A DNA stretch of 63,616 nucleotides, the filler included, from Nemertoderma westbladi (Eukaryota > Animalia > Xenacoelomorpha): assembly GCA_032718475.1 (NCBI GenBank). It is 4 parts of 4 records of this genome, joined end to end, with 100 filler letters (N's around TTAATTAATTAA, not from the genome) between each part and the next. Parts side by side here need not be neighbours in the genome. Positions count along the whole stretch, not along the records: positions 1 to 21,291 come from JAUCBJ010005278.1; 3 more parts are not named here. One strand, given 5' to 3'. Below are positions 1-63,616 of the stretch, piece after piece. The position numbers and the translations under genes are program-made. The number at the start of each line of letters is the position of its first letter. Within the stretch, counting starts at the first letter, position 1. Under the pieces are notes generated by a model. It made no database searches, had not been told where the DNA came from, and was given only the letters and a program-made list of their open reading frames with translations.

Positions 1-1295
1 CATTGTTTTAAAATATATTCTGGAACCAATACTAAATAGGATATCGGGGGGGGGCAATTGTTCCGTGGTATTTTGGACAGAGAGGTCATCAGTAAAAATA
101 ATTGTTAATAAAAAAAAAGTAAATGTTATGATTTCTTCGGCCGTTTGACCAGGTATTACGCACAAAGTCTGGCGTCTTATTTACAGTGCGGTTCCCCCAG
201 AAATAATGTACTGTATACACCACAGAGTAAACTGCAGAAACTCATTTAGCAACCATTTAACCCTATCTGGCCGGGGCTATTATCACTACGTAATGCGGGA
301 TCGTTTTAGAGGTTATATACATCTTGGATCAAAAATTAAAATTTTTATGGCATAAGAGTTTTCGAAGTCGCTGGCTGATGACGATAAAACTTGTTAAAAA
401 TATTTTGTGGTAATTTTGGTGCTACTTTGGACACCCAGAACGAAAAGTACCATTACAAACGTCAAATAATGTCAAATTAAAACATTTTCAGGTTTGGTTC
501 AGGATAATTCTGAAGGTATAAGGGTTTTAGAGGTCGCTGATTACGATGAATCCAAATAAACCTATTATTGGTGCCATTTTGGTGCCCCAGAACGAAAAGT
601 CCAAATAGCAAAAATAGCAAAATGTTAAATCTTCCCTTTGACGTGTTAATTCTGAGCTGTAGGCCTACCGGTACTGATTCAAAGTCGGTGATCACAATAC
701 AACTTGTTAAAAGTCATTCGTGGTAACGCAACTATCGTTTTTTTTGGTGCTTGTTTAAAAAATTCAAACGGCAAAATCGAATTTGGTAGGATAATACGAT
801 ATCAATGAGTGTCTTATTCGTGATCAGCATCCCAGAAAACCCCTAATGTCATAAAATCAGGGTGGGAGTCATATTGACCACCTTTCTAAACACTTCAAAT
901 TTTAACGAAAACGTCTTACTGTATTTGTTGTTTTCATGTAGATTTCACTAGTCTCAATCAGAACAAAAAAAATTTTTCGAAAAATATGTACTTGGGTGGT
1001 AATTTGCAGCACCAAATTTCATGTGAGTGAACAATTATTGTGACGGGATCTCGGTTGGTGAGAGATCCCGACCGGTTGACTTGGTGGTGGTTGTTCCTAC
1101 GCGCACGCTGGCTGACTGGTGGATGGACTGACTTAGCCGTAGGCCGGTGAATAAAGAGTTTGCCTGTTGAACTTCACTGTTGCATGACCTAACTATAGAT
1201 ACGACCCGCCAAGCTGCTGCAAAGCCTCTATATTTAGTAGGCCAGTTAGACTTTGATTACTTTGACTTTTACTTTGATAGAGCCCCTGAAAAAAT

Positions 1296-1528
1296 CAGAT
1301 ATGGGGGGGGGGGGGGGAACTGGACCGCAATAAAAATGCATCCCTCTCCAGGGGAAATTGGACGCAAATAACAGACTGATTACTCTCATAAATAAATCTG
1401 TAACCTGTTCTATTGTGTTTAGTTTATTGTTTTGGTTAAAATATACGTGCCACTCTAACCTGCTCCTTTCCCTAAACTGAGAATTTAACATTGGGGCGGG
1501 ATATTATTTCGCCAAGGCGGGTTTTGCG

Positions 1529-1562
<34 letters not shown>

Positions 1563-1574
1563 ACCCCCTGCCTC
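1296..1574 (+). mobile_element. ~250-280 bp MITE with G-run/C-run TIRs and 8-bp TSD (hAT- or MULE-like), copy 1
   Basis: Ends are CAGATATGGGG...CCCCTGCCTC, flanked by GAAAAAAT/GAAACAAT. The internal core GTGCCACT(C/G)TAACCTGCTCCTT is shared with other copies in the window. Confidence 0.75.
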
Positions 1575-1694
1575 GAAACAATATGTCAGGCGCGTCGAAA
1601 GTACTACTTGTCCGGAACTAAAATGATGTCCTCTTTCATATGAAACAAATAAAAATCAAGATACCAAGATACGTACGGTAGAGTTCTTGGCACA

Positions 1695-2269
1695 TGTTAG
1701 CGGATTCAATTCCGCTAACCACCCCATAAAGTTGGAAAACGGTGCCTTTAAGCAATGTTGGACAACACGAGGTTGATTACCAATCATCCTCGTATCACCC
1801 CCAATAAACGGGGACGACAAACCCCAAATGGCCGTACACAATGGGGGTCAGAGGTTACACCTCCGGGAGAGGGAAAGTAACAGTAGCAAAGGGGGAAACA
1901 CTCCCAGAGAGATGCGAGGCGAGAATTAGGTTACTAGCCAATGGGGGGACAGGAAGGCATCAGCTAAGTAACAGGTCAACATAGTGTATATTACTGGTTG
2001 GTGTTTCATTTATTCAGTTAGTTTACTCAGTTGTTAGTCAGCTAGTTAGGGCAGTACGGTAACACTTTACTACCGTCACCACCGCCATCAACCATATCAT
2101 ATTATTCTGTTATCTCAACTGTGCTGTCTGTTATCTCAACGTTTACTATATTTCATATACCTACCCATCATATATTACCGAACAGCAACAAACTCTTTTC
2201 CTATTTTCACTCACGGCGGGGACGCGTACATAAACCACATACCGGTCGGGATCCTCTGATTCCGTCACA
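1695..2269 (+). mobile_element. Solo LTR (575 bp), BEL/Pao family
   Basis: TGTTAGCGGATTCAATTCCGC...GATTCCGTCACA with TG..CA ends and a perfect 5-bp TSD GCACA (1690-1694, 2270-2274). Confidence 0.9.
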
Positions 2270-2287
2270 GCACACATATGATCCCGA

Positions 2288-3658
2288 TTGATCTTATTGA
2301 TCATATTGATCTCGATTGCTGCAAAGCTATACAATATAATTCTATTAAATCGCATCAGGGATCCCATTGAGAGACTGCTCCGTGGAAATCAGAATGGGTT
2401 CCCTAAAGGTCGTAGGACCATGGAGCCCATTTTGGCACTTAGAAGGTTAATTGAAGAGTTATCAAAAAAGAAAGAAGGGCATCTGTCTGTTATCTTTGTT
2501 GACTTCTTCAAGGCCTTTGATTCAGTCTCTCGCTCACGTATGTTCAGCATACTTTCATTATATGGGATTCCTGATGAAATTATTGCAGCAATCAGATCAG
2601 TATACGATGGTTCGACAACATTTGTGTCTACTGTTGACGCTGACACAGAACCATTTTAAGTGTTATGGGGCGTCCTCCAGGGAGACACACTTGCTCAATT
2701 CTTGTTCATAATTGTGGTTGACTATGTTCTACGCATGTCTTTAGATCATCATAATGATGATGGGGTGATGATATCTCCACCTACTGGCTCCAGAAGTCGA
2801 GGAAATCTTGCCAAGTACCGAACTGATCTAGACTTTGCTGATGACTTAGGAGTACTCTCAGAATCACTAGAGGGAGCCCAACGGCTCCTCAGGTCATTAG
2901 AACAGGCTGCTTCTAGTGTTGGTCTTTTTATTAACTCCAGAAAGACCAAAATTTTGACAGTTAACTTTGAAAGTCCTCAGCAAGTCTCTGACCGGATGAG
3001 CATAAGCTCAAAGGATGGTATGCTTGAGCATGTGGACGACTTCTGTTACCTGGGATCATGGATCCGGAAGTCAGGTGAGGACCTTCGAATACGTAAGGGA
3101 AAGGCATGTCAGCCTTGTATAGGCTTTCCAGGATTTGGAAGTCACCGAGAATTAATCGGAAACTTGAGATCCAATTATTTAGAGCAGCAGTAGTTCCAGC
3201 ACTCCTCTACGGGAGTCCATGCTGGGCTCTAACTTCTGAGGACACCAAATCTCTGGATGGCACATTCACAAGATTGCTACGCCGGGATTCATTGTGTCAA
3301 ATATAATACACACATCTCCAACCAGACACTATATAACATTGGAGGTGTCTCATTGGTTCCCCCTAGCATGACAATAGAACAAAATCGCCTCCGCTTTGCA
3401 GGACATTGCTTTCGCCGTGAGGACCAGCCAGTGCATAATCTTGTACTTTGGCAGCCTCATGGAGTGAATAAGCATGGTGGGCAGCCCATGACTTTCTTGA
3501 GACGCATCTTAAAGGCCACTGGCCTTGAAGATGCGGATGATCTAACAAATGTCATGGGTGATAGGGAGTTGTGGCAGCGCAATTTTGTCGATTGCACACA
3601 ATGCCGGCACAGCATTCTTAAAAATGCAGCTGCAATGCAGCATGCCGATCCTAGTTGA
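2288..3658 (+). pseudogene. 5'-truncated RTE-clade LINE, reverse transcriptase and C-terminus, with stop and frameshifts
   Basis: ORF pieces carry QNGF..GR, FVDFFKAFDSV, GVLQGDTLA, DFADDL, FCYLGSWI, LLYGS..W and RLRFAGHC..LWQP motifs typical of RTE ORF2. Confidence 0.9.
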
Positions 3659-5075
3659 ATATGAAGTTCTTAATTAATACCGCATCAAACACATAGAGTA
3701 GAGTAGGCCTAAAATAAAATATCAATTCCTCAATTCATTAAACGACGCTATATTCCAGGACTTGGTTTTGTTAAGTAGTAACTACTGTATACTCCATTAT
3801 ATATCAATAATTGCAGTTAATAATAATTCCCTAAATAATATCAGTATCGAAGTCGTAATATTAATAATCTATCGCATTGTCTTGAGATCCTCCGGCCGAA
3901 AGGGCCGATATGTCGTCGGGGAATTCAGATAGGAGTCCCGCTGGTTTAGGCAGGAGAATTACACTAGCGTCATGGACCCCAAGTCCAGCAGTGGCGTCAT
4001 CTCTACATCAGTATTTGATATTAAATTACTTTTAAGGGCGAAAATGGGGCGAAATTATCGGATTTCATTAATTAAAAAATGTAAATTGTGCCTTCTAATA
4101 AAACCGACCTCACTGGAAAACGAGATTTTAAAGATTGTTTTATAATTTCGATATTTTCGTTGATAATTTCCCCTTTGTCGATATTTTCGGGTTTTATAAC
4201 TATCCGAAAATACAGCCTAATAGGCTGAGACGTTGTTGGCCTCCAACCGATGCACTCATTGCCATGTGCTGGCCTCGCATTTGCTACTTACCAGCCCATG
4301 GATCTATCTCCCTTAGGCCTTTGGTTAGCCTCTAGTCACTGGGGTGGATTGTTCGTCCACAGCCCAGCTGACCCTCATCATCCCTGTGCCGGTATGCCCT
4401 GTTGGATATCTTGATAGCCAACGTGGTAAATCCCCCCCCCCCCCCCCCCCCCATTTTGTGGTTGGATGCATATCGGAATGGATCTGCTAACAATTTTCAA
4501 AATATTTGAAAGTTAAAATTTTCAGCTAATCATTTTTCAATAGAGGTTTCCCTGGGAGCTGAATCCATTGGAAATTTTTTTCAATGATCTGATTAGTGTA
4601 CTATATACAGTAAATGGCAGTTTCAGTGTTCTCCGGGTTCAAAAAATGAAAAAATAAATTTTCAGTTTGAGCACAAATCTTTTATATTAATTGACTTATA
4701 CGATGCCATAAGTTCACTTTTTTAGGTGTTTTGTGGCGCTGATTCTACCGAAAATACATTTCTAATTTTACAGCTCTTTGCTACGTGTATTTTTCAGCGT
4801 ATTTATTGCAAATTTTGGTGCTAGCACCATATTTCGTACGGATGTTACTAAAATGGGCACACAGTCAAACACAGTCAAACACAAGCGGGAGAAGGCACAC
4901 AGACCCACACACACCCCAAAAGATTTATTTAAGCCTCAAGCACTGAAAATTGTTGTGACAGCATCAAATTTTTGAAAATAATTGATCAGTAGATAGTATC
5001 ATCTTGTTTCTTGAGTTATACGGGTTTATGATGGTCCGTCCTGAATCCGATGGAATCAATAAAAACAGCACTGGA

Positions 5076-5572
5076 TGTAAGCGGATCCAATTTGCTGCAC
5101 CACCCAGCGGAAAATAAGGAAAGTGGCTTTTTACCAATTATAGTTGGCGAGGTGACAATACTATTATAATGTCACCTAACAACCAACGAAGGCAATATAC
5201 ACTGCCAGCAACACGGAGAGATGAGAGGCTACAAGCCATCTCAGGGGGATGAAGGAAGCTAGCACGTGGGTATCAGAGAAAAGGGAGTGCCAAGGGAGGG
5301 AAAAATAGATTAGCCAATGGTTGGGCAGAAAGCCATCTGATTGGGATGCATCCATTGGCCAGGCCAAGTACCAAGTAGCAATATTCCATATGTGTTACTA
5401 ATATAACCGTTGCCTTTATTACCTGTTGTTCAGTTGGTTTATGTAGAGTTGTGGAAGAAAGACGGTTTAGACCATCATCATCGTCATTAACCATGCTATT
5501 ATTGTATTCTGACTGACATTACGAACAACTGCCACTAAAAACTCAGTTATTCTATCAGCCTCCGGCCTTTCA
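5076..5572 (+). repeat. 5' LTR of BEL copy 1 (last ~100 bp and PBS missing)
   Basis: Aligns to 10697-11167. Similarity stops at CCTTTCA. Confidence 0.85.
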
Positions 5573-8500
5573 TGGGACGGGAGCGGCAAAAGAAGTACCG
5601 GAGTCGCCAGCCAACCAGTGGCTACAGGCGGCGAGCGGCCACCGGAACGGCAACGGTGGGGCCGACGGTACCATGCCGGACGAGGAGAGGAGATCAAGAG
5701 GTCGAGGAGGAGGATGTCGGCACGAGTGATTGCCTGCGACGGGCGTATAACGCCATGAGGAAGACTCTAAAAGATGCCAAGACAGGAGGCAAGGTAGATG
5801 AACCCAAACTGGCTAGAAGACTCAGTGAGTACAACCAATATTTTCACTACCGAGTCCGATTTGGGCAGGGGGAACTGGCGCGTGAAAGGGCGAGGAGAGT
5901 CGCCATGGAGAGTCATCAATGGTACTGTTTGAATTGTGGCGATCCGAGATTATACCATATCGTGTAGTGTACGCTGGGCCTTATCTGGTGGATGCGTGGG
6001 GGGTTAAGTTAGTGGAATGGGCGGGTTCGAACGACGCCGAACTCGAGGTTATCCCGGAAGATTCGGCGTCGTCCGTTAATGAAACCACTAGCAGGCATGG
6101 TAAAATTAGTAGAACCAGCAGGCGACAGGGGTCCGTTGCAACCTAAAAGTCTGCTACACCCTCCACGAAAGCAAGAAGTGTGTTAGAGATAGATCTGGCA
6201 TGTCAGCTAGACATAGCCGCGTTATATCAAAATGAAGTAGAGAGACAACTGGATGAGGGGACCATGTTGTTAGACCGGGAGAGGGAGTTAGTGAGAGAGT
6301 ATAAAGGGAGGGCCGAGAAGGTGGCCAGAGAGTGTAGAGAACAGGAGGAAAGGGAGGTGAATGAGCGCAAAGAGCGGGATGCGAGTGTTGAGAGAGAGGT
6401 GAACGAGTGCAAAGAGCGAGAGGCGAGGGAGGCAGAGTTAGCCAATCAGAGTGTTAGAGAGGAAAGGGAGAGGGAGATGGTTGGTAAGAGAATGCGGGAT
6501 AATATGCATACCTGATTGAGGGGGTTAATGCAGTATCAGGCCAAGCAGAAACGCCGGATAGAACTGGTGAAACTGGGTTTATCAGAGAGTGAGGCTGGTT
6601 CGGGAAGTATTTATGAGGAACCAGATGTGATGGAGACCTTTGAGAATACCTCAGTTACAGGTACCAGACAACAAACACAAAACTGGTGTGACCAGACGGA
6701 TGGGGGGGGGATAATAACAATACGTTTAGGGGGAACGTTAATATAAATAATACCGTAGTTGATAATTTAAATACTGATGAAAATACCTTTCTTACAGGAA
6801 ATAATGTTGATACTGGTACAGCAAATAATTTAAATAATTTAAATAATAATGTTAATAGTGGTGCAATAAATAATCAGAATAATTTAAATAATAACGGCGA
6901 ACAGAGTAATTTAAATAATTATATTATAATAAATAAAGATGGTGAAATTAAATTAAACGTTTAAAAATTTAATAAAATTAAAGACGGTAAATTGGAGGCC
7001 TACAAAGCCACGTGGAGACGCAGGCGAATGGACCCAGGGGAGATAGGAGCAATGTGTCGACTGGAGGGGGGTGTGAAGGAAGGGGTGAATGGGCCGTGAC
7101 GAGAAGTGACGGGTGGGGGGGAGCTACAAGCACCCCACCGCAACCAGTTAGTGAAAAGAGGGGGGGGGGGCAATAAATGCCCCACAGATGTCGGCAGGAA
7201 ATATGCGCGGTGATTCAAGTGAACCATGGCACCCGATGATGGGGGGGGCAACAGACGCCCCGCGAGCGTTGGTGGGAAATGCGCATGGTGAGTCAAGTGA
7301 ACCGTGACACCCGACAACGGAGGAGAGTAGAAGGGCTGCGAATATCTACGAGGCCCTACAACCTACAAAAGGGAAAAGTGTTCATGCCGCAAGTGGCCAA
7401 ATGAGGGAGTGTCGAACCCATTCGGAAGATGGAAGGAGAACAGTATATTTCAACCGGGAGGTCGATACGAGATCTTTATGAATGTAGGTATAACGCCGGG
7501 AGTGGAGGACACGAGGACGATAGAGATAAGTGAGGAAATGTTGCTACGGGCAACTGGAGATATCGAGATAGGATGGACAGTGAAGCGTCGATAGTCGAAG
7601 TAGAGAGAGAGGGCTGGTGGGGTTGTACTTTGGGAGATTGCCGTCGCCCTGGAGGAATACAGCCCGGTGATGTATATTACACACCGAGAGAGGGGTATAG
7701 AGTGTACCGAGATGAGGAGGATGAGATAAGAAGGGATCGAAGGGAAACTTCCCATCGGAACGTAGCTGCCGATCGACGATATGGTAGTCGCGGGAAGGAG
7801 TTCTCGGAATATTCGAGAAGATTTAACTTCGGTCAAGGGGGAGCACATTCAGACTGCAGGACATAATGTAGGTCTTACTGAACATACTATAGGCCATGCT
7901 GGGAGAAATAGTGTAGGTGATAGGGTAGCGCTTTTACTGCCGGGTTTAAACCCGGAGGTCGCGGCTTACATACCGGTGAGTAGGCAGGAACCTGCTAAGC
8001 CTATACTGGTACCGGAACACCAGTATGACAATAATATGCAGGGATAAAACATATACCCAGGGGAGGGGGAGGGGGGGGGGTATTGCAGATAAGTGTATGG
8101 GCCTCAATATAATGAAATCTACCCCAGCGCAAAATATAACACCGATGGGGGGGGGGGGGGGGCAGGGTTACACTCCTCCATCACATATATCTCATATGCA
8201 ACAAAATAAAATAAAGGTCGCATCCCCCTCAGATGGAAACAAGTCGTGCGACACCGAGATATGAAGGAGACCATTGCCCCCAATGATATATCCCACACAG
8301 GGAAAATCGACGAACCCGAAGCACAGTCAACACCAAAGAGCCTGCATCCGTGCCATAAAGCGCGCTGGAAAATCAAGCGATAGAAATGGCAACACTCATC
8401 GACGTGCTAAAAACTAGAATAGAGCTGCCACCTGTGGAGCCTTTTAAGTTTGATGGTAGCAAGCTGGAAGAATATCTACAGTTCCGGAGGATCTACAGCA

Positions 8501-9725
8501 ACGAGATTCTTACGAAAAATATCATACAGGCGGAGTGCCTTAAATATCTACAAGTCTATACAGGGGAGGCCAGCCTACGACATTGTGAGGCAATATCAGG
8601 GAATTGAAGGAGGATTTACAACAGCATGGAGAGCCCTGGATAGGGAATTTGGCCATCCTGCGAAGATTATCTGACAAACCTTAAGGGGAATAACATCAGG
8701 TGGACTCACAGACAATCCTGTTAGTATCAAAACCTTCACTAATAAAGTAGAAAAGGCGCTGATAGTCTTAAAGTTATTAAAGTGACTAGATGCACCATAT
8801 GAACTCAAAGCATCGAATAACATCATGTCCATAGCGCAGGCACAAATTAAGGAACAAATGGAGAAAGATCGCTTTCTCCACCAGAGAGAAGAAGGGTGCG
8901 GAGCCGGGGTTGGAAGAGATGTCGAACTTCCTTAACTACGAAGCCGAGTTGATAACAGATCCAGTGTACAGCGAGGAGAGTCTCAGTAAGGTACCGAAAG
9001 CGGAATACAGCCGACCTAAACCGGAACACAGTGCTGCAGATGCATTTCCGAGAGTGAGGCAATCATTGCCATATGCTATGCAACTGTTGAGGGGACTTCT
9101 AGTCCACAGAACAACTGTGGTGGCTATGGAGGAAACAACACCCCTGATGCGGGTATGTGTAACCAAAACAACAAACCACCCAAATCGGACTTGGACGAAA
9201 TACGTAAGACGCTATACAGAGAGCGTTATAATCCAAACTACAGGTGTCAGCTACATAGAAAGCATGTGCATATATGGGATGGGACGCATAAGACCATCGA
9301 TTGCGACCAGTGGCAGGCACTGCTGAAAGAAAATTGATTAGCCTATAAGGGTTATTCCACAGATGCGTGGTGGGAGGACATAAGAAGGATAGGTGTCGAG
9401 AGAACCCACCAAAGTACACTGAGACCAATGGGACTGGAGGCCAAACTATGGCCATGAGTACTGGGAGATCTATGAAGCAAAGGACAGTGTTAATGGGAGT
9501 GGTGCCAGTAAAGATAATGGGAGAGGATGGGCGATCGGTAACTACACTTATGTTGATCGACAGTGGGGCAGCATTCACGTTGACAGAAAGCTGGGTAGCG
9601 GATAGCCTACAGTAAAAGATGAGGTCGAGCATGATGGCGGTCACCACCATATCCGCCAAGGATGAAATTCTACCAATGAGAACAGGAAGGTGTCGGATAG
9701 GGGCTGTAACTCCCGATTCCAACTA
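5572..9725 (+). pseudogene. Disrupted BEL gag-protease
   Basis: Coiled-coil ORF at 6180-6515, LPPVEPFKFDG..EEY.QF (DUF1759-like gag) at 8386, zinc-knuckle remnant HRCVVGGHKKDRC, and aspartic protease TLMLIDSGAAFTL at ~9545-9585. Many stops and frameshifts. Confidence 0.85.
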
Positions 9726-9734
9726 TGGTACACA

Positions 9735-9920
9735 ATACTTACGCTGGGTCAATGGGACCAATACTTACGCCGGGTCAATGGGACCATACATACGCACTAA
9801 TGCCGGGTCAATGGTACCATACATATGCAATAACGCCGGGTCAATGGGACCATACATATGTAGTAATGCCGGGTCAATGGGACCATATAGAGCCTAAATG
9901 GAGTTATGATTAAGGGTTAA
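9735..9920 (+). repeat. 33-bp tandem repeat (5 cores GCYGGGTCAATGGKACCA) ending in AAGGG|TTAA
   Basis: Cores start at 9743, 9769, 9802, 9835 and 9868. The array lies exactly at the point where pol is lost. Confidence 0.85.
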
Positions 9921-9980
9921 CGGACGTATTAGGGAAACACATGGTAGGAAGAGTAGAGGGGTAGGCCAACCCAGACTGTG

Positions 9981-10126
9981 TGGTCATTGAACAACAGGTC
10001 AGAGTTTAGGATTTATTGTGAGAGCTTATCCTGCGGGATAAGAATCGTCCAGACGGGCACTACCAGGGGTATGAGTAGGAGGGACACTTGATGGGACCAC
10101 CAGAGAAACGTTATCGAGATATGGTA
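9981..10126 (+). pseudogene. Degenerate 3' remnant of the exonuclease/zinc-knuckle cargo ORF
   Basis: Manual translation WSLNNRSEFR...TTRG / EGHLMGPPEKRYRDMV matches WTPENRGEFR...ATRGKQEGHSEGPPAKRYQELI in ORF 15466-16614. Confidence 0.7.
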
Positions 10127-10696
10127 AATGTACGATTTACTATAGTCAGATAGAACCTTTTCCAATTAGCTACTGGGACTGGGTACTACTTGGCTGGAAC
10201 GGGAGGACGAGGTAAAGGACCCAATTACCGCAGTGCGCACGCGTGTGAGGTTGTGTGGGATAACAGGCGTGTAGAGTGAGAATAAAAGGGGTTGAGTATG
10301 AGAGGAGCATGGGAAGGAGGTGCTGGAGTTTGGGGGAAAAGGCAGGAAGTGCATGATCCGAGAGTGGTGGGGGGGCGAGCAGGGAGGAGGATGAGTCCTA
10401 TGGGACTAGTGAGGTGAGGAGGAGGTGAGGAGGTTAGATGATGGTGTCCGGGGAGAAAAATTGAGTGAGAAGATATGGCGATTGTATAAACAGAGATGTC
10501 AGATAACTTGGTACAGCTTCGCTCGCAGAAGTACCAAGGAAGGGTAGTGAGAACAAACCCACGGGGACTAGTCTGGAACACTTATCCCAAGAAAAATATA
10601 CCACACCACATCTAATACTAGATTGGATTCCAGCGGAATTGGAGCGCACTTTAGGTTGATGCTATCTTCTCACCGGGAAGATAGCATGGGGGGGAG

Positions 10697-11270
10697 TGTA
10701 AGCAGATCCAATTCGCTGCACCACCCAGCGGAAAATGGGGAATGTGGCTATTTAACAATTATAGTTGGCTAGGTGACATTACTAATATAATGTCACCTAA
10801 CAGCCAACGAAGACAACTACATGGCCAGCCACAAGGAGAGATGAGAGGCTACAAGTCATCTCATGGGGACGAAGGAAGCTAGCACGTGGGTATCAGAGAA
10901 CTGGAAGTGCCAAGGGAGGGAAGAATAGATTAGCCAATGGTGGGGCAGAAAGCCATCTGATTGGGATACATCCATTGGCAAGGCCAAGTACCAAGTAGCA
11001 ATATTCCATATGTGTTACAAATATATCCATAGTTGGTTTGTGTAGAGTTGTGGAAACAAGACGGATTAGACCGTCGTCGTCGTCATTAACCGTGCTATTA
11101 TTGTATTCTGACATTACGAACAACTGCCACTAAAAACTCAGTTATTCTATCAGCCGCCGGCCTTTCAGAAACCACAAGCCTTTCAGCAGCCAACGGACGC
11201 GGCGACGCGTACTATCCAAACGCAAACACACTGGTCGGGATTCCCTCGCCAACTCGGGGATCCCGTCACA
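10697..11270 (+). repeat. 3' LTR of BEL copy 1 (574 bp)
   Basis: TGTAAGCAGATCC...GGGATCCCGTCACA, preceded by the PPT and followed by the TSD. Confidence 0.92.
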
Positions 11271-12415
11271 CTGGAAATCGCAAACTTGTACTTTTTGGTG
11301 ATGGGTACGAAATTTGGTGCTAGCCCCAAAATTTGCCTAATTATTCCGAAAAATACAAGTAGCAATGATTTGGCATATTAGAAATGTATTCCATTAGAAT
11401 CAGCACCCTAGAAAACCTGAAAATGTGAATTTATAGCATCGTATAATTGAATTTAAAATATATAGGAGGGGGGGGGTCAATATGACACCCCCCCCCCCCC
11501 CCAGGTATTTGTAAAATATTTTATAGCTCAGTTACTACAGTAATAGGGTTAATGAAATATCATATCGCGATCGTGTCATTCTGTGCGAGGGCGAATCAGG
11601 GGGGTTGTGAAGTCATAACTGAATAATATAGATAGTGGCTAAGCTACTGACACAAAAGTTCGGTTTTTATGTGAAAAGTAATGACAAATAAACCACAGAA
11701 AAGTAGTAGGGTGTTAGCACCCCCAAGGGTACTTACCTCTTCTTTTTGGAGACAACTTACTATCGCGATGATAAATATACCCAATTCAGCACCATTATAC
11801 ATACAGTACTATAGATGCACTTCTTTTGAAAGTCTCATCGAATGTGAATATGGGCTCATTCAAACTGCAATGATCGATTTAGTGGGTGCAGACACCTTCA
11901 AAAGTAGATTTCAGTAAAAAGTTGTTCAGGTATTACTTAAAATGTGAAGGATTCCATAACATCGACATTAACACCTCAATGTAAAATAGGCAGATCAACT
12001 AAACGAATTATACTAAATATTCCACTGGATCAGGAATAGGCTCATTGGAAACACAATGATCTAATTAGTTAGTGTGTATAGATCGAGATATTGTACAAAC
12101 GGGGATGTCACTTTCAACTTCAACTTCATAGCAGCAACACATTGATATATGAATATCCACTAAAAATTATACTTACAATGAATGCTACCATAAGGTCAGG
12201 AATAGACTCACTGAATCCGCAATGACCGATTTAGTTAGTCTAGATACCTTCAAATAAGGAGTGAGTGATAATTTCTAAGATATCGCATGAAAGGTTCAGT
12301 CCTAATTAACCCCCAACCATATGAGTTTCAAAGTGATATTATAATGATATAAACACATCTACTACAAACAATACTTAACTTTCATACTTATTACTTACTG
12401 ATAATCATTATTGAT

Positions 12416-12700
12416 AATTAAGACATGCAATGCTCTGCAATCCTCCTGCAATGCTCTATTTAGTTGGCTGGTGTAAAGTGCAAACACACTTCAAATTTAC
12501 AGTAGAGTATTAATATTATGCATAATATACAGTAGTTATGAGCAAAAAGTATTGGCTAGCTCAGTTTTTTCCATGAATGAGTCGAGTCGAGCTAACCTTT
12601 TCAATTTGTGCATCAATTCAGAAAAATTATCACTCCACTGTAACTTTGGAAGTATAACACAGTACTTTACACCAACCGGTTGAAGGAGCATGTCTCAATT
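12416..12700. mobile_element. Degenerate MITE with imperfect inverted arms
   Basis: AGACATGC..GGTGTAAAGT..TTACAGTAGAGT pairs with ACTCCACTGTAA..ACTTTACACC..GCATGTCT. Confidence 0.45.
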
Positions 12701-12708
12701 CTCTAAAG

Positions 12709-14102
12709 TTAACCCAATTAAACCCGGGTGGGGTCAATATGACCCCCCCCCCCCCCCCCCCCCGTGGGTTTTTTATTATAATTCCGAATCAAACGCAGTT
12801 GGGAATCTGAAAGTTTATGACTTTTCCTAAAAATCTATTGTCTTCCTAGTAGTGAAGACCGTTTTCAAAAATATTGGGTAGTTTTCGAGTTATAGTACCA
12901 TTTTTTAACCCTACTTATGGCACTTTTTTTTGAGACGTTTTTTGAAAATTACATTTCATTAAATATTAATTGTAACATCTCTATTTTTGATTTACACAGG
13001 TTTTTTGGTGTTCGCAATTTGATGGAATTCATATAAATTGATATTGATTTAGAAATTTCAAACTTGTTTTTTTCGGCGGGTGCCAAATTTTGGTGCCAGC
13101 ACCAAATTTTAAAATACTGTATGTCAATTTTGTAAATTGATTGAAACTTGTTTTTTACGCAATTTGGGTTTTTTGGGGTTCTGGTTTCGATGAAATACAT
13201 ACGAGTTGCACCAAGCGTATCAAACTTGTATTTTTCGGTGCTGTGTGCAAATTTTGGTGCTAGCACGAAATTTTGAAAATCCATTCAATAGATAAAATTG
13301 CTTGTGACAATTTATTTCTTGTATTTTAGAGGTTTATGGCTGTTCTGAATTCAATGGAATATATAATTATCGAACTAGACATCTCAAACTTGTATTTTTC
13401 GGAAGTGGGTGCAAAATGTGTTGCTAGCACCAAATTTTGAAAACCATCAAATATACCAATTGATTGTGTCACCTTGTTTCTTGGGTTTGTTAGGGTTCTG
13501 AATTCAATTGAATCAGTAAAAATTTCATAAGAATTTTCAAACTTGTATTTTTCGCCGGTGGGTGAAAAATGTTGTGCCAGCATCAAATTTTGGAAAATGA
13601 GTAAATTGATCAGTAGATAGTATCCTATTTTTTCTTGCGTTATACGGGTTTATGAGGGTCCTGAATCCGATGGAATCAATAAAAACAGCACTGGGAATCG
13701 CAAACCTGTACTTTTTGGTGATGGGTACGAAATTTGGTGCTAGCATCAAAATTTGCCAAATTACGCCGAAAAATACAAGTAGCAATGATCTGGCATATTT
13801 GAAATGTATTCCATTAGAATCACCGCCCTAGAAAACCTGAAAATGTAAATTTATAGCATCGTATAAGTGAATTTAATAATTTTGTGTTCTAACTGAAAAG
13901 TGCTGGTTACTTGTTTTTTCCATTTTTTTCCCACGCAGAGAGGACTAAACAAAACAGCCATTTACGGTAATCATATCATTTTTAAATATTTTCCAATGTA
14001 TTTTGCGCCCCAGAAAACCTGTATTGAAAAACAATTAGCCGAAAAATGTAACTTTCAAATTTTGTGAAAATTGTGCACTACTTGTAATTTTGGTGCTGCA
14101 AT
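12709..14102 (+). mobile_element. piggyBac-like non-autonomous element with ~160-bp internal tandem units, interrupted by BEL copy 2
   Basis: Starts TTAA|CCC with a GGGGTCAATATGACCCC subterminal hairpin. Five CAAAC(T/C)TGT units occur at ~13058, 13221, 13385, 13538 and 13701. Confidence 0.65.
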
Positions 14103-14763
14103 TGTGACGGGATCAGAGATCCCGACCGGGTTAGAAATGTACGCGTCACTGTTCTGCTGGGGGATCGTGCTTGTAACTTTGGCCGAGGCTGTTGGGGAAA
14201 AACAATAAGAGTTTCTGTTGTCTCTCAATATTGATTAACACAGACGATAGTAGCACGTCGGTAGATAATAAGCAGAAAATACAGATTAATTGTTACCGGT
14301 ATGGTGGTGGCGGTCATTAACTATGACCGGTCTGCACTGACTGAACTGAATAACACAACTGACCGGTAAATCAGTGATGTAAGATAATATATGATTAACA
14401 CACATGAATATTGGTTATACCTCCTACCATACTTTGGCCCTCTACCCAATGGATGCTTTTATGTTCCTAACCACGTGCTTCCCTCCCCACTATTGGCTAA
14501 TATACTAATTGTCACTTTGGCACTCCCTGGGAGTGTTTCCCCCCCGCTGCTAGCCTCTACTAGCTGTATTCCCTCCGAGGTGGTTTGACCTCTCACCATT
14601 CTCTGTGGCTTTGGGGCTTGTGTCGCCACCCCCCCCCCCCCCCCCCCAAATGTTGGTTATGAGACGAGATTAATATTGGTAATCACGTATCCCCAACATA
14701 TTGCTAAAATGCTACTGGCCCCATTTTCTGGTGGGTAATGAAGTGGAATTGAATCCGCTTACA
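14103..14763 (-). repeat. 3' LTR of BEL copy 2 (661 bp)
   Basis: The reverse complement reads TGTAAGCGGATTCAATTCC...GATCCCGTCACA. Confidence 0.88.
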
Positions 14764-15465
14764 CTCCCCCCATGCTATCTTCCCGGTGAGAAGATAGCAT
14801 CAACCATAAAAGCGCTTCAATTCCGCTGGAACCCAATCTAATATCGGGTGTGGGGTGGAGTTCTTTTCTTGGGGTCAGCTTTCCAGGCCGCCCCCCCTGG
14901 GTATGATATTACTACCCCTCCTTGGTGCAATCGCGAGCTATGTTGCACCAAGGCATCTGGCGTCTCTACAGTCGTGCTTTCTCTTCACACAATTTTCTAG
15001 AACCTCTCTTACTCTCGGACCTCTTTGTCCCTCACTCTCCCTCTCGCAGACCTCGTCGTCCCTTACTTTCTCTCTTACTGTTTGCCCCCCACACGCTCCC
15101 CCGGAATTGCACATTTCTCACCTCCACACATGTCAGCACCTCCCCTCCACACTTCTCTCGTACTCAACCCATCTCTGTTCCCACTCTCGTTTCTTTCATT
15201 GGGTCCCACGCATGTGTGCACCATGCTAGTAAGATCCGTCTAAAGTCTCGTCCGATTGTAGTCAAGTGGTCACCAATCCCAGTAGCTAATTGGAAAAGGA
15301 AGTGTATGACTATAGTACTTACTTTGGTTATATTTATTGTAATTATATTGATTATTTACATACGTACATACTAATTGCACTTAGTTATATTTTGCACTTA
15401 GGAGTTCGCATATATACTCCCAAATGTGGTGCCTTCCAGGCATGCCCACATCTCCCCTCTGAGTC

Positions 15466-18023
15466 CTAGTTCGCTCCTCCCATCTTCGGGAACCATCTTA
15501 GTTCTTTTCCCCTGTCATCGTCTTGTCTGGGCCGCTTCCTTCCCTCTGGCTTGTCCTCCCTGAGACTCCTCATTCTCGCCATTACTGCCTTGCTAATTCC
15601 CGTGGTCGATTCTTTGGACGCTGGTGTTATCAACTCCTGGTAACGCTTTGCAGGTGGCCCCTCCGAGTGCCCCTCCTGCTTCCCCCTGGTAGCGTCCCAC
15701 AAGATCTTTTTCATCGTTTGCGGCATGTGCTCCATCAGAAAATCCCTAAACTCTCCTCTGTTTTCTGGTGTCCATGTATCCAAATACCTCTGCGTGTTGA
15801 TGACTCCTCCATACGATGCCGCTGTCGCTACCTCCTGGTATGTGAATGACAGTCTCCTCTTAATAATCTCCAGATGGGCTTCCTGATTGATGTTGAAGAA
15901 ACCCCACCAGAACTCATGGGCCTTCATCCTCTGTCGCATCATAACGCCGACGTCGGCCCACTCCTCGAAGATCTTAAACTTCTCCTCATCGTCCATCCAG
16001 TCGCACTGGCGCCCATAGGGCCCTCGGAAGTTACACTTTGAGCAGCGGTTGTGCAGCCTCGGACATGCTCCCATCCTATGGCTCGACTCGAGGCAGTAGA
16101 GGCAACTCATCCCCTTTTGAAATCGATACAAACAGCTCTTTTCCTGGTGAGTCAGCCTCCCGCAGTAATCACAGCCGTGTATCAATGCATCCCGCCCCAA
16201 GTAGTCTTTTGCCCAGAGCAATCTCCTAGGTCTGTGGAGCCGTTGGTAGGCAAAATTCTGGACATTAACGTCTCTATCCATATCCATGTCCTCCTCCCGC
16301 CTTGGCATTGTCTCCCCAAACACTACCCATGGTGCCGTTCCCAGCTGCTCTCCCAACCTGATGATGCTCCCCGCGAAATCCATCGCCGGCTCCTCGTGCA
16401 CCCAGGTCCGCTTGCCAGGTTTATCCCAGAAGGCCCTCGCCCCGCTGGCCGTCACCACCCTCCCGCCCACCCAGTCCGTATCTGAGTGGCCGATCCTCTC
16501 GATGGGCGGCATCTCGTCGAACTTGTCGTCATCTTCCTCCCTCGCCGGGAGTGCATCCAGACCCGGTATCCCGGTAGACCCACTGTGCCCCTTTCCGCCT
16601 TGGCTTCCGCCCATAACTCTCCACCCTTCCTGTTCCCTTGGTCTCTTTCTTTGAAATTGCCTTCAGAGCCCACTGGCATGGGCATCACTTGCAATCCCGA
16701 TGTCGACTGTTTCGGCGATTCTTCCGTCCATCCTAGCTCCTCCCCCAGAAACTCGCCCGAGCTCCCTGATCCCCACCTCAGCTCGTCCAAGTTCTGGGCC
16801 TCGAATCCGTAATCCTATCCCCTAATCTCCGCCTCTCTCTCATCTGCCTCCCTCCTTTCTCACCTGGCGACTTTTTCCAGTCGCTTCTCCTCAAGTCTAT
16901 CTGCTTCCAGCTTCTCCCATCTCTTGTATGGTGTATCCACCTCTCTGTCTACTAGGTGCCGGCTGTTGTAGTACACTAACTCGCCCTTCAGCCCCGGGTG
17001 GTCTGTCAGACCTTCGAAGGCCACCTTAAAGGCTCTTCTGTAGTTTAGAGGTGCTCCTGATAGCAGAAACGCCGTCGGCTCTCTTCCGATAACCACGGCC
17101 ATGAATAGGTTTAGTAAACCTATCATTATCCAGTCCTCCTGTAGGATATATCTCTTCTGATATATCTTTATCGCTCCTCTTCGAAACTGATACACCTCCT
17201 GTTTCCCTGGCCTCGCTCCCCACTTCAGCGAGTTCGCCAGCTCCGCTCCATACTCCTCCTGGAACATACCCCAGTCCATCGGCTTGTGGCAGACGAGCCC
17301 CATGAGCTGACCCATCGCCACTGCTCCGCAATGTCCTGTGTTCTCTACCAATCCCAACCCGTCTGGCCCTGTCATGGCCATATAGACTGCTTGCATGTCC
17401 AGGAGGTTGGGGGTCTCTGGTCTGACGATCCTCTCCGCATCATCGCGGATCGCCGATCCCACCTTCATTGTTGTCTTCTCTCTTAATAGGTATTGCACCG
17501 CCCTTGGCAACCGGTTTAACTTTGGCCCGCTCTTCTTCATCTAAGTTCCTAGATCGAATAGGAATATGTCTCCATTTGGCGCAGCCAAATGCAGTAGTAT
17601 GGTTCTAGCCGATCCCGCCGACCCTCTTTTCGAACCCTCGTCGTCCTCCACAGTCCCCTTGTCATCCAGTACCATGTATCCGCATGTAGGTGGTTCCCTC
17701 GGATATTTTGGTATCCCGAACTTTGCTTCATCCCCTTTCACTACGTAGCGAAAATGCTCGAGGGTCGCGTTGTCCAGTGACAATGTCCCGTAGGTCCCGA
17801 CCAGTCACCTCTCGTGCATATCCCTGACGTGGTCCTGCAGCGCTCGCGCTTTGTGACCCTTCGCTAGCGGCTTGTAGTATCCCCTTGTCTTCTCTTCCGG
17901 ATGCCTTTGTGTGAAGTCCACTAGTATCTCCTTTCCACTCCTCTCCGTCTTTCTCCTCTTAACTAGTCTCTCCGCCATTACGAACTTCCTCACTCGCTTA
18001 CCTGCTTGGTGGTGCCTTGCCAC
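15466..18023 (-). pseudogene. Extra (env-position) ORF: DEDDy/WRN-EXD-like 3'-5' exonuclease plus three CCHC-type zinc knuckles, disrupted
   Basis: ORFs 17805-18023, 17541-17783, 16860-17540 and 16452-16790 share one frame separated by isolated stops, then a frameshift leads into 15466-16614. Exonuclease-like motifs: YMVLDDKG, ILLHLAAPNGDIFLFDL, LPRAVQYLLREKTTMKVGSAIRDDAERI, LLDMQ, KW, QKRYILQEDW. Knuckles: CDYCGRLTHQEKSC, CLYCLESSHRMGAC, CSKCNFRGPYGRQC. Confidence 0.7.
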
Positions 18024-18516
18024 GGCTCAAGTAGAGGAGTGACGTTTAGTAAGATGGTCTGTACTAGTTCAGTAATGGCCTATCTCTCTCAAATGCTAAA
18101 TTTTGTACTATATTTTTCCTATACGTCCCCAAAGTGCCAATTTTTTCTAAATTTCCTAAATCTGTCAGTTACTTTTATTATGTTCTAGAATCTTTTACTT
18201 ACTGTTACCATAATTTGTCAGATTTTTACTTCAAATAATATCTTATTTCCTACTAGTGTGCTATTATCACTTATGGTGGGTTATTTTACTTAGATAACCC
18301 CTGTGGTTTGTATAACGGGAAAACTAGCTACTCTCTGCTGTGCTAGCTTCATACCAGGCAACTTCCTGGCCCTGTAACAAACACCCTAAACTTACTCTAT
18401 GGGTTGTGCAGTACAGTAGTCTGTCTCGTGCGGCCTACACGGTCTATCCTGCTGTACCCACTTGCCCCCCCCCCCCCCTCTCTCTTCCGTGGCGCTCCCT
18501 ATGCCCACAACCTCTA

Positions 18517-19030
18517 CGGTACTACGTACCCTACTATTACTCTTATGGTATATTTATATACCATAACTCTCTACTCTCCCTTACTACTAACTTTTACTAA
18601 CTCTACTAACTCTAACTTCTACCAGCGGTACTACGTACCCTGCCACTACTCTCGTGGTATGTTAATATACCACACTCCCTAACTTCTATCTGCCTACTAA
18701 TGGTACTATGTACCCTACTACTCTCGTGGTACGTCAATGTACCACACTCCCTAACTTATATCTGCCTACTAACGGCACTATGTACCCTACTACTCTCGTG
18801 GTACGTCAATGTACCATACTCCCTAACTTCTATCTGCCTACTAATGGTACTATGTACCCTACTACTCTCGTGGTACGTCAATGTACCACACTCCCTAACT
18901 TATATCTGCCTACTAACGGTACTATGTACCCTACTACTCTCGTGGTACATCAATGTACCACACTCCCTAACTTCTATCTACCTACTAACGGTACCCTAAC
19001 ACTGCTACTATGGTATACCTACATACCATA
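18517..19030. repeat. 72-bp tandem repeat containing small hairpins
   Basis: Units start at 18701, 18773, 18845, 18917 and 18989 (partial), with degenerate units at ~18517 and ~18626. Confidence 0.9.
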
Positions 19031-19199
19031 CCCTCTACTCTCTTATTACGTGGCGCTTTCGGTGCCCACAACCCCTAACTCTCTCGGTACTACGTACTAC
19101 GTACTATCTACTACTATTACTTTCTAACTTTCTACTATCTCACTTCTTTATTTTATTATTTTTGCTTATTTGTGTGGGAAGGGCGTCTCGCCCTCATTC

Positions 19200-19358
19200 C
19201 CACCCCCCTCAGTCCAACATTTTGGATGACTAAACTCTAAGGTGCCCCTTCCAATAGGCAGCACTTTCCTCCTCACAGCCCTCCTGTAGGTCTTCCTATC
19301 TTTGGCTCCTATCTTTCCTCCAATTCTCACTTCTAGGGATCTGACTCTTCCATCTTCG

Positions 19359-19389
<31 letters not shown>

Positions 19390-19560
19390 TTCAGTCCTAC
19401 TTATTGGGCGACTCAACAACCTAAGGGTGATTCTTCCAGCAGGCAACTCTCCCACTGCCCCCCTGTAGGTCCTCTAATTCTTCGCCCCACTCTCCTTGTC
19501 AATTCCAACTCTCTTGGAACTGACCCTCCCTTCTCTTCCATCCTTAAATCGGGTCTTTCT
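19200..19560 (-). pseudogene. Two tandem degenerate copies of the BEL integrase C-terminal tail, each followed by a G-run
   Basis: Manual translation gives GEDGRVRSLEVRIG..TYRRAV..CLLEGAP* and DGREGRVSS..RTYRG..CLLEESP. Compare DRVFRTVSVKT..RPVQQLVLLEES in ORF 56982-57458. Confidence 0.65.
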
Positions 19561-20061
19561 GTTATGTCACTGGTCTACTTGTGGTCGTCCCCTGGCGGCA
19601 AAGTGCCACCCTTCATCTTGTCATTTGGCGGTAGAATGCCGCCCCTCATGCCATCCTTACTGGTACATGCTACCTCTGTCTGCCTCCCCCTCAATATGTG
19701 CGCCGGCATTAAAGCCCTCGATGATCCCCGGTCATCCTTTGGTACATGTAATGGTTTACCATTAATGCCCCTTCGCACTCTGCCACCTCCTTATGCGTGT
19801 ACAACACGCCCTCTCCCACTTTCCTGCTTCCTTTGTCAGGTTTCATCATGGGCTTCTCTGACCCTGGTCTAATCTTCCCACATCCTCTCCCTTTCCACCT
19901 TGTCTTCTTACTCGACCTCCCCCTTTTAGGTATGCCTCTCAACTGGACTGGCGTCTCCTCTGGACACTCCTCCGGACACTCCTCCGGACATCTCGCCATC
20001 CACTCTTCTCCACCCCCATACTGATACTTGCCAGGAACATCCTTGTTCCATCCCATCGCCT

Positions 20062-21268
20062 CTAGGTCTTCTGTGTCGAACCCATTCTCCTCCGCCCACT
20101 ACTCTCTTGGTCCTCAACAATGCCTGGCAACATGCACTCTGATGTCTCCGACATCCTGAATCGAATCTTGGTTTTGATTGGGCCGCTAAGCGTCCATCCG
20201 AACGGTGTGAGAACTGCCATTGGATCACGCTGCCTGTCCTCTCCAAAATTTGTTCGTACTCTCTCGTGGGCCGTCGGACAGTCCATTCCCACTATGATGG
20301 ATACCTTCCGGACGTCCACTTCCGGTATCGAGAAATCGATTTCGTCCAGGAATCTGTATTGCTCGACCTCGATGTTAGTTGGTCGCCTGGCATTTATGTT
20401 GATCGATTCTATTACCTGAATGGGGTCGATGGTCGCCCCATAGTCACATCCCGGTGCTATTGCTGATATCTCGCACCTTCCCGTCCTCATCTCCAGGACC
20501 TCATCCTTGCTGGAGATAGTAGTTACCGCCATCCTGCTCGGCCTCGTCTGTAACCTTATCTCCTCGGCCACCCAATTCTCCACCAATGTGAAGGCTGCTC
20601 CGCTGTCGACCAGCATCAACGTCGTAACTGATCGACCGCTTTCTCCCATCACCCTCACTGGTACCACCCCGAGTAGTACCGTTCCCCTTCTCTTCGCTCC
20701 TACGGTGCTTGTCGCCATCGTTTGGCCTTTGCCTTGACCGAATTTAATTGGTGTCTCTTTACATTGCTCAGCCTTGTGTCCGCCCGCCACACATCGATGA
20801 CAGATTCCACTTTTGTTCGCGTATTCTACCTGATCTTGTTTGGGTAACGCTTGCCAGTACTGCAGTTCATGGTCTGATGAAGTGCGTTCGAATGTAATTG
20901 GCATTTGTTTCTCGGATTATAGCCTTCCCTATACAGCGCGCTGCGTATCGCACGTATGTTCATACTTAGCTCTCTACTGTTCTTATTATTTGGGTTTGGC
21001 CTACTGGGCGTGTTGGGGTTATATTTATTTGTGTTGTTATTTTTCCCTGTCCATGCCATGGTGTGGCCCTACCCCCGGCTATCTGTGGACTAGCAGTCCC
21101 CTGTGTCGTCGCGTATGGTAGCGATTGTCTCAGCTTTGGTAATGCATTTGCCGCACTATGTTCTGGTTTCGGCCTGTTATATTCGGTCTTTGGCGCCCTC
21201 CCCAGACTATCCTCGCTGTAGACTGGGTCCGTGATCAACTCTGCTTCATAATTGAGGAAGTTCGACAT
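20062..21268 (-). pseudogene. BEL gag C-terminus and aspartic protease (frameshifted)
   Basis: CHRCVAGGHKAEQC knuckle, TLMLVDSGAAFTL protease, IIVGMDC and PMAVLTPFGWTLSGP are BEL-typical motifs. Confidence 0.88.
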
Positions 21269-21291
21269 TTCCTCTAGGCCCGGTTCCGCAC

Positions 21292-21391
21292 NNNNNNNNN
21301 NNNNNNNNNNNNNNNNNNNNNNNNNNNNNNNNNNNTTAATTAATTAANNNNNNNNNNNNNNNNNNNNNNNNNNNNNNNNNNNNNNNNNNNN
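21292..21391. other. Assembly gap with six-frame stop linker
   Basis: 100-bp N spacer containing TTAATTAATTAA. Confidence 0.97.
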
Positions 21392-21766
21392 AGTTTCCTT
21401 TCATCAAGCCAAAAAGTCAAAACTTCCATTTCGACGAACTCTAAAGATGAATCTACTGATGATATTCAACTTCTATCGCAATCCGAATAATAGGAGGTCT
21501 AAGGGTGTCAGCCATAGCACCTCAACGACATCGGCACCCTTAAACAACTCACACAACGTTAGTGATATTAGTTTTCTTATAGATAAATGCTTATTTAAAA
21601 TCACATCCTATTTTTGTAGTTCTTAAATATACACACCGGTTAGGATTTTTTTTATTTAATGTCATTCAATTCTTACAACTCAACTAACAGTCAATTACCT
21701 AAAAAACTTGACATAAATATATCAAACAATTTTAACAATGTAATTTATTTTTTCATAAAAGAAATA

Positions 21767-22039
21767 CAGATGTGGGGGGGGGGGGGGGTCCCTTTGACGA
21801 AATAAAATTAATCGCTCTCCAGGAGAAATTTACACAAATATCAGCTGATTATCAGCGTGATTACTTTCAAAAATAACAATGTTGGCCTAACCTGATCTAT
21901 TGGGTTCGTTGATTGTTTTGGATATAATAACGTGCCACTGTAACCTGCTCCTTATCCTTGATTAACATTGAGGCGGGATATTAATTCGCCGAGATACGGG
22001 ATTTGCGGTCAACCCCCCCCCCCCCCCCCCCCCCCTCTT
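21767..22039 (+). mobile_element. G/C-run MITE, copy 2
   Basis: CAGATGTGGGG...CCCCTCTT with the same internal core as 1296-1574. Confidence 0.7.
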
Positions 22040-23558
22040 AAAAAATTCCAAGAAAGCTCCTAGTCTAGTTTATTATATTTACGAGATGGGGATGGGAGAT
22101 CCCCACCTCTGGCGGGCCAATATCGTAGGATATTTATTGATATTTTCTATAATTTCAGAGACAACATCATTACGGACTTCGAGCAGCACCATGGAGTGCT
22201 AGATAACTACCACACTGATGTTTGAGATGCTGGAGCAGGGTTGCAACCTACACTAAAACCAAAAGCAACAGTCAACAACACGCAACAGTAACATAGGAAA
22301 TCACATAAAAAGAACCCAGGACAACAGCTGAAATTAATTAAATCTTAGATAACAGCTGAGTCTCTAACTGGTTATCAACAAACTATCACTATTAATTAAT
22401 TAATTAATATTTTAATTACGGTGACTCATTCAACATCTCTAGACTATATTATTAATTTATTTATAACATATTTAAATAACATACAGTATTTCATATACAT
22501 TTACTATTTACCGGTAAACATTTAAATTAAATTAAATATAATTTCAAACTTTTTTACTATTGAAATACGGCCACAACATACCTTTATTCGTCTAAGAAAA
22601 TCGTGGAGCGAAATTTCAAATTTTCGATTCATTTTCGTCAAATTTATAATATTTCGAAAAACGTCTAAATTCCAATTTTGGCTTCGCAGCCTTCCTAGAC
22701 GATCCATTCAGTTAAGTTGAGGCCGAATTTCGTAGAAAAATTGGAATTGCGAATTTTATTCCATTTTTATTAGTGGCAAGTCGAAATTTAATACTGAATA
22801 CTTCCTTTTCATGCGATGTGATGTTGATGCAGATATTGGAATAATAGCGAATATCTCGCGAACTAATGACGATAATTAAGGACAGTAACCATGTCACACA
22901 CCCAGGCTAGAGCGATAGTTGTGATTCAGATGGGCTAATTTCTTGCTCAATTCGAATTCAGGCAGTTCCCCATGTTCGTGAATAATTCAGTTTTCTAATT
23001 GGAAAATTCCGAATTTGCCTAATTTGGTGCCGACAATAAACGTTTTGGACATTTTTAGATTTTTTATCAAAATAAGAAGGATTCATGATGCTAAAACATT
23101 TTGTTACACAACTGCTTTTTATTCTTGGAAATATTTCGCCCTACCCCGCCCAGCTCCCTCAATGAACATTTTAATTGATTGATTATTTGCATTTTTGAAT
23201 AAAATTACATATTTCTTGCGAAATCTAGCAACTAATTTACAGTTCTTGTATTGGTACAGTAGAAAAGAAATGTATTCTCAGCGACTATCCCATAATATTA
23301 ATTAAAAATCGAATTGGAATTGTTTAATCATTGTTAGTATTATTATTCTTAATCAATTCTTCAATGTATAACAATGTAATGAATATATTAATTTAATCAT
23401 ATTGATTATATTATTATTAATATACTAGTATTATAATACAGATTAAATTAATTGCCCTTTATTATCAGTAGTATTAAATTATTTGTGTTTTGTAGATAAT
23501 AAATTTCGCGTTTTATACTAATAAATGGTGCTGTGATGGTAGAAAGATTCCTTTCCAT

Positions 23559-24272
23559 GGATAGTTCTTTTTACAGAACACAGCAGAACACAGTAGAACA
23601 CAGCAGAACACAATAGAATACAGGCGGAACATAGGCGAACACAGCTGTAATTAAAATCTACACCAAAAAATAACACACTTGGGAAAGTACCGGACTTAAT
23701 CATACAACTGTAAGATGTCAATTACATATTTAAATTAAATGGCGGTTTTCCATATCCTCCAAAATAAATTACCTGATCAGAGTTGCCCGATCAGCTGTTC
23801 GGTTAGGCCTGTACCTGTTACTAGTCCAGCAGTCTGCCTGTCAGCCTGTTCCAGTACTGCAGTAGGCCTAGTGCTGTAGAGACATGTACAGACTGACAGA
23901 CTGTACATTGTACAGACAGACAGATGTAGGCATTTACCGGCAATTACCGGGCACAGTGTAGAGTATATTACCAATGTACTGATGTAGGCCTACTCAGCTA
24001 CCGGTACTGTACTGCTGTAGAACTAACCAACTCTCCATGGTTACAGGATAATGAGAAGTAATTTATTTTGGAGGATATGGAAAACCGCCATTTAATTTAA
24101 ATATGTAATTGACATCTTACAGTTGTATGATTAAGTCCCGTACTTTCCCAAGTGTGTTATTTTTTGGTGTAGATTTTAATTACAGCTGTGTTCGCCTATG
24201 TTCCGCCTGTATTCTATTGTGTTCTGCTGTGTTCTACTGTGTTCTGCTGTGTTCTGTAAAAAGATATATCCC
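23559..24272. mobile_element. MULE-like MITE with ~210-bp TIRs
   Basis: 23559-23772 is a near-perfect reverse complement of 24058-24271, producing mirror ORF translations. GG..CC ends with a ~9-bp TSD CCTTTCCAT/CTTTTCCAT. Confidence 0.85.
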
Positions 24273-25041
24273 CTTTTCCATTGCTTACTGTATTTATTAT
24301 TTATATTATTTTATATTTATTTTATTTGTTTATGTCAAATAATTAGGCATTTTTAATGCACAGCAGACAACCAGGAAATAATTCCAAATTGAAAGTTCTT
24401 GTAGAATAGAATACGAAACTTTATACCGGTAAAACCTTATTAAGTTGCAATGCCATGCGTTTTATTATACAGCTCATTATCAACATTGTTTTAATCGAAA
24501 TTTCAATAATAGTGTTAATTAAAATTAGTTGAAATAATACTGACGGTGTTAATTTACTGTTTTTGATTGAATAAGTAGGCCCTAATCTATTATCTTCCAC
24601 GGTGGCGTAATCACTCATAATGTAGTCAGTACACTTTCATTAAAACTATCATCAAATTCGTTGAATATTGTGTAGTATTTCATATTTCGTTTAGTAACTA
24701 TAGTAACTATATACTGGCACACGAGTGGGGCCTTCGTGCAGCAAAAGCTGCAAGCCATCTTAGCGAACAATTATAATTATACTATGGCTAGTTCAATTCC
24801 TCGAACAACCGCTAACAGTCGCTGAGCAACATCAATTTTGCAGGTGAAACAAGCTGGCAAGTAAAGCTAGAAATACTCAGCGGTTATTGGCTACTGGGAC
24901 TCTATGTTCAAGGAAAGGGCAGTTAATTATTGGGCTTCCGGCAATTATGGCTTCCGAGACACTGACACACACACCCTACACAGTTCGCTGATGGCTCCCA
25001 GTTTTGACTCGCCCCACAGTATGATCTTACTATCGCGGTAT

Positions 25042-25280
25042 AAGACATGTGGGGGGGGGGGGGGGGGGGGGGGGGGGTACAGGGGTACATACCTCGACGC
25101 GTGTAACAGCTGATTACTTTCAAAAATGAAATGTGTAACATCTGTCGTTTATTGTTTTGGTTACAATAACGTGCCACTGTCTGCCCCTTTCCCTTAATTG
25201 ATCATTTGACATTATTATGAGATAATAATTCGCCGAGATGCCCCATCCCCCCCCCCCCCCCCCCCCCCCCCCCGTGTCTC
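25042..25280 (+). mobile_element. G/C-run MITE, copy 3
   Basis: AGACATGTGGGG...CCCCGTGTCTC, flanked by CGCGGTAT/ACCGGTAT. Confidence 0.7.
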
Positions 25281-25914
25281 ACCGGTATTATCAACTAATT
25301 CAAACATTTAATACTGTACACTGTAATGCAATTGTAATATAATATAATTGAATATATGACTGTGTAGGTACTGTAATGTATTATCTAATGTAATCTATTG
25401 CTGTTATATAAGATCCCATTGTATTATTATCTTCTGACTGGAATGTAAGATCTTTCAGTACTTTAAATGTATTGCCGTTTTTTAGGGATTTTACTGATAT
25501 CGATGCTATTTTAAATTTTTTTATGCTTTATAATTAATTGTGCGAAAGATGTTAGTATTCTACGCGGTCTGATCTTGTAGTTAGATAAAATTTATAATAA
25601 TAATAAAACATTATGTATCACAAAAAAACACTAGCTTATATATTTTCTTGATTGGTTATTTAAGTTCAAGTTAATAATAAAGTTAAAGTTCTTCAATGAA
25701 AATTACTACAATTGCAATGATTAGTGTTTAAAAGCATTGGTGTGATGTGATGCCTCTCTTTCACTATTTTGAAAGCACTATTTGATTGTGATGCCTCAAA
25801 CTGCATGGTTGCACCCCTTCCAGGCTTTCCGATTCTCCATAGTTGTCGCAATTTCGTTTCTCTCAAGTTCAGTATCCCTTTCAAGCTACAGTAGGTCTAT
25901 ATGTTATAGCCTGA

Positions 25915-26060
25915 GTCCACGGGTACGCTTTCCATGTGTTGGTTGCCAGAAAAGTAGATCTGACATGACCTCGTCTTTACTTCTCCAGCAGTGCCCACTG
26001 AATCTTAATCTGCGTTCACGGAGGGTGGTTGATACATAAAGGTATTATACCATTGTACTG
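25915..26060 (-). pseudogene. RTE LINE C-terminal fragment (second family)
   Basis: Manual translation VSTTLRERRLRFSGHCWRSKDEVMSDLLFWQPTHGKRTRG. Confidence 0.7.
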
Positions 26061-26087
26061 AATCTATACGACTTGACACTTGAACGG

Positions 26088-26277
26088 AACCGCCTCCGCT
26101 TTATTGCTTTCGCCGTGAGGACCAGCCAGTGCATAATCTGATGCGGATAATCTAGCAAAGGTCATGGGTGATAGGGAGTTGTGGCGGCGCAATTTTGTCG
26201 ACAAGCCGGCACAGCATTCGTAATATATACTGTATGTAATATATATATAATGCAGCTGCAATGCAGCATGCAGATCG
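26088..26277 (+). mobile_element. Internally deleted 3' fragment of the RTE family at 2288-3658
   Basis: Matches 3386-3441 and 3531-3650. Confidence 0.8.
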
Positions 26278-26689
26278 TAATACAGTCCCTATCTCATTCT
26301 AGATACAGTTTCTCAAACTGGGTACCATTTCTCTTATCCAACTCTTACTAACTCAAACCTGTCTGGGTTACTCAAACCCAAACTCGCATAACCCCCCACT
26401 GTAGCATTCATACAGCAAGCTGTGTGTTTAATGGCCAACTCTCTTCGGTTAACTGTATCTTCACAGACAGAGCCAGTGGGGTTTAGTTAAAAACATTAAC
26501 ACTGCATGCCGACCTGCCCAGCATATGTAATTCAACCCATTAAGTCGAGAGCCCAAGCTACAGACAGAGTCCCCTTCCATCATGTCGTGTCTCACTCAAC
26601 CAGAGTAATTAAATTACACATCCCGTACACATACACATTTAATTAATGTCATTTAATTTGCATAATATGCAATATTAGATAATAATACA

Positions 26690-26890
26690 AGACAAGGGGG
26701 GGGGGGGGGGGGGAACTGGACGCATTTCCCATCTTGGCGAATTAATATCCCGCCTCAATGTTAAATTCTCAATTTAGGGAAAGGAGCAGGTTACAATGGC
26801 ACGTTATTTTAGCCAAAACAATAAACTAAACACAATAGAACAGGTTACAGTTTTATTTTTAGATTAATCAGCTGTTATTTGCGTCCAATC
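26690..26890 (-). mobile_element. G/C-run MITE, copy 4 (partial, inverted)
   Basis: Reverse complement of the 1296-1574 core. Confidence 0.7.
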
Positions 26891-27106
26891 AGCAATAATG
26901 TGCAATATTCAATATTCGACAATATGCAATGGTGTGCGTGTGTGTGCCCTTATGGTTTTTCAATTTCCTTATGTTTGTTATTTTTTCTTATTTTGTTCTT
27001 GTTATGTGTTTTTATAAATGAGGATTTTACTGTTTTTATTCAGTCAATTGAAATTGTAATATTGAATTTTCAGAATTTTTGCCAGGAATTAACAGATTAA
27101 TACAGT

Positions 27107-27581
27107 GGCTGATCTTTTGCCAATTAATTAATTTCTTATTATTTTTTCAGAAGTTCTCCATGACGTCATAATTTATGGTCGACCAAAAAATAATTTATGG
27201 ACGAACAAAAATTAATTTATGGGCGACCAAAAATTGATTTATGGTCGACCAAAAATTAATTTCTGGAAGTTTGAATTTCCCGGTCGGTACCTTGTACAGC
27301 GAGATTTCGACAGGCCAATCATTGGTTTCTTTAAATAATTACATTCAAATAAACGTGCAATTGGATGGTTTCCACTACCCTAACCAATGAATGGCCAGTC
27401 CAAATCTCGACCTACAAGTTACCGGGAAATTCAAACTACCAGGAATTAATTGATGGTCAACCATAAATTAATAACTTTTGGTCGACCGTAAATTAATTTA
27501 TGGTCGAACATAAATTATGATGTCATGGAAAACTTCCGAAAAAAAAGTAAAAAAAAATTAATTAATTAGCAAAGATCAGCC
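27107..27581. mobile_element. Foldback/palindromic MITE (~475 bp)
   Basis: GGCTGATC...GATCAGCC ends. The arms are inverted along almost the full length, with internal AATTTATGGTCGACCA repeats. Confidence 0.75.
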
Positions 27582-27863
27582 AAAATATGCCATATTATTA
27601 CAATAAGATAAGAAGCATTTTTTTGTCCTACCCCTTAAATTTTTTTCAATTCCAAAAAATGTTCAATGAATAACCCCCTATTGTTGGATTATATTGATTA
27701 TTCATTCAAAAAACGTGTTAAAGTAGCCCCAAAACCTGGGGCAACATGGAAAAACGTTGGTATAAAATATAAAAATATAAAAGATATAAAAAAAGGCTAC
27801 TGGTACCCAACAAGCCAGAGGTTATGGGGTACATATTTACGGAAGCCCACAACTGTCAAGGAC

Positions 27864-29990
27864 AAAACATTAATACAACTTGGACGCAATTAAATAAATT
27901 TCATACAAAGCCATAGAAAGCATGCCATTTCAAAATTCATCAGGGCATTTTGCCCTGAGGGCAGTTTGCCCTGTCATTTCAAAATTCAGGGGGCATTTTG
28001 CCCTGAGGGCAGTTTGCCTTGCCATTTCAAAATTCAGGGGGCATTTTGCTCTGGAGGGCATTTTGCCCTGAGCGGCTGAGCGCATTTATTAGGAATATTA
28101 CTGCTCTCATGTATATGACCATCCTTGCTGCCCATTACTAACTAACAGATTACCGTGGTATGGTAGTGGTTGGCCTATAACTGTATAATGTCTGAAACTA
28201 ATCAGGAGCATACTAAAAGGCTGGCAGATGCGTTATTGCGGAAATGCATACGGTATTGTCTGTCTCGTCGACCTCGTAGCCACATCGGTATAGAGGATCT
28301 AGTTGAAATAAACTGGTTACCAATACGGGAACGTGTTCAGCAAATAATACTAACACATATGTTTCGTATTCGTAACCACCAATCCCCAGCCTACCTGCAG
28401 GACTTGGTTACCTTCTCGGACAGCTCTGCTCGTTTACGTAGTGGGGTTTCTCAGGCTGTTGTCCCCTTCCACCGCACAACAGTTGGTTGTGAATCTTTCG
28501 CTCATCAGGGACCAGTTCTATGGAATGCGTTGCCATCGGACATAAAAAACGCCCCAACAATTGAGACCTTTAAACACAAAGTTAAATCATACTTGCTTAA
28601 CAAACTGATCGAGGAGGAAAACTCTATATATGCCTAAAGGTTATGACATAAACTCTTATGCTTTAAGATTGTTTTTAAGATAATACCTATTTCATGTATA
28701 TACAGTACGTTTTTATTTTATTTTATGTTTTTATTTTATTTATGTTCTTATTTTATTTTACGAGGAGGGGATAACCGAAGGGAGGAAAACTCCTTGCTAA
28801 AAGTTATGAGTGAAACTCCTACGCCCAGAATATTTTAACTTAATGGATATTAATTAGTCATGGTTATTAGTAATATTTATATTTATTCGCCTAATTGTGT
28901 TTTATATTATTTAGTTCTTCCTAAATTATCGCAATTCGACTTAAAATTTGCAATAATGTACATATGTAACATACTACAATACTATATGTATCAACTTCAT
29001 AGAACCATTATCGATTTTAATATTTCCTGATATAGTGAGGACCCTCATGAAAACGAGACATAGTCTCATGGGGTTATCCTCGATGGCAAATCACTGCTCA
29101 ATTCTGTAATTAAGTCTTAGTATATATAATATATGCATTGTGTATTTATAATTTCTAACTTAACGCGGTAAACTTATCATAAATAACTACAGTACATAAT
29201 ATTTTTAGTAAGACAATAGAAATAAATACAGTTCATAAAATATAGATTTTATTGGTGTCGAACGTTTTTATAATTATTCTGTTGTTGTTTCTTTTATTTA
29301 TACCTTGCACCTCGTATCCACTGTCTTCGTATGGTCCTAAATCCCTTATCATAATTACAATAATTTTTAGTAAAATTTCAATATTTTTTATAGTTGCTGC
29401 ACTTACACCTTTCATCTCGTATCGGTCCGTATCTCGTGTTGTTGGCCCAAAATCCTGAAATAGAAATGTCTTACCATATTTATGTTGTAAATGGTGTTTA
29501 AAATTTATTGAAGGTCATTTTATTTAGGCATGATTTAAACGGACAATAAAAATTATTGCGTTTTATTTATCTATGTTTGTTTTGTACTGTTTTCCGTTAA
29601 AATACATTTTCTAGGACATGTTGAATACCATACTGTACATTGGTTTGTTGCCTTTACCTTTTCCTTACACTTCATATGTTATATTTTAATGCTATCTTTA
29701 GTGCTTGTTTTTTAACTGATTTAATGTCAAATAAAAAAATTCCAATTCCATATAATTACTGTAGGTATTACTTCAGTAGTGGCTTTGATTATAAGGAAAT
29801 ACTGCCATACTGGTATTCTTCCTGGTCAAGGTAGCAGCAGTCTGACCAGTTGTCATATACATTAGGCCTATAAATGCCCCCAGGGCAAAATGCCCCCAGG
29901 GCAAAATGCCCTGATGAATTTTGAAATGGCATGCTTTCTATGGTTTTGTATGAAATTTATTTAATTGCGTCCAAGTTTTATTAATGTTTT
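27864..29990. mobile_element. TIR element remnant (inverted arms ~27864-27965 and ~29880-29990 with GGGCATTTTGCCC subrepeats) containing a LINE fragment
   Basis: About 100 bp of near-perfect inverted match. No TSD identified. Confidence 0.6.
28170..29230 (+). pseudogene. 3' fragment of an L2/CR1-group (Crack/Daphne-like) LINE with 3' UTR
   Basis: WLPIRERV..SPAYL..SFAHQGPVLWNALPSDIK..FKHKVKSYL C-terminus, a 3' UTR stem-loop GAGGACCC..GGGTTATCCTC at ~29037-29081, and an AATAAA-rich end. Confidence 0.75.
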
Positions 29991-30959
29991 AAAAACGAAT
30001 CGGCGCCGGTTTTTATTTTTGGGAGCGCCACGCGCCAAAGCCGGCGCGCTTTACGATTTTCAAGCGCGCCAGGCGCCACAGTGGCGCGCTTTTATTGCAA
30101 AGTGCGCCGGATTAATCCGGCGCAAAGTGTATGGATTCCAGTCTGGGTTCAACGTAACCCTACAGCCCTATACCCTACCGGTAGGCATAAACCTTTTAAC
30201 TGATAAACGTAAACCGATTATTACAGTCAGTTCAGTACAGTAACAGGTGTCTAGGGCTGTACAGCTGTGTAGCAGCTAGCAGGTAGGGTCTTTATAATTA
30301 TGTTGAATGTTGCTAGGAAACTGGTAAAGGAAAAGTGTACAGTACATAATGATAATGTATATAGTTTTTAAATGTGATGTTTGCCCTAAACGAACAGACG
30401 AAAGAAATATAAAAGAGGAATTAGCCCAAAAAAAAGGGTTTGTCTTTTTGCCGTATGTGTACGTATTTGAAAGAGTTCCCGTAGCCTACCGTAGGCTACC
30501 GTATGTGGGACGTTTTTGCCCGTATTCAGGATGCAGTAGTCAGTGCACTGCAGCACTACTGCACTATGGCTAAATCTCACGGTACTGTACCTGGCCTATT
30601 TATCCATGTTTATAGACCTGTACTTACAGTACAGGTAAATAATACAGCGAGCCGGCTGTACTGTGCTAAGATTATACAGCTCGGGCTTTGTGGGGTGAGC
30701 CAAGACGTTGCCGGAGCCTTAGTGAACTGACAATGTTAGGGGTGGGACAATAGACAGTGACAAATAGTTGTTGACGCCGCGACGTAGCCTTCGTTACGAT
30801 CTGACATGCTAATAACTTTGTCGGATTTAAAGCCGTGTCGTGTTGAAAATTTGTTGGCATTATTACAGGACCAAAAGGTGAGATTTTTTAAAAACTTAAG
30901 AAACCCAGTTCATCAGTCTCCAACATGTCTAAACATTAAATGTCCTCCAATTTCTTTGC

Positions 30960-31535
30960 GTTTAATCCGTACAAGCTGAAACTTGGCAGATGTGTACTAG
31001 ACCATTAGCTGTGGCATTCAAAGGGGGCTAACCAGTCTATAGTTCTCTTGTCTTCCGCTAGAGAGCGAAATGCCTGAAAGTGAAATTATTGACCCATTCC
31101 GTTATTTATGATCCATACAAGCTGAAAGTTGTCATATGTGCTAGAACACATCCGTGATCACATCCGTAGAACACACACGTGGTTTCTGTAATCGGTCAGT
31201 CTGCAGTTTTCCAGTATGTCGCTAGAGGGCGAAATGTATGGAAGTATTAACCGTCCAGTTCCTTTGATCTTAATCTGCTTAAAGCCGAATCTTGGCAAAT
31301 ATGTACCAGACCACATGGTTCGTCTGTGTGAAGAATTTGATCGGATCTCAGTTCTCCAGTTTGCCGCTAGAGGTTGAAATGTCTGAAAGTGAAAACTTTC
31401 TCTCATTAGGTTATTTTCTATCCATTCAAGCTGATACTTGGCAGACATGCTAGACCGTAGACCATACATAGGTAGCTTCTTTGTTGGGATGGTATTCTCT
31501 CGGCAGTTCTCCAGTCCACCGCTAGTGGGCTGAAA
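30960..31535 (+). repeat. Four degenerate ~150-bp units (AAGCTGAAACTTGGCA / CCGCTAGAGGGCG motifs), probably Helitron-related
   Basis: The motif recurs at ~30970, 31113, 31278 and 31422. A similar GCTGGAACTTGGCA lies inside the Helitron unit at ~43692. Confidence 0.55.
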
Positions 31536-31620
31536 TTAAACATTTTAGATATGTGTGAAATTAAAACGTCAGCCCTTTCGTATTATTGTTTATATTCCTT
31601 TTCCTGATACCTGGCACATA

Positions 31621-31915
31621 GGTCACACCTTGGTGTAGTGCAGTACTGGTTACATGGAATTCACATCTCTAGTAGGTCGTGGGTACAATCCACGCATGGG
31701 CCAGGGCAGTTTTCGTTTCGGTATGAATGCTTTAAAGGGACCAGCCAGGGCGCATCTCTGCCTTGCATCCTTAAGTCTGTAAGTGGTAGCTAAATGAGTA
31801 CTGGAGTTTCCTCTGGGGAGTAAAGTTCTGGGGGGACCGCACTGGAAAGAAGTCGCCAGAGTTTGTGCGTATTCCCTGGCCTAATAGTCGAAGAAAATGT
31901 AGGCCTGCTTTTTAT
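31621..31915 (+). mobile_element. tRNA-derived SINE (degenerate)
   Basis: A-box-like TGGTGTAGTG and B-box-like GGTACAATCC about 50 bp apart, a central AAATGAGTAC..CTGGGGAGTAAAG block, and a T/TA-rich tail. Confidence 0.55.
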
Positions 31916-32219
31916 ATATTCTAGACCTCTTATTACATTTATATATATTCTAGACCTCAGACTGAGTTTTTGGGAAATCTTAAATCGATTGCAATTACTC
32001 AGTCAGCCTCTATGTGATATTGTGACTAGGAGACATGTTTACATTTTGCAAATCTTTCTTTCGAGTTAACATTTAACATAAGTTCAAGTCACGTGCTGCG
32101 CGAAGGCCCCACTTCGTGCTATACTAGACTGGGCAATTCAACTTTCAGCCATCACCGAACAGTATAATAATTATTATGATTATTTCATAATAATTATTAT
32201 CATTATATTTCATAATAAT

Positions 32220-32699
32220 GGGTCCTACGAATTACCCCAAAATACCCCAAAACACTCCAAAATACTCCAAAATACCCCAAAATAGTCAAAAATTACCCCA
32301 AAATACCCCAAAAAGGCTAAAAAATTACCCCAAAATACCCCAAAATAATCTAACAATGGTTTTTAACAGCGAGGGAAAGGAGCAGGTTACAGTGGCAAGT
32401 TTTTTTAACCAAAACAATAAACGAGAGTGAAGAAAAAAATTTTAATTATTTTGGGGTAATTCGTCATTATTTTGGGGTAATTCGTCATTTTACCATATTT
32501 TGGGGTAAATTAAATTTCCAAAACAAAGGCTCAAAAAAAAGTATTTTGGGGTAATTCTAAACTATTTTGGGGTATTTTGGGGTAATTCTAAACTATTTTG
32601 GGGTATTTTGGGGTAGTTTTATACTATTTTGGGGTCTTTTGGGGTGTTTTGGGGTATTTTGGGGTGTTTTGGGGTATTTTGGGGTAATTCGTAGGACCG
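32220..32699. mobile_element. MITE whose TIRs are arrays of CCCCAAAATA / TATTTTGGGG decamers
   Basis: GGTCCTACGAATTACCCC...GGGGTAATTCGTAGGACC, flanked by ATAATAAT on both sides. Confidence 0.8.
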
Positions 32700-33867
32700 A
32701 TAATAATTATTATCATCATTTCATAATAATTATTATCATTATTTTATAATAATGATAAATAATAGAAAATATCCTTGAAAAAAGAAAATAAAACTCGCAG
32801 AGAATTTCCAAACCCCTGGTACCGGGAGCATAGAACACGTAGTATAAAAACACTTAAAACAGGCCAGGTTGCCAGGTACAGTACCGTTAGCGGTAAGCAG
32901 TGCACTGATTCTGCTTCCTGAATACGGGCAAATACGTCCCACATACGGTAGCCTACGGTAGGCTACGGGAACTCTTTCAAATACGTACACATACGGCAAA
33001 AAGACGAACCCCAAAAAAAAGCAGGTAGGGGAGGGTCTAGGCTGAGGCTGTGCCTAAGGTGTAAGGTCTGAAGGTTGCGTACAAGTACTGCTGTACTGCT
33101 GGCAGTACTGGAGGTGGAGCTCTGGAGCTGGAGTACGATTGCAGAGTTCAGGAGTTGGAGTTACAGACAGACAGATGAGAAGATTTAGGGTTAGGGCACA
33201 TCACCTGAGCACAGACCACTACCAGACTACAGCAGTACAGGCCACAGTCAGACAGTCCAGCAGTCAGACTGGTCAGACAGACTGACTGAGACAGTCAGAC
33301 AATACTGCAGTCAGGCAGTAGGCCCTACTGCAGTCAGCAGTAGGCCTATAACTGTATAATAATATTTATAGGCCTAATTAATAACCAATACGGCAATACT
33401 GCAATAACTGCTGAACTGCAGTTGCAGAACCTGTGAACTGTAGACTGGTAGCTGGGTAGATGTTATCTCGTACTGTTGTAATACAGGCAGACAGGGTAAT
33501 AGCAGGCCTACCAGCCACCAGCCTACTGGAATAATACTGTACCGGTCTGCCGGTACTGAATCAGTCGGGCACTTTGTCTACTTTGTCAATATTGACATGT
33601 TCCATGTCAATATTGACATGTTTTGATCATAAATTTTTTAAATATTGTGAATATCTGAATATTGTGATTTGAAAAGTAAAAAATGTTTTTTTGTAAAGAG
33701 AATATCTATTTTAATTAAAATACCTATTGTTGAATCCAACCAATGTCAGAATGTAGGCCTATATTGTTGTTTGTAATAATTTTAATGATATGTTTTATTG
33801 CATGTCAATATTGACATGAACGCTGGGTTCTTATGTTCATTTCACCCCCACCAAATCTATATAGAGG

Positions 33868-34835
33868 AGAGGCCTTCGCGCAGCATCACAAATAGTCACC
33901 TACTGAAACGAGCTGTTAAAACGCTTTACTTTTGAAACTCAGAAACTATTTAAGCCTTCGCGCAGCATGTTAAATACTGAAAAGGAGCTGCTAAAACTGT
34001 TCAGAGTCCTTTGTGCAGCATGATAAATGCCGAAAAAGTTAAAAGGCCTTCGTGGCTTCGTGCAGCATGAGAAATACTGAAACGATCTGATAAAACTGTT
34101 CAGAGTCCTTCATGCAGTATGATAAATGCTGAAAATAACATTTGAAGTTGTTCAGAGGGCTTCGTGCAATATGAGAATGCCGAAAATAGCTCTTTAAACT
34201 TTTCAGAGGCCTTCATGCAGCATGATAAATGCTGAAAAGGGCTGATGAAACTGCTAAAAGGCCTTCATGCATCATGATAAATACCGAAAATAACTGGAAA
34301 AAACTGTTCAGAGTCCTTCATGCAGCATGATAAATGCTGAAAATAACATTTGAAGTTGTTCAGAGGGCTTCGTGCAATATGAGAATGCCGAAAATAGCTC
34401 TTGAAACTTTTCAGAGGCCTTCATGCAGCATGATAAATGCTGAAAAGGGCTGTTGAAACTGCTAAAAGGCCTTCATGCAGCATGAGAAATACTGAAAAGA
34501 TCTGATAAAACTGTTCAGAGTCCTCAAAGGCATCATGATAAATGCTGAAAATAACATTTGAAGATGTTCAGAGGACTTCGTGCAATATGAGAATGCCGAA
34601 AATAGCTGTCGAATCTGTTCAGAGGCCTTCGTGCAGCATGAGAAATGCTGAAAAGAGCTGTTGAAGCTGTTAAAAGCCGTCACGTGCAGCATGAGAAATA
34701 CTGAAAAGAACTCTAAACTGTTCAGAATCCTTCATGCAGCATGGTGAATGCTGAAAAGAACAGTTGAAATTGTTCCAAGGGCTTCGTGCAACTTGAGAAA
34801 TGTTGAAAATAGCTGTTAGAACTGTTCACACACCT
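33868..34835. repeat. 52-bp satellite (~18 monomers) with a 4-mer higher-order repeat (~208 bp)
   Basis: Monomer CAGAGGCCTTCATGCAGCATGATAAATGCTGAAAAG... Higher-order units start at 34101, 34309 and 34516. Confidence 0.88.
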
Positions 34836-34894
34836 TCATACATTCAGACAGTACTGCAGTAGTAGGGTATTCTGGTGTTGCTGTGTTCAGCAAC

Positions 34895-35945
34895 AACAAC
34901 TCCCTATTCCCCATGACATTTGCTAGATCATCCGCATCTTCAAGGCCAGTGTCCTTTAAGATGCGTCTCAAGAATGTCATGGGCTGTCCACCATGCTTAT
35001 TCACTCCATGAGGCTGCCAAAGTACAAGATTATGCACTGGCTAGTCCTCACGCCGAAAGCAATGTCCTGCAAAGCGGAGGCGACTTTGTTCTAGTGTCAA
35101 GCTTGGGGGAACCAATGAGACACCTCCAATGTTATATAGTGTCTGGTTGTAGATGTGTGCATACCATCCTTTGAGCTTATGCTCATCCGGTCAGAAACTT
35201 GCTGAGGACTTTCAAAGTTAACTGTCAACATTTTTGTCTTTCTGGAGTTAATAAAAAGACCAACACTAGAAGCAGCCTGTTCTAATGAGCGGAGGAGCCG
35301 TTGGGCTCCCTGCCTCTAGTGATTCTGAGAGTACTCCTAAGTCATCAGCGAAGTCTAGATCAGTTACATTCTAACTTCTGGAGCCAGTAGGTGGAGTTAT
35401 CATCACCCCATCATCATTTTGATGATCTAAGGACATGCGTAGAACATAGTCAACAACAATTATGATATTATGAACAAGAATGGTGCAAGTGTGTCTCCCT
35501 GGAGGACGCCCCATAACAAATGGTTCTGTGTCACCGTCAACAGTAGACACAAATGTTGTCGAACCATCGTATACTGATCTGATTGCTGCAATAATTTCAT
35601 CAGGAATCCCATATAATGAAAGTATGCTGAACATACGTGAGCGAGAGACTGAATCAAAGGCCTTGAAGAAGTCAACAAAGATAACAGCCAGATGCCTGTC
35701 TTTCGATTTTGATGACTCTTCAATTATCCTTCTAAGTGCCAAAATGGGCTCCATGGTCCCACGACCTTTACGGAACCCATTCTGATTTCCACGGAGCAGT
35801 CTCTCAATGGGATCCCTGATGCGATTTTTAATAGAATTCTATTATATAGCTTTGCAGCAATCGAGATTAATGAGATTCCCCGAAAAGGACCATAGAGTGT
35901 TAGGTTGCCCTTCTTGGGAACTGGCACCAACTTATTTCTTTTCAT
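34895..35945 (-). pseudogene. Second copy of the RTE family (internally deleted)
   Basis: Near-identical to 2288-3570, and extends further 5' with LVPVPKKGNL..FRGISLISIAAKLYNRILL. Confidence 0.9.
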
Positions 35946-36044
35946 TTCTTGTGGGACTCTTGTTATTCGGTACCCTTAACATTACATTTATGGTTACTTA
36001 TCTTTAACATCTGTTTATAAACTGGTAGTCTAGTATCATGCTGG

Positions 36045-36985
36045 AAAAATAGCCTAATGAAAGAATTGTTTAAAGGGAAAGGTTCTCGAGAGCTAACTGA
36101 TAACCTGATAAACTGATAACCAGCTTGGTAGAATGGCGCCTACGGGAATTCCTTCACTGCCATATTCCCAAGGAACAATACGGATTTATGCCCGGGCGAT
36201 CAACTCAACAGCCACTTCAAGAATTTATAGCAAGAATTAATGAAAAACTGTCTACCCCTAGGAAACCACTATATGCAGCTTTTACGGCAATCTCAGAGAT
36301 TTTTACAAGCCGTTAAAGATTATAAATTCCTACACATATCCCACTTTATTATCTTTCTCGCGCCATTTTATAAATACAGCGCCTAAATCTCTTCAAGCCG
36401 TTCATTCAATTAATAACCCACGATCCCTATCGCTAAATAAATGCAGCTATAAAACTCTTCAAGATTAAACTCAAACCAATCACATCATACGGACTACTTG
36501 CAATAGGGCCCTCCCACCTCCCTACTGCCCTATCAGCTGCAAACTTTCATTCAATAGATAAGATAAAATCGACATTTCTAAAACGCACACTGGGTGTTCA
36601 CAAATCAACTCTAAACAGACTTCTTCTAGCAGTGTGCTGTCAAAAAACTTTGCCAATTGAACTCAAGATGGATTTGAATGTGCCAATCACGTATCAATTT
36701 GCGCTATATCTGTTGAAAAATTAGCTGAGATCCCACCCGACTTCTGGACAACACCAGTAGGCCTATTCCAGAACAATGAATTCATGGACACTTTCAAACT
36801 CTAACACCCGCCACATAGTAACAAGATATTTTCAGCCCATGGGTTCCCCCACTGCATTTGTAAAAATAAATCATTCCACAGCACTACTATTGACTGTATT
36901 TGCGGTCTTTGCGGGAGCACAGCCACCACACACCACCTACTAGATTGCAACAGATCCACAACGACAAGCCACTATCATTCTGGGC
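36045..36985 (+). pseudogene. Highly degraded non-LTR retrotransposon (RT N-part and C-terminal Cys/His motif)
   Basis: IPKEQYGFMPGRST..PLYAAF, followed by manually translated KSTFLKRTLGVHKST and CICGLCGSTATTHHLLDC. Confidence 0.65.
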
Positions 36986-37301
36986 GAGGTAATTTTTTTA
37001 AATTTATTTTGTCTGTTTATTTTATTCAAACTTTTATCATACATTTTATTGCAGAAATTACCAGTTTCTAATTTTATTGCTTTATTGTTAATGTTTTGCT
37101 TGTTGTGCCGAGTCCCGGCTTATTTCCGATTTTATATAATATGATATGAATTAATAAAAATAGATATAATACTGTAATAATATCAGAATATCGAAAATAG
37201 CAGTAACGGTACTAACACTAATATTAATATTATAACAGTATAACATCGTGATACCTGGACAGCTGGATACCAGTTTCGGTTTCACGGGACCGGAAATCGG
37301 G

Positions 37302-40300
37302 ATGGATGAATTGGGTTTAATAGACGAGGACGACTTCCAGTCGTTTATGAAAGAATCCATATCCGACGAGTCGCTATCGATTGACACGAAACCGAAAGTA
37401 AAAAATAAACCGTGGTGGATGGAGGAAGCCGGAAGAGGGGAATCCGGACCTCCCGGAAACTGGGCGGTTGATTCCGGACGGATCGGGAGCCAGTTCCTAA
37501 AGCAGCGGAAGTCCGAGGATTCGGTGGGTCTCGATTCCATGCTCCGGGATATGCGTGACGTCACGGAAGGGTCACAACGAAGCCAACTGCTGAAACGGGG
37601 CGGAGTTGATGTGCTGGACGGTAGCTTCACCGATACTCTAAGCTACAGCGAGACGGGCACCTTGGGAGGGGCGCCGGGGGATACAGGCCCCCCACGGGAC
37701 CCCGCACCACCAGATATCCTGCACGCCGACCACCACGACTCGCCCCGATCCAACAAACCCCCGCCCAACCCGAATCGGGTCGCCTTCGAACTCCAACCCG
37801 CCCCGCTCGGTGGCAATTTATTATCCAAAGTCGCTTTGGATTCGTTCGATTCTTCCTTCAACACGAGTAAGGACGGCGGAGTGCCGGTACGAACTGTGGG
37901 TAACTTTACTGAGACCAGCACGGACCTACACAACCTACAGAGGGCCTACCAGTCCCAGTTCGGTCAGTCCACCTTGGATAATGTGGAAGCGTTGAATGCG
38001 GACGAGTTGGGTAGGAGTAAGTCTGACAGCGAGATCGTGGAGGATATTGAGGTTGTTAGTGAGGCACATAAACGAACAGAGGTCGATAGGGTTGGTGGAA
38101 CAACGGGAGGTGGAACGGATGGGGGAGCAGAGGTGGGAACAATTCCATCAACCAAAGAAGAACTTATGAAAGAAATTAATTGGCCTAAAAGCGAAACTGG
38201 AGATGAAAAACTGATGGACCGTAGTGATGAGGACAAAGTAATAGAGGCGACGAGACGCAGGCTGAAGTCATTGGGGATAAAAACCACGGGATCCTCAGGG
38301 GATGAAGTTCCACTGAAACCGATAAAAATAAAACAGTTTAGTAAACAATCGGGTCGCAAATCCCTCGATAATCAGGGAAAGGTCTCCCAGAGCAAGGGCG
38401 TTGTTATTCCGCAGCAGTTGGGGAAACTCAGCTCGCAGCAAACAGGGAAGAAACCGCAGCAAACTGGGAGGGGACCGCAACAGCCGGGGAGAGGCCCGCA
38501 GCAAACTGGGAGGGGTCCGCAACAAACTGGGAGAGGTCCACAGCAAACTGGGAAGGGACCGCAGCAAACAGGGAAGGCGCCGCAGCAAATGGTTAAACTT
38601 CCGCAGCAACGAGTTAAGAAACTCTCGGCTCTCAAAGGAGTCGGAATGAAGAACGAGTCGTACTTGTTGCCAAAAGCGAACCGAGTGAGGGAATCGACAA
38701 GTCGGTCGGTTAGTGGCGAGAGAAACCCCGAACAGTCAAGGAAGGATGGGGTTAAAGGGAGTTGGGAGTCCGGGGGAAGGGATGGGGTTACAGGGAGTTG
38801 GGAGTCCGGGGGGAGGGATGGGGTTACAGGGAGTTGGGAGTCCGGGGGGAGGGATGGGGTTACAGGGAGCTGGGAGTCAGGGGGGACGGACAGGGTTAAA
38901 GGGAGTCGGGAGTCGGTTGAATCAACTGGAATAGTTGAAGAACTCAGCGAAAAGTTCCGAGTAGAGAAGAACAAAGTCTCTGAGTTGGATAACCAACTGA
39001 AATCCGTGGAGGGGAATTACTCGAAGAAGGTAGAACTACTTAATCTGCAGCACGATAAACATATCTACGATCTAAAGAAGGACAATTTCATATTGAAAAC
39101 TAAACTATCGGATTTAGAAGAGGAAATAAACAGGGATAAAAAGTCGGTGGAGGTAAATAAAGCTGATGTACCCGATGATATGCAGAGGAACATTGATGAG
39201 CAAGAGAAGTTAATCAAGGGGTTCCAGATTGAGAACGAAAGAATTTATAAAGAGTTGCAGGAGATTCGTGAGGTTAGTAAGAAGGATGTTGATTCTTTGT
39301 TCCAGGAGAATCAGCGTCTACAGCAGGATAATTCCAATCTCCGGGAGAAACTCGGGGACAAAGAACGCCAGTTGAAGTACCGGGAGGTTACTAGCGTTGA
39401 TAACGCCGATAAATGTTTTGTCGTCCAACACAACAACCAACTCGAGGTTATTGATAAGTTACGGGAGACAAATCGAGAGTTGCAGAGCCGTTTATCGACC
39501 CGGGACGCGGCCGACGGGGATATAAAGTCAGAGTATCAGCAGAATATCTCGCAACTCAACGCGAAGCTGCGGTGGTTCGCCGAGAACCAAGAATTGTTGA
39601 GTCGCGGAGCGGAGGAGCTCAAGGCGAAGAATGAACGAGTCCGGGAGCTGGAGGAGGAGCTGGGAAGGGGAGTGGAGGAGCGGAGGAGGAAGGGAGTGGA
39701 GGCGAAGAGGATCCTAGATCTGGAGAGGCAGGTGCGCGAGATGGAGGCGATCATAAAGAGGAGGCATCCCCCCAATTCGATTCCCGCGTTGATCTGGGCG
39801 GCCAGTGGGTCGGCGGCAACGGAAGCCGGAGAGAAACCGACCTACAGACATCTAGAGTCCATGGTTGCTAAGTTACAGAAGCAACTAGACGATAGGGACT
39901 CCGAGAACGATATTAAACTTAGAGTTCTAGAACAGCAGTACTTCGCGTTGAAGTTTCAGTATGAGGAGCGAATTGGGCAGTTGGAAGGGCGCGGCGGGGC
40001 GACTAAAGGGGGCGAGACGCGTCCCTTCAGCCACTCGGTGGCGTTGCAGAAAGAGTTGGAATCCGTGCGGGTCAAATACAAAGATGAGGTCGAGTCCCTG
40101 AAGGCCGAGGTTAAACATCTGCAGGGTCAGTTGGAGAGTAAGGAGTCGTTGAAGGAGAAATACCGGCTGTCCCAGAACGAGTTGCAAGTCAGTAGGAAGG
40201 AGATTGGGAGTCTAAAACGAGTTCTAGAGGAACTCAACGCAAAGAAAAAGTTTACAAGCAAAGAGAGTAAATATAGGAAAGAGTTTACGGATATTATTGG

Positions 40301-41030
40301 GCTGGGCGATCAGCAGGTTGTCGGGAAGAAAGTTTATCGTCCTGACGACTTTATGGAGGCGGTTAATGTGGCTGAACTGTTGGAGGAAAACAAACAGCTG
40401 AAACGGGAAGTCGAGGCGATGCGACTTAATTTGGACGAGACGCGGGTTAAATACCAGGCGGATCTCGCGAACTCGGAAGCGATGGCGAGAACTTCCCGGG
40501 AACTCGTGTCCGACCAGATGGAGGCCCTCAGTCGGGAACACAAGCGCGAGGTCGAGGTAATGGTCGCTAGGTTGGGTAGCAACGCGAACAGCGACGAGGT
40601 GGAGAGGTTGACGAAGAAGTTGAACAATCAGGAGGCGTTGATGAATCACTTGGTGATGGAGGTTGAGAGCTGCAGGGAGTTACGGAGAAAGTTTCAAGAG
40701 TTGGGGGTTAAAGAGCAAACACTTCAAGGCCAGGTGCTTAGTTTACTGGAGGAGCTTAAAGAGGCTAGGGAGGAGCATTCGCCGGAGTTGAGGCATTTTA
40801 ATCGGCTTCAGTCGAAGATTAAGGAGTTGGAATCGCGAGACTGGAATTGCGGCAGGGATCCGGTACTTTCGGCGGAAGTGACCCGGTTGCGCGGTCTACT
40901 CAACTCGAAAGATCGCGAGATCCAGTCGTTTCGTTTGGAACTCGATTCCCTTATCGATGTGTTGAAACAACTCCATAACGACGGGGTGTTTATAGACGCA
41001 GACAAGTACCAGTTGGGAGGGCGACTGTAG
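37302..41030 (+). CDS. CEP162: Centrosomal protein of 162 kDa (CEP162/QN1) orthologue, single exon
   Basis: N-terminal DEDDFQSFMKE..PWW, EQEKLIKGFQIENERIY, LRWFAENQELL, DLERQVREMEAIIKRR..NSIPALI and FRLELDSLIDVLKQL resemble CEP162 as recalled. First ATG at 37302; the frame is open from a GTG at 37248. Confidence 0.9.
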   Translation: MDELGLIDEDDFQSFMKESISDESLSIDTKPKVKNKPWWMEEAGRGESGPPGNWAVDSGRIGSQFLKQRKSEDSVGLDSMLRDMRDVTEGSQRSQLLKRGGVDVLDGSFTDTLSYSETGTLGGAPGDTGPPRDPAPPDILHADHHDSPRSNKPPPNPNRVAFELQPAPLGGNLLSKVALDSFDSSFNTSKDGGVPVRTVGNFTETSTDLHNLQRAYQSQFGQSTLDNVEALNADELGRSKSDSEIVEDIEVVSEAHKRTEVDRVGGTTGGGTDGGAEVGTIPSTKEELMKEINWPKSETGDEKLMDRSDEDKVIEATRRRLKSLGIKTTGSSGDEVPLKPIKIKQFSKQSGRKSLDNQGKVSQSKGVVIPQQLGKLSSQQTGKKPQQTGRGPQQPGRGPQQTGRGPQQTGRGPQQTGKGPQQTGKAPQQMVKLPQQRVKKLSALKGVGMKNESYLLPKANRVRESTSRSVSGERNPEQSRKDGVKGSWESGGRDGVTGSWESGGRDGVTGSWESGGRDGVTGSWESGGTDRVKGSRESVESTGIVEELSEKFRVEKNKVSELDNQLKSVEGNYSKKVELLNLQHDKHIYDLKKDNFILKTKLSDLEEEINRDKKSVEVNKADVPDDMQRNIDEQEKLIKGFQIENERIYKELQEIREVSKKDVDSLFQENQRLQQDNSNLREKLGDKERQLKYREVTSVDNADKCFVVQHNNQLEVIDKLRETNRELQSRLSTRDAADGDIKSEYQQNISQLNAKLRWFAENQELLSRGAEELKAKNERVRELEEELGRGVEERRRKGVEAKRILDLERQVREMEAIIKRRHPPNSIPALIWAASGSAATEAGEKPTYRHLESMVAKLQKQLDDRDSENDIKLRVLEQQYFALKFQYEERIGQLEGRGGATKGGETRPFSHSVALQKELESVRVKYKDEVESLKAEVKHLQGQLESKESLKEKYRLSQNELQVSRKEIGSLKRVLEELNAKKKFTSKESKYRKEFTDIIGLGDQQVVGKKVYRPDDFMEAVNVAELLEENKQLKREVEAMRLNLDETRVKYQADLANSEAMARTSRELVSDQMEALSREHKREVEVMVARLGSNANSDEVERLTKKLNNQEALMNHLVMEVESCRELRRKFQELGVKEQTLQGQVLSLLEELKEAREEHSPELRHFNRLQSKIKELESRDWNCGRDPVLSAEVTRLRGLLNSKDREIQSFRLELDSLIDVLKQLHNDGVFIDADKYQLGGRL

Positions 41031-41496
41031 CGGTTCGTGTAGGGAATCGGGAATATTAGCCAAATTAAATGACCTTATACAATATGACCTCGTATATACC
41101 GGGTTTATTTTTATACAAAACTTTAGATATTTTTATTATAAATCTATAAATTATTTTTATATATCCGATGAGCCCAACTTCACCGAGTGGAATTTCAATT
41201 ATTTTATTAACAATAAATTCCTATAAAAAAGTTGGAGATTTGTGAGAGAAATTAAATCTTGTGGCCTTGTAACGTTTAAGGAATTAAATTATCGGTTTAG
41301 CTAAATGGCTATTGGTTTATTCCGTTGCCTAGTAACTAACGATATTACCAAAATATTTAATTCCTCCCGCAAAACTCCGATCATTAATTAAATATGAATA
41401 TGTAATTAATTGTAAATCAATAAGAATATATTATTTGTTATTTGTAACAATTTATTAATTTGTACTTTTGTATATTGAAAAGTATTACAGTATTAC

Positions 41497-41720
41497 AGCA
41501 TTGTTCTAGAATTAATATACGGATAACATGAAGCGAATAAAACTGAATAATCACTGATGCCATTCCAAAAGCGAATTAACCTGTATAATTACCGAGGCCG
41601 CAGGCCGAGGTTATTATATTAGGTTAATTTGCTGAAGGATAAGGCAGAAGTGATTATTACAGTTTTATTCGCTGAAGGTTTTTATTTCCGTATATTATTA
41701 ACTCTAGAACATTGCAATAT
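41497..41720. mobile_element. Palindromic non-autonomous DNA element with central CCGAGGCCGCAGGCCGAGG
   Basis: TGTTCTAGA..ATACGGA..AGCGAATAAAACTG..AATCACT..AATTAACCT pairs with the inverted right arm. Confidence 0.65.
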
Positions 41721-41752
41721 TGTGTTTATTGTTAATATGGGCATAGTGAAGT

Positions 41753-41852
41753 NNNNNNNNNNNNNNNNNNNNNNNNNNNNNNNNNNNNNNNNNNNNTTAA
41801 TTAATTAANNNNNNNNNNNNNNNNNNNNNNNNNNNNNNNNNNNNNNNNNNNN
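41753..41852. other. Assembly gap with six-frame stop linker
   Basis: 100-bp N spacer containing TTAATTAATTAA. Confidence 0.97.
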
Positions 41853-41899
41853 GGTGGCACCTCCTTTATGCTGCATGGAGGTGGCAAGTTTTCTTGATC

Positions 41900-43000
41900 A
41901 ATGACCTAGAATACCTGACCTGACCTGACACTCTTGCTAACCTCCAGTGATTGGTTGCAATTGTGTCATCTGTGACCATTATGAGGTCGCCTTCCTTTAA
42001 GTCCTTCTGCTCCTCTCACCACTTTTTTCTACCATGAAGTGTGGGTAGATAATCCCTTATCCATCTTTCCCAAAACTCCGTCGCTATTGCGTTGGCTTCT
42101 TTCCACATCTGTTTGGAGAGGTAGTCATCCTTGACCTCTTCATTTATTAGTATTTGTGCTGGTCTTTCGCATAATATATGCGCTGGTGTCAATGCTTCTA
42201 ACGATTCCGGGTCACCATTTACTGGACACAATGGTCGACTGTTTATTATTCCTTCGCATTTAGCTAATGCCGCCCTTAGGATGTCTTCTGTTACTACGTG
42301 GTTTGCTAATAACGCTTTCATATCTCATTTCATGCTTCCTACTACTATCTATAAATCCTGTGGTGTGTGGTGCATATGTTGTCTGCATCGACCACTCTAT
42401 GCTGTGTTTCCTTACTAAAGATTCCACATGTTTGTGGTTATATTCTTTGGCTGCCTCCCTTAATTCTCTTTCTCATCTCATTCGTTCCATTGTCCAAGTA
42501 TAGTTTTATAACTACTCATCCTCTCCTCATTGTAGTTCAAGCACATTGATGAATGCATGAATCGCATCCATGGCTATTTCTATAGAGATTGCCCTACTGT
42601 TATTGCAAACGAATATTATTCCGTACCGCTTTTCTGTGTGGTGTTGGACGATTATAGTAATGGTTACAAACATGTCTACTCCCATATATGTAAAGGGGGG
42701 CTCGTAACTTACGAATCTGTCTACTGGTAGTGCTGATATGTGCTGGTGTAATCTGGTCCTTCAGATCTTATCGCATGTCATGCATTCCTTAACCAGATGT
42801 TTTATTCTTCTCCTTATTTTTTCTTCTTCTTACTTCTCGTTATATTCGTATTTATTTTATGTATCAGCAAAGTTACGGTATCGGAGTTGTATAAATGAGC
42901 GCCATACTATAAGCATAAGTTTGCGCGTCTACACAGCCAGCCAGGTATGGATGGTTCATACAGTTATAAACGGCTTGATGTTTCCGCAAACTATATGATA
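41900..43000 (-). pseudogene. BEL/Pao integrase fragment
   Basis: CEGIINSRPL..LTPAHIL..FWERWIRDYLPTLHGRKKW, with upstream LPVDRF..EPPFTYMGVDMF..KRYGIIFVC. Confidence 0.85.
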
Positions 43001-43318
43001 TGTATATTGTTCATTGATTATGATAGACTATCATATGATTATGATACACTACTATCAAGGACTTCTAGAACATAGTATATATTCAGGACGCGATGCTCGC
43101 ATACAGTGTTAATTTTATTAGAGGCTGGTTTTTTCTATTCAGTGTAGGCCTAATTACTTTAATTTACAGAAGTAAACTTCTCAATTTCCTATTATATTAT
43201 TATATTCCTATTATTTCCCACTATATTTCGAATATATACTATATTCTAGAAGTCCTTGCTACTACACCTTATCTACTACCCGCACACAACCAGCTAATAA
43301 TGAGGTTGCATCAGATTA

Positions 43319-43883
<565 letters not shown>

Positions 43884-44769
43884 TATACTAAAAAGGTATA
43901 CTCAATATCCACATTACCAGCCTTTCCAACCCGAGGCTCTGATTGGCTCAGCATTTGTGTCAGCTGATTAATCTACAGCTACCAAACCTGGCCTTCTCTG
44001 TAGTTACATGGGTATGTTATACATACATTATTACCTACAGTATATTGCACCTAAGATGGTGAAATTGTTTCCCTTGCTTGGAAGGTAGATTTGGTACCGA
44101 CCAAATCTACCATTATTATGTTTTGTTGTTTGTTATTGTGTGTTGTTGTGGGCCGCTTCCTTTATTGCTAAAATTATCCAGTAGCTTTGGTCCCTACGGT
44201 AACAAGCAACGAAAAAACTGATTTAATGTTTTAATTGACGCACTTCATTACTCGATTTAGTAATTATTATACTCGTTATTCGGTCACCCCGCGTCATTCA
44301 CCTTGTTCCTTACGCTCCTTCCTTACTTCATCTGGCGCTAGAACATTTTAACTATGTAGTAATTATGTACGGGTGGTGTTGTGTTTGGTGTTGAAGAACA
44401 AAAATTTGATTTTTAAAATATATTTTATTATATTTATTCTTAGTGTTTGTGACGCCTTGGTAAGAAGAAACATACAGAATCAAAGTGTATTAGTAACACA
44501 ATCGCCACCTGCAGCGTAGGATAACTTTAATTGTATTTTATTATAACATATTTATCAACACATTAATTGTATTGGGATTCCAGACTTTGTTACGGACATC
44601 GATCGCCAGCTTGTATATTTACTTAAATATGCGTCAATGACAATGTAACGTACAATACTATTAAAGTTACAGTGACTTTCCTATTTGATTATTTAACAAG
44701 TTTAATTATATTTTGCAACTGATGGTCTAAAAGGTCACATATCATTGTATTTCATCTCCATTATTAATT

Positions 44770-46887
44770 TCACGACAGCGTTTTGGGATCGTCAATCGCA
44801 GACAAACGAAACAATTTCCTTTCCAAATAACTGAATTCTGTTTGTGGTTCTAATCCATGGTACTCCCTTAGAGACCGTCGCGGGAAGTATTTCTGTCGAT
44901 GTCTGAGAACACAACATTGATGAGTGAAAGTTTCAATGACTGCAAGTAATGGAATCCAGATGAGAGTAAATGTAACCACCATTACAAATATAATACATAT
45001 ATCAGTCTCATTATTACATAGGCCAACGTTTCCTGTCTCAGGTTTGAAGCATCTATATGTGGTACCTTGCTTTATAGTGTCAACTATACATATTGCTGCA
45101 ATAATAATATAAACAGGCACAGTAAGGTAAACCATACAGAACGATATAAACATATTTTGTTTAAATCCAACCATCGTCTCAAAATCGCTTAGAATTTTTT
45201 CCATACCAATGCTATATATAATTGATGTGTAAGAAAAGCATCCAATTAACATCATACAAATATTTTCCATAACTGTGTCAAGTAATTCTTTAATAAATAG
45301 CCCAATGTTTAGTGTAAATATCAAACTGAAAAGGAAAAGAAAAAGGCATATAAGACAAACACGATAAATCTCTGGAATTCTTAGAGTAAACTTGTGATCT
45401 TCGAGAGCATTTAAAATATTTTGAATAAATCCAAACATTGAATCAATTCCTAATAATATCAATGTTACAAACAGAAGAAGTGACCACGATGAAGCATGAT
45501 CCGGACTTATTTCTAAAATGACCCTGGTCATTGTAACAAAAGCCAAAGTAGGTCCATTTAGGTCAATCATATTTTCAAGAGCGCCTTTAATGCAATCACT
45601 GTAACGATCATCTGCTTCTGGTATTTCCGAACATTTCTCTTTGTAAGCATAATGTCCAGCCATACTAAATACAACTACAGAAGCCATTATTGAAGTTAAC
45701 AGATCAACACCACATAATAAAATAGCATCTCGAAAAAAATTATTCTGTCTAGGTTGCGTTGCTCCCATCAATGTATGAAATCCCATGCCAAGAGACAGTG
45801 TAAATACAACTTGCACTCCCGCAGCTTTCCACACTTTTAATGAGAATATCTCTTCTAAATTTCCAGGTGCGAAAGCATATTTCAACCCTTCATAACTTCC
45901 TGACATATCAAGCGATAATATGAGTAAGCAAAACAAGGTGAGATAAGGAATTGTAGCTGTGAAATACACAACCCTGGTAGACGCCATAGCTCCATGTGTC
46001 TGACTAGTAACGACCATTAACCAAGTTATAACAGTTGCTATAACGATGGGGTAATTAAATTCTCGTTTCTCATGGATATTTTTTGGTAAGCCTAAAGTCT
46101 CATTGTACCAAAAAAAACTTCCCGCACCAACTTCTTGACAAGTGAGATTTTTGAACTGAAAAATTGAAGAGTATCCTCCCCTTGTATAGTTACATGAACT
46201 CCATGGCAAGGTTTCTCTAAATGACATGGCTGAATAATATACACAATAGGATATATTGAGAGAATAGGAAATAACAAGGAAACTGCAAAGAATTACTTGG
46301 GAAATACCAATTCCAGCTAACCTTGGATGCAATGTTTCATATACATTCCACGGTCCTTGTCTCGTGAGTTGTCCAATACCTAACTCAAATGTTAGCACTG
46401 GTAGACCCACAATAAGAAGTAAAATTAAATAAGGTATGAGAAATACTCCACCGCCATTTTCCACCATCCTCTTTGGAAAGTATAGAATATTTCCCATTCC
46501 GACAACAAATCCTATGCAACTTAGTATATATTGCAACTTAGAATCCCAGATCAATTCCATTGTGTCTACCGCTGGATTCCACTTTTTCATTTTATAAAAT
46601 GAATCCTTATTCTTTGCGAATCCAAAGATGCTACGGTCCTCATCTTTCATAAATTGACCAGTTTTTATACCTAGGTCGAACGTATCGTCTGTAGATTTTA
46701 TTTTGGTGAGATGTGATTTTCTGGATGAAAGACGGGGTTTTAGCACTGATGTATTGCACGAATAAAAACTAGTTTCCACTGACGAAACATCGATAGGTTC
46801 CTGTTCCTCTACTTCTTCTGAGTCAGGCACAGATTTCATAGTTTTTAAGTCAATTTCTTCGCATTCCATCCGATCAACCTTAGCCAT
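44770..46887 (-). CDS. SLC6/NSS sodium-dependent amino-acid transporter family protein, divergent, single exon
   Basis: 705-aa intact ORF with WDSKLQYILSCIGF.VG.GN..FP..ENGGG.FLIPY, ELGIGQ..RQGP, LPWSSC, VVYFTATIPY, GP.LAFV and LGIDSMFG, and about 12 hydrophobic segments. Confidence 0.92.
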   Translation of the reverse strand: MAKVDRMECEEIDLKTMKSVPDSEEVEEQEPIDVSSVETSFYSCNTSVLKPRLSSRKSHLTKIKSTDDTFDLGIKTGQFMKDEDRSIFGFAKNKDSFYKMKKWNPAVDTMELIWDSKLQYILSCIGFVVGMGNILYFPKRMVENGGGVFLIPYLILLLIVGLPVLTFELGIGQLTRQGPWNVYETLHPRLAGIGISQVILCSFLVISYSLNISYCVYYSAMSFRETLPWSSCNYTRGGYSSIFQFKNLTCQEVGAGSFFWYNETLGLPKNIHEKREFNYPIVIATVITWLMVVTSQTHGAMASTRVVYFTATIPYLTLFCLLILSLDMSGSYEGLKYAFAPGNLEEIFSLKVWKAAGVQVVFTLSLGMGFHTLMGATQPRQNNFFRDAILLCGVDLLTSIMASVVVFSMAGHYAYKEKCSEIPEADDRYSDCIKGALENMIDLNGPTLAFVTMTRVILEISPDHASSWSLLLFVTLILLGIDSMFGFIQNILNALEDHKFTLRIPEIYRVCLICLFLFLFSLIFTLNIGLFIKELLDTVMENICMMLIGCFSYTSIIYSIGMEKILSDFETMVGFKQNMFISFCMVYLTVPVYIIIAAICIVDTIKQGTTYRCFKPETGNVGLCNNETDICIIFVMVVTFTLIWIPLLAVIETFTHQCCVLRHRQKYFPRRSLREYHGLEPQTEFSYLERKLFRLSAIDDPKTLS

Positions 46888-47086
46888 TATAAAATTCCAA
46901 TCAATTATTGTAACTAACCTGGGGCCTTATGTGACCAACAAGTTATTATTCTGGGCATTGATACACATTGATGGCCAACCCTCTGATATTTTAACCTGAA
47001 AATGTTGCTTGTTTTAAATGTTAAAAAACCTATTTTGTCACAGTATTACACATTTTTTATAGCATGTATAGTGTAATTAGCGCGTA

Positions 47087-47702
47087 ATAACTATTTACAT
47101 ACTTGTGTGTAAAGTAGCACTTTACAGTGTGATGATCCGAGTGGCTTTGTTACACGAACAAACGTTAGCGAGTGAGTGAAAATAAAGCCACGAGGATCAG
47201 AACACTGTAAAGTACTTTGCAACAAGTATGTATGTAGTTTTATTCCAAAATTGTAACATTACGAAATGATTGTACAGTATATATATACAATGAGTGATAG
47301 AAGCTGCACAAATTAAATTAGTTGCTGTATAAATAAATGTAAAAATGACATAAATTATAATATAAAAAAGTTAGCTTATATTTATGGTGGCGTTTGGAGC
47401 CATGTAATAATTTATAGCTATTGGTTATTAGTAGCTACCGGTAGGTAATGCAGTAGGCCTATCTGGTTGTCAGACAATTAATAATAAATACCACCTATTG
47501 TTTACGTGGTAACGAATGATGCCGTAACTTTACCACATAAACTAGGGACATTACAACACCAAATACAATACTAAATGTACAGGCCATTACAATACTGAAA
47601 TGTCCTCTAAAGTTGTAAAGTGCTAAATTACAACTCGCTGTTAATACTAACGGCGTTGACTAATGTTACAATTTTGGAATAAAATATATTAATTATTAGT
47701 GA
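47087..47702. mobile_element. Non-autonomous DNA element with a 5' palindromic hairpin and an internal inverted repeat
   Basis: TACATACTTG..ACTTTACAGTGT..GATCC..GTGGCTTT pairs with the right arm up to ~47240. TTTTATTCCAAAATTGTAACATTA is inverted at ~47681-47704. Confidence 0.55.
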
Positions 47703-48214
47703 GCCAATCTACCATAAAACAAAAAATATATCCGAACCACATCCTGTTGGATTATATATTACCTTGATAATCGCCCAAAAAAGGGTCTATAAAAATATAA
47801 TTTGAAGATCATATATTTATTCATAGAAATTTCCATAGAAAACAAAAGGAACATTAGAGAAGATTAAGTAGCAAATTAGTGATGTTCAAATATAATTTAA
47901 TTAATTGCACACTAGTATGCTTCGATTCTATGGGGAATAAATTAAATTTACGCTAGCCTGTCACATGTTTATCAGTTTATCGTTATATTTCGCTCACTAA
48001 AAGTCGCATTCAACTTTTAAATGTGTGAAATATTGCCCGATAATGTAATTGAAGCTGAAATTGACTGATATTTATAGACTTTTTCTTGGTATTAGCAATA
48101 TAATGTAGAATCAAACACATTTGGCTCGGATAAATTGATATTAGTTTTCGGTTACCCCCTCTTTCTCGCAAGATTGATTGGTCTATACTGTATGATTAGT
48201 TTCGTTGCAGTAAC

Positions 48215-48300
48215 TTTAGTTAGTAACTTTGCAGACGACATCGCTCGGCTTTCTAATACACTAACAAATATCTCGTGTATCAACTATCGCCTACTCTTAT
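48215..48300 (+). pseudogene. Tiny LINE RT fragment
   Basis: NFADDIARLSNTL motif only. Confidence 0.35.
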
Positions 48301-48391
48301 GTGAACGCAGACTAGGGGATTCAGTGGATCTACTACAGTAGTAAGTATATAGCGGGTGAGTATAAAACGAAGACCAAAGACCCAAGAACTT

Positions 48392-48500
48392 TGACGGGGT
48401 AGATCCCGACCGTTCGACTAGTTGGTGTGAGTTATTACACATCCCTCTGTTGATGGACTGACTATGGCCATAGGCCCGGTAGAGAAATAGAGTTTATTAG
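48392..48500 (-). mobile_element. LTR 3'-end fragment of the same BEL LTR family
   Basis: TGACGGG..GATCCCGACCG..GATGGACTGACT..TAGGCC matches 1039-1160. Confidence 0.6.
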
Positions 48501-48769
48501 TTTGATATCAGATGTTAATGTTCGATGGTGTTATATTGCTGTCATTTAGTAGAACATTTACATCGTTCTACAATCTACACCTTGTGTAGATTCCACCTGG
48601 ATTGTTTTCCACAGTAGGGCAAGGTAGGTACATACCTTTATTGATAATAAATATACAAATTATATTTATTAATTAGTTATATTATTAAAGTTCGTTTACC
48701 ACCGTAACCCGGATTTAAGTTTATTGTTGGTTTATTGTTTATTGTTGTAGATAATGACGACTGTGTAGT

Positions 48770-51700
48770 GTGACATCACTGCGTCAACCACCTTTATCTA
48801 AAAGTGCCAGAGGTTATATGGGTAAGGTAACCCGGGTCACAAACCAATTTAATAAGATCCTAGACAAACCAACCTGCGACCCAACAGATCTAGGTAGGTT
48901 ATTAGACGAGTACCACCAGTTGGTGCTCACTCAGGTCAATGACCTACAGGGTTTAGTTGAAACGGCCGAAAGGGCATGTTTCTTTAAAATAGTGACTGGT
49001 CTATCTGATAAGCTACTTAAGATTCGTAGTTATTTCCTACATATTTATAGTCGATGTATTAAGAAAGGCTTACCATAGTACTTTAGAGGAAGGTGGGGAA
49101 GCAGCCAACAAGTTCGACACTCGAAGTCAACAGTCGACAGTCGAAGATCGCTTGTTGGTCTGCTTCCTCACAGGTAAGTTGGAGCGCTACCTTCATAAAA
49201 AGGGGGTAGTAATCCCTGGTCTACCTTTACCAACTAAAGAGAACCAAGCGATGGGCAGAGCAGGTGGTAGTGAACCATCCCAGGTGAGTAAAGCCCGCCA
49301 TAGCGACTCAGTTAGTTCGATATTGGTGGCTGTTTCTCAGCTACAAACTGTGACGCGACTGAGCAGCGACAGCTGTCTCGATCGGTACAGGAAGGTAAAT
49401 GACGCAAACAATTGAAGACTATCCGAGTTATTGCGAGTTGGCGGCTGCCGAGCTGCAGCAACTGACTGGTATTATTTAGAGGTTGAGTCTAGATAAGGAT
49501 GAAGTTCAAGAAGCGGCAGCTTGTGTGAAGTTGCAGCTTGAGGGCGAGAAAGAGGAACGATTCCTCACCATCGAGCGCGAGGAAGCGGAATGCAAGACTC
49601 AATGAGAGGCCGATAGCTTGGAGCGGAAAAGAGAAGAAAAGCGAGCTAAAGAAGAAGCCAACCGAATTCGCGATGAGAAATTAGCAGCGATAGCGCGTAA
49701 ACAGATCAAGATACTCAAGATGGAGACTCAAGCGAAACTACAAATGGCCGAGGAAGAGAAAAAACGTTTGGCTCAACAACAAGACATCACCAAGAAGAAA
49801 CTCGAGATGGAACAACGCAAAGGAGCTGTTAATTCTAGAACAACAAAGACAGTTGGCTGCGGCCAAATCTCAACAGAAGGCCTATGAGTTGGAGGATCGA
49901 CAGCAATGGATCGCTCAAGAACTCGAGTAGGCTCGATCACTGCTAAACAATGAAGGCGCTGACTCACTAATCAGCGGTTTGAACTACGCAGTGTTGTCAA
50001 TTGCGCGCTTCAATGTCTTTAACAATACATGGAACTGACACCATAGAGGTACATCAACAATATGTGAAATCCATCTATAGACTGGTTGCCAAGGTTTGGG
50101 TGGACCCAGCAGACTCGAGCCCTGATCAGGGATCAGCCCGAACACCTCTGTGAGCCTGAACCTAGACGCCAACTAGAACCATCCACACCTCAGGTTACAC
50201 CCTTTATCTTGAATCCCATACGACCTAGAGTAGAGTCTCGAGAAAGGTTTGTGACTAATGAAGGCAACCAAGCCGAGTGGGATGGAGCTCGAGACTGTGA
50301 GCGGTTAAATCTTATTCATACTCCAGGTAAGCCCAAGAAGGAGGTGGTGGATGAAGTCATCCATATTAAAGGTAAGGTGCAACATATCCAGTCACAAGTT
50401 CAACAGGTGCAGGGACAGGTTTAAACCATATGTGGAGACATGCACGATATGCAGCAGAAAGTTCAGCACATCCAAGGCTAAGTAGATGAGGAGTTCGACA
50501 ATGTTAGGTACAATATCCGAGAGGTCAATGACCGCGTAGAGCGAGCTCAATAGGAGAATGAAAAGGTTAGAGTGCAAGAACAACAGTACCAAAATTAGAA
50601 TTTCCTAAATTTAGACCACCACCACAGTCAGAATACCCAGTTATTAATATTCAGACAGACTCAGAATTTGAGGCTGATTATAGACCATCAGTGAGTAAGA
50701 AGGTAACCTATCACGGGACGAATTCTCGGACTCGACCACAGGTAAGTTATCCTACCCATCAGTCGTAACCGATTCCAACTTACATCCATCAATGGGTAGG
50801 AAGGGAAGACAATACTTAAGTCAACTCAATCATAGTGGAGTTTTCTAAGTTCAGTGCGAGACAATGTCTTCCACTGTTACAACATCTGCACTTCACTGGT
50901 TTATCTAAATATTGGAGAATCTTCATCAATTATATCGAGACCAATGTCGCTCAACAGGATTTCTCACCGACTGAGAAATTCAACTACTTATACCAACAGT
51001 TGAGAGGTCAACTGAAGGAATTGGTAAGTACGTTTATAGGTAATGACAATGCCTTTGAAGCAGCTTATGACAGGTTAGTTACTGTGTATGGTGGCAATGT
51101 AAAGATGGCCAGGTCAGTAATAGACAAACTAACTAAGGGAGGACCAGCACATTCTCCTATAGAATTAGTTAAGTTGGCAGACTGAATTAAATCCGCGAGG
51201 AATATATTGCCGACCTACAGCTGTGAGAGTATGGTTCTAGACCTGACATACTCAGGAGACATCATGAAGATATTGAGTATGCATCACAGACGTAAGGTAA
51301 GATTCCAAGAGAAACAGGTAGAGGCTAGAGGAGAGCTACTGTCTATTAGACATATCTATGAGGTTATCTCCAAGGAGGGAGAAGCTGATTTGAGATCCAA
51401 ATATTCCAACAAGAATTTGGGAGTCGTGGAACCTAAGTATTCAGGTAAGTCTAGGACACTAAATATTTCCACAAACCAATATAGCACATACAATAGTATG
51501 TCTGGGACCAAACCAACAAATCCTAGTAATGTGTGTAAATAACTGTATGTGTGTAAGGTGGCGGCACCTATCGTGGTAAAAATCCCGATGCAAAGGTTAC
51601 CCCAAGACTTTGAGCGCTGTCAGTATTGTCAGCAGTGGTCACAGAAGTCTAGCGACCACAGACTGGTAGGTTGAAACCTATTTACCAAACTAGACGTAGA

Positions 51701-54700
51701 GAAACGACGTCTAGCTATTAGATCACTAGACACTTGTTGGAAGTGTCAACCCAGACATAAAAGACGTGAGTGCACCACTGCAGCTGCATCCAAAGGATGC
51801 TCCGACTGTGGTATGCTGCACCACAGAATGCTGCATACTATGCAGCATACACTGACTCAATGGTATAAGACTGATCTGATCACCCACAGACAGTGACTAG
51901 ACGGACTTTTACCAACCAGAGAAATGTTACGTTTGCTCAGACAGTAGACACTGATGACGAACTCTATACACGAACTCTACGCAGATACTTACAAATCAGG
52001 GGCTGATTCAGACGCTGACCCACACGCAGTCCGCAGCCTTCAGTCTAGTACCTATTAAGATAGGGAAGGGACAGAGGTTGAAGAGGATTTGTTGCCTTAT
52101 CGACTCTTCATCAAACCAACTATAAGTTATGTCGATGAGGATGTCGCTAGCACTATCATTGACATGGAACACATAGAGACCCATATGATGGATGTGGGAT
52201 CTTTGCATGATTGAAGCGATATACACCCATAAAGTAGGTCAAATTAACTCTAGATTCTCTACTGCCCAGGAAACAACATACCAGATCTGAATGGCAGCTA
52301 TTATCCATGACTAACATGAAATTCGCAGCAGTGAAGGACTTTGCACAACTATTGGGTCCAGTTCAAGTGTCATCCTCCAAAGAGAAACATTATTATAAAC
52401 AACATAATATACCCGAAACTAGAGTAGACTATCGTAGTGTCGCTATGATAATCAAAATGGATTTATTCAACGTGCATTGTAAGCGGATTCAATTCCGCCG
52501 CATTACTCTCATAAAATGGGAAGTGGCATTTTCAGCAATATGTCGGAGATACGAGATTAGCAGTAACTAATCTCATATCACAACCTATATCGGGGACAGT
52601 ACAAACCCCAAAGCCATGAACAAAGGGAGGTTAGAGGTCAAACCACCTCAGAAGGGGAGACAGCTAGCAGGGGCTAGCAACAGGGGGGGGGAAACACTCC
52701 CAGAGAGAGAAAGGCGTGAAGTAGGTTATTAGCCAATAAGGGCGAAGGAGAGCATCCACTAGGTAAGAGGCCACAGTAATGTAGAAGTGATCACACATAT
52801 GATCTATGCATATTGGTATATCATTCAGTTACTCAGATTGTCAGTTTTAGTGCAGACCGGTAACATTCTTCACCGTCACCAATATCAGTACAGCATACCG
52901 GTATCCATAAAATCTGTACTTCCGCTTTTATTGTACTATAATTATCAACATTTAGAATATCAAGAGACAACATCGAACTCTCATTATTTTACTACATCGG
53001 CCTCGGCCTAGCTGCTAGCACTACCCCTAAAGCAAAACCGGTGACGCGTAGTATATTTATCCGGTCGGGATCCCTTGATCCCATCACATGCATCGAGTCT
53101 GGGAGACTAAACCCAACAACTGGTCGCCCAATCAACCTTATTCCAGCAGGACGGCATTGGGTTGGTATACTCGATTCCCTTTAGGTTTGATGTCTCGGGC
53201 GGACGGTAATACTGATAAGAATAATTGTGTACAACCTTATTCGAACTGTAACAAATGAACAGACTGGAAGGTGGACGAGGATGACGATACATTCTCTTTA
53301 AACATCACATTGATCAAAAGGGACATCGAAACTAATGCAGGAAACGGGACGGAACGGTCAGTCCCTCACAGAAAGGGTTTAGACCGGGGTCTAAACCACA
53401 CCACACTATTGGACGATGAGGAGACTTCGGACGAGGAGTTCACAGGAGACTGTGGAGACGATCTGGTGGAAATCCCAGAGACTATGTTTGACCCGGACGA
53501 GCGTAGCAATGATCAAGACAAGTTAACGTTGTTCTGTAATGGAATGAAATGTACAACCAAACAGCAGATATTAGATATTATTAAGGATCCAAATGCATTG
53601 GAAGAAGAGAAGTCTATCACCCGGGAACAGATCGCCGATGAACAGGACTTAAATGAGAAAATGTAACTATGGTTAAAACATGACGCAGCAGAACCAAACA
53701 GCCGCGATGTATCATTATCAGCCAACAAATTACGAGTTCTGGAAATAATGGAGTGAACAACGTGGCAACTGGAAAACGGTCATTACAAGATTGGAATGTT
53801 ATGGCGGCAGGAACCACCAGTTCTGAGGGACAAAAGCTTACTAGCCTTAAAGAGACTCAAGGCAATTATGGTAAGGTTGCTAAGGGACGACAACCAAATG
53901 AACATAAGAAAATGAAAAAATTGATTTGATGTACGGATGGATAATCCAGAACTAGTTAGTCCACAAACAAACTATTTGCCACATCATGTGGTACACCCCG
54001 ACAAACCATGGAGAGTAAGAGTCTATGCAACTGTAGATAATTGTTTGAAGGATGATACTTAAACAGTGCGCTTATGGATGGCCCTAATTTGAACAATAAC
54101 TTGATCGGGATACTCATGCGATTCCGACAAATGGGTGTAGCCTTCACATGTGATGTGGAAGCTATATTCCACCAATTGTACGCAGTCGAAAGTGACCAGG
54201 ACAGTTTGAGGTTCTTGTGGTACACCAAAGAAGACCTATCTGACCAACCAGTAGTCTATAAGGTGACGAGACGGATATTCGGAGGTAGATACAGTCTGAA
54301 CTGCATGCTACATATAAAACATTGAAACAGACGGCAATAGACCAAAAGATGCACTATGACAACAGTGTGCTTGAGATGTCCAGATAGATTTCTATATGGA
54401 CGACAGTCTTAAGAGCGTTGACACAGTAGAGGATGCAATAACACTCGCGCATCCTCTACAGAGTTGCCTCGCAACGGGGAGTTTCCCCTCAACCAATTTC
54501 GTGTCAAACTCTCATGAGTTCATAAATTCATTTCCCGTTCAAGATCGCGGGACTGGAAGTATTGAGTTGGGAGTAAAACAGATTTCCACAGCCAGGGTAT
54601 TAGGTCTGGCTTGGAACCCCAATGAAGATACCTTCCAGGTTAGAGTAAAATCTCATTAAAGAGTCACTGACTAAGAGGATCTGCTTATCAGTAATGAGCA

Positions 54701-57287
54701 GATTATTTCATCCCTTAAATTTTATCAGTCCAGTGATTCTGCAAGCGCGCAGATACTTGTGTGATATATGGGTTGATGGTACAGACAGGGACAAGACAAT
54801 CTCGAATAAAATTGCCAAAAGGAGATAGGAGAATTGCCGGACTGGAGAAATTGGGAAACCGAGTTGCCGGCTTTGACAACTCTGCACATTCCCAGAGTGT
54901 ACTTCGCCAGCCAATCGGTAAATCATAGTGTTAATGTATACTAATGTGGATAAGGTGCAATTTAAAACCTATATTGCCAACCGCAAAGTGGAGATACTAA
55001 ATTCTTCTGAGAAGGCGGACTGGACATTGCCCAGGTGAGAACAAGCCAGCTGACGTTGCACCGAGAGGGTTGATGCCAGCTTAATTCTGCGCTGCAGATA
55101 ACTTAGACTTCTGGCTACATGGTCTGGATTTTCTAAAGGAGTCCAGGGAGCACTGGCTGGTTATCTTCAACTGCGATGTCGGGAGTCTACCTAAGGAAGC
55201 AGAGGTCAAAGTGGAGAAAGTCCTATTAAGGTAAGGAAAGTTAGAAAGAGAGCTATGCCCAATCCTAAAGACGGAGAACAGCGTATTAAGGAGTTGGGGC
55301 GGAGATTGATGGAGGACAGGGAGGTTAATGTCAACCAAGACAGACAGTCAGATAAACCGTCGGATTTTCAGAACGGCAGGGTCAAGACTGAGATTTCAAC
55401 CAGGTCGGGATGGCAAGTCACCTGACATTAGTAATCCTCCACAGCTCAAAGGATACCAATCCTGAAACAACACCACAGGTTAGACAAATAGAGTCAATAG
55501 ACTCAACTAATCAAGTCAAATTAGAGGAGGACTTGGTGGAGGAAATACCACCAAGGCCACCTGATATTAAACAGGTGGATAAACATCCAACAGTTATATC
55601 AGATGTTAAAATTCCTTGTACCGCAGAGTCCACATTGATCCAAAGGGAGTGGGTTTATGATCATTTAGTGAAACTCAACCCTTCGTGGGAAGAGATTTGC
55701 CGCAAAGTTGCATGGATCAGGCGGTGTGGGAATATTCTCAAAACTCGCCATAAACCCCTCGGCGAGCGAGTGACATTAACAAAAGGGTTATCTCCAGAGG
55801 AGATACAACATTGCGTAAAAACCCGTCACAATCCCTGGACGAGTTAGCAAAAAATGTAAAAGGGTTATCTCCAGCGGAGATACAGAAAATAAAGGGACCT
55901 CGTCACAAATCCCTGAACGAGAAAACTTCCAAAATTGTAGGGTTATCTCTAGGTGAGATACAACAATCCCAATGCCTGATAATAAAACATTATTAGGAAC
56001 AACACTTTTCCAAAGAAATTTCATCTTTGGAAAGGAACCTGATCAATACTTTGACAAACTCTACGCTTATCAGGTGGAGCCCAATCCTGAACGAAGGACT
56101 AGTCTGCCATAAGACATAAGCCATAAGACTGGTTACATATTTCCCATTATTATTCCTTCAGAGTTAGAGTTACAACGATCAATTATCCTGGGCGTACTCA
56201 TAAAGTTGAAGCATGCTGGTCGGTCACAATGTTTGGTAGAAATCAGAAATAACTTGCAAGAAAGTACAACGGAGAGTAATACAGCAGCAAATGAATAATC
56301 TTCCTCTGGAGCGAGTTGAGGCATTCCAGCCTCCGTTTACCAATACAGGATTGGATTGTTTCGGACCCATTGAGGTAAATCAAGCGCGATCCTACGTGAA
56401 GCGGTGGGGTCTAATCTTTATATGCATGGCCAACCGTGCGGTGCATATAGAGAGACTGACTCAGATGTCAACTGATGCATTTCTGATGGCATTAATCCGG
56501 TTCATGGTGAGATGCGGCCTAGTGAAAGCAATTTATTCGACGTAGGAACCTATTTCATTGGAGCCAACAATGAATTGGAAAGTGCTTTCTCCTCAATAGA
56601 CATGGACAAAGTCCTGACCAATCTAGTGATTCGAAATGTTGATTGGCATTTCAACACGGCTGAAAGTCCGTGGTGAGGTGGGATCTGGGAGAGAATCATT
56701 CGCTCCATAAAACTCACTCTGTACAAGACTTTCCCCATACATCGAAGCATTAGTGACGACCAATTGGTGACGATGTTCGTCGAAATTGAGCACACGCTCA
56801 ACTCTCGACCATTGACCATCGTAAAAGACAACGACGAACTGTTGGCGCTAATGCCAAATCATTAATTAATGCAGACAGCGACAGCCTTGGTACCTGCTTC
56901 AGTACCAACAACAAGTGACTTGTACAGCAAGAAGAGCTGGAGGGTCATTCAGTTGCTCGCAGAGTCATTCTGGGACACTGGGTGAAACACTACCTCCCTA
57001 CTCTTTCTGCTAGAACCAAGTGGTATTGGTCAAATAAAAACCTGAAACGAGGTGACATGGTACTCGTTGCTGACGAAGAACTTAGATGTCGTCATTGTTT
57101 GACTGGTGTAATTGTCAACGTACACCCAGCCATAGACAGGGTCTTTAGAACAGTGTCCGTTAAAACAACCAAAAACAACCTACTTACGAGACCTGTCCAA
57201 CAATTAGTCCTGCTGGAAGAATCTCGTCAGGGTCAGGAGTGTCGACATGACGAAGTAGTACCGAAAAATCTGGGGGGGGGGGGGGGG
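48770..57287 (+). pseudogene. Degraded near-full-length BEL/Pao gag-pol (gag, PR, RT, IN)
   Basis: Gag EKFNYLYQQLRG..YG, knuckles CWKC..H..C and CSDCGMLHHRMLH, protease LIDSSS, RT DGPNLNNNLIGILMRFRQ..LRFLW and YMDD, IN PPFTNTGLDCFGP..KRWGLIFIC..RAVHIE, tail YLPTL..RTKW..VLLEES, and a G-run PPT at 57272-57287. Confidence 0.9.
52478..53088 (+). mobile_element. Solo LTR (611 bp) inserted in the BEL pol region
   Basis: TGTAAGCGGATTCAATTCCGC...GATCCCATCACA with a perfect TSD TGCAT (52473-52477, 53089-53093). Confidence 0.92.
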
Positions 57288-57526
57288 TCCGTATCATCAG
57301 AAAATGACACTATATTACGGGACATGGCGTATAAAGCAACAAAAACATATTTTTATTTTGGGACCCTTGCCTATACTGTACATCATTATAGTATAAAAAC
57401 TTGTAATACAATGCATCAAAAACATTTACTGAAAATGTTCAAACGGGCGGAACTGTAGCCTATTTTATATATTACTAATAAACAAGTCACGCAGAAAAGC
57501 TGTGGTACTAATAAGATATAGTATAC

Positions 57527-57626
57527 NNNNNNNNNNNNNNNNNNNNNNNNNNNNNNNNNNNNNNNNNNNNTTAATTAATTAANNNNNNNNNNNNNNNNNN
57601 NNNNNNNNNNNNNNNNNNNNNNNNNN
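57527..57626. other. Assembly gap with six-frame stop linker
   Basis: 100-bp N spacer containing TTAATTAATTAA. Confidence 0.97.
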
Positions 57627-58351
57627 GAGAACACCGTATCTACTCTAGTTCTCGAGATAGTACTGTAGAAAGGCCGTAAGTCACAACATATGTATAGTGT
57701 TATGGTAAAAGACCGTAAGTCAATTAACTTTATGCAAAAAACCGCAAGTCAACAAGACTTGCGGTGTTTTGTCATTGCATAGATAATAAGAAAACGCACA
57801 TACGGTTTTATTGAAATTTATGGTTTACTCGAAATGACTTTTTGTGACTTGTGGTCTTTTTACATTGCACGGCAGAACTTTGCATACACAACTAAGTCCG
57901 ATAATGAACTTATCAATCATCAAAATTTCATCCAATTCCATCAACATTAAAAGTTGTGAGTACAAACCTTAGCGTACTCAATGCAAGCGTGCAGCCTTCA
58001 TAATTTATGGAGGCTGGATTATAACCGGTAGTGTACTGTGTGTGTGCGTGCGTGTCTCCCGCATGGGGAGAGTTCTATAAATTTTCATTTGTGGCAATTT
58101 GGTTAACGGACGTAATTGAAGCCTCCTCATTTTAAGCAAGATACTAAATTTTATAGTAGCTAGTGTTTTACATAGGTTTAGCTAGTAATTTCAACACTGG
58201 TTCCGATATCCTACTTCCTTCTATAAATATTTTATAGTACCTACAGTAGTTCGTATTTGATTTCTATTTCTATAGAAAATGTTCCAGAACATGTTAGCTA
58301 TTCATTTTTAAAAAAATTTTGTTCTAGAACAAATATTTTTTGTTCTAGAAC

Positions 58352-58530
58352 ATTTTTTAGAAAAAAATCTGGATTCGATTTAAAACGCATGGAATCGTTC
58401 CGTTCTAAAACGTGTTTAAGATAAATAAAAAATATAATTGTGAAAAAATGAAATCTTTTTATTGATTTCAAACACGTTTTAGAACGATTTCATGCGTTTT
58501 AAATCGAATTCAGATTTTTTCTAAAAAATT
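58352..58530. repeat. Long imperfect palindrome (MITE-like)
   Basis: TTTTTAGAAAAAAATCTGGATTCGATTTAAAACGCATG pairs with CATGCGTTTTAAATCGAATTCAGATTTTTTCTAAAAA. Confidence 0.75.
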
Positions 58531-59217
58531 TACAACTTTACTGTACAACTGAAAAATGTGATACCCAGCGCAAATTAACCATAAGGGAACAAAATCTTGT
58601 TTATTGTTTTGGGTAGAAAACACCGCAATTCATGTTTAAAATTGAATTAAATAAATTTTTTAAACCATCTTAACACATAGTTTGTGTTTGCGGTCACTTT
58701 ACGCCATTGACTCAAGAAATCGCATCCGCTTTTCTGACTGTCGGTCGTAAGCGATTATAATTATCTATAAAGAAAGATTTAATATCGTCTAAAATCTGCT
58801 TGTTGTACAACTCATAATCAGAAATTACTCAAAAGTGAATTGTATACGTTATTGTAGATATATATATATATTTTTTAATGTCTACAAAGGCATTTGGCTG
58901 TAGAATTAAATTGATACTGTAATTAATAACATTGTTTACCGCTAGGGGTGTAAGTTAAATTTATAAGAACTATATACAGTACAATTTTCTTGTAATTGTT
59001 TATTTTGGGCCATTATGCCTAGATTGGGCCATATTTCTGTATTTGCCCTAAGAGGACGTGTACCTTTTGGGCCTTCGTAGTAGGAATAGGGCCATCGATC
59101 CAAACCCAAGACCATTTAAGGGCAATTGGACCTTTAAAAGGTGGCCCTAATAGTGGGAAAGCTTATATATTTACCAGTATAATACCGGTACGGGGTACGG
59201 AATCCAAATAACGTAAA

Positions 59218-59472
59218 GAGACAGGGGGGGGGGGGGGGGGGGGAGTCTGGACGCAAAACCCGCCATGGCGAATTAATTTCTCGCCTCAATGTTAAATTCT
59301 CAATTTAGGGAAAGGAGCTGGTTACAGTGGCACTTATTTTAACCAAAACAATAAACTAAGCACAATAGAACAGGTTACAGTTTTATTTTTGAGAGTAATC
59401 AGCTGTTATTTGCGTCGAATTTCCCCTGGAGAGGGATGAATTTTTATTGCGTCCAGTTTCCACCCCTATCTG
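59218..59472 (-). mobile_element. G/C-run MITE, copy 5, with perfect 8-bp TSD
   Basis: GAGACAGGGG...CCCCTATCTG, flanked by AACGTAAA at 59210-59217 and 59473-59480. Confidence 0.88.
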
Positions 59473-60906
59473 AACGTAAATTAAATATATAAATTTGAAC
59501 GACTAGAAACGAAGTAAATTAATTATAAATTAAAGTACCGGTAGTACTAATAACGAACCTGTCTTTAGACTGGGTAGTTTTTGTCTAAAGCTGAGGCCGG
59601 CAAAAACACGATGGATATATTTACCTATATATTTACCTATATCACTATATATGTCACTATGTATGTTCACCAAATGGCTTGAAACCACTTGCATGCATTG
59701 TAAAATTGTAAACGCAAGTATTTATCAATTGTTGTCTAGTTGTTGAATAAAAAAGTTGGGAACGATTCGAAGTGCGATATTCGAAATATTTGCATATTTT
59801 CAACATTATTGAACGCGAAATTAAATACCCACAACTCCCTTGCTTGAAATGTTTTTCAGGTGATTGATATTTAGCAATTATTATGAGGTTACTTACTACT
59901 GAAATCTGACAGAATGCCAAACGTATTATTATAGTTCTATCTCTATTCAGCCAGTTAGTGTAATGTCAAGCAGTACATCATTTATATATCGTATGTATCT
60001 ATAGGGCCTAATTGTCATCGTTATAATACTGTCATCAACTTAGGCTAGGCTCAATTGTAATGCAAAGGCTTAGTAGGTTTTGTATATCTGGGACGTTTAC
60101 AACAGCTGTCGATTAAACTAACAAAACCATAAAACTGAACCAGGGTGGCTGCCAGCCGGGTACCAACGGCTGTTGGGTAGACTTAAGGGAACATTTCACA
60201 AACTTTCATAGGATGCTTGTACATGTACATTATATTGGTTGCTCCGATGTTTTTATTAGGCTAACTGAGAATGTATCAGGTATAAATACTGTAATTATAG
60301 TGTTCTTTATTTTATTTATCTAATACAGAAAAGACCCCTCCGCAGAATAAACTGCTCTTTTGGGCCGTTTCTCAGGTTGTGGATATGGATACCATTTCAG
60401 ACATCATCGTAGTAATTGTGATTATGATTTGTTTGCCTAGGCGAATGTGTATTACATTAGATGGGAGGCAGTTTTTTGGTTGATGCAAGTCATTCTTGGT
60501 TTGCATCTTCCAATCCCATCTGTTTCTTGGAGTCTGTGTAAGACAGGTTCGTTTAAAGCCATCTTGATGGCGTTCTAGTGTATACTATATGTATATAGTA
60601 GGCCTACGCCTTGTTCACAACATAAACTATACTACAGTACTACTATACTACAGTTATCATATCTGTTAATTTTTGTGTTTAGTTTATTTATTTACTACTA
60701 CTTTGCAATACAATACAACTAGGACTGTAGGTTATATGATGGATGATTGATGTGAATGTGAACTAATCAGTTCTGCCTTTCTGCCGTTAGCTGGTTAGGT
60801 ACGTACTGTTTTATTATAATCCAGTAATCCATAATATGTCTGTATGTTACCTGGATATCAGGATATGAATAACATAATAATGTAATTAGTAGTAAGGGTC
60901 TACCTA

Positions 60907-63099
60907 ATGGATGTTGTCAATGACATGGATGATAAATTGAGGTTGGAGGTGGATCATCTGAAAGAGGAACTTCGAGAGACTAGTAACGAGAAAGTCCAAG
61001 CAGCGCAGTATGGTTTAGCGGTACTGGAAGAGAAACAACAATTACAACAGCAGTACATGGAGTTGGAGACGGTATGCGATGTACTGAGGCGGGAGCTGGA
61101 ATGCGTGAAGCAGTCGCTGAACCTCAAACGACAGAGCGAGAGAGAGAACGAGGAATACGGGGTTAATCGGGAGGAGTTACTATTAGAGGAGACGGAGGAA
61201 CTGAAAGCAAACTATTCGGTTAGAATCCAACAACTCGAAAACGAACTGCGACTCAACCAGGAGTTCAGCGAGCACATTAAGAAGGAGAACGAAGCCTTAA
61301 AGGTATCAAATACCTATTCGTTGCAGCAATCCGAGGCAATTTCCTGTGACCAGCAAACCGCGAAAGACGATCTCCGTTGCTCGAAACTCCGGGAAACAAA
61401 GTTACTCCAGGAATACAATGAACTCGAGGACGAAAACATCTCCCTCCAGAAGCAGGTCTCCTTCCTAAAGTCGACGCAGGTCGAATACGAGAGCGTCAAA
61501 CACGAATCGAGGCGTCTGGCCGAGGAGGTCTTCTATCTGCAGCAGCAGTTGGAGAATGCGAAGCAGCTGAGGGAAGTGAGTCGGAAGCAGTTGGACGAGA
61601 CGATGGAGTTGCTGGAAACGGAACGGGTCCGTCGACACGCGGTGCAACGGGAGTTGGACCGGAGCCAGTCGGTGGTCGGTCGCCTCGACATCGAGTGCGA
61701 AACGACCGGTGATTGGACGGAGTTCTCCTCCCCGGAAGCCAATCACATCGACGTATCAACGGGTTCGCTTAAACAGCCCGTCGTAAAGAATCTCCTGCAG
61801 GAGTTGCACAACTCCGAGATCGTTAATCTGGAGAACGAGTTGGGCGATTTGGTACTCCGGAGGAAGCAGCAAGGGGGTCCCGAGTTCGACCCCGTGTCGG
61901 AGCCGCAGACCCCTGACGATGTTAACGAGCTCAATATTCTGAGGAAGTTAGTTGAGCATCTCCGTCGACGTCCGTCGTCGGTGGACGAGCGTAGCGAGGC
62001 GACGAGTTTGTCGCCGAGTCGAGACGGAGGTGGGGACCGCACAGGGGCGCAACTGAGTGCGATGGAGCGACAACTGGCGACGGCGTTGGCGCGGGTCGAT
62101 GCGGTGACGTGCCGCGAGGAGGCATACCGTCGGGACAGTCAGGGGTTGAGACAGTTGGTGGGGGAGCTGAGCGAGCACTGTAAGTGCACACAGGACGAGT
62201 TGGTGGGGGTCGTGGAGGATATCAACCAGTTGTACCAGCACATCTGCGCGGTTACGGGGGAGCGGCCGCATAAAGCGATGCTGAAACTGGTGAGGGATAG
62301 TGTGGGGGTGCGGGGCGGGGGGTTCAGTCCCAGGGGGGCGGGGGATGTAGGCGGGAGGGGGGAGGGGACAGTGGGTACCGAGGGTGCTGCGCCCGGCGGC
62401 ACCGAGGGTACCGCGTCCGTGGGCAACCCAATCGACACACCCCCACCGCTCCCCTCTTCCTTCACTCCAGACCCCACCGCCGCCTTCCATCTTCTCTCCG
62501 TAATTCGCAGCGAATTGAAACACCTCCGCCAGGCGGTCACAGTATCCATGGCGATATCCAATCAAGACTCTCTGCGGGACTCCGACCTCGAACAGCTGCA
62601 CATCACCATAGCGAAGTTAAAGACGATGCTGTCCTCGAAACGCCAACAGATATCCACCCTGAGGGCCGTTCTCAAGTCCAATAAAACCACCGCGGATATA
62701 ACGCTGGCCAACCTAAAGGCCAAGTTCGACAGCGAGAAGTCCCTCGTCGCCGACACTCTGGTGAAACTCCGGGGCGAGTTGAAGGCCCTCCAGATGGACG
62801 CGAACACATTCTCCTCGATGAGATCCATGTTCGCGTCCCGTTGCGATGATTACGTCACGCAGATCGAGTCGTTGCAACTGGAGTTGCGAGCCGCCAGCGA
62901 TGAACGAACCACGTTGAACAATCTATTGAGACTCGCGATTCAGCAGAAGTTGCAGTTGACTCAACATCTAGAAGAGTTGGAGATGTTGGGGTTGAGTCGA
63001 CCCTCTACCAACTCTTCTAGGTCGTCCTACTCCAAGCGAAGTCCCAGAGATGGCGGGACACGAGGAGCGAAGAAGTCTCCAGTTAATATGTGTACATAA
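60907..63099 (+). CDS. BicD: Protein Bicaudal D homolog (dynein adaptor), single exon
   Basis: N-terminal EKVQAAQYGLAVLEEK (CC1 box), EYNELEDENISLQKQVS.LKSTQVEYE, and C-terminal LSSKRQQISTLRAVLKSNK..TFSSMRSMFASRCDDYVTQ..LLRLAIQQKL. Confidence 0.96.
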   Translation: MDVVNDMDDKLRLEVDHLKEELRETSNEKVQAAQYGLAVLEEKQQLQQQYMELETVCDVLRRELECVKQSLNLKRQSERENEEYGVNREELLLEETEELKANYSVRIQQLENELRLNQEFSEHIKKENEALKVSNTYSLQQSEAISCDQQTAKDDLRCSKLRETKLLQEYNELEDENISLQKQVSFLKSTQVEYESVKHESRRLAEEVFYLQQQLENAKQLREVSRKQLDETMELLETERVRRHAVQRELDRSQSVVGRLDIECETTGDWTEFSSPEANHIDVSTGSLKQPVVKNLLQELHNSEIVNLENELGDLVLRRKQQGGPEFDPVSEPQTPDDVNELNILRKLVEHLRRRPSSVDERSEATSLSPSRDGGGDRTGAQLSAMERQLATALARVDAVTCREEAYRRDSQGLRQLVGELSEHCKCTQDELVGVVEDINQLYQHICAVTGERPHKAMLKLVRDSVGVRGGGFSPRGAGDVGGRGEGTVGTEGAAPGGTEGTASVGNPIDTPPPLPSSFTPDPTAAFHLLSVIRSELKHLRQAVTVSMAISNQDSLRDSDLEQLHITIAKLKTMLSSKRQQISTLRAVLKSNKTTADITLANLKAKFDSEKSLVADTLVKLRGELKALQMDANTFSSMRSMFASRCDDYVTQIESLQLELRAASDERTTLNNLLRLAIQQKLQLTQHLEELEMLGLSRPSTNSSRSSYSKRSPRDGGTRGAKKSPVNMCT

Positions 63100-63616
63100 T
63101 CACTCTCAGTGAGTATAATAGGTATTAAACACACAATATCCTGGAATATGGTGCTTCTTAACTCTGAAACAGAGATCCATAACGTTGCATGTCCGTGGGA
63201 GGGATTAGGAGGATACTTAAACTTAATTTCCAAACAATTGCAACTATTTTTTCTACTATTAAAATTATTTTATCCTTGTGCAGCACATGCAACTTCCGAG
63301 AAAGCTCATATGTCTCCTGCCTCTATATTTCGACTAAATTCAGATGTTCTTACAGATTTGAAATCCTTGAAAGTCAACTTTTTCATCGGAATAAAAAATT
63401 AAGTAAAGGATTAAGAATATAAGCGGTGCTCTATTCCTAGACATTGTGTATTTATGTGTGAGTGTAAAATCACAGTGAATATGTTTAACCACAGTGATTG
63501 AATAATTCTACTGCAACGTCCTTGTTCGCCATTTGTTTCTACTCCGTTTCATTTCCTTTGCCTGTCATTTGAGTGCAAATAATTTGGTGTTCCTCAGAGG
63601 TACAGCACCATCTCAC

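Follow-up and report, generated by a model that had tools for sequence, protein, structure and literature searches.

DEDDy-type exonuclease cargo in LTR retrotransposons is already published: a DEDDy ORF3 is carried by the bdelloid rotifer elements Juno and Vesta, and also by Athena/Terminon (Rodriguez, Kenefick and Arkhipova 2017, PMC5408684), a report that is repeated in PMC6431247 and PMC6338049. The role of such nuclease cargo has been unsettled since the rotifer report. An earlier note on the DNA studied here had mentioned precedents in rotifers and nematodes, of which the rotifer part is documented and the nematode part was not found, the word "nematode" having no occurrence in PMC5408684. 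For Bel/Pao elements, the sole third gene mentioned is env-like (PMC8742986), and an env-like gene is also the only third gene in the accessible part of de la Chaux and Wagner (PMC3118150), where the word "exonuclease" has no occurrence. Within the open-access literature, Repbase and subscription journals being outside the scope, we found no report of a DEDDy or other exonuclease cargo in Bel/Pao elements or in company with zinc knuckles. Here we describe an accessory ORF in a stretch of 63,616 nucleotides, filler included, from the xenacoelomorph Nemertoderma westbladi (assembly GCA_032718475.1), hereafter the window. The likely novelty of this locus lies in its Bel/Pao-type carrier, in the loss of pol and in the likely fusion of the cargo to three knuckles.

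The ORF-bearing element lies on the minus strand, on which all of its parts are read. A run of Ns at 21292-21391 conceals the 5' LTR, the primer-binding site and most of the gag of this copy, and no second same-strand copy of its LTR is present in the window. Next to the gap we find a gag tail (20966-21291) that shares 83% of 60 aa with its counterpart in a sister element in the same window, followed by one gag-type CCHC knuckle and an aspartyl protease (20062-20916), whose frame matches Pfam Asp_protease_2 above the cut-off (E = 2.4e-5) and DUF1758 below it (E = 0.19). A spacer at the usual site of reverse transcriptase (RT), RNase H and integrase (18024-20061), which contains a 72-nt tandem array of 5.2 copies (18619-18994), separates the protease from the accessory ORF. 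Downstream of the ORF, as described in the earlier note, lies a 3' LTR of 661 bp with TG..CA ends (14103-14763), and a polypurine tract (14764-14771) abuts it upstream. The LTR ends were set via alignment to a related solo LTR at 52478-53088, which bears a 5-bp target-site duplication. LTR size and tract fit the Belpaoviridae definition (LTRs of 0.2-1.2 kb, tract before the 3' LTR), and the 3' LTR of the sister element is preceded by the same tract.

We recognised no RT, RNase H or integrase in the 2.1 kb between the protease end and the ORF. No pol-type Pfam family matched over positions 18000-20101 in six read-through frames, and tblastn with the pol frames of a complete neighbouring Bel/Pao element (53-57.5 kb) gave no match in the spacer, while that element, used as a control, matches Peptidase_A17 and DUF5641. 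Many contigs cover every bin of the spacer, and its length leaves insufficient room for RT, RNase H and integrase together. What had been read as a pol tail before the ORF is protease only, its frame terminating at 20062 with none of the three enzymes beyond, and the ORF does not occupy the env slot after pol of a full Bel/Pao element, since the element is a gag- and protease-only derivative. The accessory ORF is free of transmembrane segments (hydropathy over 19 residues peaks at 1.59 and 0.77) and is therefore not env; no family match, to fusion proteins or to other families, was obtained that would make it an env-like ORF3. From these sequence features we file the element, putatively, as a Bel/Pao-derived, non-autonomous LTR element and not as an autonomous member of Belpaoviridae, a label drawn from Pfam matches below threshold and from motifs of the group, and not from an RT tree. 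We take DUF1758 and DUF1759 to be Bel/Pao-associated, and the GW-x-L-x-G motif after the protease is presumably a Bel/Pao trait.

The sister element lies on the plus strand (5076-11167). Its two LTRs are both present and 87% identical, and between them we find gag and a truncated protease but no RT or integrase. Its gag matches DUF1759 below the Pfam cut-off (E = 0.0023), and its 5' LTR is followed by TGG, for comparison with which the window contains no tRNA gene (the Belpaoviridae primer-binding site corresponds to tRNA-Arg or tRNA-Gly). A dUTPase-like reading of its leader obtained no Pfam support and was dropped. Nearly all of the accessory ORF has been lost from the sister copy, and we detect a decayed remnant of its 3' part at 9891-10127 on the plus strand, which matches 15880-15627 with a nucleotide score of 85 (highest shuffle 45; 0/500 shuffles reach it) and with a 16-aa protein match that is likewise reached by 0/500 shuffles. 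The occurrence of this remnant in the sister family indicates that the ORF predates the split of the two LTR families.

Between the first ATG (17978) and the terminal stop (15466), the accessory ORF comprises about 836 codons (about 850 when counted from 18023), interrupted by four in-frame stops at 17807 (TGA), 17543 (TAG), 16862 (TGA) and 16817 (TAG) and by a single frame change somewhere within the overlap 16662-16452. We thus recovered the frame of about 850 codons that had been proposed, with its isolated stops, two of them TGA, and its one frameshift. The N-half (16600-17978) contains the four stops and closes with a charged segment that is predicted to be helical, and the C-half (15466-16662) runs for 398 codons without a stop. 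Upon Markov resampling, a frame like that of the N-half with at most four stops arises in 8/2000 resamples, and a stop-free frame like that of the C-half in 0/2000. The overlap contains a short local repeat of the type left by slippage, which favours a lesion within one gene, without proof. We consider it probable that the two halves formed one fused protein in the replicating lineage; among the listed contig pieces, none bridges the frame change between them.

Direct searches with the N-half were negative throughout. No homologue was found among 2968 candidates of a word-seeded search, phmmer against 1.84 billion representatives returned 0 hits, Pfam, NCBIfam, PHROGs and PDB sequences gave no match, and metagenome and viral contigs contained no confirmed relative. 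Two weak matches were set aside, one on a plasmid (E = 3) that sits on an unrelated transporter-like locus, and one in a phage (E = 0.9), annotated as an oligoribonuclease, which is out of motif register and was taken as chance. Neither half matches the Pfam families that the earlier note had named, DNA_pol_A_exo1 and zf-CCHC.

Profile comparisons gave a signal. We built four DEDDy HMMs from PF01612 members of bacterial genomes (5, 35, 55 and 64 domains), after removing rows L152 and L153, of a different exonuclease type, from alignment A1 before A2; the 120 collected proteins, 16 of which were used in A3, are close Bacteroidales-type relatives throughout. With all four HMMs, the N-half tops 1327 targets, which include 1000 shuffles, 324 six-frame chunks of the window, the reversed sequence and the C-half. 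Its E-values of 2e-6 to 3e-5 apply to a single comparison and become roughly 0.05-0.8 when rescaled to Pfam size; 0/1000 shuffles reach them. HHalign local probabilities are 61, 82 and 62% over 158-171 columns (14% with a 5-sequence profile), with the local score reached by 0/100 shuffles in both profiles that were put to this control, a best shuffle of 4% and at most 0.35% for the reversed N-half; the global probabilities are 2, 44 and 5%. Additionally, BLASTP aligns the N-half to E. coli RNase D in register at the W..RP motif (E = 6e-4), and its identity to 48 bacterial DEDDy references is 13-24%.

The structure prediction that had been envisaged did not bear out the fold when unguided, the AlphaFold model (pLDDT 36.9) matching only helices and showing no DnaQ fold. 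An alignment-guided model of the domain reaches pLDDT 66.7, with core blocks at 65-91 across residues 41-120 and the ExoI region below 50. It matches WRN exonuclease with Z = 10.7 and rmsd 3.9 over 157 aligned residues, which is largely circular, as the model was folded on DEDDy rows, and the matches to EXD2 (E = 7e-4) and to EXD1, Nibbler and Egalitarian structures are circular in part. Judged on HMM, HHalign, alignment and guided model, the N-half very probably has the DEDDy fold, with a highly divergent DEDDy/EXD-type (DnaQ-like, EXD/WRN-type) 3'-5' exonuclease domain placed at 17079-17687. The DEDDy reading proposed from sequence inspection is therefore supported by the shuffle-controlled profile comparisons, although it does not attain significance at database scale and no fold match independent of the guided model backs it. 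That the N-half is instead an unrelated orphan protein with a chance motif match we regard as highly improbable. Such a reading would accord with the lack of library and unguided fold matches and with a hypothesis that was picked with the sequence already in view, but it would have to accommodate ordered matches over 158-171 columns that none of the 100 or the 1000 shuffles reach, as well as the core blocks of pLDDT 65-91 in the guided model.

We next consider the catalytic motifs, all of which are present in the order in which the earlier note had quoted them. ExoI has two candidate registers, D105-x-K107, which is broken, and D112-x-E114, which is intact. MAFFT and HHalign put the intact one in the ExoI columns, whereas the guided model places the first core strand at residues 101-104 and thereby favours D105-x-K107. 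The reported DxE with its E changed to K is hence present, but as only one of two registers. For ExoII, D180 occupies the conserved column after KVG in the 48-reference alignment, and for ExoIII, Y277 is invariant over 49 rows, with E281 in the D column and D282 adjacent to it. With two candidate registers for ExoI and a last acid that is either E or displaced by one position, the active site may be dead, and we regard the catalytic competence of the domain in the replicating lineage as close to evenly balanced, leaning slightly against. An inactive nuclease serving as an RNA adaptor in the manner of Egalitarian or EXD1, in which the fold would bind RNA and the charged helical linker would recruit transport or packaging partners, seems improbable to us. 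The model strand at 101-104, which favours the broken register with its K107, the ExoIII E where references carry D, and the Egalitarian structures among the fold matches all point towards it; against these, the intact D112-x-E114 agrees with the reference spacing, rotifer DEDDy cargo also accepts a D-to-E change (DEED; PMC5408684), and this copy has private lesions elsewhere, so that K107 may be one of them. A link to a BicD gene 43 kb away, prompted by the Egalitarian-BicD fold matches, was also considered, and nothing supports it.

The C-half has no family match, and a word-seeded search with its residues 60-330 returned no homologue among 509 candidates of lengths 218-697. It carries the three zinc knuckles that had been noticed (16003-16173): those at 16173 and 16104 are exact CX2CX4HX4C motifs, and the third, at 16044, has P in place of His. 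In shuffled sequences, even one CCHC arises in 7/100000 cases.

To place this copy among its relatives, we used contigs from sequencing runs placed at 80% likeness; three DNA runs of one organism (two studies) contain 29-46% of the sampled words, with X1 and X3 being one sample. On the element 17063, 10050, 10729 and 101 contig records were placed, all 30 of its bins being covered in 4/4 runs, with identity classes from above 99% down to below 90%, and in each of the three large runs single ORF variants are supported by 6-55 distinct contigs. The ORF belongs to a multi-copy element family and is not a one-off capture; it is borne by the element, and the alternative raised in the earlier note, a lone capture known only outside LTR elements, does not describe it. 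In the three large runs, 0-1% of the placed records run on into unlike sequence, which fits the layout of an RT-less family, though the contigs are short and this is no proof. The P of the third knuckle is private to this copy: at its odd codon (16019), 13162/13169 of the summed depth, which is not a copy number, differs in X1 and all of it in X2, X3 and X5, so that nearly all depth differs in 4/4 runs.

Frame-keeping was assessed on contig tables that are small selected subsets, comprising 31 of about 38400 pieces, 40 of 1513 variants, 12 of 184 indels and 15 of 131 joints. Among the 31 listed pieces, 7/8 inside the ORF are gap-free as against 0/10 from non-coding stretches (Fisher p = 2.5e-4, or 1.4e-3 with three probably identical pieces merged), a count that omits 7 flanking-repeat pieces, 2 that straddle an ORF end and 5 from gag/protease (all gapped). 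The frame is kept in ORF pieces that are only about 81-87% identical, and in one split piece the length difference is in-frame. Furthermore, 0/12 of the listed indels fall inside the ORF, and third codon positions hold 4/4 of the listed segregating ORF variants and 4/13 of the listed near-private variants of this copy. Losses also occur. Among the listed joints, 4/15 remove parts of the ORF, including one at 16920-17007, apparently out of frame, with summed depths (again not copy numbers) of 303 and 232 in the two studies. Together with the loss in the sister, these joints indicate that the ORF is dispensable for at least some copies.

Such losses are what would be expected if the ORF were a neutral passenger, made up of one or two captured fragments, namely a piece of a host exonuclease and a gag- or ORF1-like knuckle array, and possibly amounting to two ORFs. 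The deletion derivatives and the sister copy are in line with it, the joining of N-half and C-half is our own inference, and intragenomic ORF3 variation in rotifers is mostly neutral (PMC5408684). We nevertheless hold this to be quite improbable in light of the frame-keeping in pieces of about 81-87% identity, the third-position bias and the presence in two LTR families, and a homologous host gene was not found by the word-seeded searches or by phmmer.

Non-autonomous LTR elements are mobilised by helper enzymes in trans, single-stranded RNA is the ligand of CCHC knuckles, and DEDDy domains act at 3' ends. Against this background we tentatively propose that the ORF encodes an accessory RNP protein, in which knuckles and DEDDy domain would bind the element's own RNA and trim or shield its 3' end. 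Lacking RT and integrase, the element would depend on a helper, and an autonomous Bel/Pao element could supply both enzymes in trans. The ORF would be expressed via a separate spliced or internal transcript, as is reported for LTR ORF3s, and the substrates of the DEDDy family are listed in the same source (PMC5408684). The knuckles would then hold the single-stranded element RNA while its 3' end is engaged by the DEDDy domain, and the gain would be better stability or packaging of the carrying RNA. Retention of the ORF by a pol-less family would be explained by such a gain, and if the three-knuckle fusion is true, RNA is indicated as the substrate.

The same protein could instead be a counter-silencing factor whose targets, reached in trans, are the small RNAs of the host or the precursors of these, at piRNA or siRNA 3' ends. 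EXD1, EXD2 and Nibbler are among the nearest folds of the guided model, which is a partly circular comparison, a silencing role was raised for the rotifer cargo with EXD1 and Maelstrom noted (PMC5408684), and a different accessory domain of a retrotransposon is reported to suppress silencing weakly (PMC6338049). We think it unlikely, as a benefit in trans would also reach gene-less copies, which should make selection for the ORF hard in a non-autonomous family. Repression would in that case be weakened for the family and for its helper alike.

The most far-reaching reading would be an old Bel/Pao-type clade in this animal that gave up RT, RNase H and integrase but kept a fused, active exonuclease-triple-knuckle protein under purifying selection, a combination that we regard as doubtful. 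If true, it would amount to a parasite of retrotransposons that offers an RNA-processing or counter-silencing enzyme of its own in return for the helper's polymerase. A multi-copy family that is pol-less and keeps its cargo uncouples that cargo from reverse transcription and integration, and selection on the cargo becomes measurable.

The comparison with cellular and bacterial PF01612 DEDDy enzymes (EXD2, WRN exonuclease, EXD1, Nibbler/mut-7, RNase D and Egalitarian) shows alike motif order and predicted core in the N-half, whereas the N-half differs by insertions before ExoII and before ExoIII and by its ambiguous ExoI, and the ORF has no HRDC or helicase match but a downstream triple CCHC array. 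With Belpaoviridae (PMC8742986) the element shares LTR, polypurine tract, gag knuckle and, putatively, a Bel/Pao-type protease region, as well as the 5-bp target-site duplication, seen here at the related solo LTR; however, Belpaoviridae have RT, RNase H and integrase, and the ORF-bearing element has none of the three. Among non-autonomous elements, TelKA2n (PMC5408684) likewise lost most of pol and kept other coding parts, but its extra ORF is env-like, and plant TR-GAG elements largely lost pol and kept gag-side genes but belong to other superfamilies; within what these sources cover, neither carries a nuclease-knuckle cargo. The closest likeness remains with Juno and Vesta, compared here by published description and not by sequence. 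They too have a non-env extra ORF directly before the 3' LTR, with no transmembrane segment and with a function that is still putative; their RNase D/WRN-like DEDDy domain has a likely counterpart here, and their one catalytic D changed to E a possible one. They differ in having a complete pol (PR, RT, RH, IN), in belonging to other LTR lineages, and in that knuckles are described only in their gag and pol and not in the DEDDy ORF3 (PMC5408684, main text), whereas the present element, a Bel/Pao-type carrier, is devoid of RT, RH and IN, and its accessory frame likely runs on into three knuckles. DEDDy cargo would thereby be extended to the Bel/Pao lineage.

Three long uninterrupted host frames are found in the window, which suggest an intron-poor animal genome. 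These encode BicD (60886-63096, + strand; E=7.5e-113), a sodium:neurotransmitter symporter (44773-46926, - strand; E=1.4e-98) and a coiled-coil protein of 1264 aa (37236-41027, + strand), the last without a significant Pfam match and, we presume, resembling CEP162. We also observe a fragment in two inverted copies (2347-3572 and 34896-35838; 95-97%), with frames that by motif we take to resemble a non-LTR reverse transcriptase.

The sister element, a related RT-less LTR element (5076-11167, + strand), looks complete; its two LTRs share 87% identity, and no target-site duplication matches at its ends. Its gag is preceded by a 2.7-kb leader of degraded frames that match no Pfam family; among them are a stretch with Cys/His around position 5900 and, at 6147-6515, a charged one that resembles a coiled coil. 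A 33-nt tandem array lies at the site where deletion has removed the protease together with most of the accessory ORF. A solo LTR (52478-53088, + strand), 66% identical to the LTR of the focal element and carrying a 5-bp target-site duplication, lies within a decayed complete Bel/Pao element (~49000-57300) with Peptidase_A17 and DUF5641 matches. Additional Bel/Pao integrase-like fragments were detected at 41900-42800 (- strand; tblastn against the 53-57 kb element, E=9e-12 and 1e-6).

In the focal element, a splice-donor-like consensus (18003-17995, - strand) is located ~20 bases upstream of the first ATG of the accessory ORF, and an AT-rich stretch (18050-18300) lies farther upstream; from their sequence, both are possible candidate signals for an internal transcript of this ORF. 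Immediately after the protease, a 129-codon open stretch (19709-20098, - strand) contains a 12-nt tandem repeat and has no family match. Bel/Pao elements normally carry three knuckles at the gag end. The complete Bel/Pao neighbour displays more Cys/His motifs there, whereas both RT-less elements have a single knuckle (20800-20760, - strand, in the focal element; ~9350-9400, + strand, in the sister element).
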